From IMG/VR virus record IMGVR_UViG_3300044858_003749: a DNA stretch of 64,000 nucleotides; one strand, written 5' to 3'. This document shows, piece by piece, positions 1-64,000 of this stretch (within the stretch, counting starts at the first letter, position 1; every line of letters starts with the position of its first letter). The notes under the pieces were generated by a model that did no database searches, had not been told where the DNA came from, and saw nothing but the letters and a program-made list of their open reading frames with translations. Both the position numbers and the translations under genes were made by a program. This DNA comes from a virus (Duplodnaviria; Heunggongvirae; Uroviricota; Caudoviricetes).

Positions 1-2
1 CT

Positions 3-188
3 AATGATAAATCTTGGGGAACTTTGGAAGAGGTTGCTCATAACAGAAATGCTTCAGTAAAAACGTTACAAAATATTATTAATAACTTAGAAACTTTTGA
101 AAGAAAAGGTGATTCTAGTGATTGGCTTATTGGACATCTTAAAGATTTTTGTACTCAACGATCTTTATTTTTAACGTCTAACTCGTAA
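3..188 (+). CDS. hypothetical protein, 3' end of a gene that starts upstream of the window
   Basis: Open frame with no stops from position 3 to a TAA at 186-188. Confidence 0.35.
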   Translation, partial: NDKSWGTLEEVAHNRNASVKTLQNIINNLETFERKGDSSDWLIGHLKDFCTQRSLFLTSNS

Positions 189-222
189 TAGATACATTAT
201 AATAACAAAGGAGGTAAACAAC

Positions 223-471
223 TTGCCAACATACCCAATTTATAATAAGGACACCGGAGAAAGAAGTGAAATCGTTCTTTCTTTAGATGAATGGGATAAA
301 TTTAAAGACGAAAATCCCAACATTATTCGGGATTGGTCTGATCCATCAACAGCTCCTTCCTCAGTGGAACAAGGAGAATGGAAGGATAAATTAGCCAAAT
401 CTCATCCAGGTTGGAATGAAATGCTTGGAAGAATGTCAAAGGTTCCTGGTTCAAAAGTACAAAAAATCTAA
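223..471 (+). CDS. hypothetical small protein (TTG start)
   Basis: 82-aa ORF. A strong Shine-Dalgarno 'AAGGAGGT' lies 7 nt upstream of the TTG start. Confidence 0.4.
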   Translation: MPTYPIYNKDTGERSEIVLSLDEWDKFKDENPNIIRDWSDPSTAPSSVEQGEWKDKLAKSHPGWNEMLGRMSKVPGSKVQKI

Positions 472-475
472 CCAT

Positions 476-1228
476 ATGTCAAGAAAAAGAAAGCCCTCAG
501 GTCAAGTCGGAATTAGTACAACCTTTAAAAACAGAAAAAAACCACAGAAAATAACTCTGGAACAGATGGTTGAATTACAGCCATTAACCGAAAATCAAGA
601 GAAATTTTTTGATCTTTACGACAGCGGTAAGTGTATGGTTGCCTATGGTTATCAAGGCACTGGTAAGACGTTCTTAACACTCTATAAAGCTTTAGAGGAA
701 GTTCTGGACCCTACAACCCCTTATGATAAAGTTTTGATTGTAAGATCTATGGTTCCAACTAGGGAGATTGGTTTTCTCCCCGGTTCTCTTGACGATAAGC
801 AATCTGAGTACGAGCGTCCTTACAAGTATATGATTAAAAAGCTCTTTGAGTTAAATACCGAAGAGGAATATGAACTACTTTACGGTGCCTTAAAAAATCA
901 AAAATCGTTATACTTTCTTTCAACCAGTTTTATTCGTGGTGAAACTTTTGACGATTGTATTATTATCGTAGATGAATTCCAAAATTTGTCATCGCATGAA
1001 AATTCTTCTATCATAACTCGTGTTGGTGAAAATTCAAAGATTATGTTCTGTGGTGATGCAGCTCAGAGTGATTTAATTAAGCTGAGTGAAAAATCTGGAA
1101 TTCTTGATTTTATTCGGATTCTAAAAAGAATGAATTCCATCGATTTTGTTGAGTTCGGTATTGATGACATCGTAAGATCTTCATTGGTGAAAGAGTTTAT
1201 TATTGCCAAAACTGAGTTGGGTCTATAA
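476..1228 (+). CDS. phoH: PhoH-like phosphate-starvation-inducible ATPase
   Basis: Walker A 'GYQGTGKTFL' and a PhoH-like core ('DEFQNL', 'GDAAQSDL'). An ATG at 476 immediately follows the stop of the upstream ORF. The ORF-track start is 416. Confidence 0.85.
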   Translation: MSRKRKPSGQVGISTTFKNRKKPQKITLEQMVELQPLTENQEKFFDLYDSGKCMVAYGYQGTGKTFLTLYKALEEVLDPTTPYDKVLIVRSMVPTREIGFLPGSLDDKQSEYERPYKYMIKKLFELNTEEEYELLYGALKNQKSLYFLSTSFIRGETFDDCIIIVDEFQNLSSHENSSIITRVGENSKIMFCGDAAQSDLIKLSEKSGILDFIRILKRMNSIDFVEFGIDDIVRSSLVKEFIIAKTELGL

Positions 1229-1271
1229 TACCAACACACTTCCTAGCCATTCTTTAATCCATAAAACGCGC

Positions 1272-1300
1272 TTGACAACTCAGGCGCTTTGTGGTATGAT
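1272..1300 (+). promoter_or_regulatory. sigma70-like promoter, TTGACA-17nt-TATGAT with extended -10 TGn
   Basis: TTGACA at 1272-1277 and TATGAT at 1295-1300 with a 17-nt spacer and TGG immediately upstream. A paralogous copy sits at 38341-38368. Confidence 0.4.
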
Positions 1301-1322
1301 GGGGCTTCAGTTGAAGAAGAAA

Positions 1323-1886
1323 ATGGAAAACGAATTTAATGAATTAAAGATGGTATCAATGGATATCAAAGACACCGCTGGCTTTATTCAGAATGATCTG
1401 CGTAAATGTTTAGATGATGGAGTAATAACAAGATCAGAACTCTGGGATGACTATTACGAGTTCAAACAACGGATGTCTTATCATAAGATCCGACTTGAAC
1501 AAATAGAGAAAAAAGTCCGTGAAGAGTTTTTAAAATTTTATGACGAATCCTCAACAGTAAGAGTAAAGGGCAAATGTTACGCACGTTTTACTGGAAAAAA
1601 TGGTTATGACTTTGAAAATAAACAAGCCAACTCAATTCTAGAAAAAGGTGAAGTTTATACTGTCGTCGGTGGAAGAATGGGTGGGATGAAAACTCATATC
1701 GTTTTAGAAGGTTACGAGAACACTTCCTTCAATTCTGTTATGTTTGATATTGAAGGTGAACTTCCTTTTAAGTATGAGGATAGTTATGTTACCAGTGAAC
1801 AATTAATGAAATGGGTAAAAGAATATAAAGATAATAAAGACAATGAAGACATTCACACACAACCCAATAACGCTACCGAAGCTTAA
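1323..1886 (+). CDS. hypothetical protein
   Basis: Long ORF (track 1203..1886). The ATG at 1323 is the first start downstream of the promoter-like element. The true start is uncertain. Confidence 0.4.
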   Translation: MENEFNELKMVSMDIKDTAGFIQNDLRKCLDDGVITRSELWDDYYEFKQRMSYHKIRLEQIEKKVREEFLKFYDESSTVRVKGKCYARFTGKNGYDFENKQANSILEKGEVYTVVGGRMGGMKTHIVLEGYENTSFNSVMFDIEGELPFKYEDSYVTSEQLMKWVKEYKDNKDNEDIHTQPNNATEA

Positions 1887-2838
1887 ACAAGTCAATCTAC
1901 CAGGATTAAGATACTATACAAAAGAAGGAACCGAAACAAAATTCGTTTCAGTCACATCTGTTATTTCACATAACACCAAACACAAATTCACAGATTGGCG
2001 AAAGGAAGTAGGTGAAAAAGAGGCCAATAGAGTTACGAACAGATCAACAACCAGAGGCACAAAAACTCACTCTCTCGTTGAATCTTATGTTGGTAATGAA
2101 CCACTTCTTGAAGAAGTCTTTAAACCGGAAGAAGACAATAAGATCTCCAATTTACTCAATCCTTACGATACAATTCGGGCAAAAAAGAATTCCGTTACTA
2201 TTGATGTTTACCGAGAATCGGAAGATCCTCTTAAAGTAGTAATAAGCGCAGGCAATATCATAGGTGATATTCTCGGTAAGATTTTCAAAGAATTTGGTGA
2301 AATCGTTATTGATGAAAAGTCAACTCAATATAAAAAGACGATTTACGTTCAGGCTTCTTATTATAACTTCGTCAATTTTTGTCTAGAATTATTTGAGGAT
2401 TCTAAGCTCTATAAAGATACAGTAGAATCATACAAGAGACTCCCGTTTTTTCTGTTTGAGAATCTTAAACCGGAACTCAACAAAATTGATAACATTCTGG
2501 GTATTGAGATTCCTCTTCATAGTGAATACTTCGGTCTTGCTGGCACTTCCGACTGTATTGCTAAGTACAATGGAATTCTGAGTATTATTGACTATAAGAC
2601 CTCAGAATACATCAAAAAGAAAGAGTGGATTTTTGATTACTTTGTTCAGGCTGTTGCTTATCGTTATATGCTAAAAGAGCTAACCGGAATAGATGCTCCG
2701 CAACTTGTGATCTTTATGGCTGCGGAAAACGGAGAAATTAAAACATTTGTGGAGACTAACTTCACACCCTATGCACGAAAACTCGTAGAATATATCAGAA
2801 ATTTTAAAAATGCCAAAAACCAAGAAATTGCAGATTGA
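1843..2838 (+). CDS. hypothetical protein, possible PD-(D/E)xK nuclease fold
   Basis: 331-aa ORF. Motif 'GTSDCIAKY...SIIDYKTSEY' resembles a D...(D/E)xK nuclease core. Confidence 0.4.
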   Translation: MKTFTHNPITLPKLKQVNLPGLRYYTKEGTETKFVSVTSVISHNTKHKFTDWRKEVGEKEANRVTNRSTTRGTKTHSLVESYVGNEPLLEEVFKPEEDNKISNLLNPYDTIRAKKNSVTIDVYRESEDPLKVVISAGNIIGDILGKIFKEFGEIVIDEKSTQYKKTIYVQASYYNFVNFCLELFEDSKLYKDTVESYKRLPFFLFENLKPELNKIDNILGIEIPLHSEYFGLAGTSDCIAKYNGILSIIDYKTSEYIKKKEWIFDYFVQAVAYRYMLKELTGIDAPQLVIFMAAENGEIKTFVETNFTPYARKLVEYIRNFKNAKNQEIAD

Positions 2839-3091
2839 AGAAGAATTAGAAAAAGAGTTTAATAAGAAGTTCATATCACAAGAAAAGTTCGCCGAAGAGA
2901 TTGAAACTTATTTTCAAGATAACGGCTACAGCAATTACTTTACCGCAATGGCTGATTATTGTGAAGAGAATAACATTGACATTGAATCAGTACCAAAACT
3001 AATCTCAAAACAATTCAAAAAGAAGATTGAACATCAAGCATCAAAGTTGCATTTAGTGAAGTTCAAACCTCTACCAGAATTGCCATTTTGA
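2810..3091 (+). CDS. hypothetical protein
   Basis: 93-aa ORF. Its start overlaps the stop of the upstream gene (operon-like). Confidence 0.35.
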   Translation: MPKTKKLQIEEELEKEFNKKFISQEKFAEEIETYFQDNGYSNYFTAMADYCEENNIDIESVPKLISKQFKKKIEHQASKLHLVKFKPLPELPF

Positions 3092-3684
3092 AACAAACTC
3101 CTTATGAATGTTACACAATATATCTCGCATTAAAACAACATTTCTCTAATGAGAATTACGACTTTCTTCAATACAACGGAAAAGTCAGGACATCAATAAA
3201 AACCTACAACAAGAGAAACGATCGATATTTTTTTGAGAAGTTAAGTAGAAAATACGACCGACAAGAAATTATTGAATACTTTGTTGCCTCTTTTATTCAC
3301 TCCGATAATCCATCTTCATTGTGGATCGGAGATTTAAAAAGCACGGGAGACGAAATCTATACATCATGGAAAGCCAACATCCAGGCACTAACTTATCGGT
3401 TTACAGAAGATCTAAAGAAATTAACTGAATCACAACATTTATATGAGTGTATTCAGTCTAAAGAAACAAAACATCCTCCAATTATAAAAGCCTTTCTAAG
3501 AAACGACATTACTTTGGAAACTTTGTTTATTCTTGAGGATATTTTACATTTTATGAAAGAAAGTGATTATGATCCTATTCTAAAGACGATTAATTTCAAG
3601 ATTAAAAAATATCGTCCGTTCTTTGAGTACAATAAAAGTTACTTTATAGAACAGATGAAAACAATATGCTATCAGAAAACTTAA
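3088..3684 (+). CDS. hypothetical protein
   Basis: 198-aa ORF with a 4-nt overlap with the upstream gene. Confidence 0.4.
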   Translation: MKQTPYECYTIYLALKQHFSNENYDFLQYNGKVRTSIKTYNKRNDRYFFEKLSRKYDRQEIIEYFVASFIHSDNPSSLWIGDLKSTGDEIYTSWKANIQALTYRFTEDLKKLTESQHLYECIQSKETKHPPIIKAFLRNDITLETLFILEDILHFMKESDYDPILKTINFKIKKYRPFFEYNKSYFIEQMKTICYQKT

Positions 3685-4250
3685 TAACAGAAATAAAACA
3701 CAGAATACATGAGCATCATAATCTATACGACCTAAGTGTAAAAGGTGAATATTGGGAAGAAATATTAGCGAAATCAATATTAGCTATAGGTGGAACAACT
3801 GATTGGGAGGCGGAAAGAACTCATACGATAGGAAAGGATCAGATTTGTAGTTGGGATAATTATCAAAACAAGAGAATCTCAAACAAAAGTGGAGTTTATA
3901 CAATCTCATCAAACACACTAAAAATCAATGGTTCCCGTAGCACAACATATCAAACACTAGAAGAAAAGATAGATTACTTTGCTGATAAACAAGAAGATTA
4001 TTATTTCTGTTTAGCCACATCAACTCTAAAGAAAGATATAAATTACTACTTGTTCTTTTTTGCGTCATCTTTATTAGATTATAAGAATGCAGAATGGAAA
4101 GAACAACACAACGAACAACAAAAGCTTATCGGGTGGAACTGTGATACTCCGATATACAAAGCCTGGATAAAACGAAATATGTCAGATCAATTATGGACGC
4201 ACATCAAACTAACACCAGCGAATCTTACACCGACAATTCTGGAACGATAA
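3666..4250 (+). CDS. hypothetical protein
   Basis: 194-aa ORF in the same co-directional block. Confidence 0.4.
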   Translation: MLSENLITEIKHRIHEHHNLYDLSVKGEYWEEILAKSILAIGGTTDWEAERTHTIGKDQICSWDNYQNKRISNKSGVYTISSNTLKINGSRSTTYQTLEEKIDYFADKQEDYYFCLATSTLKKDINYYLFFFASSLLDYKNAEWKEQHNEQQKLIGWNCDTPIYKAWIKRNMSDQLWTHIKLTPANLTPTILER

Positions 4251-4993
4251 GACTCTATCGCGGTGATTGTTTAGATGTTCTTCCATCTATAGATGACAAC
4301 TCGGTAGATATGGTTATGTGTGATCTACCTTATATGAAAACAGCTTGTTCTTGGGACCACATTATTCCACCAGAAGAATTATGGAAACAATACAACCGAA
4401 TCTGTAAAGAAAATGCTGCAATGGTCTTTACGGCAGTTCAACCTTTCACCACACTTCTTATCAGTTCCAATCTTAAGAACTTTCGTTATGAGTTAATCTG
4501 GGAGAAACCACAAGGAACCAATCCCTTAAACAAAGACTACATGCCTCTTAGGTCACATGAGAATATTTTAGTCTTTTATCGCAGACCACCTACCTACAAT
4601 CCACAGATGGAAAAAGGTAGTCCCTACAAGGGTTTTCAGTCACAAAAATCGCTTATTGGGGAAATATACGGTTCGGTCAAAAGTAAGCACCGAAACAATG
4701 TAGAAGGAACAAGATACCCTAAAACCGTTCTTAAGTTTCAACAAGAAAAAGGATTACATCCAACACAAAAGCCTGTTCCTCTTATGGAATATCTCATAAG
4801 AACTTACACGAACGAAGGTGATACTGTTCTAGATAATACTATGGGTAGCGGCACTACCGGAGTAGCCTGCATAAATTCCCAAAGAAATTTTATCGGAATG
4901 GAGAGCGAAGAAGCTATCTATAATACAGCATTAAAGCGAATTAAAGAAGAACATCTTCGGTCTCGGATGAATATCATGGAATTATTGAGCTAA
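4193..4993 (+). CDS. DNA methyltransferase (N6-adenine or N4-cytosine, beta-class motif order)
   Basis: Catalytic 'DLPY' (DPPY-type) motif in the N-terminal part. The AdoMet motif 'DNTMGSGTTGVAC' is near the C-terminus. Confidence 0.8.
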   Translation: MDAHQTNTSESYTDNSGTIRLYRGDCLDVLPSIDDNSVDMVMCDLPYMKTACSWDHIIPPEELWKQYNRICKENAAMVFTAVQPFTTLLISSNLKNFRYELIWEKPQGTNPLNKDYMPLRSHENILVFYRRPPTYNPQMEKGSPYKGFQSQKSLIGEIYGSVKSKHRNNVEGTRYPKTVLKFQQEKGLHPTQKPVPLMEYLIRTYTNEGDTVLDNTMGSGTTGVACINSQRNFIGMESEEAIYNTALKRIKEEHLRSRMNIMELLS

Positions 4994-5011
4994 TAACAAC
5001 ACAAGAAAATT

Positions 5012-5626
5012 ATGAAAGAATTTACACCGAATCAGGCGATTGTTGATCCCGAAACACACGAAAAAGTAGTTAAACTACTTGATAGGATTAAAGATGAGGC
5101 AGAAAAATCCAAGTGGGTCTGGGAAGATGTTCCACCAGAGGAAGACGATTATATTGAATCCTATAATATTAGTTTTGATTTTGACTTGTTAGAAATTTTA
5201 GAGAAAAGGATTCTCGATGATAAAAATTCAACGCCATGGGAAACTGTTATAATAAAACGTGGGAATTGTGAGACTTCATACTATAGGCAATTTAAAACCG
5301 AGGAAAGTTATAAAAATTATCTAAGTGAGCATAAAAAATATACTAAAGAAATTGCGCCTTATATTTTTGGTTATTGTAAGACTGCGTGTGGAATCTATAA
5401 AAACAAGTCATTAGAATTTCAGGATCTCAAATTTAAATCCTTTGATAATCTGATTACACATCTTAAAAAATTAACTGAAGATAAAAATATTATTCTAGTA
5501 CGCTTCGGATATGCACATTTTGAGTTTAAAACTATTCTTGACGATAAACTTGGATTTAAGGATACTATTGAATTAGAAGAGCCCGATTCTTACTTCTACA
5601 TCAAATTCGCTCTTGTAGACAAGTAA
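5012..5626 (+). CDS. hypothetical protein
   Basis: 204-aa ORF. Confidence 0.4.
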   Translation: MKEFTPNQAIVDPETHEKVVKLLDRIKDEAEKSKWVWEDVPPEEDDYIESYNISFDFDLLEILEKRILDDKNSTPWETVIIKRGNCETSYYRQFKTEESYKNYLSEHKKYTKEIAPYIFGYCKTACGIYKNKSLEFQDLKFKSFDNLITHLKKLTEDKNIILVRFGYAHFEFKTILDDKLGFKDTIELEEPDSYFYIKFALVDK

Positions 5627-5735
5627 AATTATGAGTATTATTTTTGCGTGATTAATGGGCGAATAAATAAATCTGGGTTGGTAAACCCCTAAAGCTTCCA
5701 TTTTTAAACACAACCATTTTAACTAATTTAACAAC

Positions 5736-6698
5736 ATGTTTTCTGACTTTAAACAACTTAAAAAATCATCTTCAATCGGCTCATTAACTCAAAAACTTAT
5801 TGAGCATTCCGAGAAACTATCAAAGGCTTCATCTACAAAAGACGATAGAATTTTTAGCGTAGATCGTGACAAAAAAACCGGAACTGGCTTTGCTATTGTA
5901 CGGTTTATGCCACCACCGCCTAATGAGCCTAGCTCATGTGTTAAAATCGTAAATCACAATTTTAAGTATAACGGCAAGTATTTAAACGAGAATTGCCCAA
6001 ATCACACTCCCGGAATCACCAAGAGAGATTGTCCTATTTGTGATTCTAATCGTGAACTTTGGGCAACAGAAGTTGAAACCAATAAGCAAATCGCATCACT
6101 AAGAAAGCTGCGAACTTCTTATTATACTAACGTCTATATTGTTAAGAACCCAGCAAATCCAGAATTGGAAGGTCGGGTTATGCTTTATCGCTTCGGTGTT
6201 AAACTTTTTGAAAAAATTGAAAACGCCCGCAAGGAAAAGTATGTTGGGGATACCAATGTAATTGAACCGTATGATCTTTTTGACAGCGGTGCTAATTTCC
6301 GAATTGTTGTAAAAACTCAGGTTGATTCTAAGAACAACAAAGAATTTCCTGAATATTCGGAATCCGGCTTTGAATCAAAAGGTGCTCTCTTTTCTGATGA
6401 CACAAGACTAGAAGCCGTCTGGCGCCAGTGTCATTCTCTCCAGGAACTTATTTCACCAGAGAAGTTCCGCTCTTATGAAGATATTGAAAAAAGTCTTCGT
6501 CGGGTTATGGGAGTTTCTGCTAATTCTGTTCAGGCGCAAGAGGCTGAACTGGAAGAAGTTGCACAGGCGGTTAATGACGACTCCATTATGAGTGAACTAG
6601 AGGCTCATTATAAGAGCAAAAACAATCCGCTAGATGAGGAAAATTCCTCGCTAGAAGATGCTCTTAAGGCCTTTGAAGAACTAGAGATGGACGACTAA
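5736..6698 (+). CDS. gp32: single-stranded DNA-binding protein (T4 gp32-like)
   Basis: N-terminal 'FAIVRFMPPP', a zinc-ligand pattern 'CPNH...DCPICDS', and an acidic C-terminal tail 'EELEMDD'. The size of 320 aa fits. Confidence 0.85.
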   Translation: MFSDFKQLKKSSSIGSLTQKLIEHSEKLSKASSTKDDRIFSVDRDKKTGTGFAIVRFMPPPPNEPSSCVKIVNHNFKYNGKYLNENCPNHTPGITKRDCPICDSNRELWATEVETNKQIASLRKLRTSYYTNVYIVKNPANPELEGRVMLYRFGVKLFEKIENARKEKYVGDTNVIEPYDLFDSGANFRIVVKTQVDSKNNKEFPEYSESGFESKGALFSDDTRLEAVWRQCHSLQELISPEKFRSYEDIEKSLRRVMGVSANSVQAQEAELEEVAQAVNDDSIMSELEAHYKSKNNPLDEENSSLEDALKAFEELEMDD

Positions 6699-7693
6699 TT
6701 AAACAGTCTAATATTATCACCCTTCTTAAGGGAACGGCTCTCATATTGAGAGCTTTTTTTATACCTCATAATATTCTCAATATCCTCAAATAAGATGCCA
6801 AGATAGGCTGGTTTAAGAATATAAATTCCCCTCTTTTTCTCTTCTTTCTCTATTTCGTAATCGTAGTTTGTTATTGGCTCAACGAATGTAGATTTTGGCA
6901 CATGCACAGTATATCCCAAACCCTCATCAAAAAATTCATAATAATAAGAGTTAGCAGTAAAGCTACTATTTTCTGCTAAGGTAAAATGTACTTCTTCAAC
7001 TCTTGGATTCGCAAGAATTGGATTTGGGTTTGCTGGAATTTCGTTTAGAGCGAATTCAAAGGATTCAACAGTTCCATTATCTTCTTGTAGAATATTACTT
7101 ATAATAAACTGTCCGTTATATTCGCTTTCTGTTACGTTAATAATCGTTATTTGAGTTCCGACTTCTAGACCAACGATTCCGTCAACTAGAGAGACTGTTG
7201 CCTTTGTTCCATCACTTGTTAAGGTATTAATCTTAGAGTTGATAACTTCTATAAAATTACCGTTGGTTTTCCAAGTAGGTGATACCCTGATATTCCCTGG
7301 AAGCATTTTAATTCCCAAAGAATTTAAAATTTCTCTTGTTTGATAATGATGAATACCTGAGTATAATTGATCATAAGACCCATACTTTTGTAGCATTATC
7401 TTATCAAAAACATAAGAAGGCAACGGCCACTCTTCTTGTGCATTGATAATATTATTAGAAAGAAAAACAACCCAATCTAATGTTGGATCATCATAAACTT
7501 TATTTGCTACTTGATCAGCTCTCTCATCACCTTCAATTTGATAATCCTCAAAATAAGCCAGATTGGTGAAAATACTCGGAACTATCTGCCCTCTTCTAAA
7601 GAAGTTCTTTACAACAGTGTATTCAGAAATTTTAGAATCTGGTAAAAGACTTATGTAATTGAAGTCTGAAACGTAACTGAAGTAATGAGCCAT
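6695..7693 (-). CDS. baseplate/tail-tube structural protein (gp54-like by size and order)
   Basis: 332-aa ORF, last gene of a minus-strand block of 150/186/329/332 aa. This matches the T4-type gp4-gp53-gp48-gp54 sizes. The assignment rests on context only. Confidence 0.4.
   Translation of the reverse strand: MAHYFSYVSDFNYISLLPDSKISEYTVVKNFFRRGQIVPSIFTNLAYFEDYQIEGDERADQVANKVYDDPTLDWVVFLSNNIINAQEEWPLPSYVFDKIMLQKYGSYDQLYSGIHHYQTREILNSLGIKMLPGNIRVSPTWKTNGNFIEVINSKINTLTSDGTKATVSLVDGIVGLEVGTQITIINVTESEYNGQFIISNILQEDNGTVESFEFALNEIPANPNPILANPRVEEVHFTLAENSSFTANSYYYEFFDEGLGYTVHVPKSTFVEPITNYDYEIEKEEKKRGIYILKPAYLGILFEDIENIMRYKKSSQYESRSLKKGDNIRLFN
6737..6760 (+). terminator. rho-independent terminator after gp32
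   Basis: Stem GCTCTC/GAGAGC with a 5-nt loop, followed by 7 T's. It lies at the convergent junction with the minus-strand structural gene. Confidence 0.5.
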
Positions 7694-8682
7694 TAGTAGC
7701 CTATTGAATGATTGATTGTTTCCGCTGTTTCATAATCAACATCGTAAATAGGAACAATTTCTTGGAAGGTCATGTTAATATTATAAGAAACCATCGTTCC
7801 TTCTTGATATGTCATGTAAGAATTATTAGGTGTATAATCAACAGTGCAATTTTGCAATGCACAATGTTTGATTTTACCAATACCATCGTGTTCTTTTTTA
7901 TTACCCATCATGTACTTAATATCAAAGACATAAGGAGCAGTAAGAAAAAGATTATTCGCTTGTACTCTAGGTGCCATTCCCTGTTTGAAGAATCTTATGA
8001 TCTTCTTCACTTCACTTCCTTCAATTTCGTCTCTCGGTGATAACTTAAAATTGAATGTAAAAGGTCTTAGAGTTGGAGTGCTGAACAATAACTCCAAATT
8101 GGGATTTAAAACTTTACCTGTGGCTCTACTCAATAGACCTTGAACACCAATAATTTGCTCTACCAGATAAAGTCTCCCAAGATTTCCAACATTTCCATCA
8201 CTCAATAGATTTTTCATTGCATCTATTGATGAGTCAACCTGTGGATTATCATCAGACATCATATTATAAGACAAGTTGGCAACTCTTCTTTGTAGATCGT
8301 TCAGAGTGCCATCTGCCCAGGTAACAGCATTGGTGTCTTGGATTTTATCCTGAATCGGGAGAAACACCTCACCAACCTTGGAACCACCTATGTTGATAGA
8401 TGTTGCTTCATATTGATCGGATTCTTTTATTCTGTCTTTTGTTGAAGGGAAAGGAGCCTCTGATGAACCGGGTACTGGGCCAACAGCAGCATCGTCTTTT
8501 TTCTTGGCGTATTGCTTTAACCTAAAGTGAATTCTATCTTGACCTTCAATTTCTCGGCCATTAACAGTCCTATCATTTTTCATATTAATAGGATACATCA
8601 AATAAGACCTCCCAGGATTAACGTCGGGTCTTACGATGTTTTTATTAACAGTCCTTAAATTTTCAGCCGAAATAATTGGCAT
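7693..8682 (-). CDS. baseplate tail-tube cap-like structural protein (gp48-like by size and order)
   Basis: 329-aa ORF. A late-promoter box lies immediately upstream on the minus strand. Confidence 0.4.
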   Translation of the reverse strand: MPIISAENLRTVNKNIVRPDVNPGRSYLMYPINMKNDRTVNGREIEGQDRIHFRLKQYAKKKDDAAVGPVPGSSEAPFPSTKDRIKESDQYEATSINIGGSKVGEVFLPIQDKIQDTNAVTWADGTLNDLQRRVANLSYNMMSDDNPQVDSSIDAMKNLLSDGNVGNLGRLYLVEQIIGVQGLLSRATGKVLNPNLELLFSTPTLRPFTFNFKLSPRDEIEGSEVKKIIRFFKQGMAPRVQANNLFLTAPYVFDIKYMMGNKKEHDGIGKIKHCALQNCTVDYTPNNSYMTYQEGTMVSYNINMTFQEIVPIYDVDYETAETINHSIGY

Positions 8683-8694
8683 TGTTTTTGTTAT

Positions 8695-8702
8695 TATTTA
8701 TA
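8695..8702 (-). promoter_or_regulatory. T4-type late promoter box TATAAATA (minus strand)
   Basis: The reverse complement reads TATAAATA, about 13 nt upstream of the ATG at 8682. Confidence 0.4.
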
Positions 8703-9258
8703 GCTTAATTGGGTAGAATGTTTGTATTCTCATAACATCTTCCAATTCCCACTCTTTTATTTCATAAAATCTTGACTGGAATCTACTATAATCATAATTA
8801 CGGTACATACTCTCAATATATTGTGGAGCGTTCCTCCAGTGTAGGTTTACACCAAATACATGAAAGGATTCTTTATGGAGTATTATAGAAACGGGATAAA
8901 GATCAAAATACTTACCTTTTGTTTTTGCCCAATACTTAAAAGTGTAATATTTTCCTATCTCTAGAGATTCTTCCTGACGACCAAGATTCTGAAGAGTTTC
9001 TACCAATTTATCCCAATAAAAATCAGGTGACTTCCCTGGTGGTAGAGAATCAGCCAACTCTTTTATGCTGTATAACTGCTGCCTATCGCGGATTCTTCTT
9101 TCTTTTGTTACACTAGATTGAATATCAATCTTCGGCTTCTTTTCTTCCTTCTCTAACGCAAGTCTCTTTGCCCGACCAATAAGACTTCCGAATTGGATAT
9201 TTGTGTTAATCCAACGAAGAACCCATTGAGTAGATCTGGAGATTGCGTTTTTAAACAT
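8698..9258 (-). CDS. baseplate wedge-like protein (gp53-like by size and order)
   Basis: 186-aa ORF. Its start overlaps the stop of the upstream minus-strand gene. Confidence 0.35.
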   Translation of the reverse strand: MFKNAISRSTQWVLRWINTNIQFGSLIGRAKRLALEKEEKKPKIDIQSSVTKERRIRDRQQLYSIKELADSLPPGKSPDFYWDKLVETLQNLGRQEESLEIGKYYTFKYWAKTKGKYFDLYPVSIILHKESFHVFGVNLHWRNAPQYIESMYRNYDYSRFQSRFYEIKEWELEDVMRIQTFYPIKL

Positions 9259-9710
9259 CAGACTTTCTTAAGACCTAAGTTTTTTTCTGTAAGTATAATA
9301 AATTCCATTCCATTGTTACGACAAAAATCCTCAGCAAATTTCCATTTAGATTGATTTTTTGCGTAGGTATTACACTCATTAATATAAGTTCTGGTTTTCT
9401 TTCTTCCTTCTTTGGGTGGTAGCGTTTGCTTATAGGGTTTTACTTCAACAAGATATTTCTTTGTTGTCCCATCTGGTTGTAAGACTTCCATGTAAGCATC
9501 TGGGAAATAACGACGAGTTTTCATTGTAGATTCATCCCAATACTTTATGGCGAATGGCTCACTTGACCACTTTAGTATATTGCTACTGGAATCACAAAAT
9601 TGGAACAGATGTCTTTCCCAAGAAGATCTATAAACAATCTCACTAAGATCTCCGATATACTTGTCTGGATTAACGGGGTGATAAAAATTCTGAACCCAAT
9701 TATTGGACAC
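9258..9710 (-). CDS. head completion-like protein (gp4-like by size and order)
   Basis: 150-aa ORF, the same length as T4 gp4. It is the first gene of the minus-strand block, which diverges from the plus-strand structural genes. Confidence 0.35.
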   Translation of the reverse strand: MSNNWVQNFYHPVNPDKYIGDLSEIVYRSSWERHLFQFCDSSSNILKWSSEPFAIKYWDESTMKTRRYFPDAYMEVLQPDGTTKKYLVEVKPYKQTLPPKEGRKKTRTYINECNTYAKNQSKWKFAEDFCRNNGMEFIILTEKNLGLKKV

Positions 9711-9746
9711 TAAATATAGTTTAGACTCTTAATATTTAGAGATAAG

Positions 9747-10466
9747 TTGTATAAACCCAAACCACCAACTATATCACAATTAAAGGATAAGATTCTTCGC
9801 CCAGCGACGACATCTAATTATCAATGCTGGTTTCCACCGCCGCTTAGTATCAAACAATGGTTTGATGAAAAGAAACTTGCTGGTCTTGATATAAATTTTA
9901 ATGATGATACTTTTGAGATGATAAGTCTTAATTGTATGGAGGCCAATTTACCAGGCTCTACTTTTTTGACCAATGAAATCACCGATGATTATACTGGTGT
10001 AACCGAGCGGCATGTTTATCGTAGACAATATGATGACAGAGCGGATTTTACGTTTCAGGTTGATAATTCCGTAAACAATTCATCAATCAATTCTGCTAAT
10101 TATAGAGTCTTATTGTTTTTTGAACTTTGGATGCAATATATTGTTGATGAGCAAGAAGTATTAGGAATGAGAGATCCTAATTATTTCTATAGGGTGAACT
10201 ACCCCTATAAGTATCAGGCACCTTATATTATCATCAATAAGTTTGAGAAGGATTTTAGAGGTAACTACTTACAATATAAGTTTTTGCAAGCTTTTCCTAT
10301 TGCAGTTAACAGTATTCCAGTATCAAACGAATCTTCTCAGATTCTTAAATGTACTGTTTCTTTCGCATACACTCGTTATATTATTGATACATTCCCTTTA
10401 TCTGGATTACCCAAACCAAATACTCCAGCTAGAACTCGTGATAACTTCCCTCCACCACCAATCTAA
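9747..10466 (+). CDS. virion structural protein (hypothetical)
   Basis: 239-aa ORF at the start of the plus-strand structural module. Confidence 0.4.
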   Translation: MYKPKPPTISQLKDKILRPATTSNYQCWFPPPLSIKQWFDEKKLAGLDINFNDDTFEMISLNCMEANLPGSTFLTNEITDDYTGVTERHVYRRQYDDRADFTFQVDNSVNNSSINSANYRVLLFFELWMQYIVDEQEVLGMRDPNYFYRVNYPYKYQAPYIIINKFEKDFRGNYLQYKFLQAFPIAVNSIPVSNESSQILKCTVSFAYTRYIIDTFPLSGLPKPNTPARTRDNFPPPPI

Positions 10467-10485
10467 ATAAAACGTCATAATTTAG

Positions 10486-11283
10486 TTGTTGTTTATGTCG
10501 GTTATTCCCGCTCCAATTTATCCTACTTATGAGATCGTAATTCCATCTCTAAAAAAGAAAGTAAAATATCGCCCCTATATTGCCAGAGAAGAAAAAGTTT
10601 TAACAATCGCATTAGAAAGTAAAGATCCTGAGGAGATGATAAATGCGATTAAAATTATTATTAAAAATTGCATTCAAACAAAAGACATTGATGTTGATAA
10701 GCTTGCCGTTTTTGATATTGAATATCTCTTTTTAAACATCAGAGCAAAAGCCGCTGGTGAAGAAATTGATTTGCAGGTTTTATATCCAGACGGAGCCGAA
10801 GAAGGTGAGGACGACCTTTATATCCGTGTGAAGTTAAACGTATCAGATATAAAAGTAATAGAGACAAAAGGTCACACTAATATTGTTGATCTTGGTAATG
10901 ATATGAAACTGTTTATGAAATATCCGTCTTTTGATTATTTCGTTAACGACCAGTTTATGTTAACCGACGTTGAAAAAATGTCACTTGATGAGAAATTTGA
11001 TAAAGGTTATGAGGTTTTGGCTTCTTGTGTAGATAAGATTTGTTATGGTGAAGATGTTTGGTTATCCGATGATGTTGGTAGAGAAGAAGTCGTTGATTTT
11101 CTGTGGAAATTAACCTCCAAACAACTTGAAAAGTTACAGAATTTCTTAGATACTATGCCTCAGATGAAACATGAGATTAAACTAAAACACCCAACCCGAA
11201 CCGTTATTGATGAGAAGACGGGTGAAGAAGTTCCAGAAGAAACTAAAATCACTCTAAACGGTATCATTGATTTTTTTATCTAG
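10486..11283 (+). CDS. virion structural protein (hypothetical)
   Basis: 265-aa ORF. Confidence 0.4.
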   Translation: MLFMSVIPAPIYPTYEIVIPSLKKKVKYRPYIAREEKVLTIALESKDPEEMINAIKIIIKNCIQTKDIDVDKLAVFDIEYLFLNIRAKAAGEEIDLQVLYPDGAEEGEDDLYIRVKLNVSDIKVIETKGHTNIVDLGNDMKLFMKYPSFDYFVNDQFMLTDVEKMSLDEKFDKGYEVLASCVDKICYGEDVWLSDDVGREEVVDFLWKLTSKQLEKLQNFLDTMPQMKHEIKLKHPTRTVIDEKTGEEVPEETKITLNGIIDFFI

Positions 11284-11469
11284 GGCTGTCTCATATCAAT
11301 TTAGAGACTTATTATAGACGCACATTTGCATTAGTACAATATCATAAATGGGATCCTATTTGGATGGATGATCTGATACCTTGGGAATTGGACGCTTATG
11401 TTGAACAACTAAAACAACATCTAGAAGAAGAAAGAGCGAAAAAAGCCCAACAACAGCATCAAATGTCCT

Positions 11470-11477
11470 CATAAATA
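11470..11477 (+). promoter_or_regulatory. late-promoter-like box CATAAATA
   Basis: An ATAAATA box about 24 nt upstream of the 11501 ATG, within an AT-rich spacer. Confidence 0.3.
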
Positions 11478-11500
11478 TAAAATAATTACGTTATTTTTTA

Positions 11501-14203
11501 ATGCCCGCAGCCAGAGTAAGGCAACCAAAAATAGAGGATCTTAATCTATCCCCAGTTCAATTAGCAAAGGCCCAAGACTTTGTTGAAGAGCTAGGAATAG
11601 GTGCTAAAGATCCTCTTTATTATTATGCCTTATTGTGGTGTAAAGATAACGAAAAATCTAATGGTGATTATCTAAGCAATTCCGAAAGAAAAAAGTTTGA
11701 TTCGGAAATATTAAAGAAACGTAGAGGATCAATATCACTTAAGATTCTTGGTGATATCGCATTACTGGAAAGTGTAAAAAAAGAAACTAAGAATAGACAA
11801 CAGCAGACTTCAACAGATACCGCACAGCAGATTAGATCTGCTAAAACTAAGGTATTAAAAAAGAAGGCCCCGGCCAAGATTATTCCTCCTAAACTCACAC
11901 TTACCATTGATAAGACGGAAGTAGAGAAAGGTGAGTCTTATACTGTTAGCTGGAAAGCCGAAAATGCTATTACTGTTTCTAGATCAATCGGATTCTATCC
12001 CCGTATTCTAGATGTAGAATTAAGCGGGTCTAGGACTATTACTGCCGATAGAATTGGTAGTAAGACTTATGGTATTACTGTAAGAAGTTCTACAGGCAGA
12101 GGTGTATTTGCTACTGCTAAAATTCAGATTGTTGAAGTAAAAACAGTTGACGATCCAGTTCAGAAACCTCAACCAAAAACTCCTGGAGCACCAAGAGTTA
12201 TATCAAGAACATTATCAAGAAGTGGTGGTCCTGAAGATAGTAGTAGAGTTCTTAACGACATTAATAAATCCTTAGACACCATTCTAAAGATTCTCCAAAC
12301 TCAAAACATGCTTACGCAGAGTTTGGCTAAAATGCAACTCAAAGAAGCCGAAAACGAAAGACGTAGAAAAAAAGAATCTGTTTTAGAGTCTGTTAAAAAT
12401 ATAAGGCAAAAAGCGATGGAGAAAGCTTTTGCTCCTATTAAAAATATTTTTGAACAGATTTGGAAATTCATTTATTACACTCTTTTAGGAAGAGCTTTTA
12501 CTGAGTTTATACGATGGGCTGGTGACCCAAAGAATTCTGGTAAAATAAAATCAATATCTAGATTTCTTAAGGATTTCTGGTTTTATATTGGTGGCGCAGC
12601 AATGTTTTTCTTAACACCTCTTGGGTCTATGGTCAAGGGTGTTTATTCAACTATTAAATTCCTTAGTGGGTTGTTACTGAAAAGCCCGCTTTTACTTGGA
12701 TCTTCGGCTGTTGCTGGAATTGCAGTTTTAATGAATGAAATAACAGGACAAAGAGCTGCCGCACCACTTCAAGCAGAAAGAGCTGCAAGAGTTCAATCAG
12801 GAAAAACTATTGATATTCCTGGTGTTGATGTTATGAATGAAAAATATAAGACTCCTGGAATCGCAGGTAGAACTGGATACGGTTTATTGGGTGGTCTTGC
12901 TTATGGTGGAATAGTAACACCAGGAACAGGCATGACAGTAAAAGGTGCTGGTGTTGATACACAACTTGTTCCAATAAAAGACGGTGGTTCTGTAGTTTTA
13001 CAAAAAGGTGAAACCGTTCTACAGAAAGGCGCTAGAGAAAGAATGATGAGTGCGACAGGAATTGACCCACTTCTCTTTAACATCGGACCTAATGCCAATA
13101 AGCCAAGAACGATTGGATCTAAACTCACCGCCATGAGCACTGGTGGTATCGTTGGTGGTAAATCTCCAAGTTTGCTCAATTCACAAGCAAGACATATTTT
13201 AAACCGACTTATTAGAGGTGGTTTAACACCAACAGCAGCGGCTGGAATTGTTTCTAATATTGGTGTAGAAAGCGCCTATACTTATGACCCAAATACACAT
13301 CAAGGTGGTGGAGGTCCCGGCAGAGGATTAGTACAATGGGAAAAAGGTGGAAGATTTGATACTGACAATATTAATCTACAATCCTTTGCTAAGAGTAGAG
13401 GGAAGTCGTGGAATGATATGGACACTCAGATTGATTTTATATTACACGAGCTTAATACTCATCCAGAGTATAAGGCTGTTAAAAATAAAATCAATAAGAG
13501 CAAGAGTATTTCCGATGCAACGGGTATCTTTCTTAAGGAATATGAAAAAGCTGGAACACCACACATTGAAGATAGACTTAAAATTGGTTCTGAATTAGCA
13601 AAATCTGGATGGTTAAATCCACCAAAGAAAAAAGAATCAGTTAAATCCAAAAATTCTGGCTTTAATCCTCTCGCTTTGTTAGGTGGCTTCCCTAGGCCGG
13701 TTAGAGCTGAAGAAATGTCCAAACCGACTCGGCCTAAGGTAACACCAAAACCACAACCGAAACCCAAGTCACAGCAGCGGGCCTGGTGGGATCCTAGAGG
13801 TTTTATGGGTCTCAAAAAGGGTGGATTCGTCAGCGGATCACTTCCTGTCGTTGGTAGTGATCCTGAAGACAGACATATGGCATTATTGAAAGCGGGTGAA
13901 TACATTGTGCCTAAATTAACAGTCCAAAAATTGGGTGTAAATTTCTTTGATAATATCGTTTCAAATACCGATCCAAATTCTAATGCTGCAAGAGTATCAC
14001 CAATAAGTAGAGAATATGATATTCCAATGCCAGTATCTTCGTCTGGTGCTGGCGGCGCATTTATAACACTGCCACCGATTATGAAGAGTGCGATGGCGGA
14101 TTCAACAGAAACTTCAACAACAAGCGTTCCATCTTTTTCTGCTATTTCTCCAATGGGTAATGGTGTCAGAGGAATGTTAGCTGAAATTTATGGTATCGGT
14201 TGA
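11501..14203 (+). CDS. giant virion protein with a phage-tail-lysozyme-like domain (tape-measure or injected peptidoglycan hydrolase candidate)
   Basis: 900 aa. Hydrophobic TM-like segments (for example 'FWFYIGGAAMFFLTPLGSMVKG'). Motif 'AAGIVSNIGVESAYTYDP...GRGLVQWEKGGRFD' resembles the tail-lysozyme 'G..QW..R' core. Confidence 0.55.
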   Translation: MPAARVRQPKIEDLNLSPVQLAKAQDFVEELGIGAKDPLYYYALLWCKDNEKSNGDYLSNSERKKFDSEILKKRRGSISLKILGDIALLESVKKETKNRQQQTSTDTAQQIRSAKTKVLKKKAPAKIIPPKLTLTIDKTEVEKGESYTVSWKAENAITVSRSIGFYPRILDVELSGSRTITADRIGSKTYGITVRSSTGRGVFATAKIQIVEVKTVDDPVQKPQPKTPGAPRVISRTLSRSGGPEDSSRVLNDINKSLDTILKILQTQNMLTQSLAKMQLKEAENERRRKKESVLESVKNIRQKAMEKAFAPIKNIFEQIWKFIYYTLLGRAFTEFIRWAGDPKNSGKIKSISRFLKDFWFYIGGAAMFFLTPLGSMVKGVYSTIKFLSGLLLKSPLLLGSSAVAGIAVLMNEITGQRAAAPLQAERAARVQSGKTIDIPGVDVMNEKYKTPGIAGRTGYGLLGGLAYGGIVTPGTGMTVKGAGVDTQLVPIKDGGSVVLQKGETVLQKGARERMMSATGIDPLLFNIGPNANKPRTIGSKLTAMSTGGIVGGKSPSLLNSQARHILNRLIRGGLTPTAAAGIVSNIGVESAYTYDPNTHQGGGGPGRGLVQWEKGGRFDTDNINLQSFAKSRGKSWNDMDTQIDFILHELNTHPEYKAVKNKINKSKSISDATGIFLKEYEKAGTPHIEDRLKIGSELAKSGWLNPPKKKESVKSKNSGFNPLALLGGFPRPVRAEEMSKPTRPKVTPKPQPKPKSQQRAWWDPRGFMGLKKGGFVSGSLPVVGSDPEDRHMALLKAGEYIVPKLTVQKLGVNFFDNIVSNTDPNSNAARVSPISREYDIPMPVSSSGAGGAFITLPPIMKSAMADSTETSTTSVPSFSAISPMGNGVRGMLAEIYGIG

Positions 14204-16932
14204 TGTCCAATACTCCGGCAAAAGTTCTTACAAAAAGAGCAACGGTATTAAAAATAAGAAACAAAGTCCTTGCTATTGAGAAAGTATTCAAAAATAGTCT
14301 TGCTTATCAAATCGTATCAAAACAGAAAGATCAAAAACAAAAAATAAAAATAAGGATTCTTAACGGAGAAGAAGAGAGAAGAAAGAAGAAGAAATCCAAT
14401 CTAGAAAAAATAAGAAACAAACTATCCTTAAGAACTGGTGTCGGTGAAGGTGCTGCAAATTTTCTAACAAACACTCTTATGGGGTTTTTGTTTACTGCAA
14501 TTGTTCCTGCATTACCTAAACTTTCTGGTATTATTAACGCATTAAAACCCGCTGCATGGTTTGTATCGGTATTAACAAATCTTTTTCTTAATACAATCGG
14601 TGGTTTTATTGATACAGGTTATAAGCTACACGACACAATAAAAGGAACATCGGAAAACATCAAAAAGATTCCGATTAAGAAAGAATTTGATGATTTTCAA
14701 ACAACTTTATCTAAAAGCCTCGGATCTGTTGTTGACGTTGTTTATGGTATCACTGGCAGTAAACCACCAACTCAACAAGCAAAAGAACAAACTAAAAAAC
14801 CAGTAAAAGGTGCTGCGGTTGGTGGTCCAATTGCTTATACTCCACCGTCACGAAAACTTAAGAAATCACAGGAACTCAACATACCCAGAAAGCAAACAAT
14901 ACCCGAAACCAAAATCGGTAAAGATGTTGGAGGTGAAGGCAAAGTTAGAGAATTTTATGGTAGTCCGAAAGTTGGATTCGGTGGTATTCTTGGAATCTTT
15001 AAACCAAAAAATGCACCCCTAACAAAAACACCTGTTGACAGTATTTCAAATATTTCAAAAACCTTAAGAAGAAGAAATCTTCTTTTTGGTGACATTTCTA
15101 GTATTGGTTCTGATATCGCATTAGGACAAAAACCAAATAAGAATGTTTATAGGAATACTGCCAAAGACGTTATTGAGTTGGCCCAGATGATATCCGAGAA
15201 GCAACAAAATAGTGCTATAGCAATGGCTACTGGTGGATCTGTTCCTAGTAGATCCTTAACATTAGCTTCTCGTGGAAATGTTGTTGATGCTGTTGCTACT
15301 GTTATTCAAAAGTCTGTTGATGATCGGGTGAATCGGGCAATGGCGGATTTTAGGCGCCCTGTTGGTAAGGAGGAAATGTTAGAAGAAAATCAGAAACGAA
15401 CAGGTGGTGGCAGTTATGAATCAGGAGGTAGTTCTGGCGTCGCTGGTGGAATTTATGGCGGGTATCAACCTCGTGGTGAGATGGAAAAGAAAATATATGA
15501 TTATCTTACAAAAGAAAAGAAACTGAATGATATTCAGGCTCTTGGATTAATGGCTAACATTGAAAGAGAAAGTAGTTTTCGTCCTGGTATTAAAGAGAAA
15601 GGTGGAACTGGGCATGGCTTATTTCAATGGTCTCATGGAAGAATTGCGCCTTTTATTCGCGCAGTACCTGATTGGCAGACTAACTGGAAGGCTCAGATTG
15701 ATTATGCTTTGAGTGAACCAAAAACATTATCAGGAGTAAATCCCGGAGAATACGCTTCCAAAACTTTTGCGTCTGCTCAAGAAGCTGCTGATTGGTGGAT
15801 GAAAAAATGGGAAAGACCGAGGGATAAAATCTCCGGATCAAGAAAACATTCTGATTATCTTAAAGGTGTTCCGAAAGGTCCTACTGGAAGTGCCATGTTT
15901 AGGGCACCAGAAAGTGTAAAAAATTCTGAGGTTGAGGCTAAATCAAAGGGGTTTAGGACAGGGCTTAAAACGGGACCAGCCGGAAGAATAGGTTCTGGTA
16001 CGGAATATCACATTGATGCCAGATTTGTCACTGGATTAAAGTTGGACGACAAGATTAAAATGATAGATTCTATGGCATCTGCACATGCAGCCGAAGGATT
16101 TGTTATAGAGTTTTCGGGAAGAAATGTTTCTGGGATGAGATGGAATCCGAATGCCTCTCAAAGAGAAAAAGAATCACTTGCAAAAAAAGTTTTAGTCTCT
16201 CACTGGGCTGCTAGAGAAGGATATGAACCATTTGATTATTTTATTGTTAAATCATCTGCGAAAAATAGATCTCATAAAAGTGCAGAAGGATCTAATGTTA
16301 TGGCGCCAATAATTTCGGGTGGAACCTATGAATATCAAGAGCAACCGGGTGGTTATGGAAGATTTCTAATTTTGCGGGATAAAAATGGTAAAGTTTTAAT
16401 GAAGATTGGACATGGTGATTTGGGTGTACCATCACCAAGAGAATTAGGGCGAAGGTTTAATATGGATGAACTAGAAGAAAAATCTAGTGGTTTGGCAATG
16501 AAGGAAGGTAAACAGGGAGTAATAATTAATGGGAAATTTAAAGCCCGAAAATGGACAGATGAAGAGAATGAGAGATATAAACAAAATATTAAAAATCAGA
16601 ATGTACAACAACAACAAAAAACTAATGTAGATGACAAGAAAAAACAGAAAATAACACCAACTAATAAAAAAACCAAACCAGGACAAAACGAATCACAGCA
16701 ACCAAACCTATTAGAACAAGTCCGAAGTAACATTAAAAAAATAACGGGATTCAAAAAAGGCGGATCTGTTGGTAACATTTCAAACTATGCTTCGTATGAG
16801 AATACTGGCGGTTCTGTTGTCATTGCAATACAACCAATGATAATTCAAAAAGAAACACTTGTGGATCATAAGATTCCAGTATCTTTTCCTGTGCCTTCTC
16901 GTGTAAATAATAATACAAACTATAGAGCATAA
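14200..16932 (+). CDS. second giant virion protein with a tail-lysozyme-like domain
   Basis: 910 aa, overlapping the previous gene by 4 nt. Motif 'ALGLMANIERESSFRPG...GHGLFQWSHGR' is paralogous to the domain in the previous gene. It has a TM segment and a Lys/Gln-rich C-terminus. Confidence 0.55.
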   Translation: MMSNTPAKVLTKRATVLKIRNKVLAIEKVFKNSLAYQIVSKQKDQKQKIKIRILNGEEERRKKKKSNLEKIRNKLSLRTGVGEGAANFLTNTLMGFLFTAIVPALPKLSGIINALKPAAWFVSVLTNLFLNTIGGFIDTGYKLHDTIKGTSENIKKIPIKKEFDDFQTTLSKSLGSVVDVVYGITGSKPPTQQAKEQTKKPVKGAAVGGPIAYTPPSRKLKKSQELNIPRKQTIPETKIGKDVGGEGKVREFYGSPKVGFGGILGIFKPKNAPLTKTPVDSISNISKTLRRRNLLFGDISSIGSDIALGQKPNKNVYRNTAKDVIELAQMISEKQQNSAIAMATGGSVPSRSLTLASRGNVVDAVATVIQKSVDDRVNRAMADFRRPVGKEEMLEENQKRTGGGSYESGGSSGVAGGIYGGYQPRGEMEKKIYDYLTKEKKLNDIQALGLMANIERESSFRPGIKEKGGTGHGLFQWSHGRIAPFIRAVPDWQTNWKAQIDYALSEPKTLSGVNPGEYASKTFASAQEAADWWMKKWERPRDKISGSRKHSDYLKGVPKGPTGSAMFRAPESVKNSEVEAKSKGFRTGLKTGPAGRIGSGTEYHIDARFVTGLKLDDKIKMIDSMASAHAAEGFVIEFSGRNVSGMRWNPNASQREKESLAKKVLVSHWAAREGYEPFDYFIVKSSAKNRSHKSAEGSNVMAPIISGGTYEYQEQPGGYGRFLILRDKNGKVLMKIGHGDLGVPSPRELGRRFNMDELEEKSSGLAMKEGKQGVIINGKFKARKWTDEENERYKQNIKNQNVQQQQKTNVDDKKKQKITPTNKKTKPGQNESQQPNLLEQVRSNIKKITGFKKGGSVGNISNYASYENTGGSVVIAIQPMIIQKETLVDHKIPVSFPVPSRVNNNTNYRA

Positions 16933-18263
16933 TGGCTTTAAATCTCAGTGCTGCCGCTGGCTCAGCCCAACTTAAACAGTTTATTCTAGTCTCTAACGAA
17001 GACAAGGATGTTGATATTACTGGTGGCTTTGTTGAGATGACATTTTACCATAGCTGTTTAGATTATAGTACAAGAGTTACAGCTATTATTGGTGATACAG
17101 GTTATAGAGAATCTGGCGCATCGGTTGGTATATTTGAGAGAGACGATTTAAATCTAACTGCTGGAGAAAAAGCGACAATTCTAGCTGTTGATGGTTATGG
17201 TAATAAGTTGTCATTTTTGGGTGATTATCATCTAAGACTACAACAATTAAGAAATGTTGATGAGCATACAGGAAAAGCTATTTTCACTCTAGATTTTTAT
17301 TCAAAGGAATCTATTGATAATGAATTGGTAGATTGTAGAGTCACAAAAAGATACAATGGAAGAATTTCAGATTCCATTGAAAGTATATTAACAGAAACGC
17401 TTAAAACCTCAAAGAAACTTTACATTGATGAGACGGTAAATAAGTTTAATTTCTTAGGTAATATTGAGAAGCCTTTTTATAAGATTCCCTGGCTAGCATC
17501 TAAATCTATTCCCAATGTTCCTGGGGCAGTGGGTAAATATGCTGGTTATTTCTTTTATGAGACCCCGGACGATGGATTAGGTAATGGTGGTTATCACTTC
17601 AAATCCATTGACAAATTTTTCACACAAACACCGAAGAAAAAGCTAATTTTCAATAACACTCCCTATCTACCTTTTGGTTATGATGAGAAGATTCTTACTT
17701 ATTCAATCAACAATTCCGTTAATCTGGACAACACATTAAAAGTTGGATCACTAACAAAACCCATTATCAAAAGCTTTAATCCTTTCACCAAAGAATATAA
17801 AGAAGAAACATCCTTTAGTGATGTTGAAAGAATGGGTGATGAATATATGGGTGGAACAAGTCTTCCTTTTATCGCAAAGGATTTAGACTTATGGAACAAG
17901 TCAACAAAAATTTATACAAAATGGAAGCCTGTGGGAATTTTGCCGACTGGCTCTACATTAGAATCTCAGTTATCCGAAATAGAATCCGAAGATTGGGATA
18001 TTGAAGCGATTGAACGGCAAGCAAGATCTAGATACAATAACCTCTTCAACACCCGTCTAAATATTACCATTCCAGGTGACTTCTCAATTTATGCTGGTGA
18101 TGTTCTTTCCTGTGATTTCCCTGAATTATCAGGCAAAGCCGCGAAAATAGTCAGCAATAAAAAGAGTGGTAATTATCTGGTTATTGATGTAGCCCACAGA
18201 ATAACAAAAAACAATTCTTTTACAACAATCAATCTAGTTAGAGAATCTATTTACAAATCTTAA
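16932..18263 (+). CDS. baseplate hub-like structural protein (gp27-like position)
   Basis: 443 aa. It lies immediately upstream of the gp5-like spike gene. Confidence 0.4.
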   Translation: MALNLSAAAGSAQLKQFILVSNEDKDVDITGGFVEMTFYHSCLDYSTRVTAIIGDTGYRESGASVGIFERDDLNLTAGEKATILAVDGYGNKLSFLGDYHLRLQQLRNVDEHTGKAIFTLDFYSKESIDNELVDCRVTKRYNGRISDSIESILTETLKTSKKLYIDETVNKFNFLGNIEKPFYKIPWLASKSIPNVPGAVGKYAGYFFYETPDDGLGNGGYHFKSIDKFFTQTPKKKLIFNNTPYLPFGYDEKILTYSINNSVNLDNTLKVGSLTKPIIKSFNPFTKEYKEETSFSDVERMGDEYMGGTSLPFIAKDLDLWNKSTKIYTKWKPVGILPTGSTLESQLSEIESEDWDIEAIERQARSRYNNLFNTRLNITIPGDFSIYAGDVLSCDFPELSGKAAKIVSNKKSGNYLVIDVAHRITKNNSFTTINLVRESIYKS

Positions 18264-18267
18264 TTCC

Positions 18268-18477
18268 ATGGAAAATATTACAAATCACATTGAAGCTGAT
18301 AAAAAAGAACTGGATAATCCGGCTATCAGTCCACAAAGAAGGCGCCATATTTCTCAAGAGCTAGAATCACTTGAGCTTTATAGAGAGAAACATCCCAATG
18401 ACGATAAAGATCCTTCTCCATTGGAACTCTTTTGTAGTGAAAATCCAGATGCCTTAGAATGCAGAATTTATGAATGA
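18268..18477 (+). CDS. small hypothetical protein
   Basis: 69-aa ORF overlapping the start of the next gene. Confidence 0.3.
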   Translation: MENITNHIEADKKELDNPAISPQRRRHISQELESLELYREKHPNDDKDPSPLELFCSENPDALECRIYE

Positions 18478-20644
18478 TGCCCCAGGTGTTAATTCTACTT
18501 ATTGGTGGGTCGGTCAAGTTGTTGATGAAAAGAACTGGCAAAAATCTACTGCCGGTAAAATTCATAAACCAACCGACACAAAGGGAGAAGTTTTCTCATA
18601 TAAGGTCCGAATCGTAGGTAGACACACCACAGAAACTCCTGATATTGATCTACCAACAGCTTCTGTTGCATTGCCTGTAACGGCTGGTGGTGGATTAGCT
18701 GGTTCTGTTCAAACACCGAATGTACGGCAAGGATCTTATGTTATCGGTTTTTATCGTGACGGTAAAGATGGTAACGAGCCTTTTATCGCTTTCGTTCTTC
18801 CGATAAATCCAAAGACTCCTTTATTTCCTGGTAATCCTCAAACTGGATTTACAGCAAGAAGTGGATTCAATGGTGAGAACGGACAAAAGACGGTTTCCAC
18901 ATCCAATATTAGTATAAACCAAAACGGCACTACTCCAACGGAAAGTGTTGATCCCCATGTTTATTCTGTCAATAAGCGAGACCAATATGTTGACGGAAAA
19001 AGATTCTTTTATCTCCCGAAAACAAAAGCATGTGAAGGGCCATCAGGACCATTAAAAGGAATTCAAAAGAATCTCGGAGACGCAATAGCAACACTTAATC
19101 TAATAAAATCTGGAGTGTTAGGATCAACTTCTGATCTTCAAGGATTACTTGAAAATCAAATAAGTTCTTATCAAACCCAAATAACAGCATTAACAAAGAC
19201 TCTTATTGATTCAATGAGAAGTTTTGTTCTTAATAAGATCAATAATGAGCTTAGTTCAAAATTAGAAAAGTTTGAACCACAACTAAGAATAAAATACAGT
19301 AAGGATTTTGAATCGGCAAATGACATAGTTTTTTGCATCTTTCAAAAAATTCTTAATAAACTACCAAATCTTATCACATCACTATTCAATCAAATTATTG
19401 ATAAGTATATTAGCGCCCCTTTATGTGCTGCGGAGAATTTTGTTGCTGGAATATTATCGGATGTCTTCGGTGATTTATCTGATGGTATAAATTCGGCTCT
19501 GGCTTTTTCTGGTATAGGAAATATTCAAAATCAATTACTTTCAGGACTAGATGTTTTTATTGGTGTTCTAGAATTTTTGACTTGTGAAGAAGATTTGAAT
19601 TGTGAAATGCCAGACCAATGGAGCATTTTTGGTGGAGCGAAAAGAATTTTAGGTGATGTAAATGCCAAGGTTAATAAGAAAATAGAATCTCTTATTGATG
19701 ATCCAGAATCTTCCTCTTGTAATACGTCTCAACTTCCTTGTGGTCCACCGACAATAAATTTCATTAGCAATAGTGGAAGTGGTGCTGCTGGTAATCCTAT
19801 TGTAAGCGCAGCCGGATCCTTGTTAGGAATAGATTTGATTTCTGGTGGTAGAAATTATAATAATCCCCCGACTATAGAAATAACCGATAATTGTGGCAAT
19901 GGTGGCGGAGCCTCTGCCATGGCTATCATGAAAAACGACAATAGTGGAACCATTGATAAGATTGTTATTATTGACGGTGGAAGTGGTTATCTCCAATATC
20001 CAAATGGAAGCACCGGCGCAAATGGATTTACATTCTCAAATCCAGACGATACAATAATCTTTAATACCAATAGTGGCTATAACGTTTACTCCTGCAACAC
20101 GACTGTTAATGTCAATAAGAATGATCTAATATATCTTAAAACCTTGGCCTTTGTGGATGTTTATAGACAAGATGGTGAGATCTTACAAGAATTAATCGGC
20201 CTTGGTCCAACTATTCCAATCACAATAGAATATGACGGTACAATAACAACACCTCCATGTTCTGACACCATTCAAGATTTTAAAGGAGAATTTCCATCAA
20301 CCGATAGTTCTTATCCTGTTGTTCTGACAATTGATGATATTGCTCTTACTAATAGTGGTGCAAATTATAGTTCTGGTGATAAGATCATAATCTCCCCTTC
20401 AAATGGGGCAGAATTGAATGTTTATTTTGATAAAAATGGTGCGGTCAATAATGTGGTTGTTGTTAATGGTGGAATTGGCTTTACTGAGATTCCGACGATA
20501 ACGATAGAGAGTAAAACCGGATTTAATTCTGGCTTTATTCCCGTATTCAAGATTCTAAGAATTGGTGATCTTAAAGAAGACCAAGACAAGATTCCTCTGA
20601 ATACACCGACCATAAATGTTATAGATTGTGTGGGGGTCGTATAA
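18470..20644 (+). CDS. baseplate central spike-like protein (gp5/VgrG-like OB N-domain plus Gly-rich beta repeats)
   Basis: N-terminal 'YWWVGQVVDEK...VRIVGRHT...GSYVIGFYRDGKDGNEPF' resembles a gp5-type OB fold. The C-terminal half has GGSGY/NGGIGF repeats. Confidence 0.45.
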   Translation: MNDAPGVNSTYWWVGQVVDEKNWQKSTAGKIHKPTDTKGEVFSYKVRIVGRHTTETPDIDLPTASVALPVTAGGGLAGSVQTPNVRQGSYVIGFYRDGKDGNEPFIAFVLPINPKTPLFPGNPQTGFTARSGFNGENGQKTVSTSNISINQNGTTPTESVDPHVYSVNKRDQYVDGKRFFYLPKTKACEGPSGPLKGIQKNLGDAIATLNLIKSGVLGSTSDLQGLLENQISSYQTQITALTKTLIDSMRSFVLNKINNELSSKLEKFEPQLRIKYSKDFESANDIVFCIFQKILNKLPNLITSLFNQIIDKYISAPLCAAENFVAGILSDVFGDLSDGINSALAFSGIGNIQNQLLSGLDVFIGVLEFLTCEEDLNCEMPDQWSIFGGAKRILGDVNAKVNKKIESLIDDPESSSCNTSQLPCGPPTINFISNSGSGAAGNPIVSAAGSLLGIDLISGGRNYNNPPTIEITDNCGNGGGASAMAIMKNDNSGTIDKIVIIDGGSGYLQYPNGSTGANGFTFSNPDDTIIFNTNSGYNVYSCNTTVNVNKNDLIYLKTLAFVDVYRQDGEILQELIGLGPTIPITIEYDGTITTPPCSDTIQDFKGEFPSTDSSYPVVLTIDDIALTNSGANYSSGDKIIISPSNGAELNVYFDKNGAVNNVVVVNGGIGFTEIPTITIESKTGFNSGFIPVFKILRIGDLKEDQDKIPLNTPTINVIDCVGVV

Positions 20645-20647
20645 GTT

Positions 20648-21304
20648 ATGATAGACTTATCAAGACATAAAATTAACGAGACTGGAGCAAAAACTGATCC
20701 AGAGACGATTACTTATGGTAATAAGGATGGTGCTATCCATTTTGGATATTTGTACTCGGCCAATTTGGATGCAACATCGGCTCAGGCAGTTGCCGGTGTT
20801 CATCTTCAGGGATTTCACTCACTCCATTATATTAGTTTATTGAAAAACGGTCCTATGAAAGGATCAACAATTAATCGTTGTCCTGGCCCGTTTCAAATTG
20901 TTTGTGCGTCAGAGCACGCAGGAAATATTGGAGATACTAATGGAAATGGATTTTTTCTTTTTGCTGAAAACGGAGATGTTGTTATTCGGGCGCCAAACGG
21001 AAGAGTCAGAATCTCAGGATTAGACGTTGATATAAGAGCCGAAGGTTCTGATAATTCCAGAGGAAGCATAAATTTAGATTCAAACCAATCAATAAATCTA
21101 AAGACTGGTAGTTTTGATGTGAAGGCCACTCTCGGTGTTAAGATGTTTACACCCAAGAGCATAGATATTATTGCTAACACGACTCTTGGTTTGGTCAGCA
21201 ATTTCGTCAACGGCCTAACAGCAGCTTCCAAGACAAGGCCCGCCAAAAATATTCCACCAGAAGCATCTACTGCTAAATTTATACGTTCGCAAAATTATAA
21301 TTAA
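20648..21304 (+). CDS. virion structural protein (hypothetical)
   Basis: 218-aa ORF, tightly packed after the spike gene. Confidence 0.4.
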   Translation: MIDLSRHKINETGAKTDPETITYGNKDGAIHFGYLYSANLDATSAQAVAGVHLQGFHSLHYISLLKNGPMKGSTINRCPGPFQIVCASEHAGNIGDTNGNGFFLFAENGDVVIRAPNGRVRISGLDVDIRAEGSDNSRGSINLDSNQSINLKTGSFDVKATLGVKMFTPKSIDIIANTTLGLVSNFVNGLTAASKTRPAKNIPPEASTAKFIRSQNYN

Positions 21305-21306
21305 TT

Positions 21307-22098
21307 ATGGCATTTTCACAAGATGATGTTTACATCAGTCATCAACTTTCTATTGGTGAAGGTTTTCCCAAAAGAGTATTGAAGACCGGCGATGAAAAAG
21401 TTCGCGGATCTGCGGCGATTGAAGGTCCGGTTGTTATTGGTTCTTTAGACTCCTGGAATCAACAGACAGCAACGGTTATGATTGGTCCAGATGAGAATAC
21501 TGATTCTGCAGGACCACAGTTGGATGATGCTATTATTAGTTGTGGTAGTCACAATAATTCACCTTATTCTCTGCATGTAGTTGGTGACGGTAGAATTGAT
21601 GATAATCTAGATGTAAAACGAGATGTAAATGCTGGTGGAATAGTAAGAGCAGGAAATAATATTGAATCTCAAGGTGATGTGACTGCATTATGTGGCGCCC
21701 ATCGTTTATCACTGAAAAAGAATTTTGATATTCCTCACCCAACAAAACCTGGTTGGCGCCTAAGACATACGTGTACTGAGGCTCCTTATAATGATGTCTA
21801 CATACGGGGAAGGCTCAAACATCAAAACGAAATTATTCTCCCTGATTATTGGGAAGAGTTCGTAGATGTCAAATCCATAACAGTGAATGTAACACCCATC
21901 GGTGTATCACAGCATATTATGGTTTCAGGAATAACAAAGAAAAAAATTATTTTATCATCAAATTCCGTATTACCGATAGATTGTTTTTATCACGTATTTG
22001 CCACAAGAGCTGATGGTGATGTTCTTATTCCAGAATATGAAGGAAACACACCAGACGATTATCCCGGAAACAATTCAGAATATCTTATTAACAAATAA
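21307..22098 (+). CDS. virion structural protein (hypothetical)
   Basis: 263-aa ORF. Confidence 0.4.
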   Translation: MAFSQDDVYISHQLSIGEGFPKRVLKTGDEKVRGSAAIEGPVVIGSLDSWNQQTATVMIGPDENTDSAGPQLDDAIISCGSHNNSPYSLHVVGDGRIDDNLDVKRDVNAGGIVRAGNNIESQGDVTALCGAHRLSLKKNFDIPHPTKPGWRLRHTCTEAPYNDVYIRGRLKHQNEIILPDYWEEFVDVKSITVNVTPIGVSQHIMVSGITKKKIILSSNSVLPIDCFYHVFATRADGDVLIPEYEGNTPDDYPGNNSEYLINK

Positions 22099-22773
22099 AA
22101 TGAAAGTAACCAGAGAAGTTAGCAACGAACTTATTGAACTACAAGAGGATGTCGCATCTCAATTTTGTCAAGATAATTTTCCCATAAGTGGTGAACTTTA
22201 TTGGACTCTCGTTGAATCTATTGCAACCGCAAAACTGGCGGAAATTCAATCTTAACCAATTTACAAACTGGCATAGCCTAATCTCAAACCTTGGACGGAT
22301 GTGGTATGATTGATTCATCTTCGCACTTGAAGTCATGAAAATTCAAAAGTCTACAATTCAATCAGCTTATCAACAATATCTTCAATCGGGAAATGACGAT
22401 TGGTCTGCAAGAACATCAGTTATTGAATCAATTATCAATATCGCTGATGTGGAAGACGAGAATTATGTTGAGCCACAAAGTCCAGAGTATTACTTCACAA
22501 TCCAAACTATTTGGAATCTTTGTGATTCATGAGACCGGAAACCCGCAAAGCTATGGAAATGTTGTTTGCCGCTAAATGGAATCTTCCAAAGGCGGCAGAG
22601 TATTGTAATCTTACAAATAAAGAATGCAAAATCGTTTTTAGTGAATATTGTATGTTGAATCCACCTACATACCATGAAACTTAAAAAACCGCTTTTACGT
22701 TACCTTTTCTATCTGATAATTATAAGCTAATGACAAAGATTTTGCTAGATGTATTTCTTATTTTTGGTGTTGT

Positions 22774-23082
22774 TTGTTTTGCGTCACTTCTTCTAACTCT
22801 AAATTAATGTATAATCTATCTGTAGATTATCATTGGTATCGGACTCCTGAAAACGACGTAGAAATTATAAAAGTCTTTAATATCAATAACATTACTTATT
22901 CCTTTGATTATATTCCTTCTTTAGAATTAGATAATCCGTCTGTTGTTGAGATTGCTGAAAATAACCCGGTTCTAACAGCAGACGATCTTTTTAGAATGTC
23001 TTATTATCTTGTTGCCGAGATGGTTCATCCTCTTCTTTTTGAATTAGAAGTTGATGATCCATCGCTTCTTCCCAAGGATTAG
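22774..23082 (+). CDS. hypothetical protein
   Basis: 102-aa ORF. Confidence 0.3.
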   Translation: MFCVTSSNSKLMYNLSVDYHWYRTPENDVEIIKVFNINNITYSFDYIPSLELDNPSVVEIAENNPVLTADDLFRMSYYLVAEMVHPLLFELEVDDPSLLPKD

Positions 23083-23087
23083 TGGGC

Positions 23088-23095
23088 GATAAATA
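23088..23095 (+). promoter_or_regulatory. late-promoter-like box GATAAATA
   Basis: An NATAAATA box about 27 nt upstream of the 23122 ATG. Confidence 0.3.
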
Positions 23096-23121
23096 ATAAC
23101 ACAAGGAATGTTATAGAACCC

Positions 23122-26100
23122 ATGAGTCTGACTAGGCTGGAGAATTTTTTACGATCTGTTAAAGGGTCTACAATTTATGTAAACAGTGATAGCTTAGATT
23201 CCACTGATAGTATTGAAAATACCGGGTCTTCTCTTACAAGACCATTTAAAACAATTCAACGTGCTTTAATTGAGGCAGTTAGATACAGCTATAGAGCTGG
23301 TTTGGATAATGACCGATTTGGTAAAACAACCATTATCGTCTATCCTGGAGAATATGATATTGACAATAGACCCGGTGTTCTTATTAAAGACGACGGGTCT
23401 TTGCTGTATAGAAATAGTCTTACCGCTTCTCTCCCCGAATGGAATCTTTCCAGCAATTTTGATATCTATAACCAGAATAACGAATTATACAAACTTAACT
23501 CTATTCATGGTGGAGTTTTTATTCCTCGTGGTGCTACTCTGTGGGCTTATGATCTAAGAAAAACTATTATACGACCACTTTACGTCCCTAGTCCAACGAA
23601 CAATAGTATAGAAGAAAGTTCAGTATTCCGACTAACTGGCGCATCTCTCCCAGAAAGATTCACTTTTCTTGATTCAAATCCAAATGGCTCCTGCTATAAG
23701 GATTATACGTCTAATAAATTCGCTCCTATTTTCTCCCACCATAAACTACACTGTTATCTCAATGCTGATGGTGTTAATGATGTAGTAGTTAATGATGATT
23801 TTCTCAACGTAACTACAACAAGAACTGATCTTGAAATGTATTATGAGAAAATCTCTCTTGTTTATGGTGAATCCTCTGGCAGAGAAATTCAAGACGTAAT
23901 TTATTCACCTAATCTTTCTCTTGATCTAGAACCTATTATTGATGAGATTCGTATTGTAGGTTCAAAAGGAAAAGAAGTAGGAATCACAACAATTCGCTCT
24001 GGTGATGGTGTAACACCATCAACCACAATAACAGTATTTGTCTCAGAAGAATTAACCGACGTTAGCGTAGACACTCCAATTCAAATTAGCGGTGTTGGAC
24101 AAGCTGGCTATGATGGTCAATTTGTTGTTTATAATGTAATAAGCTCTTCTCAGTTAGAATATAAAACATCAATTGTTCCAACAGTTGCAAGTCCGTCTAC
24201 TGTAGGATCAACTCTTAATATTGTTGTTGATAGTGTAACATCAGCTTCACCGTACATAAAAACCAATACACTAAGAAGTGTTTATGGTATGTGTGGTTAT
24301 AAGGCTGATGGTAATGTTGTTTCGGGTTTTAAGAGTGCCGTAGTATCAGAATTTACCGGAATTAGCGTTCAGAAAGATGATAACGCTTTCGTAAAATATG
24401 ATTCTGTTAGCGGAACTTATAGAGATTCAACAACGGTTCCCAATCTACATAAGGATCCAAGAGCAAGATATAAACCAGAATACGAACACTATCACCTAAA
24501 GTTTATCAATAATGCTTTTGGTGAAGTTGTGTCCAGCTTTGCTATTGGTATGGCAAATCAGTATGTCGTAGAATCTGGCGGAGATATTACTATAACCGCA
24601 TCCAAGTCTGATTTTGGTGCCAAAGCCTTGGTCTCTGATGGATTCAAAAAAGAGGCTTTTACTCAAGACGATCAAGGTTATTTTGTTGGGTTTGTTCCAC
24701 CGAAAATCGTTGGTACCAATACATTCAATGTGGAATTTTATTCTGTTGATGTTGGCCTAACAACTTCCGTTGCCAATAACACCAGGCTTTATATCTCAGA
24801 AGCAAAGAATATTGATTCACCCCCAATCCATCTTGTTGATGGTTACAGATTTGGTGCTAACAGTAATGAAATTCTAGGTGTTGAGCTGTCTAACGGAACC
24901 ACTGTTGGAATTTATACAGCTAAAGTCTTACAGCCGAATAGTGCAACATCTTCTGAAAAGTCATATACTGTTGCAAGAATCAATAATAACACAGAAAACT
25001 CCATAACTAATAACACCTTTAACCTGAATTCACCCCATAACATTGTAACAGGTGAAAAGATTAGAGTTGTGTCTGAAAATGGTCATCTTCCTGATGGTTT
25101 AATTTCTCATAGAGTTGGTTATGCTATCACTACGGGTTTACCTGCAACAAGAATTAAAATTGCGGAAACCTTCAATAATGCACTGTCTAATAATGCGATA
25201 ACTATAAATCGTAAAGGTGGAAATCTTAGTATTGTTAGTAAAGTATCCGATAAACTACCAGGAGAAGCCGGGCATCCTATTCAATGGGATTCAACCAATA
25301 ATAATTGGTATGTGAATGTTGATTCCACGAATTCTGTGTATTCTCAATTGAATACTTTAGGAGTCTCTGTTTTAGGATCTTCTACTCCAAGATCTTTTAT
25401 TTCAAGAACAACAGATTCTCGTTCAGATGAAGATAAGATTTTTAAAATTCAATATGTTATTCCATCAAACACTAATGTTTCAGGTAGACCACCGCTGGAA
25501 TCCTATGTGATTCAGGAGTCTAATGATGTTCTTTTAGATTCAACCGAAATTGTTAAATATTTCTCTGATTCTGTTTCAACTCTTAATAATGTATCAGAAC
25601 TGAGGAATTATCATTACATTTCTAATGTAACTTGGGATTCTGGTTTTGCTACCGTCTGGACTGAAACTCCACACAATCTTTCTATTGGAACAAAAATTGA
25701 AAGTATTAATGTTATTGAAGGTGAATACCTTGTAAGTGGCATTGTTGATGATAAAAAATTCACTGTTCCTCTTTCTACCAATCCCGGAACATTTAATGTA
25801 GATACAACACAAAGAAATCAAAATCTTCCATACTTTAAAAAGCTGGAGACTGCAAATACATATCAAATTTATAAAGTAAACGAAGTTCAAGAGTATATCT
25901 ATAATAAGCAAGACGGTGTTTATGAGTTTATTGTTGTAAATACCTCTAATTCTCCGACTGTTTCTCCATTCCAAGGTCTTAAATTCTCTCAACCAATAGA
26001 GAACCTATATCCGCAATTAGATAGAGATAATGTAGAATCTGATCCAGATTCAGCACTATGTTTTGCTCTTCCAGATAAGATCGGTGAAGTTGTTATCAAT

Positions 26101-27789
26101 AAAGAACAGAACTCCTTAACAAAGGAAACCAAGTATAAAATAGATAAAGACTTTAATCATGGTTATGAGGTTGTAAATATCATTTCAAATTCTTCTGGTA
26201 TTGCTCATACTTTTACTACCGGAACAACCCACAACCTCAGAGGTATAACAAATCTATCACTTCTTACCGCTGGTAGTAATTATATTCCAGGGACTTATTA
26301 TGCTGCTAATGTGTTAGCCCAAGAGGGAACCGGAAGAAATGCTAATGCGAGAATTACTGTAAATGGTAGTGGCTTTGTTAGTGGACTCCAAATTATGGAT
26401 GGTGGTGCGGCCTATTGTGTTGGTGATGTTGCTAATCTAGTTCCTGTTGCGGGAATTGGAACAACAACCGGCTTTGTTCCTGCTACTATTATTGTAACAA
26501 GTGTAAATGATAATCTGAATGATACTTTCTATTTTAATAATAGCACCACACCATTTAGAATCACTGCCGTTGAGGATCATAATAAAATTCAGGTTTCGTC
26601 TGCTACAACCGCAGTAGGATTGGATAATGGTGATATTACACCCTCAGGTAAGGCTATTTCAATAACAACCTTTAGTTATTCTCCAACCACTGGTATAGCA
26701 ACGGCAATTTGCTCTGGTTCACATGGATTCCAGGTTAATGAAACCACAATTTTAGGTGGATTTGATTCTGAATTTTATAACAAACAAGTTCTAATTAAAC
26801 AAGTTCCTGATATCACGTCTATTATTGTGGATCTAGGTAAAAATACAACTTCTCCGGTAACTACTGGAACTCCGTTTGTCTATCCGACATTGACGGCAAA
26901 TCACGGAAAAGTCTTGTATCCTTATGGTGGTATAAGTGCAACACTAGCGTCACAATTAACTTCAGAGTCTACTTCTGATGTATTAACAATTGCCAACGCT
27001 GTGAGTCTCGGTCTTATTATTGGGGATTTTGTTAAAGTTGACGATGAGGTATTCAGAATTAAATCCGATATCACATCTAATAATATTTCTGTCTTCCGCG
27101 CCCAACTGGGTACTAAGAAACAAACTCACCCAATTAATTCGGTTGTCAGAAAAATCAAAGTTACTCCCGTTGAATTAAGAAAGAGTTCTAGCATTAGGGC
27201 TTCTGCTCATACTTTTGAATCAGTTGGTTTTGGTCCTGGTAACTATTCAACGGCTCTCCCAGAGAGACAGACTATAACGATAACAACAAAAGAAAAAAAT
27301 CTGGCACATAGCTTTAAGACAAATTCTGGAGTTATTAATTATAGTGCTAATGATGAAAATGGTGATCTTTACACAACCAATAAGAAAACTTATGCTCATA
27401 CCGGAGTTGAAGAAGTTTATGAATCTCCAATTTCTAATATTCTAGGTGATCCGAAAACAAATGATCTCCTCACCAGTAGTAATGTTATTGTAAATAATAC
27501 CATTAAGATTTCTGGTGGATCTGAAGGCGATTTATTATCTGAGATTTATGGCCCTCTTGTTTTGAATAATAAGCTAACTTCTTATTCAGATAAGGGTATT
27601 GAGGCTCCTTGTTTTCTCATTCAAGGTCAAGAGTCAACATCCAGAAAAATTGGTGTTGGTTCAACTACTCCGACTTCTGGTGGTTATGGAGATATTATCT
27701 TCAACAGTAAGCCAAAAAATGGTGGATATATTGGTTGGTCTTATACCGTTGACAATAGATGGATTGGTTTTGGTAAAATCGGTTCTTAA
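23122..27789 (+). CDS. very large structural protein (tail-fibre or baseplate-associated)
   Basis: 1555 aa, Ser/Thr/Asn/Gly-rich with many beta-strand-like repeats. Confidence 0.6.
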   Translation: MSLTRLENFLRSVKGSTIYVNSDSLDSTDSIENTGSSLTRPFKTIQRALIEAVRYSYRAGLDNDRFGKTTIIVYPGEYDIDNRPGVLIKDDGSLLYRNSLTASLPEWNLSSNFDIYNQNNELYKLNSIHGGVFIPRGATLWAYDLRKTIIRPLYVPSPTNNSIEESSVFRLTGASLPERFTFLDSNPNGSCYKDYTSNKFAPIFSHHKLHCYLNADGVNDVVVNDDFLNVTTTRTDLEMYYEKISLVYGESSGREIQDVIYSPNLSLDLEPIIDEIRIVGSKGKEVGITTIRSGDGVTPSTTITVFVSEELTDVSVDTPIQISGVGQAGYDGQFVVYNVISSSQLEYKTSIVPTVASPSTVGSTLNIVVDSVTSASPYIKTNTLRSVYGMCGYKADGNVVSGFKSAVVSEFTGISVQKDDNAFVKYDSVSGTYRDSTTVPNLHKDPRARYKPEYEHYHLKFINNAFGEVVSSFAIGMANQYVVESGGDITITASKSDFGAKALVSDGFKKEAFTQDDQGYFVGFVPPKIVGTNTFNVEFYSVDVGLTTSVANNTRLYISEAKNIDSPPIHLVDGYRFGANSNEILGVELSNGTTVGIYTAKVLQPNSATSSEKSYTVARINNNTENSITNNTFNLNSPHNIVTGEKIRVVSENGHLPDGLISHRVGYAITTGLPATRIKIAETFNNALSNNAITINRKGGNLSIVSKVSDKLPGEAGHPIQWDSTNNNWYVNVDSTNSVYSQLNTLGVSVLGSSTPRSFISRTTDSRSDEDKIFKIQYVIPSNTNVSGRPPLESYVIQESNDVLLDSTEIVKYFSDSVSTLNNVSELRNYHYISNVTWDSGFATVWTETPHNLSIGTKIESINVIEGEYLVSGIVDDKKFTVPLSTNPGTFNVDTTQRNQNLPYFKKLETANTYQIYKVNEVQEYIYNKQDGVYEFIVVNTSNSPTVSPFQGLKFSQPIENLYPQLDRDNVESDPDSALCFALPDKIGEVVINKEQNSLTKETKYKIDKDFNHGYEVVNIISNSSGIAHTFTTGTTHNLRGITNLSLLTAGSNYIPGTYYAANVLAQEGTGRNANARITVNGSGFVSGLQIMDGGAAYCVGDVANLVPVAGIGTTTGFVPATIIVTSVNDNLNDTFYFNNSTTPFRITAVEDHNKIQVSSATTAVGLDNGDITPSGKAISITTFSYSPTTGIATAICSGSHGFQVNETTILGGFDSEFYNKQVLIKQVPDITSIIVDLGKNTTSPVTTGTPFVYPTLTANHGKVLYPYGGISATLASQLTSESTSDVLTIANAVSLGLIIGDFVKVDDEVFRIKSDITSNNISVFRAQLGTKKQTHPINSVVRKIKVTPVELRKSSSIRASAHTFESVGFGPGNYSTALPERQTITITTKEKNLAHSFKTNSGVINYSANDENGDLYTTNKKTYAHTGVEEVYESPISNILGDPKTNDLLTSSNVIVNNTIKISGGSEGDLLSEIYGPLVLNNKLTSYSDKGIEAPCFLIQGQESTSRKIGVGSTTPTSGGYGDIIFNSKPKNGGYIGWSYTVDNRWIGFGKIGS

Positions 27790-27790
27790 T

Positions 27791-27798
27791 TATAAATA
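27791..27798 (+). promoter_or_regulatory. T4-type late promoter TATAAATA
   Basis: An exact TATAAATA 30 nt upstream of the 27828 ATG. Confidence 0.5.
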
Positions 27799-27827
27799 AT
27801 AAAAAGAGTGGATAGGGAAACTCTATT

Positions 27828-29993
27828 ATGGCAAATAATAATTTTGTTGTAAAGAACGGAATTGAAGTAGCAAATAAGTTACTTTATGCTGATTCTATTA
27901 CCAATAGAGTTGGTATTGGAACTTCAACTCCGACTGTGGAATTGGATGTTGCTGGTGATGTTAGACTAGACAATCTAACTATTTCTGAGATTTTATCGTT
28001 ATATGGTAATGTCCGGCTTAATGGTCAACTAGGTTCGGAAGGGGATATTTTATCCGTAACTGGTACTGGTGTTACCTGGCGCCCAGCACCAGGATTGAGA
28101 AGTCTTGCTAGTTTTAATGCAACTCAAGATCAGTTTATTTTTAACGTTCTTTATACACCAGCCAATGGTGTTGATGTTTTCTTAAACGGTGCTAGATTAT
28201 CAGCTAGTGATTATGTTGCAAGTAACGGAACAACTGTAGAATTAATTGTTCCTTGTTATGCCGGGGATAAGGTAGACATTGTTTCCTACTCAGTTTTCGG
28301 TGAATCAAATCCTGGTATAACGATTAAAGAAAATTCGGTCGCTGTTGGTTCTAATAATGCTATCAACGAAATCAACTTTGTTGGCTTCACAAGTGTATCT
28401 TTAAGCAGTAGTGGTCTGGGTATTAGTGTATTCAGTAATTTTTATGAATTTGATAATATAGATCTGACTGGTAAGCTAGCTTTCTATGAAGATACTCCTA
28501 ACTGCCCAAATTATATCGGGTTTCAGGCTCCTTCAGCATTTACTACATCAACCACATATACTCTTCCAACAGCCTATCCACCTGATCCTGGAATGGTATT
28601 ATCGTCAAATACCGTTGGTATTCTGACTTGGGTTACTGGCGTTGGTGGCAGCAGTGGTGGTGCATTTAGTTACATTAACGTTGATAATATTACGTCAACA
28701 AATTTAACATCCCACCCCAGTTTAACTTCAGCTAATCACAACTTTTTTGTTGGCAGCAATAGCGGCACATCTATTACTTCTGGTGATGATAATACTTTTA
28801 TTGGTCGGGATTCAGGAAGAACTAATACAATTGGTGCCCAAAACGTTTTTATTGGTTATGAAGCGGGAAGATCTAACATTGATGGGGGATCTAACGTTTT
28901 TATTGGTCGCGGGGCGGGTTATTCTAACAATTACGCATATTCCAATGTTTTTATTGGTGATCAAGCAGGAAGAAGTAATACAGTTGGAAACAATAACGTA
29001 TTTCTAGGTTTTTATGCTGGTAATGGTAATGTGGGAGGTGAACATAATGTTTTTACCGGAACCTACGCAGGCACGAGTGTTGCTAGTGGTTCATATAATA
29101 TTATGTCTGGATATCTAGCTGGAAGAGAGTCTACTGGTTCTAATAACATTTTTCTTGGAGCTTCTGCTGGTTCCAATCATATATCTGGGGATTATAATAT
29201 AGCTATTGGCCCTGCTGCCGGAGGAAAGGGTGGATCATTCAATATTGCTATGGGGTCGGATGCTGGGCAGAATAATATAGGAACTCGGAATATCTTCATA
29301 GGTGAAGACTCTGGTTTGCGGAATACAACGGGTAATTATAATAGTTTTTATGGTAGAAACTCTGGCAGTGAAAATAAGACTGGTTCTAGTAACATTTGTA
29401 TTGGTGATTTTTCTGGTTGGAATAATATTAGTGGTAATCAGAATCTTTATCTTGGTGCTTCTTCGGGTGTTTCCACTAACGCTTCGTATAAAGTAATCAT
29501 AGGTAATGGTAGATATCTAGACCAAGCGAATCCTTTTGATTCCCCAAGTACAACCAAAGATTTACAATTAGCCATCGGTATGAGAACCGATACTAATGCC
29601 AGTAAGTATTGGATAGTTGGTGATGAGAATTTCAACATTGGTATCGGAACAACTGCCCCAACTTCTAAATTAGATGTTATTGGAATCACAAGACTTCAAG
29701 ATAATGTTACAATTGGTTCTGGTTCTACAATGTTAGGATCCAGACTAACTGTTAATGGAAATTCTAATTTTCTTGGTATAGCAACTATTGGTATTGGATC
29801 TACTGTTGGTGCGCCAACATTAGATGTTCGTGGTAATGCTAGTATTAGTGGTATTGTTACTGTTGGATTGGGAACTACTTCTAGCCCGTCTAATTCTTCT
29901 ATGAGTTTTGAGCTTACAACAAATACATCTTTGATTATAAAAGTCAGAGGAACTGATGGTGTTCTTAGAAGTACAACTCTCACATTAGCATAA
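27828..29993 (+). CDS. tail-fibre protein with tandem ~15-aa beta-helix repeats
   Basis: 721 aa. About 14 consecutive repeats of the form 'N-FIG--AG--NT-G' between roughly aa 300 and 520. Confidence 0.6.
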   Translation: MANNNFVVKNGIEVANKLLYADSITNRVGIGTSTPTVELDVAGDVRLDNLTISEILSLYGNVRLNGQLGSEGDILSVTGTGVTWRPAPGLRSLASFNATQDQFIFNVLYTPANGVDVFLNGARLSASDYVASNGTTVELIVPCYAGDKVDIVSYSVFGESNPGITIKENSVAVGSNNAINEINFVGFTSVSLSSSGLGISVFSNFYEFDNIDLTGKLAFYEDTPNCPNYIGFQAPSAFTTSTTYTLPTAYPPDPGMVLSSNTVGILTWVTGVGGSSGGAFSYINVDNITSTNLTSHPSLTSANHNFFVGSNSGTSITSGDDNTFIGRDSGRTNTIGAQNVFIGYEAGRSNIDGGSNVFIGRGAGYSNNYAYSNVFIGDQAGRSNTVGNNNVFLGFYAGNGNVGGEHNVFTGTYAGTSVASGSYNIMSGYLAGRESTGSNNIFLGASAGSNHISGDYNIAIGPAAGGKGGSFNIAMGSDAGQNNIGTRNIFIGEDSGLRNTTGNYNSFYGRNSGSENKTGSSNICIGDFSGWNNISGNQNLYLGASSGVSTNASYKVIIGNGRYLDQANPFDSPSTTKDLQLAIGMRTDTNASKYWIVGDENFNIGIGTTAPTSKLDVIGITRLQDNVTIGSGSTMLGSRLTVNGNSNFLGIATIGIGSTVGAPTLDVRGNASISGIVTVGLGTTSSPSNSSMSFELTTNTSLIIKVRGTDGVLRSTTLTLA

Positions 29994-30001
29994 AATAACC
30001 A

Positions 30002-31396
30002 ATGACCTATCCTAACAGAGAACTATCACAGTTTGCATCATTTTTAAAAGTTAATGATGTAAATCAAAAAATAGCAATAACAACCTCAGCAACCCCTTAT
30101 ATTGGTATTGGTTTAACTAATCCTTCTGAAAAGTTAGAAGTATTGGGTAACATAAAAGCCAGTGGTGTTGTGAGCGCAACTCAATATTTTGGTGATGGAA
30201 GTTCTTTGAGCAATGTAACTGCTATTGTGAATGGATATTTTGTTAATACTGTATCTGGTATTTGGACTGGATCCAGTGTCGGAATTGGAACTACACTTTT
30301 TCCTAATAAGTTAAATGTTAATGGAAATGTTGGTGGATTTATTTTTTACTCTAATGCGCCGATTGGAACTGCACCTCTTAATGTTCAATCAACAACGAGA
30401 GTTAATAATCTCAATGTTCAATTTTTAGATGGTCTATCCGCACCTTCTAGTAATATTGTCGGTGAGTCTGATGTTCAAACTCTGGAGAATAAGACTCTTG
30501 TTCAGCCTGATATATCCATAATTAAAAATGGTTCGGCTAGTTTAACGGTGCCATCCACATCTGGCACTTTAATTAGTTCTGGATCTAGTGGTATTATTAC
30601 CAGTGGAATGTATGCAAGTGGAAGTATAAACGATTCTGTTATTTCTGTTGGCGCTGGAATTTCTTATGCTAAATTAAATCTAGGTAGTGCTATTAAGTCT
30701 TCTGATATTGATCCGAATAACAGAATTCAAAATAATAAGTTAGTAAATAGTACGATCTCTGGAGTTTCTCTTGGTAGTAATTTATTAAATTTAGTTGCTG
30801 GTAGTTATATTGACGGTGGTTCTTATAATGGCTCAGGTATTGTTACTTTTTCCATTCGGGCTAGTGTTGATAATGTTGCGAATACTCTTGTTGCTAGAGA
30901 TGCAAATGGTAATGTAAATATTCAGGGTGCTAATTTTAACGGATCTATTCCTATTGGTGGAATTATTATGTGGAGTGGTGCGACTGTTCCTTCTAGTTGG
31001 GCATTATGTAATGGTGCTACTGTTAATGGTGTTGCGACTCCAGATTTAAGAGATCGTTTTATTGTTGGTTCAGGTTCTGCTTATAACATTGGTAACACTG
31101 GTGGTGCGAATGCCGTTACTTTGAGTATAGCTCAGATGCCGGCACACGCTCATGGCGGAGTGACTAACACCGATTTTCCAGATCACACACATAACGTTTC
31201 ATTCCAAACAGAAAATGTGCCGAAGAACCCAGGCCAAACATCGGTTATAACACCTAAACCTAATCTCAATTTCACTGTCGGGAGCAGCGGAGCCACATCT
31301 AGACACCAACACTCAATTAGCGCCGAGGGTGGTTCCAGCGCACATGAAAACCGTCCACCATATTATGCTTTGGCTTTTATTATGCGAGTTCAATAA
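30002..31396 (+). CDS. tail-fibre protein with a C-terminal phage tail-collar domain
   Basis: C-terminal 'GGIIMWSGATVPSSWALCNGATVNGVATPDLRDRFIVGSG' matches the tail-collar pattern (G.I..W.G...P.GW..C.G......PDLR.RF). Confidence 0.65.
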   Translation: MTYPNRELSQFASFLKVNDVNQKIAITTSATPYIGIGLTNPSEKLEVLGNIKASGVVSATQYFGDGSSLSNVTAIVNGYFVNTVSGIWTGSSVGIGTTLFPNKLNVNGNVGGFIFYSNAPIGTAPLNVQSTTRVNNLNVQFLDGLSAPSSNIVGESDVQTLENKTLVQPDISIIKNGSASLTVPSTSGTLISSGSSGIITSGMYASGSINDSVISVGAGISYAKLNLGSAIKSSDIDPNNRIQNNKLVNSTISGVSLGSNLLNLVAGSYIDGGSYNGSGIVTFSIRASVDNVANTLVARDANGNVNIQGANFNGSIPIGGIIMWSGATVPSSWALCNGATVNGVATPDLRDRFIVGSGSAYNIGNTGGANAVTLSIAQMPAHAHGGVTNTDFPDHTHNVSFQTENVPKNPGQTSVITPKPNLNFTVGSSGATSRHQHSISAEGGSSAHENRPPYYALAFIMRVQ

Positions 31397-31960
31397 CGAA
31401 GATAAGAATCTTACCACAGAAACTCAAGACTGTCAATCCTCCGTGTGTCAATTCCAGAATCGGCATAGTGAAGGTTGACAGTTTCCCGTTTAGGGTGTAG
31501 GATCAGCCTTGTCAGCGTTGATGAACATTTACTATCTAATTAACTACTTATGAATAAAACACTAAAGATTACTAATGGTATTGAATCATTTGATATTGAA
31601 TGTACAAATAAGATTCATACTAGAGTCAGCGAAGAATGCCTACTTCAGATGACTTATAAGAACAAAATTATTCCAGAACAGGTAGTTCTACAAGTTCTGT
31701 TAGAAGAATTAAAAATTGCAAACAAAGAAGATTGGTCACTATGTATCTAATTTCAATCTGGTTTAATGTTCTAAATGGAACCTCATCCAATCATGAATTT
31801 TTTCATTTGATTAATTCTGGTTGGTTAGAGATGAAATTTATAGAAAAGTATGGAGATAATCCATCAGAAGAAGTTTACTGGGAATGGATGTATGAACATG
31901 CTGAAACAATTTATATTTCACAACAAGACTACGATTACCTAACTCGTGATGATGTTTTAA

Positions 31961-32305
31961 GTGAATAATTATTTTGTTCGTCGTCGGGTCGCATTGAATC
32001 CTAAAACATTACCAGAAATCTTAGAAGGTCTGGCTAATGATAAGGATTGGAGTGTTCGTATTGAGGTTGCAGAAAATTCCAACACACCACCAGAAACCTT
32101 AGAACGGCTGGCTGATGATGAGAGTTCTTTTGTTCGTAGCTGTGCTGTACGAAATCCCAACACACCACCAGAAACCTTAGCTCGTCTGGCTAATGATGAG
32201 GATTGGTATGTTCGTCTTGGGGTTGTAATTAATCCCAACACACCACAATACATTAGAACTTATCTTAAAATTAAAAAGCTTCTGAATTATTATGAGCAAT
32301 TATGA
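31961..32305 (+). CDS. LRV/HEAT-like repeat protein (family member A, 3 repeats)
   Basis: 26-aa repeats 'NPNTPPETLERLANDEDWYVR'. C-terminal cap 'NPNTPQYIRTYLKIKKLLNYYEQL'. Confidence 0.7.
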   Translation: MNNYFVRRRVALNPKTLPEILEGLANDKDWSVRIEVAENSNTPPETLERLADDESSFVRSCAVRNPNTPPETLARLANDEDWYVRLGVVINPNTPQYIRTYLKIKKLLNYYEQL

Positions 32306-32579
32306 GCTAGCGAGGAGTCGCAACACCACACCAGAAACATTAGAACGTCTGGCTAATGATGTGAATGCCACTGTTCGTTGTGAGGTTGCAGAAAATATCA
32401 ACACACCACAAGAAAGTTTAAAAAATCTGGCAAATGATAATAATCGGACTGTTGCGTATTATGCTAGAAATAATAAAAATTATAATAATCCAATGAAACT
32501 AGAGACCTTTGAGTTTTTTGAATGGGTGGAAAATGCAAGCATAGAAGATCTAGAGAACTTTGCAAATAAAGAATTGTGA
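32292..32579 (+). CDS. LRV/HEAT-like repeat protein (member B, 2 repeats, divergent C-terminus)
   Basis: Starts 'MSNYELA' and overlaps the stop of member A. Confidence 0.65.
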   Translation: MSNYELARSRNTTPETLERLANDVNATVRCEVAENINTPQESLKNLANDNNRTVAYYARNNKNYNNPMKLETFEFFEWVENASIEDLENFANKEL

Positions 32580-32929
32580 AAACTATTATTGCCGGATCAA
32601 GAAATTGTAATAACATAAAAGAATTAATAAAAGCTATTGAAGATTGTAATTGGGTAATAACAACAGTAATAAGTGGAAAAGCTAAGGGTGCTGATACATT
32701 AGGTGAATTGTGGGCCAAATATATGAAGGTTCCTATTATTGAATTTCCAGCCGATTGGAAAACTTATGGTAGATCCGCCGGCCCCCGTAGAAATATTCAA
32801 ATGGCAGATAATGCAGAAGCTCTTATTGCATTATGGGATGGTGAGAGTCGTGGAACAAAACACATGATAAGTGTAGCCGAAGAAAAACAACTATTGGTAC
32901 ACGTCCATAAATTCTGTTGTGACGGTTGA
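32576..32929 (+). CDS. SLOG-like (DprA/LOG/YspA-type Rossmann) small protein
   Basis: GTG start overlapping the stop of member B. Motif 'IAGSRNC...VISGKAKGADTLGELWAK...IALWDGESRGTKHM' resembles the SLOG/DUF2493 pattern. Confidence 0.45.
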   Translation: MKTIIAGSRNCNNIKELIKAIEDCNWVITTVISGKAKGADTLGELWAKYMKVPIIEFPADWKTYGRSAGPRRNIQMADNAEALIALWDGESRGTKHMISVAEEKQLLVHVHKFCCDG

Positions 32930-32998
32930 AAAACTGTCACTTCTTTTCGTTTGTGGGTGGTAATCGCTGTTATTCTATTCGGAGAGTTCACGAGAAGA

Positions 32999-33421
32999 AT
33001 GTTTTCTGAAGAAGATACTGCGCGATGTTGGGATGCACAAAATCCTAAAACCACACCAGAAACCTTAGATCGTCTGGCTAACGATAAGAGTAATCTGGTT
33101 CGTCGTAGGGTTGCAGAAAATCCCAATACACAATCAGAAACATTAGAACGTCTAGCTGATGACGACGATTATTGGGTTCGTTTTCGGGTTGCAATTAATC
33201 CCAACGCACCACCAGAAGCCTTAGAACGGCTGGCGAATGATAAGGATTCTTCTGTTCGTTGGTATATTGCAAGAAATCCTATCACACCACCAGAAGTTTT
33301 AGAACTTATGGCTAATGATAGGGATTGGGATGTTCGTTGGCAGGTTGCAAGAAATCCTAACACACCGCAATACATTATAACGTATCTTAAAATCAAGGAG
33401 TTTCTGAATTATTATGAGTAA
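32999..33421 (+). CDS. LRV/HEAT-like repeat protein (member C, 4 repeats)
   Basis: Repeats plus the 'PQYIITYLKIKEFLNYYE' cap. An alternative start is at 32951. Confidence 0.7.
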   Translation: MFSEEDTARCWDAQNPKTTPETLDRLANDKSNLVRRRVAENPNTQSETLERLADDDDYWVRFRVAINPNAPPEALERLANDKDSSVRWYIARNPITPPEVLELMANDRDWDVRWQVARNPNTPQYIITYLKIKEFLNYYE

Positions 33422-33731
33422 TTATGATCTAGCAAGAAATTCCAACACATTACCAGAAGCTTTAGATCGTCTGGCTAATGATAACGATTATTGGGTTCGT
33501 CAATATGTTGCATATAATCCATCCACGCCACCAGAAGCTTTAGAACGTCTGGCTAATGATAAGTATCCATGTATTCGTTGTGGGGTTGCATGGAATCCCA
33601 ACACACTACCAGAAATATTAGTTAATATGTCTAATGATAAGTATATTTATATTCGTAGCTGTGTTGCAAATAATCCCAGCACACCACAATACATTAGAAC
33701 ATATCTTAAACTCAACCAAAACAATTTTTGA
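33414..33731 (+). CDS. LRV/HEAT-like repeat protein (member D, 3 repeats)
   Basis: Starts 'MSNYDLA' and overlaps the 'YYE*' of member C. Confidence 0.7.
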   Translation: MSNYDLARNSNTLPEALDRLANDNDYWVRQYVAYNPSTPPEALERLANDKYPCIRCGVAWNPNTLPEILVNMSNDKYIYIRSCVANNPSTPQYIRTYLKLNQNNF

Positions 33732-33732
33732 C

Positions 33733-34986
33733 ATGTCTTTGAGCGCCATTAAACTCCGCCCACAACAGACCGAAGCTCTTGGTATTATGGAAGAGCATAA
33801 TAAAGTTCGGGTTATTGCTGCAACATCAGCGGGTAAGAGTTACATCATCTTCTTTGATATTCATAAGAAAGCGAAGAATAAAGAGAACTCTTTGTTTGTT
33901 ATCGTAAGCTCTCGTATTCTACTCCTTCAACAACTAGAGAAAGAATATTCTAAACTATTTGATAATACTCATATCGTTCATATGCACTCTGGAGAAGCCA
34001 AAAGCCGTAAGATTACAGATTATCTTGAGTTCAGTTATTGGGCAGAAGTCACCGAAGGACCTAAGATTGTTTTTGTAACTTATCATTCTCTTAAGAAGAT
34101 CGTTAAGAGTGAGATGAATATTGATGCTCTATATTTGGACGAATGCCACAATGGAGCTAAGAGTCACTTCTTTGAGTATATTAAAGGAGTTGAACCTTAT
34201 TGTAATAATCTTTACAGTTTCACCGCTGCTCCTCGTTATCATCCAGATCCTACAAAAAACGGTAACAACAACTCAGAAGTTTTTGGTAGTCAAGTTTATA
34301 ATGTTAATACTCTTGATTTGATCAAGAATGGTTCTATTCTTCCACCAAAATCCCAAACCATGAGAATTCCTTCCGTGCGGGATAAGAAGCAGAACCCTCA
34401 TGAGAGTGATTATTATACTCTTATGGACTATCTTTATAATAACGATAATACCGAGAGAGTTCTTATTACTTGCCCCTCTTCAAGATCACTTATGGATTTG
34501 ATTTGTCTTACTGATTTTTTGAAAGATTTGAATGATAGTGGTTATGATGTATTTCATATCACATCAAAATATGGTGCCTTCCATAATAAGACAAAGATTA
34601 AACGGTCAGAATTCTTGAATCGGATGGAAGAGTATGGGGAGCAAAATAAAAAATTTGTCGTTCTCCATTATAGTATCTTGACCGAAGGTTGGAGTAATAA
34701 TTCCATTCAGGCATCTATTCTCATGCGACAACAACAATTGGGTGCTACAATTCAAAATATTGGTAGGACACTACGGATTGGCCATTCAGATATTGATCGT
34801 ATTCAAAAAGGGGAGTTGACTGCTGGTGATTATGATAATTATGAAAAGCCCTGTGGTAACATAATCATTCCAGTATATGAGAACGTGGGTTCTAACATTG
34901 AAGAACAGGTAGATTTTGTTATTGACGAGGTTTTTACCAAAGGTAATTATGTTCACGATCTTATTAATGAGAAAAAGAAGTCATGA
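33733..34986 (+). CDS. SF2 DExH-box helicase / type III restriction Res-like ATPase
   Basis: Walker A 'AATSAGKS' and DECH box 'LYLDECHNGAKS'. It is inserted between LRV members D and E. Confidence 0.6.
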   Translation: MSLSAIKLRPQQTEALGIMEEHNKVRVIAATSAGKSYIIFFDIHKKAKNKENSLFVIVSSRILLLQQLEKEYSKLFDNTHIVHMHSGEAKSRKITDYLEFSYWAEVTEGPKIVFVTYHSLKKIVKSEMNIDALYLDECHNGAKSHFFEYIKGVEPYCNNLYSFTAAPRYHPDPTKNGNNNSEVFGSQVYNVNTLDLIKNGSILPPKSQTMRIPSVRDKKQNPHESDYYTLMDYLYNNDNTERVLITCPSSRSLMDLICLTDFLKDLNDSGYDVFHITSKYGAFHNKTKIKRSEFLNRMEEYGEQNKKFVVLHYSILTEGWSNNSIQASILMRQQQLGATIQNIGRTLRIGHSDIDRIQKGELTAGDYDNYEKPCGNIIIPVYENVGSNIEEQVDFVIDEVFTKGNYVHDLINEKKKS

Positions 34987-35327
34987 ATAATGAAGGATTG
35001 AAAATATTACAGGCGTCTAATACCAACACACCAACAGAAATCTTAGAACGTCTGGCTAATGATGGGGATTATTATGTTCGTTCTCGGGTTGCATCTAATC
35101 ACAACACATCACCAGAAACCTTAGAACGTCTGGCTAATGATGATTTTGTGGATGTTCTTTATTGGGTTGCAGAAAATCCCAACACTCCGTCAGAAATCTT
35201 AGAACGTTTGGCTAATGATGGTTCTTGGTTTGTTCGTTGTGGGGTTGCAAATAATCCCAATACACCTCAATACATTATAACATATCTTAAAATCAAGAAG
35301 TTTCTGAATTATTATGAGCAATTATAA
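34983..35327 (+). CDS. LRV/HEAT-like repeat protein (member E)
   Basis: ATGA overlap with the helicase stop. 3 repeats plus cap. Confidence 0.7.
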   Translation: MNNEGLKILQASNTNTPTEILERLANDGDYYVRSRVASNHNTSPETLERLANDDFVDVLYWVAENPNTPSEILERLANDGSWFVRCGVANNPNTPQYIITYLKIKKFLNYYEQL

Positions 35328-35862
35328 TCCCAACATATCACCAGAAACATTAGCTAGTCTGGCTAATAATGATTATGGGGTTGTTCGTTTTGGGGTTGCA
35401 ACAAATCCTAACACACCACCAGAAGCATTAGAACTTCTGGCGAATGATGATCATATTGATGTTCGTCGTGGGGTTGCAGTGAATCCCAACACACCACCAG
35501 AAACATTAGAACTTCTGGCTAATGATGAGAATGTTGGTGTTCGTGTGAGGGTTGCAGGAAATCTCAACACACTACCAGAAGCATTAGAACGTCTTGCTAA
35601 TGATGGCGATTATTATGTTCGTTATTGGGTTGCATCAATTACCAACACACCACCAAAAATATTAGTTATTATGGCTAACGATAAGCATTCTCATGTTCGT
35701 AGCTGTGTTGCATCTAATACCAATACACCACCAGAAGCCTTAGAACGTCTGGCTAATGATAATAATTGGCTTGTTCGTTGGCAGGTTGCATATAATCCCA
35801 ACACTCCCCAATACATTCTAACTTATCTTAAAATCAAGGAGTTTCTGAATTATTATGAGTAA
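35314..35862 (+). CDS. LRV/HEAT-like repeat protein (member F, 6 repeats)
   Basis: 182 aa of repeats plus cap. Its start overlaps the 'YYEQL*' of member E. Confidence 0.7.
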   Translation: MSNYNPNISPETLASLANNDYGVVRFGVATNPNTPPEALELLANDDHIDVRRGVAVNPNTPPETLELLANDENVGVRVRVAGNLNTLPEALERLANDGDYYVRYWVASITNTPPKILVIMANDKHSHVRSCVASNTNTPPEALERLANDNNWLVRWQVAYNPNTPQYILTYLKIKEFLNYYE

Positions 35863-35864
35863 TT

Positions 35865-36107
35865 ATGAGTAATTATGATCCCCACACATCAACAGAAACA
35901 TTAGATCGTCTGGCTAATGATGAAGATTTGGAAGTTCGTTGTCAGGTTGCACAAAATCCCAATACACCACCAGAAGCATTATCACGTCTGGCTGATGATA
36001 AGAGTTATTATGTTCGTTCTGGGGTTACATTTAATCCCAACACACCTCAATACATTCTAACTTATCTTAAAATCAAGAAGTTTCTGAATTATTATAAATT
36101 ATTATGA
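35865..36107 (+). CDS. LRV/HEAT-like repeat protein (member G, 2 repeats)
   Basis: Repeats plus cap. Confidence 0.7.
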   Translation: MSNYDPHTSTETLDRLANDEDLEVRCQVAQNPNTPPEALSRLADDKSYYVRSGVTFNPNTPQYILTYLKIKKFLNYYKLL

Positions 36108-36436
36108 CTAATTACGATATAGCAAAAAATCTCAATACATCAATAGAAACCTTAGAACGTCTGGCTAATGATGACGATTGTTGTGTTCGTTGTGGGGTTG
36201 CAGAAAATCCCAACACACCACCAGAAGCATTAGCACGTCTGGCGAATGATAATAGTTATTATGTTCGTGGCTGGGTTGCAAGAAATCCCAATACACCACC
36301 AGAAGCCTTAGAACGTCTGGCTAATGATAATAATTGGCTTGTTCGTTGGCAGGTTGCATTTAATCCCAACACCCCCCAATACATTCTAACTTATCTCAAA
36401 GTTAGACAGTTTCTGAGGTGTCACACTAGAACCTAA
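36104..36436 (+). CDS. LRV/HEAT-like repeat protein (member H, 3 repeats)
   Basis: Starts 'MTNYDIA'. Repeats plus a variant cap. Confidence 0.7.
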   Translation: MTNYDIAKNLNTSIETLERLANDDDCCVRCGVAENPNTPPEALARLANDNSYYVRGWVARNPNTPPEALERLANDNNWLVRWQVAFNPNTPQYILTYLKVRQFLRCHTRT

Positions 36437-36482
36437 AAACTCACAGGGGGTGCTATTATGGATTCATAATTCAGCTCAAACC

Positions 36483-37226
36483 ATGACCAATTACGTTTTT
36501 ATCGGAGACGTTCACTCTCAATTCTCCAAATTTTCCGCAGCGGTGGATTGGATTCAAAATAATGTGAAAGATTATCACATTATTCAAGGTGGTGATCTCT
36601 TTGATTCTAGGTCAGAGGAATCTAATTCTATGTTAGTTTATAATCTTGTTAAACTATTGGAGGATCGTATTACGGTTCTACATTCAAATCATCATATTAA
36701 ACTCTATAAGATTCTAACACAAGAAAATAATAACATGCAAAATCTGGAGAGTCTTCATAGGACTGTTATAGATTTTGATTTTGATAATAACAAAAGTCTG
36801 AAAGACGAGATCGTGAATTGGTTAGAAACCCTTCCTTACGGCGTCTCTTTTAAAGATCAGACGGGATTGGAATATAGGGCCTGCCATGCTTATTGGTTCA
36901 AAAAGCTTTATGTGCCGAATGAGTATGAAGGACTTTATCCCATTCATGAAGTTTCAGCAAAAGCCAAGGGGCAGATGTTGTATGGAATTAGCCGAAAAGG
37001 AGAAGACGGTGGAAATGAAAGGATTTTGTGGTGGAGTAATATCAATAATTCTTATTGTGGAGAGAAAGAAGAATTTGTAAGAGTTTCTTTTCATTATCAT
37101 ACAGTATCTTTGGATATTGAAGGAACTTCGGGACGAAAGCATCTGATTTTGGATGGATCTTGTGGTGACAAAGGTGGAGAATTGGTTGTCTATGATGTAA
37201 GCAATCATAGATGTGTCAGATTTTAA
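36483..37226 (+). CDS. calcineurin-like metallophosphoesterase (lambda-PPase / ApaH-like Ser/Thr phosphatase)
   Basis: Motifs 'GDVHS', 'GGDLFDSR' and 'LHSNHH' correspond to GDxHG, GDxxDRG and GNHE. Confidence 0.7.
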   Translation: MTNYVFIGDVHSQFSKFSAAVDWIQNNVKDYHIIQGGDLFDSRSEESNSMLVYNLVKLLEDRITVLHSNHHIKLYKILTQENNNMQNLESLHRTVIDFDFDNNKSLKDEIVNWLETLPYGVSFKDQTGLEYRACHAYWFKKLYVPNEYEGLYPIHEVSAKAKGQMLYGISRKGEDGGNERILWWSNINNSYCGEKEEFVRVSFHYHTVSLDIEGTSGRKHLILDGSCGDKGGELVVYDVSNHRCVRF

Positions 37227-37326
37227 AGTGGCACACCAGCAACACAAACTCTTCACTCATCGTGTTATTCTTATTGAAACTTTGGAGGACCAATGGAACT
37301 GAATGCTTTTCTGAATCAATTGATTA

Positions 37327-37584
37327 TTGATCTTGAAGATGTCTGTGATGACATTGAATTTGACTTCGGCAATAATACTGTCCCGGAAGAAAAAGTTCGC
37401 CAGATCAAAAAGGCCGTTGAGGATTTTCATAATGAAATTTAAAGTTGCTTATCAACGACCCAAAAAGAAAAAGGGTTTCTATGTCAAAGAAGAAGTTGTT
37501 TTTTATGACATTGAATCTGCTGTCTTCTATGAGTCGGAGATGACCAAACGAGGATCCAAGAACTTTAAAATTACCCCAATTTAG
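37327..37584 (+). CDS. hypothetical small protein
   Basis: 85-aa ORF. Confidence 0.3.
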   Translation: MILKMSVMTLNLTSAIILSRKKKFARSKRPLRIFIMKFKVAYQRPKKKKGFYVKEEVVFYDIESAVFYESEMTKRGSKNFKITPI

Positions 37585-37606
37585 GAGAATCTCATGACTG
37601 CTTTGG

Positions 37607-37903
37607 TTGAAACACTGTTACCTAGGATCACCAGCATTGAAGCATTTTTTTCTGATGGTGAATGGTGGGCTAGCATTCGCTATAGTGATGGAGGTGAAGA
37701 TGAGTTTGGACCTTTTGACACTAAAGAGAAAGCTGAAGGAGTTATCTTTTGATGATTTTGAATCCGCTCTTTATGTTTTTTCTGACGAATTCGGGTTTTT
37801 ATCTTCCGATCAGATGTTGATCTTGGATGTTGTATGCCTTAGTCCTCTACACGTAGAGGATTTTCTAGATATTTTTCTTTATACGAGGATATTAAATTCA
37901 TGA
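37607..37903 (+). CDS. hypothetical small protein
   Basis: 98-aa ORF. Confidence 0.3.
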   Translation: MKHCYLGSPALKHFFLMVNGGLAFAIVMEVKMSLDLLTLKRKLKELSFDDFESALYVFSDEFGFLSSDQMLILDVVCLSPLHVEDFLDIFLYTRILNS

Positions 37904-38048
37904 CTAAAATAACTACAGAACAAAAACAACAGAAGACCGAAGTAAATGAACTATCGGAAAAATTTCTAGAGTATATGGAGGATGTCATTCGTGATGACGA
38001 GGAATACGAATATCCTGAATACGATGATGCACCCTCATCTTTTTAATC

Positions 38049-38321
38049 ATGAACAGTATTGATAAAATTGTTTCTGTTGAAACAGAATATCGTCCAGGAG
38101 AAATTCCAACTCTTCGGGTTAATGTAACTGCTATTGTTGAAGATTTTGTTGTTGTCCATCAACAAACGCTAAACGATCCAGAGGAGTTAGGTCCTGCTGA
38201 ATGTTTTATGGAATTTACTGTTGATGATTATGAAGAAGATCTCGTTATGAATGAGCCAAATATTCTTGAGCTTATTGATCATTTTGGAACCGAATGGAAG
38301 CTAACCTCTTATGACGATTGA
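38049..38321 (+). CDS. hypothetical small acidic protein
   Basis: 90-aa ORF. Confidence 0.3.
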   Translation: MNSIDKIVSVETEYRPGEIPTLRVNVTAIVEDFVVVHQQTLNDPEELGPAECFMEFTVDDYEEDLVMNEPNILELIDHFGTEWKLTSYDD

Positions 38322-38340
38322 ACAACTGGCACAATACCCT

Positions 38341-38368
38341 TTGCAAACTCAGGAGAATGTGGTATGGT
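38341..38368 (+). promoter_or_regulatory. sigma70-like promoter TTGCAA-16nt-TATGGT
   Basis: Paralogous to the 1272-1300 element. The spacers 'actcagg...tgtgg' are near-identical. Confidence 0.35.
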
Positions 38369-38807
38369 AAGAAAGTCAAGTCGTAGGAGGTCTACCGATA
38401 TAACATCCCTTGCTGACTCTCTCATTGATACCGAAGTTTTTTCTTGTTACAATGAGGAACTTGATTTAGAAACACTTAAACTTTTGGAGATTTACGAAAT
38501 GCAATCTACTATGAATTCTGTTGATACTATGCCGGCCATGGGGCAACTTGATGTCGGCCCGAATAATACCTTTAGTGCTACCTTTACCGAAGAAGGAAGT
38601 AGTGCTATTCAATCTGTTTCCTATATGGGCGAAATGCTGGATGTTATCTATCGCAGCAATCCTTCCGTGATTTATCAATACACTGCAACCGAAGATACTC
38701 TTTCTGCTATTATGAAAGAAGTTCAGGCTACTCTTGTTGATGGTGAAGGATCTGTCGGCTCTATCATCTCTCGTCTAAAAAATTCCAACGCTATCCAACT
38801 TGTTTGA
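38364..38807 (+). CDS. hypothetical protein
   Basis: 147-aa ORF. Its ATG lies inside the -10-like hexamer. Confidence 0.35.
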   Translation: MVRKSSRRRSTDITSLADSLIDTEVFSCYNEELDLETLKLLEIYEMQSTMNSVDTMPAMGQLDVGPNNTFSATFTEEGSSAIQSVSYMGEMLDVIYRSNPSVIYQYTATEDTLSAIMKEVQATLVDGEGSVGSIISRLKNSNAIQLV

Positions 38808-38951
38808 TATGTACCATAAGAAAATTGAAACACAAAAAGACGCCATTGAATATCTACAAAAAGGTAAGGTGTCTAAAATTCTAGAACGACTTGACAATCT
38901 ACCTCTTATGATTGAAACTCCCGAACAAGAGGAACGAAATCCTGTTGAGGT

Positions 38952-39515
38952 TTGATTATGTCTCAACCAAGTTTTAAGGTTGGTGATATTGTTGTTTCTA
39001 AGAAAGGAACCCGCCCAGGAAAAATAATTGAAACTGATGCCTACAACTATAGCACCGACAGCTATGGATATGTAAAAGTTCAATATCTTCACAATAAAAG
39101 AACCCAACTCTTAGCAAAAGAAAACCTTGTACTTTATAATGATTCAAAAACAATGACACCAGAACAAAACACCCTTTATCAATTTAAACCTTCCGACTCT
39201 TCGGAATCCCTTTATGGGCATCACATTGGCACTAATCAACAAAGTCAATGGGTAATGGAAGAAAAAGGTACTGGGAAAATTCACGTTATTCCAAAAGAAG
39301 CTGCTGAAGAAGTTCTTCCTTTCACCTTCAGCGTAAAAATGGGGGGCACACGTCATTTTATCGCTGATCCTGACACGGTTCAAAAAGATGATATTCTTCT
39401 TTACACTGGAGGAGAATACCCAGAACTGGCTGTAGTGATTGCGACCAACACAAAAAACAAATCCGCTCAGAGTAAATTCATCGGTGTAAAATTAGTAACT
39501 ACGGAAAAATTATGA
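38952..39515 (+). CDS. hypothetical protein
   Basis: 187-aa ORF. Confidence 0.35.
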   Translation: MIMSQPSFKVGDIVVSKKGTRPGKIIETDAYNYSTDSYGYVKVQYLHNKRTQLLAKENLVLYNDSKTMTPEQNTLYQFKPSDSSESLYGHHIGTNQQSQWVMEEKGTGKIHVIPKEAAEEVLPFTFSVKMGGTRHFIADPDTVQKDDILLYTGGEYPELAVVIATNTKNKSAQSKFIGVKLVTTEKL

Positions 39516-39748
39516 TTGATTTAGAATCTGCCGATGAGGCATTCAAACTAACAGACGAGCAACTAACAGCTCTTATTATTGAGGATGTATTCCAAGGTGA
39601 TAATACAGCTAAAGAAAGTTGTCTAAAAGAACTAGCTGAGTTGAGAGGTTTAGATTACTCAAATCTAACACCCGAAGAACAGCAAAATCTTATTATTGAT
39701 AACGAAGACGATCTCTATTCCCTATCGGATCAATACAACGCTGCTTGA
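39512..39748 (+). CDS. hypothetical small acidic protein
   Basis: 78-aa ORF with a 4-nt overlap with the upstream gene. Confidence 0.3.
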   Translation: MIDLESADEAFKLTDEQLTALIIEDVFQGDNTAKESCLKELAELRGLDYSNLTPEEQQNLIIDNEDDLYSLSDQYNAA

Positions 39749-39760
39749 ACATTAATCCAC

Positions 39761-39786
39761 GGGCGTCTTTATGGCGCCCATTTTTA
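39761..39786 (+). terminator. rho-independent terminator
   Basis: Stem GGGCGTC/GGCGCCC with loop TTTAT, followed by ATTTTTA. Confidence 0.45.
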
Positions 39787-39805
39787 GCAATTTTGGGGTA
39801 CACTC

Positions 39806-39994
39806 ATGAAAACAATTTATTCACATCAAAAATGGGTTCTTTTTACACCCAGAAAAGCTACAGAGATCTCTAACCATTTGAATGAAATTCGTGAAAATGG
39901 ATTGATGTACGCTCCAAATAAAATAGGTAAAAACAAGTATGCCACGGTTGAAGTCTTTGACGAGGATGGGTATTCTTTGGGATTCTTAAATTAA
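39806..39994 (+). CDS. hypothetical small protein
   Basis: 62-aa ORF. Confidence 0.3.
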   Translation: MKTIYSHQKWVLFTPRKATEISNHLNEIRENGLMYAPNKIGKNKYATVEVFDEDGYSLGFLN

Positions 39995-39996
39995 GT

Positions 39997-40533
39997 TTGG
40001 CTATGTATGAAGATTATTCTAAAAAACAATTAGCTCTTCTGGCTAATGATAAACATTATTATGTTCGTTGTGGTGTTGCAAATAATCCCAACACACAACC
40101 AGAAACATTAGATCGTTTAGCGAACGATGAGCATCTGCATGTTCGTAGATATGTTGCACGAAATCCAAACACACCACCAGAAGCCTTAGATCGTCTGGCT
40201 AATGATGAGGATTCTTGGGTTCGTCTTGGGGTTGCAAGACATCCCAACACACCACCAGAAGTTTTAGAATGTTTGGCTAATGATAAGGATTATTCTGTTC
40301 GTTGTTGGGTTGCGAGAAATCCCAACACAACACCAGAAACCTTAGATCGTCTGGCTAATGATGAGCATTATTATGTTCGTACGCCGGTTGCATTTAATCC
40401 CAACACACCACCAAAAAGCTTAGAACGTCTGGCTAATGATGAGGATTGGTATGTTCGTTTTGGAGTTACAATAAATCCCAGCACACCTCAATACATTAAA
40501 ACCTATCTTAAAATTTTAAAATTATTCAAATGA
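39997..40533 (+). CDS. LRV/HEAT-like repeat protein (member I, 5 repeats)
   Basis: Repeats plus cap 'PQYIKTYLKILKLFK'. Confidence 0.7.
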   Translation: MAMYEDYSKKQLALLANDKHYYVRCGVANNPNTQPETLDRLANDEHLHVRRYVARNPNTPPEALDRLANDEDSWVRLGVARHPNTPPEVLECLANDKDYSVRCWVARNPNTTPETLDRLANDEHYYVRTPVAFNPNTPPKSLERLANDEDWYVRFGVTINPSTPQYIKTYLKILKLFK

Positions 40534-40737
40534 AACATTATAGCGTAGTTAGTGGGCCGGACTCTTTTGATACCGATTCCGTTGAAGAAGCCATTTCCGT
40601 TATGCAATCTATGGCAGAACATTTTGGTGGTGCTAAAGTTGTTGATAACACAACCAAAGAAATTATCTACGAAATCTAATAGACACATCCCGAACTGTCC
40701 ATTCAGACTCGTAGAGCCATTGGCTAGAGGATAAAAT

Positions 40738-41106
40738 ATGAGGAGTAAGGGTAACCCCATGAAAACTCTCAATGAAAAAGAACAAAAAGTTTTGCTTTTG
40801 GCTCTTAATCACCATCAAAAATACCATAATGACATTATCTCTCAATATTTTTTTGAGGATGATAAAAACTCGGTTGTATCGGAATCTTTTGAAAGTCTTG
40901 GGACAATTAACGATTTACACAATACTTTTTCGGGTGATTCAAATCTTCATCTTTTGAGATCAGGAGATTTAGAAAACATTGAAGCCGCTTTTACTCGTTC
41001 TGACGAGATTTATAATAATGGTGATAATGTAATCATGAAGGCCAGTCTTTATTTGGCTCTTATTGATACTATTAAGGCAATTCTGAGAAAAGATGATTGT
41101 ACTTGA
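40738..41106 (+). CDS. hypothetical protein
   Basis: 122-aa ORF. Confidence 0.35.
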   Translation: MRSKGNPMKTLNEKEQKVLLLALNHHQKYHNDIISQYFFEDDKNSVVSESFESLGTINDLHNTFSGDSNLHLLRSGDLENIEAAFTRSDEIYNNGDNVIMKASLYLALIDTIKAILRKDDCT

Positions 41107-41536
41107 ATCTTATTTGAAACCTCGCATTTTGGACCAAGCAATCGCTGTGGCTATGGTAAGTAACGGATCTAAAAGAATTGGTGCGATTCTTCTTAAAAAG
41201 AATAAGATTGTCGCGGCAGCCTGTAACAATTACGACAAATCAGATGCGTTTCAATTTAGGGCTTCCCAAAGAGCCTCTATCATATACAATAAACCAGAAT
41301 ATTCAAAACGTGTTTACGGGCACGCTGAAACCCTGGCTCTTAAAAAAATTAACGATGGTGACGCTGATACGATTGTAGTTTGCAGACTTTCTGGTAAACA
41401 CAATTCTAAAAAACTGAGATTGGCTAGACCATGTAGAATTTGTTCTCATCTTATTCAAAATTTCTACCCCTCAATTCGGTATATCCATTATTCCACCGAA
41501 AGAGGATTTTTCTACGAGACTTGGGGTCTTATCTAA
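41093..41536 (+). CDS. cytidine/deoxycytidylate-deaminase-fold zinc enzyme (dCMP deaminase or TadA-like)
   Basis: Zinc-binding signature 'HAE' followed by 'PCRICSHL' (PCxxC). Confidence 0.6.
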   Translation: MIVLESYLKPRILDQAIAVAMVSNGSKRIGAILLKKNKIVAAACNNYDKSDAFQFRASQRASIIYNKPEYSKRVYGHAETLALKKINDGDADTIVVCRLSGKHNSKKLRLARPCRICSHLIQNFYPSIRYIHYSTERGFFYETWGLI

Positions 41537-41802
41537 TGAAAAAACTTTCTCTTAAAGAAACTCACACTCTTTTGAAGAAATACAATCATGTTATTTTTGA
41601 CGAAGAAACCTCTGGGTTAAATTCAAAACTTAATGACGATGGGTTAATTATTACGTTAAAAAGTGGTAACAATAAGAGTGTTATGTTGTTTCCCCATGAA
41701 AAAAATGAGTCTGTTGAGATCACTAAAACCACAGTAACTCTTTATGATAGTATGGGTTGGGTTCATAATTTCATCCCCCTTATGAATGCCGACTTGATTT
41801 GA
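41536..41802 (+). CDS. hypothetical protein
   Basis: ATG overlapping the deaminase stop (track ORF 41440..41802). Confidence 0.35.
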   Translation: MKKLSLKETHTLLKKYNHVIFDEETSGLNSKLNDDGLIITLKSGNNKSVMLFPHEKNESVEITKTTVTLYDSMGWVHNFIPLMNADLI

Positions 41803-41808
41803 ATTATT

Positions 41809-42135
41809 ATGAGTAATTATGAGCTAGCGAGGAGACGTAACACTCCACCAGAAGCATTATCACGTCTGGCTAATGATAAGGATTCTTATGTTCGTCGTGG
41901 GGTTGCATGGAATCCCAAGACCCCTCTAGAAACCTTAGATCGTCTGGCTAATGATAAGGATTCTTGGGTTCGTGGTGAGGTTGCATTTAATCCCAACACA
42001 CCACCAGAAGTTTTAGAACGTCTGGCTAATGACGAGTATCGGTATGTTCGTCGTTTGGTTGCCAAAAATCCCAACACGCCACAATACATTAGAACATATC
42101 TTAAAATTACCGAGGTTTTGAATTATTATGAGTAA
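41809..42135 (+). CDS. LRV/HEAT-like repeat protein (member J)
   Basis: Starts 'MSNYELARRRNTPPE'. 3 repeats plus cap. Confidence 0.7.
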   Translation: MSNYELARRRNTPPEALSRLANDKDSYVRRGVAWNPKTPLETLDRLANDKDSWVRGEVAFNPNTPPEVLERLANDEYRYVRRLVAKNPNTPQYIRTYLKITEVLNYYE

Positions 42136-42454
42136 TTATGAGCTAGCAGATAATCCCAACACCCCACCAGAAACATTAGAAAGTCTAGCGAATGACGATA
42201 ATTGGTATGTTCGTAGCTGTGTGGCATTTAATCCCAACACACCACCAGAAGCTTTAGAACGTCTGGCTGATGATGAGGATTTAAATGTTCGTTATTATGT
42301 TGCAAGAAATCCCAACACATTACCAGAAACCTTAGCTCGTCTGGCTAAGGATGAGGATTGTCGTGTTCGTCGTTGGGTTGCAAGAAATCCTAACACACCA
42401 CAATACATCAAAGATTATCTTAAAATCAAGGGGTTTTTGGGTTGTTATGAGTAA
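42128..42454 (+). CDS. LRV/HEAT-like repeat protein (member K)
   Basis: Overlaps the 'YYE*' of member J. 3 repeats. Confidence 0.7.
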   Translation: MSNYELADNPNTPPETLESLANDDNWYVRSCVAFNPNTPPEALERLADDEDLNVRYYVARNPNTLPETLARLAKDEDCRVRRWVARNPNTPQYIKDYLKIKGFLGCYE

Positions 42455-42626
42455 TATTGAACTAGCAGGAAATCCCAACACACCACCAGAAACCTTAGAT
42501 CTTCTGGCTAATGATAATATTTGGAATGTTCGTTATTTGGTTGCAAAAAATCCCAACACTCCACAATACATTAGAACATACCTTAAACTTCAAAGGACGA
42601 TTGGTGGACTGTCCACAAGAAGTTGA
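42447..42626 (+). CDS. LRV/HEAT-like repeat protein (member L, single repeat, 59 aa)
   Basis: Starts 'MSNIELAGNPNTPPETLD'. ATG at 42447 (track ORF 42351..42626). Confidence 0.55.
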   Translation: MSNIELAGNPNTPPETLDLLANDNIWNVRYLVAKNPNTPQYIRTYLKLQRTIGGLSTRS

Positions 42627-42651
42627 CAAACCAGGGATCTTGTGGTACTAT
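42623..42651 (+). promoter_or_regulatory. consensus sigma70-like promoter TTGACA-17nt-TACTAT (TGTGG upstream of -10)
   Basis: TTGACA at 42623-28, a 17-nt spacer, then TACTAT at 42646-51. Confidence 0.45.
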
Positions 42652-42699
42652 TATTGAGTAGTGGGGAGTTACTCTTTTTATGATAACTTGAGATTTATG

Positions 42700-42790
42700 T
42701 TATGGGCTCTGCCCCGGCAGTGGCCTTCTAAGCCATTCCATTAAACGCCGGAAGGACGGTACGATGTTCGATTCATCCAGAGCCTGCTAA
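42700..42790 (+). ncRNA. candidate structured small RNA (tRNA-like 3' half with a T-arm-like GTTCGATTC)
   Basis: GGCTCTG (42705-11) pairs with CAGAGCC (42778-84). An internal T-arm-like hairpin 'GATG-TTCGATT-CATC' and the pairs CCGGC/GCCGG and CCTTC/GAAGG are present. No ORF, and it lies about 50 nt downstream of the promoter. Confidence 0.3.
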
Positions 42791-43153
42791 ATGAAATAAC
42801 TTATAGTTATTTACTAATCACACCTCATTGGAGATATGATGCTCGGTTATTTAAAAAATGAGTTGAAGGCCAATCCTTAAACTGTCACACTAGACTTTGT
42901 TACAGCTAGACTTCGTGTTATGCTTTACTTGCGAAACAATTCAACCCACCATTAATAAAAAATGATTGTTCGTTTTCTTGGAATTACAGTTGGTATTTCT
43001 ATCATTCTGTTTATTCTTTTTCTGAGAGGACTTCCGGTTCTTATTCTGTTGAAAGCAGTTCCTCTCATTGTCCTACTCCTGATTGGAGCTGCTTTCATCT
43101 ATGCCGGAGTTACCTCCGATTAATCCTGTTCTTTATTCTTTTTTAAAAACATT

Positions 43154-43963
43154 ATGTCTCTCGTAAAAGTTGGTATTGGTGCTGGAGCACTTCTTGGAGT
43201 TATTCTGCTTACTGCTGGACAATTCACAACTATTAACACTGGTGAAAATGGATTATACATCGGATTTGATGGCCAGGTAAAAAATGAGATCCTTACTCCT
43301 GGTATCAAATATGATGGTCTAGGATCTATTAAAGTCTTCAACACCCGTAAGATTACTGTTACAGCAAATGATCTTCGTCCTAAAACAAAGGACAATACGA
43401 TTATGAAGGAGATGGATGTGACTGTAACTTACAGTATCAATCCTACTTCTCTGTATGAGTTCTATACGAATTATGATCTTACTAATCACGCAATTGGTGA
43501 TGGTGGACAAGTTCAATTGATGTCTAGTTATATCTCTCGTCTGATTACATCCTCTGTTAATCAGTCGGTTGACGAGTTTCCTGCTCTTGCAGTAAATTCA
43601 AACTTGGAACAAATCCAAGACACTATTAAGAATAATCTTTCAGGTGCACTCAAGAAGAACGGTCTGGAAGGTAAGATTACTATTGATTCAATTATCGTAG
43701 GTAAAGCCGACCTTCCCGATGACCTTGTTGCTTCTGTGAATCGTGTGGTTGCCGCCCAGTCTGCTAACAAAGAGCAACAAGTAAGGACTGAAACTGCTCA
43801 GTTGAAAGCGGAGGAAAACAAAGCTCTAGCATCTACAGTATCGTCACAATCACTTGAGTACCAAAGGAACGAAATTCTTCGTGCCGCGATGGAGAACGGA
43901 AGCATCCAGAAAATGCTTATTGTGAATGGTACGCCTCTTCAGTTCTTCCCAACTGACAAATAA
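43154..43963 (+). CDS. SPFH/Band-7 (prohibitin/HflC-like) membrane protein
   Basis: N-terminal TM segment, then 'TINTGENGLYIGFDGQV...YDGLGSIKVFNTRKITV', typical of the SPFH fold. Confidence 0.6.
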   Translation: MSLVKVGIGAGALLGVILLTAGQFTTINTGENGLYIGFDGQVKNEILTPGIKYDGLGSIKVFNTRKITVTANDLRPKTKDNTIMKEMDVTVTYSINPTSLYEFYTNYDLTNHAIGDGGQVQLMSSYISRLITSSVNQSVDEFPALAVNSNLEQIQDTIKNNLSGALKKNGLEGKITIDSIIVGKADLPDDLVASVNRVVAAQSANKEQQVRTETAQLKAEENKALASTVSSQSLEYQRNEILRAAMENGSIQKMLIVNGTPLQFFPTDK

Positions 43964-43968
43964 AAACT

Positions 43969-44005
43969 GATTGGTGATGATGGTTAAAATAATACTAACC
44001 ATCAT
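43969..44005 (+). terminator. strong hairpin terminator (14-bp perfect stem)
   Basis: GGTGATGATGGTTA, a 9-nt loop, then TAACCATCATCACC, followed by a T-rich tract. Confidence 0.55.
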
Positions 44006-44034
44006 CACCCTTACGTTTCATAATTATTTTTATA

Positions 44035-44421
44035 ATGAACTTCTTCAATAAAAACAAAAATAAAGATAAAGACACAACTCCAGAATGGGTCAAAGGTGTA
44101 TGCGTGTTTCTTGAAATTCAAGAAATCCCCGAGTGTAAAGATTGGGGTGTCGTTAATTCCTGTATTCTAATGGTAATTATGTCAGAATTTCCCGGACAAT
44201 ACATTGAAGATCATTGGGTTAATTTAAGAAATGGGAGTTCTTTATTAACCACAAGGTCATTTTTAGCTAGAGTCTTTATGACTGTTGCTACGAAAAAGTA
44301 CAAAAAAGAATCATCTATTGAAAATAATCTTTTCAATGTTGGGTTAGAATATAGCCGACTCCGGGATAACTTCAGAAACAAATTCTACGAGGCAGTAAAC
44401 TATGGAAACACACGAGATTGA
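44035..44421 (+). CDS. hypothetical protein
   Basis: 128-aa ORF. Confidence 0.35.
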   Translation: MNFFNKNKNKDKDTTPEWVKGVCVFLEIQEIPECKDWGVVNSCILMVIMSEFPGQYIEDHWVNLRNGSSLLTTRSFLARVFMTVATKKYKKESSIENNLFNVGLEYSRLRDNFRNKFYEAVNYGNTRD

Positions 44422-44821
44422 AAATAAATTTTGGGACCTTGAATCTAATCTAAATGAGATTGAATCCAATTATTTGGATCTTGAAGAGCAGTTAGCACAT
44501 TTTGTTACAGATTCGCTTCTACTTATTGAAAACTTAGATCTTGAATCTTTGGCAATACCAATATTCGCTCAGAGTCTTATTATTCGTAATTACCGAGATT
44601 ACAAATATCAAGATTTATTAAAAAAATTACTGGTATCTAAAAATTTCACACCAGGCCTAATATACCGCACAAGAGAAATTTTTACAGAAAAAGAGTTTGA
44701 ACCTTTTTTACAATACTTACTACAAAATCCAAATTTAGACCAGTATGCAAGAGAATACTACACCAACCTAAAAAAATCTTATGACCGAAGACTTACTAGG
44801 GAACAAACTAAAAAAGCTTGA
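44402..44821 (+). CDS. hypothetical protein
   Basis: 139-aa ORF. Confidence 0.35.
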   Translation: METHEIENKFWDLESNLNEIESNYLDLEEQLAHFVTDSLLLIENLDLESLAIPIFAQSLIIRNYRDYKYQDLLKKLLVSKNFTPGLIYRTREIFTEKEFEPFLQYLLQNPNLDQYAREYYTNLKKSYDRRLTREQTKKA

Positions 44822-45551
44822 GCAACTGGAGGCTGGGCGTTATGCCGATCCTTTTCTTCCACTCATGGCCAGAATTGATGGTAAGTGCTTCAGTAATTTC
44901 ACTAGAAGTCTAAAACGTCCTTATGACGAGAGATTTATTCGGCTTATGATAGCAACGACAAAATATCTTGTTGAAGAAAGTGAGGCTATTTTAGGTTATT
45001 GCCAATCTGATGAAATTACTCTTTATTGGTACTTAGATAAAGAAAACTTTTCCAATAGAGAATTCTGGTTTCGTGGTAAGTTTCAGAAATTAACTTCTGT
45101 CTTAGCCTCAACTGCTAGCTCTTATTTTTGTGGTAATCTCGCACATTATTTACCAGAAAAGACTGGTAACTATCCAACCTTTGATACAAGAGTTTGGAGT
45201 GTTCCCGATTTGGAATGCGTTTATGAGAATTTTCTATGGCGGTTTAAGGATGCGAGAAAAAATTCTGTATCCATGTATGCAAGACATTTCTTTTCACCAA
45301 ACCAGCTTTTTAAAAAGTCCTGTGAAGAAATGAAAGAAATGTTAGCGGTTATTCGTAGGCCGTGGGAAGAATTACCTAAATTCTTTACCGATGGGACGTA
45401 TATTAAAAGACAAAAATTCTTATTGTCTCCTTATGATCCTAGATGGAATGACGTTCCCTCTCAATACCGGCCAACAAAACCTGTTGAGCGTACATTGGTT
45501 TCCGTTTGGGAACCAGAGACAACGGTATCACTTGATTGGTTCACTTATTAA
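44781..45551 (+). CDS. Thg1-like tRNA(His) guanylyltransferase / 3'-5' nucleotidyltransferase
   Basis: Motif 'LMARIDGKCFSNFT...KRPYDERF...YCQSDEITLYW' matches the Thg1 pattern (vRiDG.nF, kP.DeR, sDEis). Confidence 0.65.
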   Translation: MTEDLLGNKLKKLEQLEAGRYADPFLPLMARIDGKCFSNFTRSLKRPYDERFIRLMIATTKYLVEESEAILGYCQSDEITLYWYLDKENFSNREFWFRGKFQKLTSVLASTASSYFCGNLAHYLPEKTGNYPTFDTRVWSVPDLECVYENFLWRFKDARKNSVSMYARHFFSPNQLFKKSCEEMKEMLAVIRRPWEELPKFFTDGTYIKRQKFLLSPYDPRWNDVPSQYRPTKPVERTLVSVWEPETTVSLDWFTY

Positions 45552-45598
45552 ACTGGCACATCAGAAACCCGCTGACGCCTCTTGTGGTCTACAATAAT
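45549..45598 (+). repeat. 50-nt intergenic repeat, copy 1 (AAACTGGCAC...TTGTGGTCTACAATAATC)
   Basis: Near-identical to 45884-45933, with 2 mismatches. Confidence 0.6.
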
Positions 45599-45622
45599 CT
45601 CACATTCAAAAAGGAAAAATTG

Positions 45623-45871
45623 ATGGCCAGTGTTGATGCAAAAGATTTGATGAATACACTCAGTAATATCTGGGTTGTAGAGTTCCGTGAGAGTGAGCTT
45701 GGTTGGGGTAGTCATACTTGGACTTTAATGTTTGACAATTATACAGAAGCTTCAAATGTAGTAAAAAACACTAACAAGGAAAATATTTCTAACACAGCCC
45801 CTGATTATTATATTCAGGCAAACCAACCAAAATTGTTTGCAGATTATTATAAATTCAAACTGAGTTGCTAA
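45623..45871 (+). CDS. hypothetical protein
   Basis: ATG with RBS AAGGAAA (track ORF 45536..45871). Confidence 0.35.
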   Translation: MASVDAKDLMNTLSNIWVVEFRESELGWGSHTWTLMFDNYTEASNVVKNTNKENISNTAPDYYIQANQPKLFADYYKFKLSC

Positions 45872-45883
45872 GACCAATTCTTA

Positions 45884-45933
45884 AACTGGCACACCAGAAA
45901 CCCGCTGACGCCTCTTGTGGTCTACAATAATCT
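45884..45933 (+). repeat. 50-nt intergenic repeat, copy 2
   Basis: See copy 1 at 45549-45598. Confidence 0.6.
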
Positions 45934-46131
45934 TACACAAACAGTCAACACCATGCACACCATAGAACTTTTTACTTTTAAAGACGCTATACATCTTTTT
46001 AACATAGAAATGCAGATTGTTCCCATTGCTGGAGATTATATTAAGTATAATTACATCTTATACAAAGTTATTGAAAGAGGTTTTGAAGTTTTTCCGGCTA
46101 CAACTATTCGTCTTTACGTAGAAGAAACCAA

Positions 46132-46749
46132 ATGAATTACACCGAAGAACAAGTTAAAGAAATCGTCAGAAATGTCATTTCTGAGATGCAATCTGTAAAT
46201 GTTAAGGATCTTACACTTTACCAAAAAAGGGGTGTTGCAAGAAATCCCAATACAGCACCAGAAGTCTTAGACCGTCTGGCTAATGATAAGGATTCTTATG
46301 TTCGTTGGCAGGTTGCAGAAAATCCCAACACACCACCAGAGACCTTAGAACGTCTGGCTAATGATGACGATTATTGTGTTCGTTGGAGTGTTGCATTTAA
46401 TCCCAACACACCACCAGAAACATTAGCTCGTCTAGCTAATGATGTGGATTATTGTGTTCGTACGCCGGTTGCATTTAATCCCAACACACCACCAGAAGTT
46501 TTAGAACGTCTGGCTAATGATAACGATTCTGTGGTTCGTTATTATGTTGCAAGAAATCCCAACACATTAACAGAAACTTTAGAACGTTTGGCTAATGATA
46601 AGAGTTCTTCTGTTCGTGAATGTGTTGTACAAAATCCTAACTACAAACGGAAATCCAACAATAAGATCACTATTGAGCTTACAGAAGAACAGTTGTCTCA
46701 ATTACGAAAATGTGCAGACATGTTCTCTGGTCTTTTAGGATCTGTATAA
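46132..46749 (+). CDS. LRV/HEAT-like repeat protein (member M, 5 repeats, distinct N- and C-termini)
   Basis: Repeats 'NPNTPPETLERLANDDDYCVRWSVAF'. The C-terminus 'NPNYKRK...' is shared with member N. Confidence 0.7.
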   Translation: MNYTEEQVKEIVRNVISEMQSVNVKDLTLYQKRGVARNPNTAPEVLDRLANDKDSYVRWQVAENPNTPPETLERLANDDDYCVRWSVAFNPNTPPETLARLANDVDYCVRTPVAFNPNTPPEVLERLANDNDSVVRYYVARNPNTLTETLERLANDKSSSVRECVVQNPNYKRKSNNKITIELTEEQLSQLRKCADMFSGLLGSV

Positions 46750-46776
46750 CCTTACTACCATCGTATAAAAATTATT

Positions 46777-47031
46777 ATGGAAAAACTAAAATTCGTTGAA
46801 ACCATTCTTGATCGGCTACAAGAATATTCTATATCTCATCCACAACATGATACAGATGATGTGCTTAGCAAAGCACGAAAAGAACTTGAAAAACTTAATA
46901 AAAATTATGTTTTGATTGAAAACACTGAACATATTAAACTTTTGGACAATCAACGCACTCTTTATGCTCTTCATCGTGGTGGTGTTGATAATTGGGAATG
47001 GTATGACGAGTCTTTGAGCAGTTTGGACTGA
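46777..47031 (+). CDS. hypothetical protein
   Basis: 84-aa ORF. Confidence 0.35.
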   Translation: MEKLKFVETILDRLQEYSISHPQHDTDDVLSKARKELEKLNKNYVLIENTEHIKLLDNQRTLYALHRGGVDNWEWYDESLSSLD

Positions 47032-47202
47032 CACTTTCAGAACCGTCCACAACCGCTTGACAATCCAGCCAATCCATGGTAGATTGAACAAGTTCAAAGA
47101 TGAGGCAGCAATTCCTTTCTTCTGCAAATAGAAACAAAACTCATCTTGTATTAAGTTGATTCCGCATCAACAACAGCAAAAACATCAACTTGGAGATTAA
47201 TT

Positions 47203-48666
47203 ATGACTTTTATGCAAGCTCTTTCTTCTGAAATGAACGTAACCACCACCGCTAATGGTGCCAAGGCTTACGAATCAACCGAAAATGAATGTCTTGATCT
47301 TTTCGGTTCAATTGGTGCCTGTCGCAATAATATGTCTTTGGCTGAACGGTTGTTCTTTAATGCTTATAACCAACACCCAGAAACTGCCGCTAGAATTCTC
47401 TTCTACTCCCGCGATATTCGTGGAGCTAGTCAAGGTGAGCGAGCCGTATTTCGGGCTCTTATGCCGAAGTTCGCACAAAAGAATCCGACTGTTGCAAAAA
47501 AACTTGTTTCTTTGATTCCTTATTATGGCCGATGGGATGATCTTCTATGTCTAGAAGGAACTCCTGTTTGGACAGAGGCTCTAGAAACTATTAAAGTTCA
47601 ACTTAATGCAGATCTTAATAACAATAAGGTTTCTCTGGCAGCAAAATGGATGCCTAGTATCAATGCTTCAAGCAAAGAAAGCAAGCGTCTTGGTCGGATG
47701 ATTGCGAATCATATGGGTTGGTCTGAACGACAGTATCGTAAGAATCTTTCTACTCTTCGGGCGAAAATTAACATTGTTGAAACTCCGATGTGTGCCAAAG
47801 AGTGGGGACTTATCAATTATGAGAATCTTCCTTCTCGTGCGGCGATGATGTACCGCAAAGCCTTTAAAAAGCACGATGAGACCCGATATAATAACTATCT
47901 CTCTAGTGTAGAGAAAGGTGAAGCGAAGATCAATGCTGGGACTCTGTTTCCTTATGATATTGTGAGCAAGTACCTCTACAAAGGTGCTCATAATGATAAA
48001 ACTCTTGAGCTTCAATGGGATGCTCTTCCTAATTATATGGAAGGACTAGAGTTTAATGGTCTTGTTGTTGCAGACGTTTCAGGATCAATGACTTGCGCTG
48101 CTGGTATGCCATTGGCCGTTTCTATCTCACTTGCGATGTATATTGCCGAAAGAAATCCTTCAAGCGTTTGGAAAAATAAGTTCATCACTTTTTCTCAAAA
48201 TCCAAAACTTCAATCTATTCTTGGTAATAATATTGAAGAGAAAATTAGGTATCTCCAACGTGCTGAATGGGGAGTTAATACTGATCTAATGGCAGTATTC
48301 CGTACTGTTCTTGATGCTGCAACCAATAATAATGTTGCACAATCAGATATGCCCCAGAAGCTAATTATCGTTTCCGATATGCAATTTGATAAGGCTTGTG
48401 CCTCAAATAAGCGAACTAATTTTGAGCAGATTCAGAAACTTTATCGTAAGGCTGGTTATGAAATGCCAGAACTCGTATTCTGGAATGTAAATGCTGGTGC
48501 AAATGTTCCAATTCAGGCCGATGATAATGGAACCTGTCTTGTTTCGGGATGTAGTCCTGCTATTCTAAAGAGTGTTCTTAGTGGTAAAATCGTTTCTCCT
48601 ATTGATGTTATGATGGAAAGTCTTTATGTGGAACGATACGCTCCTATTGGTGAAGCGTTTGCATAA
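47203..48666 (+). CDS. von Willebrand factor A (vWA) domain protein, DUF2828-like
   Basis: MIDAS motif 'LVVADVSGSM'. The N-terminal 'TTANGAKAYESTENECLDLFGSIGACR' block resembles phage/eukaryotic vWA-containing DUF2828 proteins. Confidence 0.55.
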   Translation: MTFMQALSSEMNVTTTANGAKAYESTENECLDLFGSIGACRNNMSLAERLFFNAYNQHPETAARILFYSRDIRGASQGERAVFRALMPKFAQKNPTVAKKLVSLIPYYGRWDDLLCLEGTPVWTEALETIKVQLNADLNNNKVSLAAKWMPSINASSKESKRLGRMIANHMGWSERQYRKNLSTLRAKINIVETPMCAKEWGLINYENLPSRAAMMYRKAFKKHDETRYNNYLSSVEKGEAKINAGTLFPYDIVSKYLYKGAHNDKTLELQWDALPNYMEGLEFNGLVVADVSGSMTCAAGMPLAVSISLAMYIAERNPSSVWKNKFITFSQNPKLQSILGNNIEEKIRYLQRAEWGVNTDLMAVFRTVLDAATNNNVAQSDMPQKLIIVSDMQFDKACASNKRTNFEQIQKLYRKAGYEMPELVFWNVNAGANVPIQADDNGTCLVSGCSPAILKSVLSGKIVSPIDVMMESLYVERYAPIGEAFA

Positions 48667-48734
48667 TTAAATTTCTTAAGATGGTTCAGCAATTCTCATA
48701 TGTTTTGGGTACATAAAAGACCATCTTGTTTAAA

Positions 48735-48848
48735 GAGCGAGTAGCTCAGGGGTAGAGCAACGTAATAACAAATCTCGTTTGAGATTTTAACAGCAATCAA
48801 AACCGCATGTTAAGCCGTAGGCCCCAGGTTCAAATCCTGGCTCGCTCA
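48735..48848 (+). tRNA. tRNA-like gene with ~40-nt insertion in the anticodon region (class II-like; anticodon unresolved)
   Basis: Acceptor GAGCGAG/CTCGCTC, D-arm GCTC-AGGGGTA-GAGC, T-arm CCAGG-TTCAAAT-CCTGG. It is 114 nt long. A stem AACGT/ATGTT flanks a 43-nt loop plus insertion. A possible short variable hairpin is GCC-GTA-GGC. Confidence 0.45.
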
Positions 48849-48958
48849 TCAGATGATTCAGCAATTATCTCTTCGCTAGGAAAACAAAATCATCTAGTTA
48901 AACAATTTTATCAATTCTCAAAAAATGTTCAATTTCGTTATTAATACTAAATAACCAA

Positions 48959-49032
48959 CAGCGGGCGAGTGTAACGGTAGTCACGTCGGGCTCATAACCC
49001 GGAGGAATATGGGTTCAATTCCCAGGTCCGCC
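48959..49032 (+). tRNA. tRNA-Met (CAT), initiator-like
   Basis: Anticodon loop CTCATAA. Three consecutive G:C pairs close the anticodon stem (GGG/CCC). There is a 1:72 A·C mismatch. The T-loop is TTCAATT. Confidence 0.6.
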
Positions 49033-49098
49033 ATCAGATGATTCAGCAATTTCAAAACTTCTTATTGGTTAGAAAAACAAAAATCATCTAGTCTTATT

Positions 49099-49219
49099 AC
49101 GAGAGTAGCCCAATTGGTTGAGGTGAGCGTAAGAAACAAAAATGATCTAGACAGATCATTCAGCAATAATACACTTTCTAAGGAACGCTTTGATGTCAGT
49201 TCAAATCTGACCTCTCGTA
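49099..49219 (+). tRNA. tRNA-like gene with ~47-nt insertion in the anticodon loop (anticodon unresolved)
   Basis: Acceptor ACGAGAG/CTCTCGT, T-arm GTCAG-TTCAAAT-CTGAC. A perfect anticodon stem AGCGT/ACGCT encloses 54 nt. It is 121 nt long. Confidence 0.45.
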
Positions 49220-49335
49220 TTTGGTAGTCGCTAGACACATAGCCTAGAAAGACGCCATATTTTCATTATAAATACAACCAACAGACTTTAACACTACAAA
49301 ACGATCACTTAGTCTGTGTGATCTGAAAGAAACAA

Positions 49336-50040
49336 ATGATGTACTCAAACAACTTTGCTGCGGCAATTAAGGTAAACGGTAAAATTCTCCGTGAGTTCGG
49401 TGATACTGTTTATCTTCCATTCGGCTCTGAATATGAAATCAGACTGAAGAACTTACATTCTCAAAGAGCCAAAGTCAATATTGATATTGACGGTTCTACT
49501 GTTACAGGGAATGGTCTTATTATCCGACCCCAACAGACTGTAGATCTAGAAAGATTCATTCGTGATAATCTAAACGAAGGTAATAAATTCAAGTTTATTG
49601 AGCGAACAGATAAGATTGAAAATCATCGCGGAATTAAACTTGAAGATGGATTGATTACGATTCGTTTTGAGTTTGAAATTACTCTTAATAATTTTGCTAT
49701 TTCAACTCCATTAACTTATAGATCTTATGGTGGAGGTCTTTATAACTCTTCTAATGTGGTTTCTAATAATATTGTAAGCGTTCCCGTAAATGATACAGGA
49801 ATCACTGTAGAAGGATCCAAAAGCGATCAATCGTTTGGTGCGACAAGTTGGTTTGGATCTATTGGTGGGACTCATGTTTTGAACATTAAACTTTTAGGTG
49901 AAACTGAAGACAATAAAAAAATTAGAGAACCAGTTACAGTTAAAACTAAATTAGAATGTAAAACTTGTGGTACTATTAACAGTGTAACATCCAAGTTCTG
50001 TTCTGAATGTGGAACATCTTTACACATCGTAGCCGCCTGA
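49336..50040 (+). CDS. hypothetical protein with C-terminal zinc-ribbon
   Basis: 234 aa, ending in 'CKTCGTINSVTSKFCSECGTSL' (CxxC...CxxC). Confidence 0.4.
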   Translation: MMYSNNFAAAIKVNGKILREFGDTVYLPFGSEYEIRLKNLHSQRAKVNIDIDGSTVTGNGLIIRPQQTVDLERFIRDNLNEGNKFKFIERTDKIENHRGIKLEDGLITIRFEFEITLNNFAISTPLTYRSYGGGLYNSSNVVSNNIVSVPVNDTGITVEGSKSDQSFGATSWFGSIGGTHVLNIKLLGETEDNKKIREPVTVKTKLECKTCGTINSVTSKFCSECGTSLHIVAA

Positions 50041-50114
50041 TAAACTGGCACAATGGGTACTCAGATTCTCTCTGGGTGCCCTATACTGTATAAGTCCTTA
50101 AAAGAATTTTAATT

Positions 50115-50306
50115 ATGTACGAAAATAATCAGCCATTGGTTATTGCTGTTATTGTATTGTCTTGTTTTTCTTTTATGCTTGGTGCGATCATCGGAATTGG
50201 CACCAGCGAAAGCTATAACAGAGAAAAAACTGTTATTGATTGTATTACACGACCCAAAGAATGTAAAAGTGAATATGATTATTATCAATTAAAAAATAAA
50301 GAATAG
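50115..50306 (+). CDS. small membrane protein (hypothetical)
   Basis: 63 aa with one hydrophobic helix 'LVIAVIVLSCFSFMLGAIIGIG'. Confidence 0.3.
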   Translation: MYENNQPLVIAVIVLSCFSFMLGAIIGIGTSESYNREKTVIDCITRPKECKSEYDYYQLKNKE

Positions 50307-50488
50307 TATTAAATGAAACATTGTTCAGGTTATGACGCACAACAACTTCTTGATGTGACAATGAATTGTTCGCTAAGACCAAAGCGAAACGATAGAATTG
50401 AGCTAATTGTAACTGTGTTAAGATGGTTAAACTCTAATGACTTTGATGATCTTATTCAAAACCTTGAAAACCTTAAGACTTAATTATT

Positions 50489-50824
50489 ATGGACCAACAA
50501 ATTAAAAAACAATGGGTTGAGGCACTTCGCTCTGGTAAGTATAAACAAGGAACTGGACATCTTCGTACTGGGGATAATTACTGTTGTTTGGGTGTCTTGT
50601 GTGATTTGAACGAGTACACCAATTGGACTCCAGTTTGTGAAATGGCTGATGAGATAGTTTATGAACTCCAACCAGATAAAAATGAACTTACTTACTGGCC
50701 ATCAGGATATATCCGCGATTGGGCTGGTATATCTAAAGACAATGAAGACCATTTGATTCATCTTAATGATACCTTAGAGTGTAACTTTAATCAAATTGCC
50801 GACTACATTGAGAATAATCTTTAA
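50489..50824 (+). CDS. hypothetical protein
   Basis: 111-aa ORF. Confidence 0.35.
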   Translation: MDQQIKKQWVEALRSGKYKQGTGHLRTGDNYCCLGVLCDLNEYTNWTPVCEMADEIVYELQPDKNELTYWPSGYIRDWAGISKDNEDHLIHLNDTLECNFNQIADYIENNL

Positions 50825-50826
50825 TC

Positions 50827-51045
50827 ATGTCAAGTAAAAAACATCAAACGATTCTCAAGAAAGAGTATCAAAAAGAACATTTCTTTCAAGAAGAATATGA
50901 AGTTCATTTTACTACCGGAAAAGTTATCTATGTTGATGTTGATGTTGAACATGGAGTGAATGAGAAAAACAATCATCAAAAAGCTGGTTTAATTGCGGCT
51001 TCACTTCATCCCGATCTTAAAATTCTTAAAATTTATTATTGTTAA
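50827..51045 (+). CDS. hypothetical protein
   Basis: 72-aa ORF. Confidence 0.3.
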   Translation: MSSKKHQTILKKEYQKEHFFQEEYEVHFTTGKVIYVDVDVEHGVNEKNNHQKAGLIAASLHPDLKILKIYYC

Positions 51046-51320
51046 TTATGGACCTCAATAATTTTGATTATTTCCGAGCCGGTAAATATCCAGGATGTAT
51101 GGATATTAAAAAAATCGGGTATCATTCATCAGTTGGTGTTATGGCGGTGGTATCATCACTACCACCTGAGATAAATGCCCCAGATATTGAGAAAAATTTC
51201 GTTCAATTTCGTAAGCATAAAAATACTCCGAAAGTTGCTCTTTTCTCATTTAATTATGAAGTAGAACTGGATGAATACTGGCAAGATTCTGATATTATTT
51301 GGGATAGTCGCAACTCATGA
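51039..51320 (+). CDS. hypothetical protein
   Basis: 93-aa ORF overlapping its neighbours. Confidence 0.3.
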   Translation: MLIMDLNNFDYFRAGKYPGCMDIKKIGYHSSVGVMAVVSSLPPEINAPDIEKNFVQFRKHKNTPKVALFSFNYEVELDEYWQDSDIIWDSRNS

Positions 51321-51838
51321 CTGAACAAGAGCAAAAACTATTAAACAAGTTTCTTTCCTCTATTGAAGAAGACGAAAAGTTCTTCAAAGAGATTATGAAC
51401 CGAACAGATGAAGACGCAAGACTTCTTCAATGGATTGTCAATAATAATATCAATCCTTACGGTGTTTTTCCTTATTATATTGCTGGCAGTCTTTCCGAAT
51501 TACAATCCTTTGTTGCCATCTACATTAAGATGACGTATCAAAGAAAGCACTGTGAAATTAATTACGTCAACGTTGAAAGAACAAGTAGCTCACATGATCA
51601 TGTTGATAACCTAGGACCGAGAGTAGTTTTTGTTGGTAAATGGGAAGATGATTTTCATGCGCTAGTTAAAAAAGAATTAAATCTACCCGACGATGAGCTA
51701 CCATGGGAATCATACACTTATGACTTTGACATCTTAGAAAACGTAGACGCCTTTATTGAAACATACAATAGGGTTGAAGATTATCACAAGAATCGTTATG
51801 AAGAAAACAGTAAGCTTGCGGATAGGTGGTTATCATGA
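51317..51838 (+). CDS. hypothetical protein
   Basis: 173-aa ORF. Confidence 0.35.
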
Positions 51839-53313
51839 ATGAAGAAACATCACAATTTTTATCAGCCAGGTTGGATAAGATTTCAGAACTACAGAAAATA
51901 GGGCAAGTTGCATATGCTAATTCTTTTCACCCTACAATTAAAGCATTAGAATTACATAAGAATTATTTTAATCTGGAAAATGGTTCTGAATGTGATGATA
52001 ATGTTGTTATAGCTGGTCGTATTATCGCAAGAAGAGTATTCGGTAAGTTGTCATTTTTTACTCTTTCCGATGACAGTGGAACAATTCAGCTTTATATTGA
52101 GAACGCCATCGTTGGTTCCGATATTGTTTCCTTAACCGATGTCGGCGACTGGATCGGCGCCACCGGCACCCTGCGGCGCACCGACCGGGGCGAGCTTTCG
52201 GTCAAGGTGCGCGACTGGACGATGCTCAGCAAGTCGCTTCAGCCCCTGCCCGACAAGTGGCATGGCCTGGCGGACGTGGAGAAGCGCTACCGGCAGCGCT
52301 ATCTCGATCTGATCGTCTCCCCCCACACCCGCGAAACTTTCCGGCGACGTGCCATTTTGATTAGAACTATTCGCAATTGGCTTGACTCGCGGGAATTTTT
52401 GGAGATTGAAACTCCTATTCTACAAACCGAAGTTGGCGGAGCCGAGGCCAAACCTTTCTCAACATATCATAACACTCTAGATCTATCATTAACTCTAAGA
52501 ATTGCGACCGAGTTGCACCTTAAGAGGATGATTGTTGGTGGTTTTGAAAGAGTTTATGAGTTGGGTCGTATATTTCGTAATGAAGGTCTAAGCACCCGCC
52601 ATAATCCAGAGTTTACAACCGTTGAGATTTATCAGGCATATGCAGATTATAATGATATGATGATTTTAACAGAAAATCTCATATCTACTTGCGCAGAGAC
52701 AGTTTGTGGTTCTACTGTAATAGTTTATCAAGATGAAAAAATTGATCTAACTCCTCCTTGGAATAAATGTACAATGCACGAATTGGTTTTTGAGCATACT
52801 GGTCTTGATTTTCATCAATTTTCGTCAAGAACCGATGCCGCTAATGCTATGGAAACTATTGGATTGGTTGTTCCTGATAGTGCCGATTCCGTTGGTCGGT
52901 TATTAAACGAAGCCTTTGAACAAAGAGTTGAAAAACAGCTCATTCAACCGACTTTTGTTTTAGATTATCCTGTTGAAATTTCTCCACTGGCCCGTTCTCA
53001 TAGAGAAAAACCGGAATTGGTTGAAAGATTTGAATTATTCATCTTTGGTCGTGAAATTGCCAATGCCTTTAGCGAACTCACCGATCCTTTAGAACAGAGA
53101 AAAAGATTAGAAGAACAACAAACCCGCCGCAATAATGGCGATCAAGAGGCTCACACTATTGATGAAGACTTTTTAAACGCACTTGAAATTGGAATGCCGC
53201 CAACCGGAGGACTAGGTATTGGTATAGACAGATTGACAATGTTACTTACGGATAGTCCGTCTATTCGTGATGTTATCGCTTTTCCTTTAATGCGCCCAGA
53301 GGACAAAACATGA
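51826..53313 (+). CDS. lysS: lysyl-tRNA synthetase (class II)
   Basis: Class II motifs '[23 protein letters not shown]' and '[15 protein letters not shown]'. N-terminal OB anticodon-binding region. Contains the GC-rich patch at 52136-52353. Confidence 0.85.
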
Positions 53314-53543
53314 ATGAAGAAACACTAACAATTGAAAATTTTATTCGTCTTCTCAAATCTCACATAAAAACCAATCACTATAAGTACAGCGATTCTTTTG
53401 AAACAGTAGTCAAAGATCTTATTGAACAAATTTCAGATACAGCAGAAGAAAAAGGTTATCGTAATGGTTATTCTGCTGGTTATGATGCCGGACAATACGA
53501 TAAAAAGCAAGAACTTATTGAAAATCTGAGGACTATGTTATGA
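53310..53543 (+). CDS. hypothetical small protein
   Basis: 77-aa ORF overlapping the lysS stop. Confidence 0.3.
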
Positions 53544-53711
53544 AAACAAAAATACTCATTGGATTTACAGTAGGGCTTATTCTTAGTTTTATTGGTATAT
53601 TTACATCAGACTTAATGTGCATGTGGATTGGTGGTTTGTTTGTTGGTGGGAATATTTCAATTCTTAGTTTAGTAAAATGCCAAAAAATTATTATGAAAGA
53701 GGAGAACTGTA

Positions 53712-53954
53712 ATGAGTAAACTTACAATTAATGAAGAAGAATTCTTTGATAAAGAAGGAGCACTTAAAACAGTAGTTGAATATCTTCAAAAAATGTTAAA
53801 CGAAGGTTGGAAAGATGTTGTTTGTGAGGGGACGCTTTACCGATCTAGGGAAGAAAACGATGATGAATACGCAGATCGTCTTGCTATAGAAGCACGAGAA
53901 AAAGAACGGCGCCGCAAACAGTACGAAAAACTAAGAAAAGAATTTGAGGAATGA
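53712..53954 (+). CDS. hypothetical small protein
   Basis: 80-aa ORF. Confidence 0.3.
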   Translation: MSKLTINEEEFFDKEGALKTVVEYLQKMLNEGWKDVVCEGTLYRSREENDDEYADRLAIEAREKERRRKQYEKLRKEFEE

Positions 53955-54181
53955 TTATGAGAGCAACAGTTTATAAGGCAGTCTTGTGTATTGTTGATCA
54001 TGAAGATATGCCAGAAGAATCCGTTATTCATCTTTTAGAAAATGTTCGTTATCTTTATCCGAACATTATTAGTCTAGAATCACGAGAGATTGAAGAGTGG
54101 AATGATGAACATCCATTAAACAAAAAAGACACACATACTCAAGAATTTGGAAGATTATTCAATGGCATTCATTCAAAATAA
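53951..54181 (+). CDS. hypothetical small protein
   Basis: 76-aa ORF. Confidence 0.3.
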   Translation: MIMRATVYKAVLCIVDHEDMPEESVIHLLENVRYLYPNIISLESREIEEWNDEHPLNKKDTHTQEFGRLFNGIHSK

Positions 54182-54617
54182 AAACATTCTAACGCTTCAT
54201 GATAACGAAATCTTCGTCTTTGGAAGCAACCGCGCTGGCATTCATGGAGCAGGAGCCGCTCTGCACGCCGCAAGATACTTTAAGGCTGTCCACGGGGTCG
54301 GTGAGGGCCTTACAGGGTTCTCCTACGCACTACCAACAAAGCGAGCCAACTTTACCATCTGCTCTCTGGATGAGATTTCTTGGTCATTAAAATGTTTAAA
54401 AGAGTGTGCTAAAGAAAATCATATGTTCACTTTCTTCTTAACGAGAATCGGGCAGGGTTATGCAGGAATTCCAGAGAAAGATATTAAGAATCTGGTTATA
54501 AAAACCGATTTGCCTGATAATGTTCTTCCTTGGTGGATATGGGAGAATGCTTTTGGAACTTTCACAAAGGAAAATATTAACGTAAATTTGGATATTTTGG
54601 GTGTGACAGTTGATTAA
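54147..54617 (+). CDS. hypothetical protein with glycine-rich Rossmann-like motif
   Basis: 'IFVFGSNRAGIHGAGAALHAARYF...GFSYALPTK' looks like a nucleotide-binding loop. It sits within the NAD module. Confidence 0.4.
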   Translation: MEDYSMAFIQNKNILTLHDNEIFVFGSNRAGIHGAGAALHAARYFKAVHGVGEGLTGFSYALPTKRANFTICSLDEISWSLKCLKECAKENHMFTFFLTRIGQGYAGIPEKDIKNLVIKTDLPDNVLPWWIWENAFGTFTKENINVNLDILGVTVD

Positions 54618-54682
54618 GTGGCTACCACGAACTTCAATGATTCTGTTTTGTGCTATGATTTTCTGGTAACTTAAGAGGTTTT

Positions 54683-54907
54683 ATGTGCCCTATGGATGAA
54701 CTTGATCTGTATTTTGAACAAATTTGGGAGAAGCACAAGCCTTCAAAAAAACTTCCTGTAGAGTTTGAGAAAAATCTTAAACAGTCTTTTATGTCTGCTG
54801 CTCGTGAAGTGTGGAAAAAAAGCCTAGAACATGATAGAGAACGAATGATTCAGGAATTTCCTGATTTCGTCAAAGAACGATATTTTCATACAGGCCCAGT
54901 TGCATAA
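54683..54907 (+). CDS. hypothetical small protein
   Basis: 74-aa ORF. Confidence 0.3.
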   Translation: MCPMDELDLYFEQIWEKHKPSKKLPVEFEKNLKQSFMSAAREVWKKSLEHDRERMIQEFPDFVKERYFHTGPVA

Positions 54908-55369
54908 TAAAAACAAATTATTACGATAACATTCTTCTAAATTTATGAACTTTGATTTTTTAGAACGACAACCAAAAATTATTCAAGAGTTTTTATTATT
55001 TTTTGTTGAAATTTATTTTGGATTTACCATAAAATGTAATATGGCATTTTTCTTATGGCGCTATATTATGACTCATGATATTGATGTATTAAAAAAACAT
55101 GTTTTGGATTAACTACATTTAATGACTTTTATGCTACACTTAATGGAGGATGGAGAGGCGCCAAATAAAAAAGTGTAAAATCTGTAAACAAACTAGGACA
55201 ACCTCTTGTTACGCCAGGTGTTTGAATTCCCGGAACAAACATTAATACAAAAGATTTTGTTTATACCTAATCAACTTGGTGTTGTGCCAATTGGAAACGT
55301 GTCCACTAATCCATCTTATATCCAGTAAATCTGCTACTATACAAGGAGTTAAAACAAATGGGTGAACTA

Positions 55370-55537
55370 TGAAACGTTTATTATCTTTTCTCTGGTCTGG
55401 CTGTTGGCATGAATGGGTAGATGAAAAACGGGAAGCTGTTACTTTTGTGAGTGATTATTCGCCGGATGTTTCTGGTTATAGAGTATTTCAGAAGTGCAAA
55501 AAATGTGGTGATACGCGGGTCAAAAGGCTTATGTAAG
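55370..55537 (+). CDS. small CxxC protein (55 aa)
   Basis: ATG with RBS AAGGAG. Ends in 'CKKCGDTRVKRLM'. Not in the ORF track because it is under 60 aa. Confidence 0.3.
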
Positions 55538-55559
55538 TTATCGCTAAATAACAATTCAC

Positions 55560-55631
55560 CTGGAAATAAGTCAGTGGTAGACGGTCTAGTTTGGGGCTAG
55601 AAAGACGTTGGTTCGAGTCCAACTTTTCAGA
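55560..55631 (+). tRNA. tRNA-Pro (TGG)
   Basis: Acceptor CTGGAAA/TTTTCAG (one G·U pair), anticodon arm TCTAG-TTTGGGG-CTAGA, T-arm GTTGG-TTCGAGT-CCAAC. 72 nt. Confidence 0.7.
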
Positions 55632-55701
55632 TTTGGGATAATCCCCAAAACAAATTGGAGATAGACTCCGATTTTTAAACTATTCTAAGGAGCTTAGAAC
55701 A

Positions 55702-56760
55702 ATGAAAAAATACGATGCGGTGGTTTTCATCGGCAGGTTTCAACCTTTCCATAACGCTCATTTTGATATTATCAAAAAAGCTTATGAGCTAACTGATTAT
55801 GTAATTCTTATCGCGGGTTCTCAGTATCAACCACCTAGCTATAAGAATCCATTTCAGGCTTTAACTTTTGACGGTTATTTTGATTCAATTGGAAAAACCA
55901 TTGATAATTATCTTAGAGTTAACTTTGAGGATTATTATGACGAAGACCGTAACTATGAGTTCTCGTTTTGTTTTCAACGAGATATTTACGGTGATAATCT
56001 CTGGTGCAAAAGTGTACAGGAAAAAGTATCAGAATTATTCTTAGGTCAAGAAGCTGAAATAGCCATTATTGGTTGTAATAAGGATGAAAGTTCTTATTAC
56101 TTAAATATGTTCCCTCAGTGGGATCTTATTGAGGTTCCTCTGGATCAAAACCTTAGTGCTACACAGATCAGAGAACTTTATTTCGTTGAAGAACCAAATA
56201 TGAGTTTTCTTCAAGGTGTTGTATCGTCTGAGGTTTTTAATTATCTTGACGAACACAAAAATACCGAATGGCACAATAATATCGTAAACGAACGAAATTT
56301 TATTGAAAAATACAAAGCCCAATATGCTTCTTTCCCATATCCACCAACATTCGTTACTGTAGATTCTGTAGTATTTCAATCCGGTCATGTTCTCGTTGTT
56401 CGGAGAAATGCTTATCCTGGTAAAGGTCTTATTGCTCTTCCTGGTGGATTCTTAGACGCTAATAGTGATGCCTCTTTGGAAGATGCTATGATTAGAGAAC
56501 TGAGAGAGGAAACAGGGCTTAAAGTGCCAACTCCGGTTCTCAAGGGATCTATTAAAGATGTTAAAGTTTTTGATTCTCTTTATAGAAGCTCTCGTGGACG
56601 GACTATTACTCATGCTCATAACATTGTATTGTCTGATGGAGAACTACCTAGAGTCAAAGGTGATTCTGATGCTGATAAGGCTTTCTGGTTACCATTCAGC
56701 CAACTTAAATCAGAGCAATTTTTTGAAGACCATTATCAAATTATCAATTATTTTCTATGA
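55702..56760 (+). CDS. natV: bifunctional NMN adenylyltransferase / Nudix hydrolase (NatV-type)
   Basis: N-terminal nucleotidyltransferase 'GRFQPFHNAH' (HxGH-type). C-terminal Nudix box 'GGFLDANSDASLEDAMIRELREETGL'. Confidence 0.8.
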   Translation: MKKYDAVVFIGRFQPFHNAHFDIIKKAYELTDYVILIAGSQYQPPSYKNPFQALTFDGYFDSIGKTIDNYLRVNFEDYYDEDRNYEFSFCFQRDIYGDNLWCKSVQEKVSELFLGQEAEIAIIGCNKDESSYYLNMFPQWDLIEVPLDQNLSATQIRELYFVEEPNMSFLQGVVSSEVFNYLDEHKNTEWHNNIVNERNFIEKYKAQYASFPYPPTFVTVDSVVFQSGHVLVVRRNAYPGKGLIALPGGFLDANSDASLEDAMIRELREETGLKVPTPVLKGSIKDVKVFDSLYRSSRGRTITHAHNIVLSDGELPRVKGDSDADKAFWLPFSQLKSEQFFEDHYQIINYFL

Positions 56761-56957
56761 TTATGAATCAAGTGCAACTGAGTAAAATGTCAAGAGAAGA
56801 AAAACTTAAGGCATTGGCTTTAATTGATAAAAACATTGAGACAACAAAACTTAAATTAAGCCAATTACATCATGAAGCCTATAAGTTGCAATATGAATTA
56901 GGTTATTACGCTAAAAAAGAAATCCTTTATGGAATTAAATATGATGTTCAAAATTAA
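56757..56957 (+). CDS. hypothetical small protein
   Basis: 66-aa ORF. Confidence 0.3.
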   Translation: MIMNQVQLSKMSREEKLKALALIDKNIETTKLKLSQLHHEAYKLQYELGYYAKKEILYGIKYDVQN

Positions 56958-57477
56958 TAAAAATCGAAACTTCCTAGAAGACTATAAGAAATATTATTTC
57001 TTTTATGATACTCCATTGTCAAATTGGGCAGGTTATTCTTTTGTTGATACAACAACTGGAGTTTCTTACAATTGCTCAGAACAGTTTATGATGCACAAGA
57101 AGGCCCTACTTTTTTCTGATTATAATACTGCCGGCAAGATCATGAATAAAGAATACCCAGGAGATCAAAAAGCCTTGGGTAGAATGGTGGCAGGCTTTGA
57201 TGTTAGCATTTGGAATGAATATGCAAGAGATCTTGTGTATGAAGGATGTTATTATAAGTTTACCCAAAATAAGGAAGCTTATGAATATCTTATGGGGACA
57301 GAAGGTTATCTTCTAGTAGAGGCATCACCAACAGATACTATTTGGGGTATTGGACTTGGAGGTTATGATGCAGATAATCAAGATCCTAAAAATTGGAGAG
57401 GAACTAACTGGTTGGGTGAAGTTCTTACACAACTACGAGAAGATTTGAAAGATAACCCAGAGTTAGTTTTATTCTAG
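56929..57477 (+). CDS. NADAR domain protein (YbiA-like, DUF1768)
   Basis: 'SNWAGYSF...YNCSEQFMMHKKALLF...TIWGIGLGG...NWRGTNWLGEVL' follows the NADAR pattern. Confidence 0.6.
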   Translation: MELNMMFKINKNRNFLEDYKKYYFFYDTPLSNWAGYSFVDTTTGVSYNCSEQFMMHKKALLFSDYNTAGKIMNKEYPGDQKALGRMVAGFDVSIWNEYARDLVYEGCYYKFTQNKEAYEYLMGTEGYLLVEASPTDTIWGIGLGGYDADNQDPKNWRGTNWLGEVLTQLREDLKDNPELVLF

Positions 57478-57501
57478 TCAGATGTAAAGACTTTAAAACA
57501 T

Positions 57502-57524
57502 AATTCAACGATAGACGTTGAATT
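57502..57524 (+). promoter_or_regulatory. perfect 9-bp hairpin upstream of nadV
   Basis: AATTCAACG, loop ATAGA, CGTTGAATT. It lies 30 nt upstream of the nadV RBS. Confidence 0.3.
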
Positions 57525-57553
57525 TTATCCACTATCATTTTAAGGAGTTTAAA

Positions 57554-59869
57554 ATGGACAACATTATTCTTTCTGCTGATTCTTACAAATACTCTCAGTT
57601 CAATCAATATCCTCCACAAACAGAGGGTGTTTATTCTTACATTGAGAGTCGCGGTGGTGGAGAAGAAGTTCTCTTTATGGGTCTTCAGATCTATCTTAAG
57701 GAATATCTATCTCGTCCCATTCGCATGGAAGATATTGACGAAGCAGAGGAACTTATTCTCGCTCACGGAGAACCTTTTTATCGTGGCGGGTGGGAATACA
57801 TCGTTAAGAAGCATGGTGGTTATCTACCCGTAAGAGTAAAAGCCGTTCCAGAAGGAATGGTGATTCCAACGAAAAATGTTTTGGTTACGATTGAGAATAC
57901 AGATCCAAACTGCTATTGGCTGACAAGTTTTCTAGAGACAAGTCTTCTTCGGCATGTTTGGTTTCCAACAACGGTTGCGACGAATTCTTATAACATCAAG
58001 AAGCTTATTTTGAGTTACTTGATTCGTAATGGAGATCCCAATACGATTGATTATAAGCTACATGACTTTGCATTTCGAGGTGTGTCTTCTTCTGAATCTG
58101 CCGGAATCGGTGGTATTGCACACCTTGTTAATTTCAAGGGAACTGATACAGTTGCCGCTCTTCGTTATGGTAGAAAATATTATAACGAAAAAATGGCAGG
58201 CTACTCGGTCCCAGCTTCAGAACATGGTGGAATCACGAGTTGGGGTAAAGAAAACGAAGTAGCGGCATATAGAAATATGCTTAATCATTATGCTAAGCCT
58301 GGTGCTATCGTCGCTTGTGTAAGTGACAGTTATGACATTTATAACGCTTGCGATAAGCTCTGGGGTGAGGAGTTAAAGGATGAAGTTATTGCTTCTGGTG
58401 CTACTCTGACGGTCAGGCCGGATTGTTATGATGATCAAACTAAGATTTTAACTCCTAGTGGGTGGAAATTATTTTGTGAATTATCGGAAAACGATCTGGT
58501 TGCCCAGGTTAATCCCGATAAAACTTATGAATTTGTCAAACCTCTTGAAATTATTAATGAATATTATGAAGGAGAAATGTATCAAATTCGGGATTTTCAC
58601 GGAAAAATTGATCTCTTAGTCACTCCTAATCATAGATTAGTGGTTGTAGATAGAGCTGGTGAACTTATAGTAAAAGAAGCCAAAGATTATAACCCAAAAA
58701 ATTTGAATTACCGAAAACTTCGTTCGGCTAAGGCCAAAACTTTTGGGAAAAATTTAACCTGGCACGAAAGACTATTAATCGCATTACAGGCTGATGGTAC
58801 TATTAGAAAAACGACCTCCAATAAGACGAGTATTGAATTCAATTTTCAAAAAGAGCGAAAGCATAATAGATTATTAAATATTCTTAATAATTTAAATTAT
58901 GAGTATAGTGTCTTTTATAGTGAGTCTAGGGAGGGCCAATCAATTATAACCGTGTCAATACCATTGGGTGAAATTGTTTCTAAAACATTTGATTGGGTTG
59001 ATATTTCAAACTTGGATAGTCAATGGTGTGAGCAATTTATAGATGAATTAAAACATTGGGATTCTTCTATTAGAAATAGTGGAAGATTTAAATATGATAC
59101 TACAGTTAAATTTAACATAGACGTAGTAGAATATATTGCCATTTCTTCAGGGAAAGGGATTTTAATTTCCGTCGCCGAAGATAATAGACAATCTTATTAT
59201 TCTGATGTTTATACTGCACATATATTGGATAATCCTTATTCTGGTGGTCAGACCATAACCAAAACAAAAGTTAATTATAAAGGAAGTGTACATTGTGTTA
59301 AAGTTCCGAGTGGTATGGTTTTAGTTAAAAGACACCGGGGAGTTTCTGTTTCTGGAAATTCTGGAGAACCTGTAGAAGTGAATCTTAAGTGTGCTCAAAT
59401 TCTTGAAAGTCATTATGGATCTACCGTAAACTCTAAAGGATTTAAGGTACTCAATAACGTCAAGCTCATTCAGGGTGATGGTGTTAATTATGAAACTGTA
59501 GATCGGGTTCTTCATGTACTTGAATCTAACGGATATAGTAGTGATAACATTGGTTTCGGAATGGGTGGCGCCCTGCTCCAGGCTGTTACTCGTGATGATT
59601 ACAAATTTGCCATGAAGTGTAGTGCGGTTAATGTGGCTGGAAATTGGAGGGATGTTTACAAGGATCCTATTACAGATCCAGGTAAAACATCTAAGAAAGG
59701 TCGTCTGAATCTGATTCATACCGATAATGGTTACGAAACGGTTCCTGAACGCCCATGGAATAAAGATGTTCTTGAGGTTGTTTATGAGAATGGAGAACTT
59801 CTAAAGGATTATACTTTGGAAGAAATCCGAGTGAACGCAAATCGGTGTATTCATAATTACTTCGCATAA
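57554..59869 (+). CDS. nadV: nicotinamide phosphoribosyltransferase (NadV/NAMPT) interrupted by an intein
   Basis: RBS AAGGAG. The exteins are continuous across 'ATLTVRPD | SGEPVEV', the conserved NAMPT RPDSG site. The 312-aa insert is described in the next entry. Confidence 0.8.
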   Translation: MDNIILSADSYKYSQFNQYPPQTEGVYSYIESRGGGEEVLFMGLQIYLKEYLSRPIRMEDIDEAEELILAHGEPFYRGGWEYIVKKHGGYLPVRVKAVPEGMVIPTKNVLVTIENTDPNCYWLTSFLETSLLRHVWFPTTVATNSYNIKKLILSYLIRNGDPNTIDYKLHDFAFRGVSSSESAGIGGIAHLVNFKGTDTVAALRYGRKYYNEKMAGYSVPASEHGGITSWGKENEVAAYRNMLNHYAKPGAIVACVSDSYDIYNACDKLWGEELKDEVIASGATLTVRPDCYDDQTKILTPSGWKLFCELSENDLVAQVNPDKTYEFVKPLEIINEYYEGEMYQIRDFHGKIDLLVTPNHRLVVVDRAGELIVKEAKDYNPKNLNYRKLRSAKAKTFGKNLTWHERLLIALQADGTIRKTTSNKTSIEFNFQKERKHNRLLNILNNLNYEYSVFYSESREGQSIITVSIPLGEIVSKTFDWVDISNLDSQWCEQFIDELKHWDSSIRNSGRFKYDTTVKFNIDVVEYIAISSGKGILISVAEDNRQSYYSDVYTAHILDNPYSGGQTITKTKVNYKGSVHCVKVPSGMVLVKRHRGVSVSGNSGEPVEVNLKCAQILESHYGSTVNSKGFKVLNNVKLIQGDGVNYETVDRVLHVLESNGYSSDNIGFGMGGALLQAVTRDDYKFAMKCSAVNVAGNWRDVYKDPITDPGKTSKKGRLNLIHTDNGYETVPERPWNKDVLEVVYENGELLKDYTLEEIRVNANRCIHNYFA
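58424..59359 (+). mobile_element. intein (312 aa) with LAGLIDADG-like homing endonuclease domain inside nadV
   Basis: Starts with Cys ('CYDDQTKILT') and has block B 'LVTPNH'. It ends '...SVSGN' with a +1 Ser. An internal 'LLIALQADGTI' is LAGLIDADG-like. Confidence 0.6.
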
Positions 59870-59954
59870 GGAGTGTGCCAGCCTAAAAACTGGCACTTTC
59901 TTTTTACGGTCGTCACATAAGGCATCTATAGTTGTTTGGTCAGACTCTCTTTTT

Positions 59955-60431
59955 ATGAAACGTCCTCAGGTAAAAACCTCTACGTTTAAGGAAATTCGTC
60001 CAATCACAAAATTGGATGATATTCCACGTATAAAGCAATTTAATTTTTTTCATAAAAAAGGAGTAAAATGTGTTAAATGTGGTTGTGAGGGAAAGTTTAT
60101 TGTTAAAGATAACCTTAATAGACGCAAAATTTGTACAGAAAATTACATTAGTTTGAGTAGGGATCATATTATTCCAATCTCTAAAGGTGGGTCCAACGTA
60201 ATAAAAAATATGCAGACGATGTGTGAATATTGTAATGGTTTAAAGGGTACCATGAATAATGAGATTTTTATGTCTATACCAAATTTCTTTTTAGACGATG
60301 CTTTTAAATGTGACCGGAGCAAAAGTTTTAAAGTGTTTATTCTTCTATTAAGAGTTATGGCAAAATTTTATAGGACTAAAACCAGGATTTACTCAAGAAT
60401 GAAAAATCTGCACTCACAAACTCTAACCTAA
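59955..60431 (+). CDS. HNH homing endonuclease
   Basis: 'KCVKCGC...DHIIPISKGGSNVIKNMQTMCEYCNGLKG' is an HNH motif with Cys pairs. It is free-standing between nadV and cysS. Confidence 0.65.
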   Translation: MKRPQVKTSTFKEIRPITKLDDIPRIKQFNFFHKKGVKCVKCGCEGKFIVKDNLNRRKICTENYISLSRDHIIPISKGGSNVIKNMQTMCEYCNGLKGTMNNEIFMSIPNFFLDDAFKCDRSKSFKVFILLLRVMAKFYRTKTRIYSRMKNLHSQTLT

Positions 60432-60452
60432 AAGTAACAATTCTTAACCGTT

Positions 60453-60731
60453 ATGATCAAACTGAATGAAATCACCGTCAAGGTTACGTTTAACATTAAC
60501 AAATATATTGATTATTGTTGGGACCAAAGAATCATACCATCGCAAGATAATTATAGAGAGTGGGTTATTCAGCAAATGTCTGATTGTAGTGAAGACGAAC
60601 TCAAAGTTACCTACTCTAAAAAGCAGCAAATCTTTAATAACAATAAGGTGGAATTTGTTTGTTTGAATGACAAATTGGCTAAAAGGCTAAAGCGGGGCCA
60701 CCAATTATTCAAGAAAAAAATGGAAAGATAA
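60453..60731 (+). CDS. hypothetical protein
   Basis: 92-aa ORF. Confidence 0.3.
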   Translation: MIKLNEITVKVTFNINKYIDYCWDQRIIPSQDNYREWVIQQMSDCSEDELKVTYSKKQQIFNNNKVEFVCLNDKLAKRLKRGHQLFKKKMER

Positions 60732-60886
60732 AACTCTATGGTGAATTTTTTGAGCCTATACTTAATTCCACTGACACACAAATAGGAGTGGTTGTTCAGA
60801 ATAAAAAAAGCGAATCCTTGAGGCATCATTGGGATTTAGATAAAATCTTTATTCTAAAAAGTTCTATTAAACCCTGAGCCATAACT

Positions 60887-62236
60887 ATGTCATTGTTTCT
60901 AACAGATACTCTAACAAAAGAAAAAAGGGAATTCGTTCCACTAGAAAATAACACTGTCAACATATACTCCTGTGGTGTGACCGTTTATGATCTAACACAC
61001 TTTGGTCATGCTCGCAGTTTTATAGTTTGGGATGTTCTTCGTAGACACCTAAAATGGCTTGGATATGCTGTTAAATTTGTTCAGAACTATACCGATATTG
61101 ATGATAAAATTATTGCAAAAGCCAATGAACAGAATCAAACAATCAAAGAAATAACAGAAAAGTACATTAACGAGTATGAGAAAGATATGACCTTTCTTAA
61201 TGTTATGTTGCCGGATAAGATGCCTAGAGCCACAGATCATTTATCCGAAATTCGCAGTATGATTAAAACTCTAGAATCTAAAGGTGCTGCATATACTTTA
61301 GATGGTAGTGTTTATTTTTCTGTTAATACTCATGAGAATTATGGTAGATTATCTGGAAGAATTTTAGACAATCAAAAAGATAACTCAGGTGAATTTCTTA
61401 AAAAGAATTCTTTTGATTTCGCATTATGGAAAGCTTCTAAACCAGGTGAACCGAGTTATTCTTCTTATTGGGGAAATGGTAGACCGGGATGGCATATAGA
61501 ATGTTCGGCGATGATCTGGAAGGAATTTGGAAAGACTATTGATATCCATCTTGGGGGTTCTGATCTGATTTTTCCACATCATGAGAATGAAATAGCCCAA
61601 ACTGAAGTTGCAACAGAAAATCAATTATCTCGTTGGTGGTTACATTCTGGAATGGTAATGGTTGATGGTAAAAAAATGAGCAAGTCTCTAGGAAACTTTA
61701 CAACCATTCGGTCCTTACAAGAATCAGGATTTAGTCCAATGGCCATAAGGCTTTTCGTATTACAGGGGCATTATCGCAAACCTCTTGATTTTACGGAAAA
61801 TGCTTTAAAAATGGCAACGAATTCCTGGAATAAATTAAATGAAGTTTTGTTGTTAAAATCTTCAAAAGAAACTACCGAAATTGATTTTGATGATAAGCTA
61901 AGATCTTATCACAATAATTTTATAGATGCTCTTAACGACGATCTCAATACTTCTCTTGCAATCTCAGTTCTTTTTGTTTTGGTTAAAGAAATAAGAGTGA
62001 ATAACTCAGACTCTTATATTTTACTTTTGTGCGAATTATCAGCAATTCTTGGTCTTTTTGGAGAGCAAAAGTCCAATATAAGCGAATCAGAAATTTTAGA
62101 ACAAATTGAATTAAGAAATTCAGCAAGAAAAGAAAAGAATTTTACTCTTGCGGATGAGATCAGAGAAAAATTATTAACTTCTGGTGTTAAACTTGAAGAT
62201 ACAAAAGACGGAACTAGTTTTAATTTTATTGTGTGA
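60887..62236 (+). CDS. cysS: cysteinyl-tRNA synthetase (class I)
   Basis: HIGH motif 'HFGHARSF' and KMSKS motif 'KMSKSLGN'. Zinc ligands 'CGVTVYD' and 'HIECSAM'. Confidence 0.85.
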   Translation: MSLFLTDTLTKEKREFVPLENNTVNIYSCGVTVYDLTHFGHARSFIVWDVLRRHLKWLGYAVKFVQNYTDIDDKIIAKANEQNQTIKEITEKYINEYEKDMTFLNVMLPDKMPRATDHLSEIRSMIKTLESKGAAYTLDGSVYFSVNTHENYGRLSGRILDNQKDNSGEFLKKNSFDFALWKASKPGEPSYSSYWGNGRPGWHIECSAMIWKEFGKTIDIHLGGSDLIFPHHENEIAQTEVATENQLSRWWLHSGMVMVDGKKMSKSLGNFTTIRSLQESGFSPMAIRLFVLQGHYRKPLDFTENALKMATNSWNKLNEVLLLKSSKETTEIDFDDKLRSYHNNFIDALNDDLNTSLAISVLFVLVKEIRVNNSDSYILLLCELSAILGLFGEQKSNISESEILEQIELRNSARKEKNFTLADEIREKLLTSGVKLEDTKDGTSFNFIV

Positions 62237-62311
62237 CAATAATCAAACTGGCACACAAAACATCTAAAGGCTTCTGAATTGTGTTAAGATTGAAACTTAA
62301 AGGAAAGAATT

Positions 62312-63187
62312 ATGATCATTAAAGCACCACTTCTCGCAGGAAACTTTGACCCAGCAAAGGCAAGATACCCTTATATTGCCACACAAAAGATTGATGGAAT
62401 TCGTTTCCTAATGGTTTCCGGTGTAGCTGTATCTCGCACATTCAAACCAATTCGTAATAAACACATTCAATCTCTTTTGTCTCAATACTTACCAGACGGT
62501 ATTGACGGTGAATTAACTTCTGGTAATAATTTTCAAGACTCTACGTCTGCTATTATGAGAATTGAAGGAGAGCCTGAATTTAAGGTTTGGGTCTTTGATT
62601 ATGTTAATCCGAAGTCTCCTGATATTCTGCCATATTATTTGAGAATGCTACAACTTGGAGATATTAATATTTCTCAAGAACTTAATTATGAAAAATTGTT
62701 AGGTACTAATATTAAAACCGAAGACGATCTTGTTGCTATTGATAAGATTTATCTTGAATCTGGATATGAAGGCACAATGCTTCGTGATCCAAATGGTACT
62801 TATAAATTTGGAAGATCTACCGTAAACGAAAACATTCTTCTTAAGGTAAAACACTTTATTGATGACGAAGGATTACTTGTTAATGTTCATGAGAAAATGA
62901 GCAATCAGAACGAATTAGGTGTTGATGAACTCGGACACGCTAAAAGATCTTCTGCTCTAGATGGAATGGTTCCAATGGACACTGCTGGTAGCTTGGTTGT
63001 CAATGGATCTTATGGTGAAGTTAAAATTGGTAGTGGTTTAGATGATAAATTGAGAGAATATATCTGGGCCAATAAAGAAAAACTGATTGGTAAGACCTAC
63101 GTGAAATATAAGTTCTTTCCTCATGGTGTTAAGAATCTTCCGCGCCATCCAGTTTTCATTGGATTTCGTGACCCTGATGATATGTGA
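62312..63187 (+). CDS. small ATP-dependent DNA (or RNA) ligase, minimal nucleotidyltransferase type
   Basis: Motif I 'TQKIDGIRF' (KxDG), motif IV 'EGTMLRD' and motif V 'ILLKVK'. 291 aa, the size of Chlorella-virus or T7-like ligases. Confidence 0.6.
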   Translation: MIIKAPLLAGNFDPAKARYPYIATQKIDGIRFLMVSGVAVSRTFKPIRNKHIQSLLSQYLPDGIDGELTSGNNFQDSTSAIMRIEGEPEFKVWVFDYVNPKSPDILPYYLRMLQLGDINISQELNYEKLLGTNIKTEDDLVAIDKIYLESGYEGTMLRDPNGTYKFGRSTVNENILLKVKHFIDDEGLLVNVHEKMSNQNELGVDELGHAKRSSALDGMVPMDTAGSLVVNGSYGEVKIGSGLDDKLREYIWANKEKLIGKTYVKYKFFPHGVKNLPRHPVFIGFRDPDDM

Positions 63188-63264
63188 CAATAATCAAACT
63201 GTCCTACCTGATCCCAAAAGACATTTTCAACCCACTACACTGTTAAAAACAAAGGAGATTTACT

Positions 63265-63681
63265 ATGCTTATTGATGATTCGTTTATTTACATTCTTAAA
63301 AGCGATGCGAGGAAAATAGTCGCTCAAATTATTACAGTTCCTGAAGTTTTAGCTCGTTTAGCTAAGGATAATAATTCTAATGTTCGTTGTCATGTTGCAT
63401 GGAATCGCAACACACCACCAGAAGCATTAGAACGTCTGGTTAATGATGATGATGATTGGGTTCGTTATTATGTTGCACAAAATCCCAACACATCAACAGA
63501 AACCTTAGAACGTTTGGCTAATGATAGGAGTTCTTCTGTTCGTGCGAATGCTACATGTAATCCCAATTATAAAAAACCTAACACCATTCATTTCACAAAT
63601 GATCAAATGGTAGCACTAAAATCTTTGATTGAAAGTGCTAGTAACCCACATCTTCAGGAATTTCTTAAAAATGCTGATTGA
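63265..63681 (+). CDS. LRV/HEAT-like repeat protein (member N, 3 repeats)
   Basis: RBS AAAGGAG. The C-terminus 'NPNYKKPN...' is shared with member M. Confidence 0.7.
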   Translation: MLIDDSFIYILKSDARKIVAQIITVPEVLARLAKDNNSNVRCHVAWNRNTPPEALERLVNDDDDWVRYYVAQNPNTSTETLERLANDRSSSVRANATCNPNYKKPNTIHFTNDQMVALKSLIESASNPHLQEFLKNAD

Positions 63682-63710
63682 CCTTTCAGATGGAATTTTT
63701 AACCATAGAT

Positions 63711-64000
63711 ATGTATCGTTATGAGGTTGCAAATAATCCAAACACATCAATAGAAACCTTAGAACGTCTGGCTAATGATGACGATTGTTGTGTTCGTTAT
63801 TATGTTGTAAGAAATCCCAACACACCACCAGAAACCTTAAAGTGTCTGGCTAATGATGTGAATTCTGATATACGTTGTGGGGTTGCACTGAATCCCAATA
63901 CACCAACAGAAACATTAGATCGTCTGGCTAATGATGAGTATCTGCATGTTCGTAGATATGTTGCACAAAATCCCAACACACCACCAGAAACTTTAGAACG
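63711..64000 (+). CDS. LRV/HEAT-like repeat protein (member O, at least 4 repeats, truncated by the window end)
   Basis: ATG at 63711. 'NPNTSIETLERLANDDDCCVRYYVVRNPNTPPETL...' continues in frame to the last base. Confidence 0.6.
   Translation, partial: MYRYEVANNPNTSIETLERLANDDDCCVRYYVVRNPNTPPETLKCLANDVNSDIRCGVALNPNTPTETLDRLANDEYLHVRRYVAQNPNTPPETLE

Follow-up and report, generated by a model that had tools for sequence, protein, structure and literature searches.

An LRV-repeat α-solenoid protein family in an uncultured T4-like cyanomyovirus, proposed to be a diversified set of intracellular binders

The stretch of viral DNA analysed here (the window; 64,000 nucleotides, 36% GC) carries T4-type core genes, i.e., a gp32-type SSB, a gp5-type hub, a baseplate wedge and a tail tube cap, and its closest relatives are cyanomyoviruses, with the best gp32 match (54%) found in Synechococcus phages B3 and B23. 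By these gene matches, the window is that of an uncultured T4-like (Kyanoviridae-like) cyanomyovirus, a distant relative of these freshwater Synechococcus phages. Listing and translation of its open reading frames revealed 15 genes of a leucine-rich-repeat-variant (LRV) family, in agreement with the roughly 15 paralogues reported by a first-pass annotation; all lie on the + strand with intact reading frames, 14 being complete and one cut by the window end, and their products span 59-205 aa. A typical member encodes a short N-cap (MSNYELA...), one to six units of 26 residues, and a C-terminal capping helix of consensus NPNTPQYIxTYLKIKxFLNYYE. The cap (NP[NS]TPQYI..YLK) terminates 11 of the 14 complete genes, the exceptions being g02, g13 and g14, such that its presence in most members holds. 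An HMM built from the window detects 50-51 units of the 78-nt repeat (about 49 had been estimated), and TRF recovers the 78-nt period in every LRV block. The 21-mer TTAGAACGTCTGGCTAATGAT, claimed to recur exactly at least ten times, is present in 11 exact copies, exclusively on the + strand, and in 43 copies when up to three mismatches are allowed (0.00 in 100 shuffles). In a self-comparison, the self-similarity of the window falls entirely within the LRV genes.

Eight members occupy positions 31961-36436, as the first-pass annotation had described; the array is not uninterrupted, however, since two unrelated genes lie inside it. It opens with g01 (31961-32305; 114 aa, three units plus C-cap; Pfam LRV E 3.8e-24), the GTG start of which overlaps the stop of the upstream ORF, and g02 (32292-32579; 95 aa, two units plus a non-cap C-terminal tail; E 1.4e-06). 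The first of the non-family genes follows, encoding a SLOG/YAcAr protein (32576-32929, +; PF10686 E 6e-13). A terminator-like hairpin (32919-32940) then precedes g03 (32951-33421; four units plus C-cap), for which the ORF opens at TTG 32951, with ATG 32999 the likelier start (140 aa). After g04 (33414-33731; 105 aa, three units plus a degenerate cap) comes the second non-family gene, an SF2 helicase (33730-34986, +; start at 33634 or 33730), for which all 419 of 419 matches among deposited phages are cyanophage records. The array is completed by g05 (34983-35327; 114 aa, three units plus C-cap), g06 (35314-35862; 182 aa, six units plus C-cap; E 3.5e-37), g07 (35865-36107; 80 aa, two units plus C-cap), which has a ATTATGAGTA slippage repeat of 10 nt ahead of it, and g08 (36104-36436; 110 aa, three units plus a variant cap). 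Further along lie g09 (39997-40533, from TTG 39997 or ATG 40003; 178 aa, six units plus C-cap; E 1.5e-39); g10 (41809-42135) and g11 (42128-42454), each of 108 aa with three units plus C-cap; and the minimal member g12 (42447-42626; 59 aa, one unit plus cap). A second subfamily is formed by g13 (46132-46749; 205 aa, five units, extended at the N-terminus and ending in an NPNY tail; E 5e-33) and g14 (63265-63681; 138 aa, three units plus NPNY tail), after which g15 (63690-64000, from ATG 63690 or 63711) runs off the window end with at least three to four units. Members listed without a Pfam value were assigned from ORF translation and the unit HMM. Adjacent LRV genes overlap stop to start (ATGAGTAA type), which suggests co-translation.

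The proteins have the repeat architecture of LRV proteins, i.e., tandem repeats of ~24-26 residues, as seen in the 78-nt TRF period and the 26-aa HMM units. Five members (g01, g02, g06, g09 and g13) were scanned against Pfam; LRV (PF01816; gathering threshold 21.6 bits) scores 83.8-132.1 bits in all but g02 (28.7 bits), and LRV_2 matches the four multi-unit members g01, g06, g09 and g13. The AF2 model of g09 (pLDDT 97, pTM 0.90) is built of regular helix pairs, one per unit, with helices of 7 and 9 residues in alternation and no β strands; helix A covers unit positions 6-12 and helix B positions 18-26. Foldseek with this model returns 1LRV of Azotobacter vinelandii as first PDB match (E 3e-06, TM 0.68), and PP2A-A HEAT scaffolds are also among the matches, with marginal sequence/profile alignment (E 0.16-0.6). 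By sequence, 1LRV is the sole significant solved relative of a single protein (E 6e-10), and it leads the profile search of solved structures (E 7e-19), followed by 6hqe, an LRV-derived 23-residue peptide. With this model and the profile matches (PF01816 E values of 1.4e-06 to 1.5e-39), the solenoid reading of the first-pass annotation is borne out, and we are confident in the prediction that these proteins fold as a two-helix-per-repeat α-solenoid of the 1LRV type.

The structure of the LRV domain has been known since 1997. While 1LRV likewise belongs to Pfam LRV and has the LA.D....VR..VA core in common with the phage proteins, the latter have a 26-residue period with an NPNTPP turn versus 24 residues in 1LRV (two fewer per aligned repeat), are much smaller and have their own N- and C-caps. 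The 1LRV chain (244 residues) has an extra N-terminal domain, which binds an Fe-S cluster and has no counterpart in the phage proteins, and the latter number at least 15 paralogues per phage genome as opposed to the one gene for 1LRV. HEAT-type models give a mixed picture: whole-protein HEAT scores reach 33.6-41.4 bits in the four multi-unit members (cut-off 23.5) with no single stretch at E ≤ 0.01, and HEAT_2 lies at or under its cut-off in most members scanned. HEAT-like repeats also make up NblB and CpcE/F, and a phage within the cyanomyovirus group, the LRV proteins of which exceed a generic HEAT cut-off as whole-protein sums, might be thought to deploy factors of the NblB or CpcE/F lyase type to remodel the phycobilisomes, and thus the light harvesting, of its host. 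We consider this very improbable, as (i) the PBS-lyase HEAT-like Pfam family is absent for g06 and g09 even at E ≤ 10, (ii) the best-matching relatives, all of them LRV proteins, come from a wide range of lineages that do not photosynthesise, and (iii) a single conserved target would leave at least 15 diversified paralogues unexplained.

In two syntenic metagenomic relatives, L005 and L006, LRV genes fill the same gaps in the run of conserved genes as in the window. At least six such gaps ("slots") are occupied, with the SF2 helicase separating slot B from slot C; the SLOG/YAcAr gene adjoins LRV arrays in both relatives too, and g13 has a counterpart at 19427-20038 of L005. Slots are retained in both lineages, as are the start/stop overlaps, with differing junction sequences; no LRV unit is found in the orthologous neighbourhood of phage B3. 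How many genes and units a slot contains differs between the window and L005/L006, i.e., the relatives do not carry fixed single copies. Even between L005 and L006 themselves, with backbones 89-94% identical, LRV loci differ by indels of 156 nt (two units) and ~600 nt (a whole gene), which upholds the expansion and contraction proposed in the first-pass annotation. We propose unequal recombination as the source of gain and loss, both of 78-nt units and of entire gene cassettes.

The repeat framework comprises 19 of the 26 unit positions, conserved to varying degrees and with nine nearly invariant; its codon choice is genome-specific, down to the synonymous level. Leu9 is encoded by TTA in 50 of 50 window units versus CTA in L005/L006, and the same holds for Leu12 (CTG, at 7% background use, versus CTA), Val24 (GTT versus GTA), Pro2 (CCC versus CCA) and Ala13 (GCT versus GCG). 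Framework pS is correspondingly 0.21 within the window and 0.50 between the window and L005/L006. Exact tracts of 40-72 nt are common to genes up to 27.6 kb apart, among them a 72-nt tract in g06 and g08 and a 55-nt tract in g08 and g15 (27.6 kb apart). Genome-specific framework codons indicate concerted evolution, and these data support a framework homogenised throughout the slots of a genome, with gene conversion or repeated replacement as the probable mechanism; the nucleotide-level conservation first remarked upon is thereby supported. Unit pairs sharing codons 16-19 number 4 against 0.5 expected, a value reached in 5 of 1000 shuffles, which weakly suggests whole-unit copying. Val24 is homogenised though flanked by variable codons that are not, a pattern that simple conversion tracts do not explain.

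Variation is limited to unit positions 16-19, 22, 23 and 26, with entropies of 2.2-3.5 bits at these seven positions; in the framework, most positions stay at or below ~1 bit and none exceeds 1.9 bits. Positions 18, 19, 22, 23 and 26 are spaced i, i+1, i+4, i+5, i+8 and thus form one face of helix B. This face is enriched in W (11.7-fold), C (12.1-fold), Y (4.4-fold) and R (2.6-fold), whereas K, A, D, T, I and V are under-represented. Such an excess of Cys is unexpected on a binding surface. Stacked across repeats, these positions would generate a stripe in which W, Y, R and C abound. The variable codons differ in nearly every unit. Compared with the targets of diversity-generating retroelements (DGRs), they are mainly TGT, TAT, TCT, TGG and CGT rather than the AAY codons typical of DGR targets, the variation is spread among ~50 paralogous units rather than a TR/VR pair, and no reverse transcriptase match was found among the ~45 window ORFs scanned.

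The pattern of variable positions is that randomised in artificial alphaRep binders, which also give the highest TM-scores against the g09 model (3LTJ, 4XL5 and 6BZX; 0.75-0.80). The alphaRep library randomises positions 18, 19, 22, 23, 26 and 30 on a concave binding face (PMC3754942), and by analogy with alphaRep and HEAT proteins, the variable helix-B face of the phage proteins would be concave as well. Both are capped two-helix repeats with variable positions i, i+1, i+4, i+5, i+8, and it is by this spacing that we liken them; alphaReps are nonetheless engineered, have a 31-residue repeat, stem from another natural HEAT-like subgroup and are only 21-24% identical to the phage proteins. As single-repeat alphaReps are already stable binders (PMC3754942), phage members of 59-80 aa are plausible ones.

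Between L005 and L006, divergence of the LRV genes outpaces that of their neighbours 4- to 20-fold (pN 0.08-0.25 versus 0.011-0.025 in neighbouring single-copy genes), with pN of 0.18-0.57 at the variable codons. In slot C2, pN/pS is 2.2 at variable codons versus 0.23 in the framework, an unsaturated comparison that comprises few sites. Within the window, pN/pS at variable codons is 1.4-1.65 and near saturation, and this value thus cannot separate positive selection from relaxed constraint. The latter would suit a largely neutral or selfish spread of an easily duplicated 78-nt repeat through the active recombination of the phage, with unconstrained variable surface sites and, instead of different targets, one generic function or none; that copy number varies freely among close relatives, and that the LRV proteins have no functional annotation in PHROG, PADLOC or NCBIfam, would suit it too. 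We nevertheless judge such a spread unlikely, as all 15 frames are intact, caps and stop/start overlaps are conserved, and LRV slots are kept in both lineages. Moreover, drift at 36% GC would be expected to yield K, N, I and L, not W, C, Y and R, and the same residue bias recurs at the variable sites of independent lineages; the unsaturated slot C2 contrast points the same way.

Only one other gene compared between L005 and L006 is as fast as the LRV genes, a tail-fibre-like gene with pN of 0.20, and the main array begins ~560 bp downstream of a tail-fibre module (23122-31396; PHROG tail-fibre matches). These two observations would fit LRV proteins that are virion-associated (as tail-fibre accessory, adaptor or decoration) and change quickly because their variable face binds the host surface for receptor recognition; a surface rich in Y, W and R fits any binding role, including this one. 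Against such a location, most copies interleave with replication, nucleotide-metabolism and small early-type genes, there is neither an attachment domain common to structural proteins nor a structural PHROG match, and the translated N-termini hold no hydrophobic signal-like sequence. A 59-aa single-unit member is also hard to picture as a fibre component, and we hold a virion role to be improbable.

The neighbours of the LRV genes encode SLOG, helicase, phosphoesterase, deaminase, Band-7, Thg1 and DNA ligase proteins, and tRNA-Met, tRNA-Pro, LysRS and CysRS genes lie nearby with that for Thg1. An RNA ligase and a CCA-adding-type enzyme adjoin LRV genes in L003. The LRV proteins could accordingly be imagined to bind DNA, tRNA or other RNA in the service of the translation and RNA-repair genes of this lineage, all the more so as some homologues include an RHH or HTH fusion and two have been named "AlkC" by JGI; the AlkC/AlkD DNA glycosylases have HEAT-like repeats that bind nucleic acid. 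The "AlkC" names are automatic labels, however, and neither AlkC/AlkD nor any other DNA-binding HEAT family is among the Pfam matches of the LRV proteins scanned. Furthermore, only two of the 15 proteins are basic, the other 13 ranging from acidic to nearly neutral (pI 4.6-6.6, with net charges as low as -7), and the variable face, abundant in aromatic residues and Cys, is depleted in Lys, leaving nucleic-acid binding with a low probability, below that of either virion association or neutral spread.

The family is rare among cultured phages, with a relative of any kind in 2 of 50,697 deposited genomes, and the first-pass view that such a repertoire is unusual for a T4-like phage stands in that respect; it does not extend to the uncultured lineage, where ~57 IMG/VR contigs carry the family at no fewer than 20-22 genes per contig and it is typical. 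LRV proteins on record in phages comprise "Leucine rich repeat variant" entries of uncultured Caudovirales (BFVD/UniProt; Foldseek E 2e-11 to 6e-08), Moorella phage MTATph1 CDS0161 and Vibrio phage vB_VmeM-32 (38% and 29% tblastn identity, respectively), and PHROG 20647 (E 7e-09 to 3e-13). These have the fold and domain in common with the window family but are automatic annotations with 26-38% identity to it, and the Moorella phage locus inspected contains a single 327-aa LRV gene and no array. No account of phage LRV proteins turned up in the searchable literature. Among eukaryotic viruses, poxviruses and the giant viruses of amoebae possess multigene families of ankyrin and similar repeat proteins (PMC5753266), which resemble the phage family in having many paralogues per genome, a copy number that changes from one relative to the next, and a role presumed to concern the interface with the host. 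They differ in repeat type, host domain and size, the phage proteins being tiny and devoid of F-box or effector domains; for bacteriophages, no such repeat-protein family is described in the searchable literature.

Neither PADLOC (only E 0.003-0.007, with no passing stretch) nor NCBIfam yields a significant match for the LRV proteins, and no toxin, defence or anti-defence model in either matches them. Of the analogies first drawn for the locus, anti-defence and host mimicry would be candidate roles, whereas polymorphic-toxin immunity or decoy cassette arrays do not match it in gene content: no toxin domain shows up among the neighbouring genes in Pfam, PHROG or PADLOC.

Taken together, we favour, with a probability of about one half, the reading that the LRV family of this cyanomyovirus constitutes a set of diversified intracellular binders with recombining units and a homogenised framework. 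By analogy with the systems above, these proteins would probably act at the phage-host interface, working as natural counterparts of alphaRep/DARPin binders or of the ankyrin families of eukaryotic viruses, and their most plausible targets would be variable factors of the host, engaged for takeover or counter-defence. A bolder and distinctly more tentative extension is that a freshwater T4-like cyanophage lineage keeps mini-solenoid binders as a genome-encoded combinatorial library (20 or more genes and 70-90 units per genome), in which recombination would maintain a uniform scaffold while selection would keep a W/Y/R/C-rich, paratope-like face different in each unit. The phage would turn this library on host factors that vary, defence systems for instance, in order to neutralise or hijack them, and would thus have an equivalent of the variable-repeat binder repertoires of eukaryotic viruses and protein engineering.

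If the diversified-binder reading is true, this would be the first bacteriophage described, per the searchable literature, with a large and fast-evolving family of repeat-protein binders, and would add a new phage route to matching host diversity beside tail-fibre variation. The LRV domain would gain a testable role, and the 26-residue unit, in members down to 59 aa, would represent a natural, evolution-tested minimal binder scaffold. The data also provide a clean case of concerted evolution of a scaffold and diversification of a surface inside one viral genome.

Fifteen paralogous LRV genes (g01 to g15 in window order), all on the + strand, are apparent from ORF listing and translation of the window, as proposed in the first-pass annotation. 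Eight lie at 31961-36436, with single genes at 39997-40533, 46132-46749, and 63265-63681, three genes at 41809-42626, and a last gene that starts at 63690/63711 and is truncated by the window end. The eight-gene block had been described as one array; while its gene content stands, it is interrupted by unrelated genes encoding a SLOG/YAcAr protein (32576-32929) and an SF2 helicase (33634/33730-34986). A 78-nt period was detected in each block by Tandem Repeats Finder, and a window-derived HMM of the 26-aa unit counted 50-51 units, close to the original estimate of ~49. The 21-mer thought to recur at least ten times does so exactly 11 times, always on the + strand, and 43 times with up to three mismatches (vs 0.00 in 100 shuffles). 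The cap NP[NS]TPQYI..YLK, expected on most members, forms the C-terminal end of 11/14 complete genes. Self-BLAST of the window confined similarity to the LRV genes, with no repeats found outside them.

Neighbouring LRV genes are joined by a stop/start overlap of the form ...TATGAGTAA.... Fusion of adjacent genes by programmed frameshifting was considered and set aside, since the junction sequences differ while caps, ATG starts, and overlaps are conserved in both lineages (i.e., in the window and in its syntenic relatives). Scans for promoter-like sites (63 vs 53 ± 7 in shuffles) and terminator-like sites (11 vs 9.8 ± 3.4) were uninformative. A second LRV subfamily (32292-32579, 46132-46749, and 63265-63681 in the window; 19427-20038 in the related contig L005) lacks the usual cap and ends instead in NPNY followed by a helical tail of ~35 aa. 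g13 and its L005 counterpart at 19427-20038 also have an N-terminal extension in common, and orthology of this pair looks more stable than that of the cap-type genes.

The encoded proteins constitute a true multigene family of LRV solenoids. Against a Pfam LRV (PF01816) cut-off of 21.6 bits, g01, g06, g09, and g13 scored 84-132 bits and g02 scored 28.7 bits; the same four multi-unit members matched LRV_2, and exceeded the cut-off for generic HEAT solely as a whole-protein sum. The sole relative of g09 in a PDB sequence search was 1LRV (E 6e-10), for which a profile search gave E 7e-19, followed only by 6hqe, an LRV-derived 23-residue peptide (E 0.007). Repeats of 1LRV are 24 residues long, compared to 26 in the phage proteins. 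AlphaFold2, supplied with g09 and a 30-sequence alignment, returned the anticipated solenoid, regular in form (pLDDT 97, pTM 0.90), with helix A at unit positions 6-12, helix B at 18-26, and the cap as a longer C-terminal helix. Foldseek with this model ranked 1LRV first; the top TM-scores (0.75-0.80) belonged to artificial alphaRep HEAT-like binders, followed by designed armadillo proteins and the PP2A-A scaffold. The best matches in a viral structure library were uncultured Caudovirales proteins auto-annotated "Leucine rich repeat variant" (32-36% identity). The LRV domain itself is not new, being known from Pfam LRV and 1LRV and present as an automatic label on a few uncultured phage proteins, so that the individual genes are new members of an established family.

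An identity as PBS-lyase HEAT repeats was rejected, that family being unmatched even at E ≤ 10; with phycobilisome-lyase family membership unsupported by profile, targeting of the phycobilisome by these proteins is highly improbable. PADLOC and NCBIfam returned no significant match for the LRV proteins. Given that 13/15 are acidic to near neutral (pI 4.6-6.6) and 2/15 basic, we consider the binding of nucleic acids by the family to be quite doubtful. None of the window LRV proteins has a hydrophobic N-terminus, as judged by eye from the translations, and a role in the virion or as an adhesin is regarded as unlikely.

Within each unit, a conserved scaffold carries one hypervariable helix face. 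Entropy reaches 2.2-3.5 bits at positions 16-19, 22, 23, and 26, whereas the other 19 positions are mostly at or below ~1 bit and never above 1.9 bits. Positions 18, 19, 22, 23, and 26 follow an i, i+1, i+4, i+5, i+8 spacing on helix B and so share a single side of the helix, across from the conserved V20, R21, V24, and A25; their predicted surface placement derives from helical periodicity and analogy. In the alphaRep library, positions 18, 19, 22, 23, 26, and 30, picked from natural variability, were randomised; all of them belong to the concave binding surface, and a single internal repeat suffices for a stable binder (PMC3754942). By analogy, the phage variable face may be the counterpart of the alphaRep concave face. 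It is enriched in W (11.7-fold), C (12.1-fold), Y (4.4-fold), and R (2.6-fold), and depleted in K, A, D, T, I, and V, a bias unlike what drift in an AT-rich genome would produce; neutral expansion is accordingly an improbable explanation of the family. The same codon set recurs in three related contigs (L003, L005, and L006).

Codons at positions 18, 19, and 22 are chiefly TGT and its single-step neighbours TAT, TCT, TGG, CGT, GGT, and TTT, a pattern shared by the window, L003, L005, and L006; Y, S, C, W, R, G, and F can thus interchange through single nucleotide changes. A DGR origin of the variation was set aside, as reverse transcriptase was absent from the ORFs scanned and the codon pattern was wrong.

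PHROG matches (gp32-type SSB, gp5-type hub with lysozyme, baseplate wedge, tail tube cap, and long tail fibres) identify the phage as a T4-like myovirus. Megablast with 20 kb of the window (GC 36%) revealed no DNA-level relatives among 50,697 phage genomes, only two of which contain any LRV relative. An assembly index queried for the exact g06 sequence gave no match, so the genome of the window is absent from it. The better of these two matches, Moorella phage MTATph1, was inspected as a possible second array-bearing cultured phage and dismissed, the locus inspected containing one LRV gene. The gp32 protein is nearest (54% identity) to those of the freshwater Synechococcus phages B3 and B23, for which GC of 34.8% and genomes of ~244 kb are documented (PMC7171214). 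All 419 phage records matched by the array-embedded helicase are cyanophages (419/419); no habitat or host was indicated by the source names of LRV homologues. The LRV unit is absent from the corresponding neighbourhood of B3, although helicase, phosphoesterase, and Band-7 genes are all there. The SPFH/Band-7 protein (43154-43963; Pfam E 4e-20) is 67% identical to that of B3, compared to only 32% for the neighbouring helicase.

Several other genes merit mention. Aminoacyl-tRNA synthetase genes are uncommon in phages; this one encodes full-length lysine--tRNA and cysteine--tRNA ligases (51826-53313 and 60887-62236; NCBIfam lysS_bact 638.8 bits, cut-off 427.6, and cysS 522.4 bits, cut-off 340, respectively). 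A 783-aa nicotinamide phosphoribosyltransferase (57518-59869) has its catalytic domain in two stretches, separated by an insert (~residues 298-615) that matches PHROGs of RNR, ThyX, and PhoH proteins and looks like an intein or homing-endonuclease insertion; with the NMNAT-NUDIX (NadR-like) gene at 55702-56760, it forms an NAD salvage pair. A Thg1-like tRNA-His guanylyltransferase gene (Pfam E 1e-26) and genes for tRNA-Met(CAT) and tRNA-Pro(TGG) account for 44781-45551, 48960-49033, and 55560-55631. The codon read by the latter tRNA, CCA, is the one mainly used for Pro at two positions of each LRV unit; any connection between the two would be speculative. A 487-aa DUF2828/DUF7788 protein (47203-48666) matches PHROG 850 "RNA-binding protein" and is TROVE/Ro-like (E 1e-145). 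Consecutive ~900-aa genes (11501-14203 and 14200-16932) have in common a central segment matching tape-measure and tail PHROGs, which suggests a duplicated large tail protein.

Orthologues of the helicase (71% identity) led to two IMG/VR contigs, L005 (125 kb) and L006 (179.5 kb), both syntenic with window 30000-46700, in which LRV genes are found in the same intervals separating conserved genes, though in unequal numbers (here with units per gene in brackets). Before the SLOG gene (slot A), the window has 2 genes and L005 and L006 have 0. Between SLOG and helicase (slot B), the numbers are 2 (4+3), 1 (4), and 1 (4) for window, L005, and L006, respectively; between helicase and phosphoesterase (slot C), 4 (3+6+2+3), 2 (5+4), and 2 (7+4); before the 40530 ORF (slot D), 1 (6), 1 (2), and 2 (3+6); and after the 41440 ORF (slot E), 3 (3+3+1), 1 (5), and 1 (3). 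Even between L005 and L006, with backbones 89-94% identical, the arrays differ by a 156-nt two-unit insertion, including two identical consecutive units, and by a ~600-nt insertion amounting to a whole gene. Gene and unit numbers therefore turn over rapidly between relatives, consistent with the copy-number variation foreseen at first pass. The retrieved parts of these relatives hold at least 22 genes/91 units in one and at least 20 genes/68 units in the other.

Further afield, degenerate DNA motif scans of IMG/VR yielded 94 stretches on ~57 contigs, nearly all of GC 0.33-0.40, while the same type of scan of reference bacterial and archaeal genomes found this repeat type scattered, mostly as one gene each (including in Calothrix, Rivularia, Obscuribacterales, Mucispirillum, Zoogloeaceae, and Actinomycetota), with true arrays in few cases, e.g., a betaproteobacterial contig. 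The latter (Betaproteobacteria bacterium MS502-43, BNUB01000003.1, GC 60%, cellular or binned; loci L057 and L092) bears a dense 26-residue-type array of 8 segments/31 units plus 5 segments/15 units in two 8-kb stretches, among the few found outside the phage lineage. L003, a 244-kb ENA scaffold (KRAE22-1 scaffold_3, 244,048 bp), contains 13 LRV ORF segments within 21 kb. At its 5185-19269 locus, LRV genes alternate with those for ClpS, AAA_33 kinase, RNA ligase, ThiF, and a PolyA_pol/CCA-type nucleotidyltransferase; the family thus reaches genome regions beyond window coverage.

The LRV genes diverge quickly, above all at the variable positions. For the L005/L006 pair, neighbouring single-copy genes gave pN 0.011-0.025 and pS 0.07-0.14, compared to pN 0.08-0.25 for LRV genes in matching slots and 0.18-0.57 for their variable codons, in a comparison with small site numbers and in which part of the differences are unit replacements instead of point changes. 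For slot C2, the clearest orthologous pair, variable codons had a pN/pS of 2.2 and the framework one of 0.23. The sole other equally fast diverger was a tail-fibre-like gene (pN 0.20).

The framework, conversely, is homogenised at the DNA level inside each genome. It reads ...PE(T/A)LERLAND... in all window units and ...PK(A/V)LEQLATD... in all L005/L006 units, and cap sequences are likewise genome-specific. Synonymous codon choice at given unit positions follows the same split (window vs L005/L006): Pro2, CCC vs CCA; Leu9, TTA (50/50) vs CTA; Leu12, CTG (7% background use) vs CTA; Ala13, GCT vs GCG; and Val24, GTT vs GTA, the last homogenised though the adjoining variable codons are not. Framework pS is 0.21 within the window, 0.50 vs L005/L006, and 0.25 vs L003. 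As the slots are syntenic, the common ancestor most likely already had LRV genes in them, such that states shared genome-wide require homogenisation from slot to slot. Genes up to 27.6 kb apart are connected by exact tracts of 72, 55, 54, and 40 nt (self-BLAST), some running across variable codons. The variable-codon set is unique in nearly each unit; codons 16-19 are identical in just 4 unit pairs (0.5 expected; 5/1000 shuffles reach 4), which hints at recent whole-unit copying. The nucleotide-level conservation from which ongoing gene conversion was proposed at first pass is supported for the framework.

Literature searches on LRV proteins in phages and on phage repeat-protein multigene families found nothing relevant; in consequence, (i) the size of this LRV family in a phage, (ii) its organisation in conserved slots, and (iii) the pairing of a homogenised scaffold with a diversified surface all appear new. 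The closest parallels in presumed working mode include alphaRep and DARPin-type binders, as well as ankyrin-type gene families of large eukaryotic viruses (PMC5753266). Ultimately, we infer that the LRV proteins would be cytoplasmic binders produced as co-translated sets and aimed at variable host factors, whether for takeover of the host or for counter-defence.

Follow-up and report, generated by a model that had tools for sequence, protein, structure and literature searches.

In prokaryotes, genes overlap most often by 4, 1 or 8 nt, and among longer overlaps those in phase 1 (8, 11 and 14 nt) dominate (PMC10666635). Translational coupling of such neighbours depends on no more than the final 15 nt of the upstream gene and fades within about 20 nt (PMC10666635); 8-nt overlaps are less efficient than those of 4 or 1 nt (PMC6728339; follow-up PMC10666635). 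By geometry, a coupled pair is co-directional; its genes overlap by 1, 4 or 8 nt, or by more in phase 1, or stand no more than about 10 nt apart (PMC10666635).

Genes that stand in series with a recurring boundary element are also known from integrons, whose cassettes are short and promoterless and which are characterized by attC sites and an integrase. Poxvirus "genomic accordions", reportedly described by Elde and co-workers in 2012, are said to be tandem arrays in which unequal homologous recombination raises and lowers copy number. LRV repeat proteins (Pfam PF01816) are represented by the Azotobacter vinelandii protein of known structure (1LRV), and our literature search returned no description of LRV expansions in phages or cyanophages. 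Here we describe a virus in which LRV genes follow each other in arrays and are connected by one reiterated stop/start joint. This joint looks like a further case of overlapping genes with translational coupling, a known class, and is mechanistically ordinary.

The window, by which we mean the whole stretch of 64,000 nt analysed here (IMG/VR record IMGVR_UViG_3300044858_003749), has a GC content of 36% and carries genes for tail-fibre-like proteins, a CysRS and NAD salvage as well as two tRNAs. Of its annotated relatives, the freshwater jumbo Synechococcus phages B3 and B23 come nearest, with 64% identity in a DUF2828 protein. A megablast search found no DNA-level relative among annotated phages, and B3 and B23 are absent from the tblastn matches of LRV gene F (E ≤ 1e-5). 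The virus looks like a large, jumbo-cyanophage-like one. Two contigs, L030 and L016, are 99.4-99.97% identical to the ends of the window, prolong it on both sides and carry additional LRV genes in their extensions.

Between 31.9 and 42.7 kb, 12 short genes match the LRV profile well above threshold; all ten proteins tested score from 28.7 to 132 bits (E-values 1e-6 to 1e-39), the Pfam gathering cut-off being 21.6 bits. They are arranged in four arrays (A-B, C-D, E-F-G-H and J-K-L) and one solitary gene, I (Table 1). With additional LRV genes at 46.1 kb and from 63.3 kb on, the window holds at least 15. The genes inspected next to the arrays are those of YAcAr, a helicase, a phosphatase and a deaminase. 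A PHROGs search of the LRV genes returned only phrog_20647, to which no function is assigned, PADLOC gave no meaningful match for them, and neither F nor G had an exact protein match on record.

Table 1. Positions of the LRV arrays, the joints between their genes and the crossover sites (numbering of the window)
Feature	Position	Strand	Description
LRV array 1	31961..32579	+	genes A (31961-32305) and B (32292-32579); A and B overlap
A/B joint	32280..32305	+	TTCTGAATTATTATGAGCAATTATGA, 14-nt overlap; A ends ...LNYYEQL*, B starts MSNYEL at 32292
LRV array 2	32999..33731	+	genes C (probable start 32999, end 33421) and D (33414-33731)
C/D joint	33398..33427	+	canonical 8-nt overlap ATGAGTAA; D starts at 33414
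LRV array 3	34983..36436	+	genes E, F, G and H; helicase on one side, phosphatase on the other
E/F joint	35302..35327	+	14-nt overlap, backup stop TAA; F starts at 35314
Left crossover site of the 724-nt deletion	35482..35502	+	exact 21-nt NPNTPPE repeat core within F
F/G joint	35843..35878	+	three 10-nt units; F stop TAA at 35860-35862, G starts at 35865, 2-nt gap
Mini-ORF MSNYE* in F/G joint	35855-35872	+	its TAA overlaps the ATG of G in the 8-nt manner
G/H joint	36082..36117	+	diverged, 10-nt-expanded form with 4-nt ATGA overlap; H starts at 36104
Right crossover site of the 724-nt deletion	36206..36226	+	identical 21-nt core within H
Solitary LRV gene I	40003..40533	+	own head MYEDYSKKQ, own tail ..KILKLFK*, without joint
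Orphan half-joint 5' of J	41798..41828	+	eighth copy; 31 nt identical to the J/K joint
LRV array 4	41809..42626	+	genes J, K and L
J/K joint	42117..42147	+	8-nt overlap; K starts at 42128
K/L joint	42436..42460	+	diverged (..FLGCYE* / MSNIEL), 8-nt overlap; L starts at 42447

The encoded proteins are short solenoids of 60-190 aa with 2-6 repeats, and cassette lengths increase in steps of 26 aa. The AlphaFold (AF2) model of J (pLDDT 96.4) has 8 helices, including one at residues 3-8 (NYELAR) and a single long C-terminal helix at residues 92-107 (PQYIRTYLKITEVLNYY); model confidence falls to 84 across the last 8 residues. Its best match in the PDB is 1LRV (42% identity, rmsd 2.2 A); designed alphaRep binders come next. 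On this model, the phage proteins are predicted to be genuine LRV solenoids, right-handed and built of alternating helices like 1LRV. They belong to the same repeat family and fold as the A. vinelandii protein, but are much shorter, lack an Fe-S domain and are closed at their ends by dedicated N- and C-caps; each genome encodes many paralogs. In the 44 repeat units of the window, scaffold codons are 0.84-1.00 conserved, third positions included, and positions 16-19, 22, 23 and 26 are hypervariable (2.1-3.5 bits); clustering of hypervariable positions is a trait shared with alphaRep libraries.

The earlier note had listed seven boundaries (A/B, C/D, E/F, F/G, G/H, J/K and K/L) at which consecutive LRV genes were said to be joined by a conserved, overlapping stop/start motif. 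All seven exist where they had been placed, and the motif, AATTATTATGAGYAATTATGA, is present at each of them, far above chance (9 matches in the window at up to 3 mismatches, against 0.02 expected from shuffles). In the canonical joint, the upstream TAT GAG TAA holds the downstream ATG AGT AA, which gives an overlap of 8 nt. This form (ATGAGTAA) is found at C/D, J/K and K/L, the upstream gene ending ...AAT TAT TAT GAG TAA. An embedded or overlapping start is indeed the rule at most joints, but the arrangement is less uniform than had been claimed, with overlaps of 8, 14 or 4 nt and none at F/G. At A/B and E/F the overlap is 14 nt because the TAA became CAA; the upstream frame extends by two codons, and the downstream AAT TAT GA/AA supplies its TGA or TAA stop. 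The F/G and G/H joints each contain one extra 10-nt unit, ATTATGAKTA, and therefore F/G has a 2-nt gap and a mini-ORF, and G/H an ATGA overlap. As these two joints align gap-free to each other (27/32 in the core), they represent two diverged copies of one expanded joint, which indicates that joints are copied along with cassettes.

The junction had also been described as a short direct repeat. Two copies are present, although the exact repeat had to be corrected to 8 nt (ATTATGAG), with a period of 10 nt. The mirroring of the protein end (NYYE) and the protein start (SNYE) is likewise real: the +1 offset of the two genes, combined with the 10-nt spacing of the repeat, puts both ATTATGAG copies in the same reading phase. 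The eighth copy, an orphan half-joint, lies in front of J, whose upstream neighbour is an unrelated, non-LRV gene of 88 aa with its TGA inside this half-joint. The start MTNY of the phosphatase, which the earlier note had connected with the joint, does not belong here. Orthologs in phages without adjacent LRV genes begin MTNYVFIGD or MSNYVFIGD, and the resemblance is, judging from these orthologs, an ancestral coincidence.

Identical joints are found in near-identical and related phage contigs (L016, L030, L001 and L003). The head MSN[YF][DE]LA.NPNTPPE and the tail NPNTPQYIxxYLKIKxFLN[YCR]YE are common to a large metagenomic family: among the 120 best homologs, the PQYI cap is present in 76, the head in 35, the xY[E/D] end in 35 and the extended YEQL-type end in 7. 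An exact search of IMG/VR for the joint gave 0 matches and a degenerate one 5 loci, of which only that in L030 is genuine. The joint is absent from the 185,579 bacterial and archaeal species-representative genomes of GTDB, where all 40 pattern matches lack LRV context and are due to chance. In L020, whose helicase is 71% identical, LRV paralogs have other termini (start MNKLEQARDPNTPP..., end ...HYIKKYLKIQxQLxxL*) and are connected by plain ATGA overlaps. Three divergent HEAT/LRV-like genes occupy the array site in a relative at 70%, relatives at 65-68% have zero LRV genes at the array sites, and the site between helicase and phosphatase holds from 0 to 4 LRV genes across related phages. These differing termini and absent genes indicate that the arrays are lineage-specific accessory insertions between conserved core genes.

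Variation of the arrays can be followed among strain-level contigs, retrieved via the helicase located between D and E. Four of them (L017, L019, L074 and L075) are 100% identical to the window; L074 and L075 had been suggested by gene calls as variants in the J region and were rejected as such on this identity. A 34.7-kb contig from a third sample has gene sizes as in the window. L018 is 98.5-98.8% identical to the window and lacks 724 nt. It tracks F perfectly up to the shared 21-nt AATCCCAACACACCACCAGAA and H perfectly from there, the product being an in-frame F/H chimera of 132 aa, with G and two joints gone. Array variation occurs between strains that are 98.5-100% identical elsewhere. 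Had the joint been the site of exchange, indels should start and end in it; the sole strain-level structural variant found, L018, breaks in the repeat core instead. For the passive origin of the joints discussed below, the choice of crossover site, core or joint, rests on this one strain-level variant.

Comparison of paralogs adds to this picture. Mosaic homologs combine the head of A with the tail of J (P0026) and the head of J with the tail of K (P0023). Blocks of similarity between paralogous junctions mostly cross the ATG and do not end there (52+47, 61+27 and 31+45 nt). The heads of first genes are unrelated (VNNYF.., MFSEEDTARCW.., MNNEGLKILQ.., MYEDYSKKQ..), and so are the tails of last genes (..FANKEL, ..LKLNQNNF, ..FLRCHTRT, ..QRTIGGLSTRS, ..KILKLFK). 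Distinct heads and tails at array ends are exactly the product of unequal crossovers in gene bodies, by which internal joints multiply and ends stay. No co-inheritance between 66-nt tails and heads emerged from a Mantel test (r=-0.18, p=0.91), which is confounded by head indels. As seen in L018 against the window, a single variant, the tandem arrays appear to behave like sequences evolving by unequal homologous recombination.

In this they resemble poxvirus accordions: copy number varies between near-identical strains, breakpoints lie in homologous sequence and accessory genes are placed between conserved core genes. Unlike in accordions, the phage crossovers are intragenic, at an in-frame 78-nt repeat, and yield chimeric proteins besides changes in copy number. 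With integron cassettes the arrays share short promoterless genes in series and a recurring boundary element. Unlike attC, the joint has neither an imperfect inverted repeat nor a conserved hairpin, the observed rearrangement is homologous and not site-specific, and no integrase was identified among the inspected flanking genes. Lacking an attC-like hairpin and any sign of site-specific recombination, the system does not look integron-like.

Conservation at the nucleotide level had been put forward as a touchstone, synonymous positions that differ freely speaking against a special role of the joint. We compared 16 non-identical joint-type tails, for which the cap codons (NPNTPQYIxTYLKIK) carried by these genes served as internal control. 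At face value synonymous sites do not differ freely. The comparison is nevertheless uninformative, as scaffold codons are equally fixed throughout the family. The entire tail consists of fixed and often rare codons: CCC is used in 10 of 15 tails (genome frequency 0.11), AAC in 13 of 16 (0.24), TAC in 14 of 16 (0.19) and ATC in 11 of 15 (0.17). In pairwise comparison, synonymous codon identity amounts to 0.74 for the control cap columns and 0.80 (pooled; mean 0.87) for the four joint codons that the overlap leaves unconstrained, a level that 6% of 4-column control subsets reach as well. Because the whole cap and every 78-nt repeat are equally fixed, codon fixation in the joint is no evidence of a special role; it points to concerted evolution of the whole family. 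In D, a 7-nt patch at hypervariable codons differs between two strains within 2 kb of otherwise identical DNA, which is consistent with gene conversion.

The proposal that the joint couples translation stands as far as geometry goes: overlaps of 8, 14 and 4 nt fit, and coupling is plausible. Distances between stop and start are -14, -8, -4 or +2 nt at all 7 joints of the window and at 8 more in relatives, and the window joints show the co-directional arrangement and the overlap or gap classes of coupled pairs (PMC10666635). Like known termination-reinitiation pairs (Huber et al. 2019, PMC6728339; PMC10666635), they are co-directional, with overlaps of 8, 14 or 4 nt or a 2-nt gap, and the start lies inside the last 15 nt of the upstream gene, where a Shine-Dalgarno (SD) motif is unnecessary. 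Unlike in those pairs, one 21-nt version with a 10-nt internal period is reiterated here across a family of paralogs, and coupling is read from geometry. All ..xY[E/G/K] tails in our data set have an overlapping next start, and four of these starts belong to non-LRV genes (L001 5245, L016 3338, L030 9090 and L030 5822). Tails without the motif are separated from the next gene by spacers of +1 to +199 nt. As the last 7-10 residues are kept only where the next gene begins inside them, this distribution argues that the tail segment would be retained chiefly because translation of the next gene initiates there.

Three further scans bear on expression of the arrays. A consensus scan found no terminator-like sites inside them. 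An SD core at a spacing of 4-10 nt precedes none of the 7 internal starts, compared with 8 of 26 other genes of the phage; since SD motifs are rare in this phage generally, their lack is weak evidence for coupling. No consistent RNA structure was found across 8 joints (z = -2.8, 0.3, -2.5, -1.1, 0.5, 0.0, -0.6 and 0.3). Given the geometry of the joints, termination-reinitiation coupling is the most likely mechanism and the best supported one.

We consider it probable that the joint is an ordinary translational-coupling overlap, passively copied as arrays recombine within their repeats. After terminating on the upstream gene, a ribosome would start again at the ATG, which lies at a distance of 8 nt (or 14, 4 or -2 nt), and co-transcribed cassettes would be translated serially without SD motifs, the downstream AAT TAT GAx serving as a backup stop (TGA or TAA) for the upstream frame. 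Arrays would expand and shrink by unequal homologous recombination between 78-nt LRV repeats with the core AATCCCAACACACCACCAGAA. Each in-frame crossover would create a chimeric gene and duplicate or delete the internal joint with it, leaving the head of the first gene and the tail of the last gene untouched, so that all copies of the joint may have a passive origin. Nucleotide uniformity would follow from the coding of the joint in two frames, in which start and stop must persist, and from concerted evolution of the whole family by gene conversion, which would fix synonymous sites in the joint and in every repeat alike.

A more active part for the joint was envisaged in the earlier note, which saw in it a recombination module for gain and loss of cassettes. 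In its developed form, the joint and the preceding cap would be a selected cassette adaptor; homologous recombination between joints would add, remove and shuffle whole cassettes, and the embedded ATG and the TAA would ensure translation of anything landing downstream. A role for the joint in REARRANGEMENT is favoured by exact identities of tail plus joint that reach 26-39 nt, among the longest between paralogs; being longer than most core matches, they make the joint a competent recombination substrate. At least one expansion of the 10-nt internal repeat has left both ORFs intact, unrelated genes begin at the ATG embedded in an LRV tail (three of the four starts named above, L001 5245, L030 9090 and L030 5822), and LRV cassette content between helicase and phosphatase varies from 0 to 4 among related phages. 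Ahead of J, the first gene of its array, lie 11 nt identical to the J/K joint but no LRV gene, and ahead of L030c, also first in its block, about 24 nt of ...KLKFLNRYE* without an LRV body. The L030c remnant, however, stops inside the cap and not at the motif, and part of the upstream flank of J is orthologous to L020 sequence at the same site, which leaves both cases ambiguous. Joint remnants upstream of two first-in-block genes are not predicted by pure body crossover. The only mapped strain indel is a crossover in the repeat core that made a chimera, not a cassette-precise loss, and the blocks of similarity that usually cross the ATG also tell against a module. Synonymous sites of the joint are no more fixed than the remainder of the LRV family, and the plain ATGA overlaps between the quite different termini of L020 (71% helicase identity) indicate that no particular joint sequence is needed. 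We hold an adaptor of this kind to be unlikely. Its more far-reaching version, in which the block of cap, joint and head would be a selected self-similar adaptor of a recombination-driven library of small LRV binders in a jumbo phage, is quite unlikely. If it were true, repeat-core crossovers would reshuffle specificity and joint crossovers or slippage would add or drop cassettes; the embedded ATG, the TAA and the backup TGA would keep the products and foreign genes translated without a ribosome-binding site of their own, and the whole would amount to an accordion- or integron-like system without an integrase.

The remaining explanations place the reason for the joint in the protein, in decoding or in transcription. 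MSNYEL and ..FLNYYE could be kept simply as N- and C-terminal capping helices of the solenoid, the overlap being incidental to compaction; the two terminal helices in the model of J and its closeness to 1LRV agree with this. Last genes, however, keep PQYIxxYLK and swap the final 7-10 residues (B, D, H, I, L and 5 more in L001 and L016), so that the ..FLNxYE segment appears dispensable for folding. It is kept exactly where another gene begins inside it, and the drop in model confidence for J falls on these very residues, which makes constraint on the protein alone decidedly improbable. It is scarcely credible that programmed frameshifting or readthrough at the joint yields fused multi-cassette LRV proteins, even though the stop lies in an A/U-rich repetitive tract and, by sequence reasoning, loss of one 10-nt unit would join neighbours in frame (..FLNYELA..). 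No single frameshift fits, since five joints are offset by +1 and the other two, F/G and G/H, by +2; there is no slippery heptamer, and RNA structure is inconsistent between joints (z from -2.8 to +0.5). No internal PQYI cap occurs in the 120 homologs or in any of the loci, and about 76 of the 120 are stand-alone capped proteins. For the same lack of any fused form, a slippage switch between fused and split genes, operated by the 10-nt unit, was rejected. An internal promoter in each joint (TTAAAA, 17 nt, TATTAT), from which cassettes would be transcribed individually, is suggested by an identical 9/12 sigma-70-like match at six junctions, and has a very slim chance of being real. A consensus scan shows no enrichment of promoter-like matches in the region (51 against 41±6 in shuffles), the hexamers are simply YLKI and NYY codons of an AT-rich gene, and the -10 hexamer overlaps the ATG, so that transcription would begin 3' of the start codon.

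Read as a passively copied coupling overlap, the joint offers a clean natural case of a short stop/start overlap that spreads through a gene family and tolerates slippage. Of greater interest are the strain-variable arrays of small capped LRV proteins, with their invariant scaffold codons and hypervariable surface positions, in freshwater jumbo cyanophage-like viruses. If these proteins bind host or defence proteins, the arrays would be a means of recombination-driven diversification, and the joint would keep the new chimeras expressed.

Between the genes for the SF2 helicase and the metallophosphatase lies a hotspot. This gap holds four LRV genes in the window, two in the close strain L018, and two on the related phage contig L020 that are different from those of the window; on contig L078 it is occupied by three divergent HEAT/LRV-like genes. 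When the gap was compared across relatives, no LRV genes were found in L026-28 or L076-77.

In proteins of the gene B type, the PQYI cap gives way to a C-terminal domain that is conserved but not of LRV type (..NNPMKLETFEFFEW.ENASIEDLE.FA...), and B (95 aa) and its homologs (121 aa) differ by one entire repeat unit. Just left of the window, the near-identical contig L030 encodes a 422-aa protein whose N-terminal 300 residues are unrelated and which carries three LRV repeats at its C-terminal end; in this phage the repeat module thus also occurs in fusion with other domains.

Coordinates of the features discussed (window, unless a contig is named)
Feature	Position	Strand	Remarks
Gene B	32292-32579		homologs P0061, P0083, P0099
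Scored LRV units	31961-36436, 40003-42626, 46132-46749, 63265-64000		26-aa units, n=44
SF2 helicase-metallophosphatase gap	34986-36483		compared with L018, L020 11269-12396, L026 11266-11321, L076 9254-9325, L078 3871-5044
Gene D strain differences	33642-33659 and 33701		aligned with L018 285-344
422-aa LRV-containing protein	L030 3637-4905	minus	
Sigma-70-like matches	32265-32293, 33387-33415, 35287-35315, 35828-35856, 36067-36095, 42101-42129		at joints
Antisense ORFs	31969-32253, 33169-33396, 40059-40250, 41886-42089	minus	opposite LRV genes
tRNA-Met	48960		
tRNA-Pro	55560		
Auxiliary gene block	55702-63187		jumbo-phage type; Pfam labels from near-identical contig

Two further features recur along the LRV genes. 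A sigma-70-like promoter match (TTAAAA, 17 nt, TATTAT; 9 of 12 positions) is present at each joint, the conserved stop/start junction between consecutive genes, and its hexamers are the codons of YLKI and NYY. Because the ATG is partly covered by the -10 hexamer, and overall there is no enrichment of promoter-like matches, those at the joints are probably meaningless. Long minus-strand ORFs of 63-94 aa (MYCGVLGF...RRSKVSGGVLGF...) repeatedly face LRV genes; most likely these ORFs simply result from the codon composition of the repeats and are not genes. Elsewhere in the window lies a block with a Nudix/NMNAT-like gene, NADAR, NAMPT, HNH endonuclease, cysteinyl-tRNA synthetase and DNA ligase, all named by transfer of Pfam labels. 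Such an auxiliary set is typical of jumbo phages.

In gene D, seven of the eight differences between the window and L018 fall within 18 nt, the strains being otherwise identical over ~2 kb. Four hypervariable residues are altered (NDKYIYIRSC in the window, NDKHSYVRYC in L018), and the L018 version resembles paralogs elsewhere, for example L001 2487 (2 mismatches in 30). The patch is probably a short gene-conversion tract.

Across the scored units, scaffold codons are near-invariant, third positions included. The hypervariable residues, at 2.1-3.5 bits, are 16-19, 22, 23 and 26. Designed alphaRep binder libraries show a similar pattern of invariant scaffold and hypervariable residues. This combination of fixed codons and variable residues suggests that the scaffold undergoes concerted evolution and that a putative binding surface is under diversifying selection.

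What the first reader, a model, noticed from the sequence alone, without database searches (positions are those of the whole stretch)
32576..37226. Enzymes interspersed within the LRV array: SLOG-like protein, DExH helicase and PPP-family phosphatase
The repeat-protein array is interrupted at defined cassette boundaries with start/stop overlaps. The interrupting genes are a SLOG/DUF2493-like Rossmann protein (32576-32929), an SF2 DExH helicase/Res-like ATPase (33733-34986) and a calcineurin-like Ser/Thr phosphatase (36483-37226). A helicase plus phosphatase plus nucleotide-processing fold embedded in a hypervariable repeat locus looks like a defence or counter-defence island, not a core T4-type function.
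Basis: inference. Interest (0 to 1): 0.6.

Follow-up and report, generated by a model that had tools for sequence, protein, structure and literature searches.

The report
Conserved phage enzymes invaded by repeat genes
The three enzymes are real, but they are an older, conserved gene string of a freshwater cyanobacterial virus into which small repeat-protein genes later inserted and multiplied, so this is not a purpose-built defence island.

Summary
All three ORFs exist at the stated coordinates and carry the stated domains. They are a YAcAr/SLOG protein (32576-32929), an SF2 DExH ATPase (33733-34986) and a binuclear metallophosphoesterase (36483-37226). Eight LRV genes flank them, with overlaps or gaps of -14 to +2 nt.

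The window is a T4-like freshwater cyanomyovirus; the nearest isolates are Synechococcus phages B3/B23. In six LRV-free relatives (helicase 65-68% identical) the helicase sits in the same slot after the tail-fibre genes. In five of them the phosphatase abuts it. In the sixth the SLOG gene lies upstream. Only the closest subclade (at least 70% identical) carries LRV genes, always at gene junctions and in varying numbers.

The LRV family is the more unusual feature: 15 genes and 48 repeat units in the window, homogenised within the lineage.

The parts
31961..32305 (+). LRV gene (114 aa, 3 repeat cores), first of the cluster; ends in the cap NPNTPQYIRTYLKIKKLLNYYEQL
   Evidence: PF01816 E 3.8e-24; translation and junction
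32292..32579 (+). Chimeric LRV gene (95 aa). It has N-terminal LRV repeats. Its C-terminal 26 aa are homologous to the tail of a non-LRV gene that precedes SLOG in the LRV-free relative L010. Its stop overlaps the SLOG start (GTGA).
   Evidence: PF01816 E 1.4e-6; BLASTP to L010:6837-7481, 50% over 26 aa, E 6e-8
32576..32929 (+). YAcAr/DUF2493 SLOG-superfamily protein (117 aa)
   Evidence: PF10686 E 6.3e-13; phrog_289 E 3.8e-28. Orthologs at 58-69% identity in L008, L009, L010 and L021, in the same slot upstream of the helicase
32919..32940 (+). Terminator-like hairpin (9 bp stem, T-rich tail) overlapping the SLOG stop
   Evidence: Consensus scan. Total terminator-like hits were not above the shuffle expectation, so this is weak evidence.
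32999..33421 (+). LRV gene (140 aa from the ATG used in the JGI call; 4 repeat cores)
33414..33731 (+). LRV gene (105 aa, 3 repeat cores); its stop lies 1 nt before the helicase ATG
33733..34986 (+). SF2 DExH ATPase/helicase (417 aa). It is a member of a cyanomyovirus-wide helicase family, with a minimal two-RecA core and a short C-terminal extension.
34983..35327 (+). LRV gene (114 aa, 3 cores); ATGA overlap with the helicase stop
35314..35862 (+). LRV gene (182 aa, 6 cores)
   Evidence: PF01816 E 3.5e-37
35865..36107 (+). LRV gene (80 aa, 2 cores)
36104..36436 (+). LRV gene (110 aa, 3 cores). In the 98.7%-identical contig L006 its 3' part is fused in frame to the 5' part of gene 35314, through a 724-bp deletion.
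36483..37226 (+). Stand-alone binuclear metallophosphoesterase (247 aa) of the lambda-PPase/ApaH/Pnkp branch; closest to the Pnkp phosphatase module
39997..40533 (+). LRV gene outside the flagged span (178 aa, 6 cores)
   Evidence: PF01816 E 1.5e-39
41809..42626 (+). Three tandem LRV genes (41809-42135, 42128-42454, 42447-42626) joined by the same conserved junction
46132..46749 (+). LRV gene with non-LRV N- and C-terminal extensions (205 aa, 5 cores)
63265..64000 (+). Two more LRV genes (63265-63681, and 63690 to the window end)

Best explanation
The stretch lies in the accessory ('hyperplastic') gene region that follows the tail-fibre module of a freshwater T4-like cyanomyovirus.

Backbone. 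It is an older, co-oriented gene string: (SLOG/YAcAr) -> SF2 DExH helicase -> Pnkp/ApaH/lambda-type metallophosphoesterase. In LRV-free relatives the helicase and phosphatase directly abut each other.

LRV genes. In one subclade, small LRV genes entered the junctions between these and other genes. Each has 2-6 copies of a 26-aa repeat, a conserved MSNY start and an NPNTPQYIxTYLKIKxFLNYYE cap. They then multiplied by tandem duplication and unequal recombination. The conserved junction (…AAGGAGTTTCTGAATTATTATGAGTAATTATGA) places the start of each gene over the stop of the previous one. The 'array interrupted by enzymes' is therefore a conserved enzyme string invaded by a proliferating repeat-gene family.

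Likely function (inferred, not shown).
- The helicase is a near-universal cyanomyovirus nucleic-acid translocase.
- The phosphatase removes 2',3'-cyclic or 3'-phosphate ends from broken RNA or DNA, as the phosphatase module of bacterial Pnkp does.
- The SLOG protein is a nucleotide- or ssDNA-binding helper of a kind that other phages place beside, or fuse to, helicases.
- Together they most likely process or repair nucleic-acid ends during infection.
- The LRV proteins are most likely a diversifying family of alpha-solenoid binders whose targets are unknown.
For: Identity of the phage:
- T4-type gp32, gp59, baseplate and tail-fibre genes are present.
- gp32 is 54% identical to that of Synechococcus phages B3/B23, which were isolated from a subarctic lake (PMC7171214).

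Backbone:
- B23 has tail fibre -> helicase gp23 -> phosphatase gp27 -> ... -> NMNAT -> NAMPT, collinear with the window and with no LRV motif.
- L012/L013, L022, L023 and L024 (helicase 65-68% identical) have helicase and phosphatase adjacent and no LRV.
- L010 (65%) has SLOG upstream of the helicase and no LRV.
- LRV genes occur only in the window, L008/L009 (71%) and L021 (70%). They sit at the same junctions but differ in number and length.

Invasion footprints:
- Gene 32292-32579 keeps the tail of the displaced upstream gene.
- The junction motif persists at the non-LRV/LRV boundary at 41809.

Expansion and homogenisation:
- There are 48 repeat units in the window.
- All 48 have their nearest nucleotide neighbour inside the window rather than in L008/L009.
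- The window consensus is LERLAND; in L008/L009 it is LEQLATD.
- Variation is concentrated at repeat positions 14-17, 20-21 and 24.
- A 98.7%-identical contig lacks 724 bp, giving an in-frame fusion of two LRV genes.

Helicase:
- 419 cyanophage records carry a homolog.
- Sullivan et al. 2010 list a cyanophage-exclusive helicase in 14 of 16 genomes (PMC3037559).

Phosphatase:
- The PDB profile search also ranks 4j6o first (E 0.0045).
- 10 of 10 longer relatives tested carry an N-terminal AAA_33 kinase, and 4 of them also carry a T4 Rnl1-type ligase.
- There is a weak hit to phrog_8238 'RNA ligase'.

SLOG:
- 1288 phage records carry a homolog.
- It lies next to a DNA helicase and a Cas4 exonuclease in Vibrio phage H188.
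- It lies in the DnaB/primase/RecB module of Bacillus phage PBC4.
- It is fused to the SF1B accessory helicase HelB of ICP1 (bioRxiv 10.1101/671271).
Against: - No biochemical or expression data exist, so every function is inferred from homology and context.
- No polynucleotide kinase or RNA ligase partner was found in the 64-kb window.
- SLOG is absent from at least four relatives that keep the helicase-phosphatase pair (L012, L013, L023, L024; the short upstream flank of L022 does not decide it). In L010 the phosphatase is not near the helicase. The trio is therefore not an obligate unit.
- The L006 deletion could be a collapse of repeats in a short-read assembly.
- Iyer et al. predict that YAcAr domains use NAD+ to make ADP-ribose-derived signals rather than bind DNA (PMC7824862).
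Confidence: 0.62

Rival explanations
1. LRV proteins and the three enzymes form one functional defence or counter-defence island, with LRV proteins acting as variable adaptors or sensors that direct the helicase, phosphatase and SLOG protein to targets.
For: - LRV genes are translationally coupled to the helicase (ATGA overlap) and to SLOG (GTGA).
- In all four LRV-bearing genomes, LRV genes occupy the helicase-phosphatase junction.
- Variation is concentrated at a few repeat positions, which fits a binder family.
- The wider region holds NAD-salvage genes (NAMPT, NMNAT-Nudix, NADAR). From my own knowledge, such genes serve counter-defence in other phages.
Against: - The enzymes occur together without LRV in six relatives and in B23.
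- LRV genes also sit beside unrelated genes at 39997, 41809, 46132 and 63265.
- PADLOC has no specific match for any of them.
- The helicase family is near-universal in cyanomyoviruses that have no LRV.
Confidence: 0.13
2. The phosphatase is a lambda NinI/PrpA-like Ser/Thr/Tyr protein phosphatase that rewires host phospho-signalling. Its position next to the helicase has no functional meaning.
For: - phrog_246 'NinI-like serine-threonine phosphatase', E 3.3e-6.
- The S-CBWM1 homolog is annotated as a putative Ser/Thr phosphatase.
Against: - Pnkp ranks first by both fold and profile.
- Every multidomain relative tested is a polynucleotide-kinase fusion, and none carries a protein-phosphatase regulatory domain.
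- The motifs deviate from the PPP consensus: GDVHS, GDLFDSR and SNHH against GDxHG, GDxVDRG and GNHE.
Confidence: 0.12
3. The phosphatase is an ApaH-like hydrolase. It would destroy Np4N alarmones or remove Np4 caps from RNA and so modulate the host stress response.
For: - NCBIfam ApaH models are the only hits (E 1e-4 and 2.4e-3, far below the cut-offs).
Against: - It scores below Pnkp on every measure.
- The NCBIfam scores are 21.8 and 17.4 bits against cut-offs of 176 and 223.
- The fused relatives point to polynucleotide ends.
Confidence: 0.08
4. The LRV copy-number differences are assembly artefacts, and the LRV genes are decaying pieces of one or a few long LRV genes rather than an expanding family.
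For: - Short-read metagenome assemblies collapse repeats, and L006 is only a 3.3-kb contig.
- Neighbouring genes differ by frame shifts at a conserved junction, which would also fit a broken long ORF.
Against: - Each gene has its own conserved start (MSNY) and C-terminal cap, and the junction carries an AAGGAG motif upstream of the ATG.
- Independent contigs (L005, L007) reproduce the window sequence exactly.
- L008, L009 and L021 have different, intact LRV gene sets at the same junctions.
- LRV genes are dispersed at seven separate sites.
Confidence: 0.05

Closest known systems
Cyanomyovirus-specific 'helicase' (e.g. Syn9 gp75, S-RIM2, P-RSM1, B23 gp23)
   Same: About 410-aa SF2 DExH protein, 32-37% identical over at least 96% of its length. 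It lies in the variable region after the tail-fibre genes or among small early-type ORFs. It is listed as cyanophage-exclusive and present in 14 of 16 genomes by Sullivan et al. 2010.
   Different: In this clade it is paired with a Pnkp-type phosphatase, and in one subclade it is flanked by LRV genes. Marine relatives have neither. No function has been shown for any member.
Phosphatase module of bacterial Pnkp (Clostridium thermocellum, PDB 4J6O), and functionally the T4 Pnkp/Rnl1 RNA-repair pathway
   Different: It is stand-alone (247 aa), with no fused or neighbouring kinase or ligase in the window. From my own knowledge, the phosphatase of T4 Pnkp belongs to a different fold family (HAD-type), so the resemblance to T4 would be functional only.
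Lambda Ser/Thr protein phosphatase (NinI) and E. coli ApaH
   Different: Both score lower than Pnkp. The signature motifs are altered, and the scores lie far below the NCBIfam equivalog cut-offs.
YAcAr/DUF2493 SLOG proteins of phages, including the C-terminal domain of ICP1 HelB
   Same: Pfam PF10686 and phrog_289 match over the full length, and the protein is 44-54% identical to many phage proteins. The family recurs beside, or fused to, helicases and recombination nucleases.
   Different: Here the partner is an SF2 helicase, not an SF1B one, and it is a separate gene. The family is not among the common organism groups for cyanophages. Its ligand is unknown; NAD-derived signalling has been predicted (PMC7824862).
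Hyperplastic regions and PeSL-mediated gene shuffling of T4-type phages (PMC2839356, PMC4122927)
   Same: Small accessory genes are inserted between conserved genes, and repeated junction sequences could support recombination.
   Different: The repeated junction here is coding (the end of one LRV gene and the start of the next). It is not a promoter plus stem-loop, and promoter-like matches were not above chance.
Multigene families of repeat proteins in large eukaryotic viruses (poxvirus ankyrin genes, 'genomic accordion'); comparison from my own knowledge
   Same: Many paralogous repeat-protein genes, lineage-specific expansion, copy-number change between close strains, and variation focused on a few surface positions.
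   Different: This is a bacterial virus, the repeat is LRV rather than ankyrin, and no host-range phenotype is known.

Membership tests
SLOG superfamily, YAcAr/DUF2493 (PF10686) | Match to the family model above the curated threshold over the whole domain | tested here: met
   48.8 bits against a cut-off of 28.2, covering profile positions 1-66 of 66; phrog_289 E 3.8e-28
SLOG superfamily, YAcAr/DUF2493 (PF10686) | Nucleotide (or ssDNA) binding by the Rossmann-like fold | not testable with these tools
   Only sequence motifs are visible (IIAGSR, SGKAKGAD, ESRGT).
SF2 helicase/translocase | Motifs I (GKS/T), II (DExH), III and VI conserved, with two RecA-like domains | tested here: met
T4 UvsW orthologue | Detectable sequence relationship and best fold match to UvsW | tested here: not met
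Type I/III restriction enzyme Res/HsdR subunit | Nuclease domain in the protein and adjacent Mod/HsdM-HsdS genes | tested here: not met
   The protein is a bare 417-aa motor and its neighbours are LRV genes. The only methylase in the window is at 4193-4993. The NCBIfam EcoAI score is 26 bits against a cut-off of 550.
PPP-family Ser/Thr protein phosphatase (lambda PPase type) | Signature motifs GDxHG, GDxVDRG and GNHE | tested here: inconclusive
   The metal ligands are present but the motifs read GDVHS, GDLFDSR and SNHH, invariant in the family. Lambda PPase is only the fifth fold hit.
Pnkp-type polynucleotide end-healing phosphoesterase | Closest fold and profile relationship to the Pnkp phosphatase module | tested here: met
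Pnkp-type polynucleotide end-healing phosphoesterase | Partner 5'-kinase and RNA ligase in the same protein, operon or genome | tested here: not met
   No homolog of the AAA_33 kinase or RNA ligase genes of L010, L012 and L014 was found in the 64-kb window. The rest of the genome is not available. Relatives L012 and L014 do carry such genes within 10 kb.
Pnkp-type polynucleotide end-healing phosphoesterase | 2',3'-cyclic phosphodiesterase / 3'-phosphatase activity on polynucleotides | not testable with these tools
   This needs an enzyme assay.
Known anti-phage defence systems (PADLOC-DB) | Specific match of the components to a defence-system model | tested here: not met
   There were no hits for SLOG or the phosphatase, and the two LRV proteins tested gave at most one non-significant hit (AbiEi, E 0.0026, no qualifying stretch). 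The helicase gave only weak generic SF2 hits (PbeA 4.6e-8, HamB 2e-7, partial).
Leucine-rich repeat variant (LRV, PF01816) | Tandem repeats matching the LRV model above threshold | tested here: met
   E 1.4e-6 to 1.5e-39 for five genes. The period is 78 nt (26 aa), with 48 units in the window.
PeSL-type mobile regulatory cassette | Early promoter plus stem-loop flanking the inserted genes | tested here: inconclusive
   The conserved junction contains a 9/12 promoter-like match (TTAAAA-17-TATTAT) at five junctions. Overall there were 33 promoter-like hits against 26.4 +/- 5.2 expected, and no stem-loop accompanies them.

The most novel reading that the evidence does not exclude
The LRV genes would be a phage 'accordion' family: rapidly expanding, homogenising and recombining alpha-solenoid binders that target host factors, possibly defence proteins. 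They would spread to new gene junctions through their conserved coding junction. The SLOG-helicase-Pnkp-type phosphatase string they surround would be a previously unrecognised nucleic-acid repair or counter-nuclease module of freshwater cyanomyoviruses.
Probability: 0.2. Interest if true: 0.7.

Novelty: new member of a known kind. Interest (0 to 1): 0.38.

Why it matters
The result reverses the direction of the story. The enzymes are the stable part of the locus and the repeat genes are the mobile part.

It yields two testable leads:
- A stand-alone Pnkp-type end-healing phosphatase is conserved next to the cyanophage-specific SF2 helicase, whose role has never been defined. This pairing hints at RNA or DNA end repair.
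- Expansion of a repeat-protein multigene family is well known in large eukaryotic viruses but rarely described in phages. Here it can be studied across a graded set of relatives with and without the family.

Neither lead overturns current knowledge. The three enzymes themselves are ordinary accessory genes of a T4-like phage.

Tried and rejected
- Megablast of 31500-38000 against 50,697 phage records: no match.
- phmmer of all three enzymes against PDB sequences: no meaningful hit.
- PADLOC scan: nothing specific.
- NCBIfam: only sub-threshold hits.
- Literature search for 'leucine rich repeat variant' with 'phage': zero papers.
- A Syn9 paper was checked for the phage helicase, but it only discusses host Gabija/R-M helicases.
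- BFVD fold search of the helicase gave only generic viral SF2 helicases.
- A search of the window for the kinase, RNA ligase and second Metallophos genes seen in relatives L010, L012 and L014 found nothing.
- The second Metallophos of L012 is unrelated to this family (hhalign probability 0.3%), so it does not compete for the Pnkp-type role.
- Cluster names for distant phosphatase relatives were uninformative.
- UvsW orthology and a restriction-enzyme Res-subunit identity were both considered for the helicase and rejected (see the membership tests).
- The promoter/terminator scan gave counts no higher than in shuffled sequence.

Full report
**Observation.** The ORF list shows the three flagged genes at exactly the stated coordinates. 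JGI gene calls on metagenome contigs that are 100% identical to the window give the same starts and stops.
- The 117-aa protein (32576-32929) matches PF10686 (YAcAr, the YpsA-related SLOG family) at E 6.3e-13, above the curated cut-off. It matches phrog_289 at 3.8e-28.
- The 417-aa protein (33733-34986) matches ResIII, DEAD and Helicase_C, and phrog_16 at 1.7e-44. Its Walker A, DECH, motif III and motif VI residues are invariant in 39 homologs.
- The 247-aa protein (36483-37226) matches PF00149 above threshold. All binuclear-metal ligands are invariant in 25 homologs.
- Eight LRV genes (PF01816, E down to 1e-37) surround them. The junctions are -14, -4, +69, -8, +1, -4, -14, +2, -4 and +46 nt.

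One correction is needed: LRV genes are not confined to this stretch. Fifteen of them, all on the + strand, are spread from 31961 to the window end and are separated by many unrelated genes.

**What the window is.** It encodes T4-type proteins: PhoH, gp59, gp32, baseplate and hub proteins, and long tail fibres. It has no near-identical DNA in 50,697 phage records. Its gp32 is closest (54%) to Synechococcus phages B3/B23. These are 244-kb myoviruses isolated from a subarctic lake on a Synechococcus-Cyanobium host (PMC7171214). The flagged stretch begins right after the tail-fibre genes (23122-31396).

**Which part is old and which is new.**
- *Helicase distribution.* The helicase has full-length homologs (32-37% identity) in 419 phage records, all of them cyanophages. 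In Syn9, Sf-FR1 and B23 its neighbours are not LRV genes. An LRV query finds no cyanophage at all in that collection; the only hit is a Moorella phage. Sullivan et al. 2010 list a helicase among cyanophage-exclusive genes found in 14 of 16 genomes (PMC3037559).
- *B23.* The order in B23 is tail fibre, helicase gp23, phosphatase homolog gp27, a small ORF, an SPFH protein, NMNAT, NADAR-like and NAMPT. This is collinear with the window and has no LRV motif.
- *LRV-free relatives.* A protein search and contig look-ups gave a graded series of closer relatives. In L012/L013, L022, L023 and L024 (helicase 65-68% identical) the phosphatase follows the helicase directly. There is no SLOG gene upstream in L012, L013, L023 or L024 (L022 has only about 630 nt of upstream sequence). 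None of them has an LRV gene. In L010 (65%) the SLOG gene lies upstream of the helicase, and again there is no LRV gene.
- *LRV-bearing relatives.* Only the window, L008/L009 (71%) and L021 (70%) carry LRV genes. These sit at the same junctions (SLOG/helicase, helicase/phosphatase and several downstream junctions) but differ in number and length.
- *Footprints of insertion.* Gene 32292-32579 is a chimera whose last 26 residues match the tail of the non-LRV gene that precedes SLOG in L010. The junction motif also survives at the boundary between an unrelated gene and the LRV gene at 41809.

The simplest reading is that (SLOG)-helicase-phosphatase is the ancestral backbone and that LRV genes entered its junctions in one subclade.

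**The LRV family.**
- *Gene structure.* Each gene has an MSNY-type start, 1-6 copies of a 26-aa (78-nt) unit with the window consensus NTPPETLERLANDKDSYVRCGVARNP, and usually a cap NPNTPQYIxTYLKIKxFLNYYE. The coding sequence of the cap contains AAGGAG and overlaps the next gene's ATG.
- *Homogenisation.* The window holds 48 units. All 48 have their nearest nucleotide neighbour within the window rather than in L008/L009, whose consensus differs (LEQLATD against LERLAND). Variation is concentrated at unit positions 14-17, 20-21 and 24. This pattern fits lineage-specific expansion or gene conversion of a binder scaffold.
- *Copy-number variation.* A 98.7%-identical contig (L006) lacks 724 bp between two repeat units. 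The result is an in-frame fusion of genes 35314 and 36104, leaving two LRV genes instead of four between helicase and phosphatase. This is either real unequal recombination or an assembly collapse.
- *Distribution.* Small LRV proteins with the same cap are common on long metagenomic contigs. Cellular homologs (Nostoc, Melainabacteria) share the repeat but lack the cap.

**The enzymes.**
- *SLOG.* The family is widespread in phages (1288 records). It lies beside a helicase and recombination nucleases in Vibrio phage H188 and Bacillus phage PBC4. It is fused to the SF1B accessory helicase HelB of ICP1 (bioRxiv 10.1101/671271). Iyer et al. instead predict NAD-derived signalling for YAcAr domains (PMC7824862).
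- *Defence models.* PADLOC gave no specific defence-system match for any component.

**Most likely mechanism.**
- *Shown:* conserved order, coupling and distribution of the genes; intact catalytic motifs; the fold relationships.
- *Inferred:* the helicase and the Pnkp-type phosphatase act on nucleic-acid ends during infection, either repairing RNA or DNA cut by host nucleases or processing ends in replication and recombination. The SLOG protein would be a facultative helper. The LRV proteins would be a diversifying binder family with unknown targets that merely share the transcription units.

The trio is not obligate. SLOG is missing in several relatives, and in L010 the phosphatase lies elsewhere.

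**Verdict.** The 'defence island built around a repeat array' interpretation is not supported. The enzymes are ordinary, conserved accessory genes of a cyanomyovirus clade, so they count as new members of known kinds. The more unusual element is the LRV multigene family that has invaded the region.

Noticed in passing
window 51826-53313 and 60887-62236: Two phage-encoded aminoacyl-tRNA synthetases. One is a class II Asp/Lys/Asn-type enzyme with an OB anticodon-binding domain (PF00152, E 2.7e-90). The other is a cysteinyl-tRNA synthetase (PF01406, E 4.7e-122).
   Followed up: no
window 47203-48848: A DUF2828/DUF7788 protein (phrog_850 'RNA-binding protein', E 1e-145) is followed by a tRNA-like RNA at 48735-48848. 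The RNA has intact acceptor, D and T arms but a 53-nt insertion in place of the anticodon region. ARAGORN does not call it, Rfam scores it as tRNA at 50.7 bits, and there is a weak YrlA (Y RNA-like) hit at E 0.6. This may be a Ro/Y-RNA-like pair.
   Followed up: partly
window 55702-60431: An NAD salvage cluster made up of NMNAT-Nudix (55702-56760), NADAR (56929-57477) and NAMPT (57518-59869). The NAMPT gene carries an insertion of about 320 aa (roughly residues 298-615) that matches segments of ribonucleotide reductase, thymidylate synthase and PhoH PHROGs, so it is probably an intein. B23 NAMPT lacks the insertion. An HNH endonuclease gene follows at 59955-60431.
   Followed up: partly
window 44781-45551: A Thg1-like 3'-5' nucleotidyltransferase (PF04446, E 1e-26; phrog_4717, 1e-63). 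It is conserved at 74% identity in L008.
   Followed up: no
L006 2041-2247 against window 35398-36328: A 98.7%-identical strain contig lacks 724 bp. This fuses LRV genes 35314 and 36104 in frame into a single 132-aa gene. It is either a copy-number variant or an assembly collapse.
   Followed up: yes
window 32292-32579: This LRV gene is a chimera. Residues 66-91 match the C-terminus of a 214-aa non-LRV gene that precedes SLOG in L010 (50% identity, E 6e-8).
   Followed up: yes
L012 14428-20710; L014 19943-21230: LRV-free relatives carry an AAA_33 kinase, a second and unrelated Metallophos gene, and RNA ligase genes (PF09414, or T4 Rnl1-type) a few kb downstream of the helicase. The window has no homologs of these.
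   Followed up: partly
window 43154-43963: An SPFH/Band 7 protein (PF01145, E 4e-20) is unusually conserved across the clade: 86% identical in L012 and 67% in B23.
   Followed up: no
window 41093-41536: A cytidine/dCMP deaminase-like gene lies between LRV-occupied junctions. It is 67-80% identical in most relatives (40% in L024).
   Followed up: no
window 32265-32293, 33387-33415, 35287-35315, 35828-35856, 36067-36095: The conserved LRV junction carries the same 9/12 sigma-70-like match (TTAAAA-N17-TATTAT) five times. The total number of promoter-like hits in the region is not above the shuffle expectation, so its significance is unknown.
   Followed up: partly
L021 3928-5001: In this relative the genes between helicase and phosphatase are much more degenerate LRV-like proteins that still end in an NKNTPAYIKEFIKK-type cap. 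This suggests the helicase/phosphatase junction is the oldest LRV site.
   Followed up: partly
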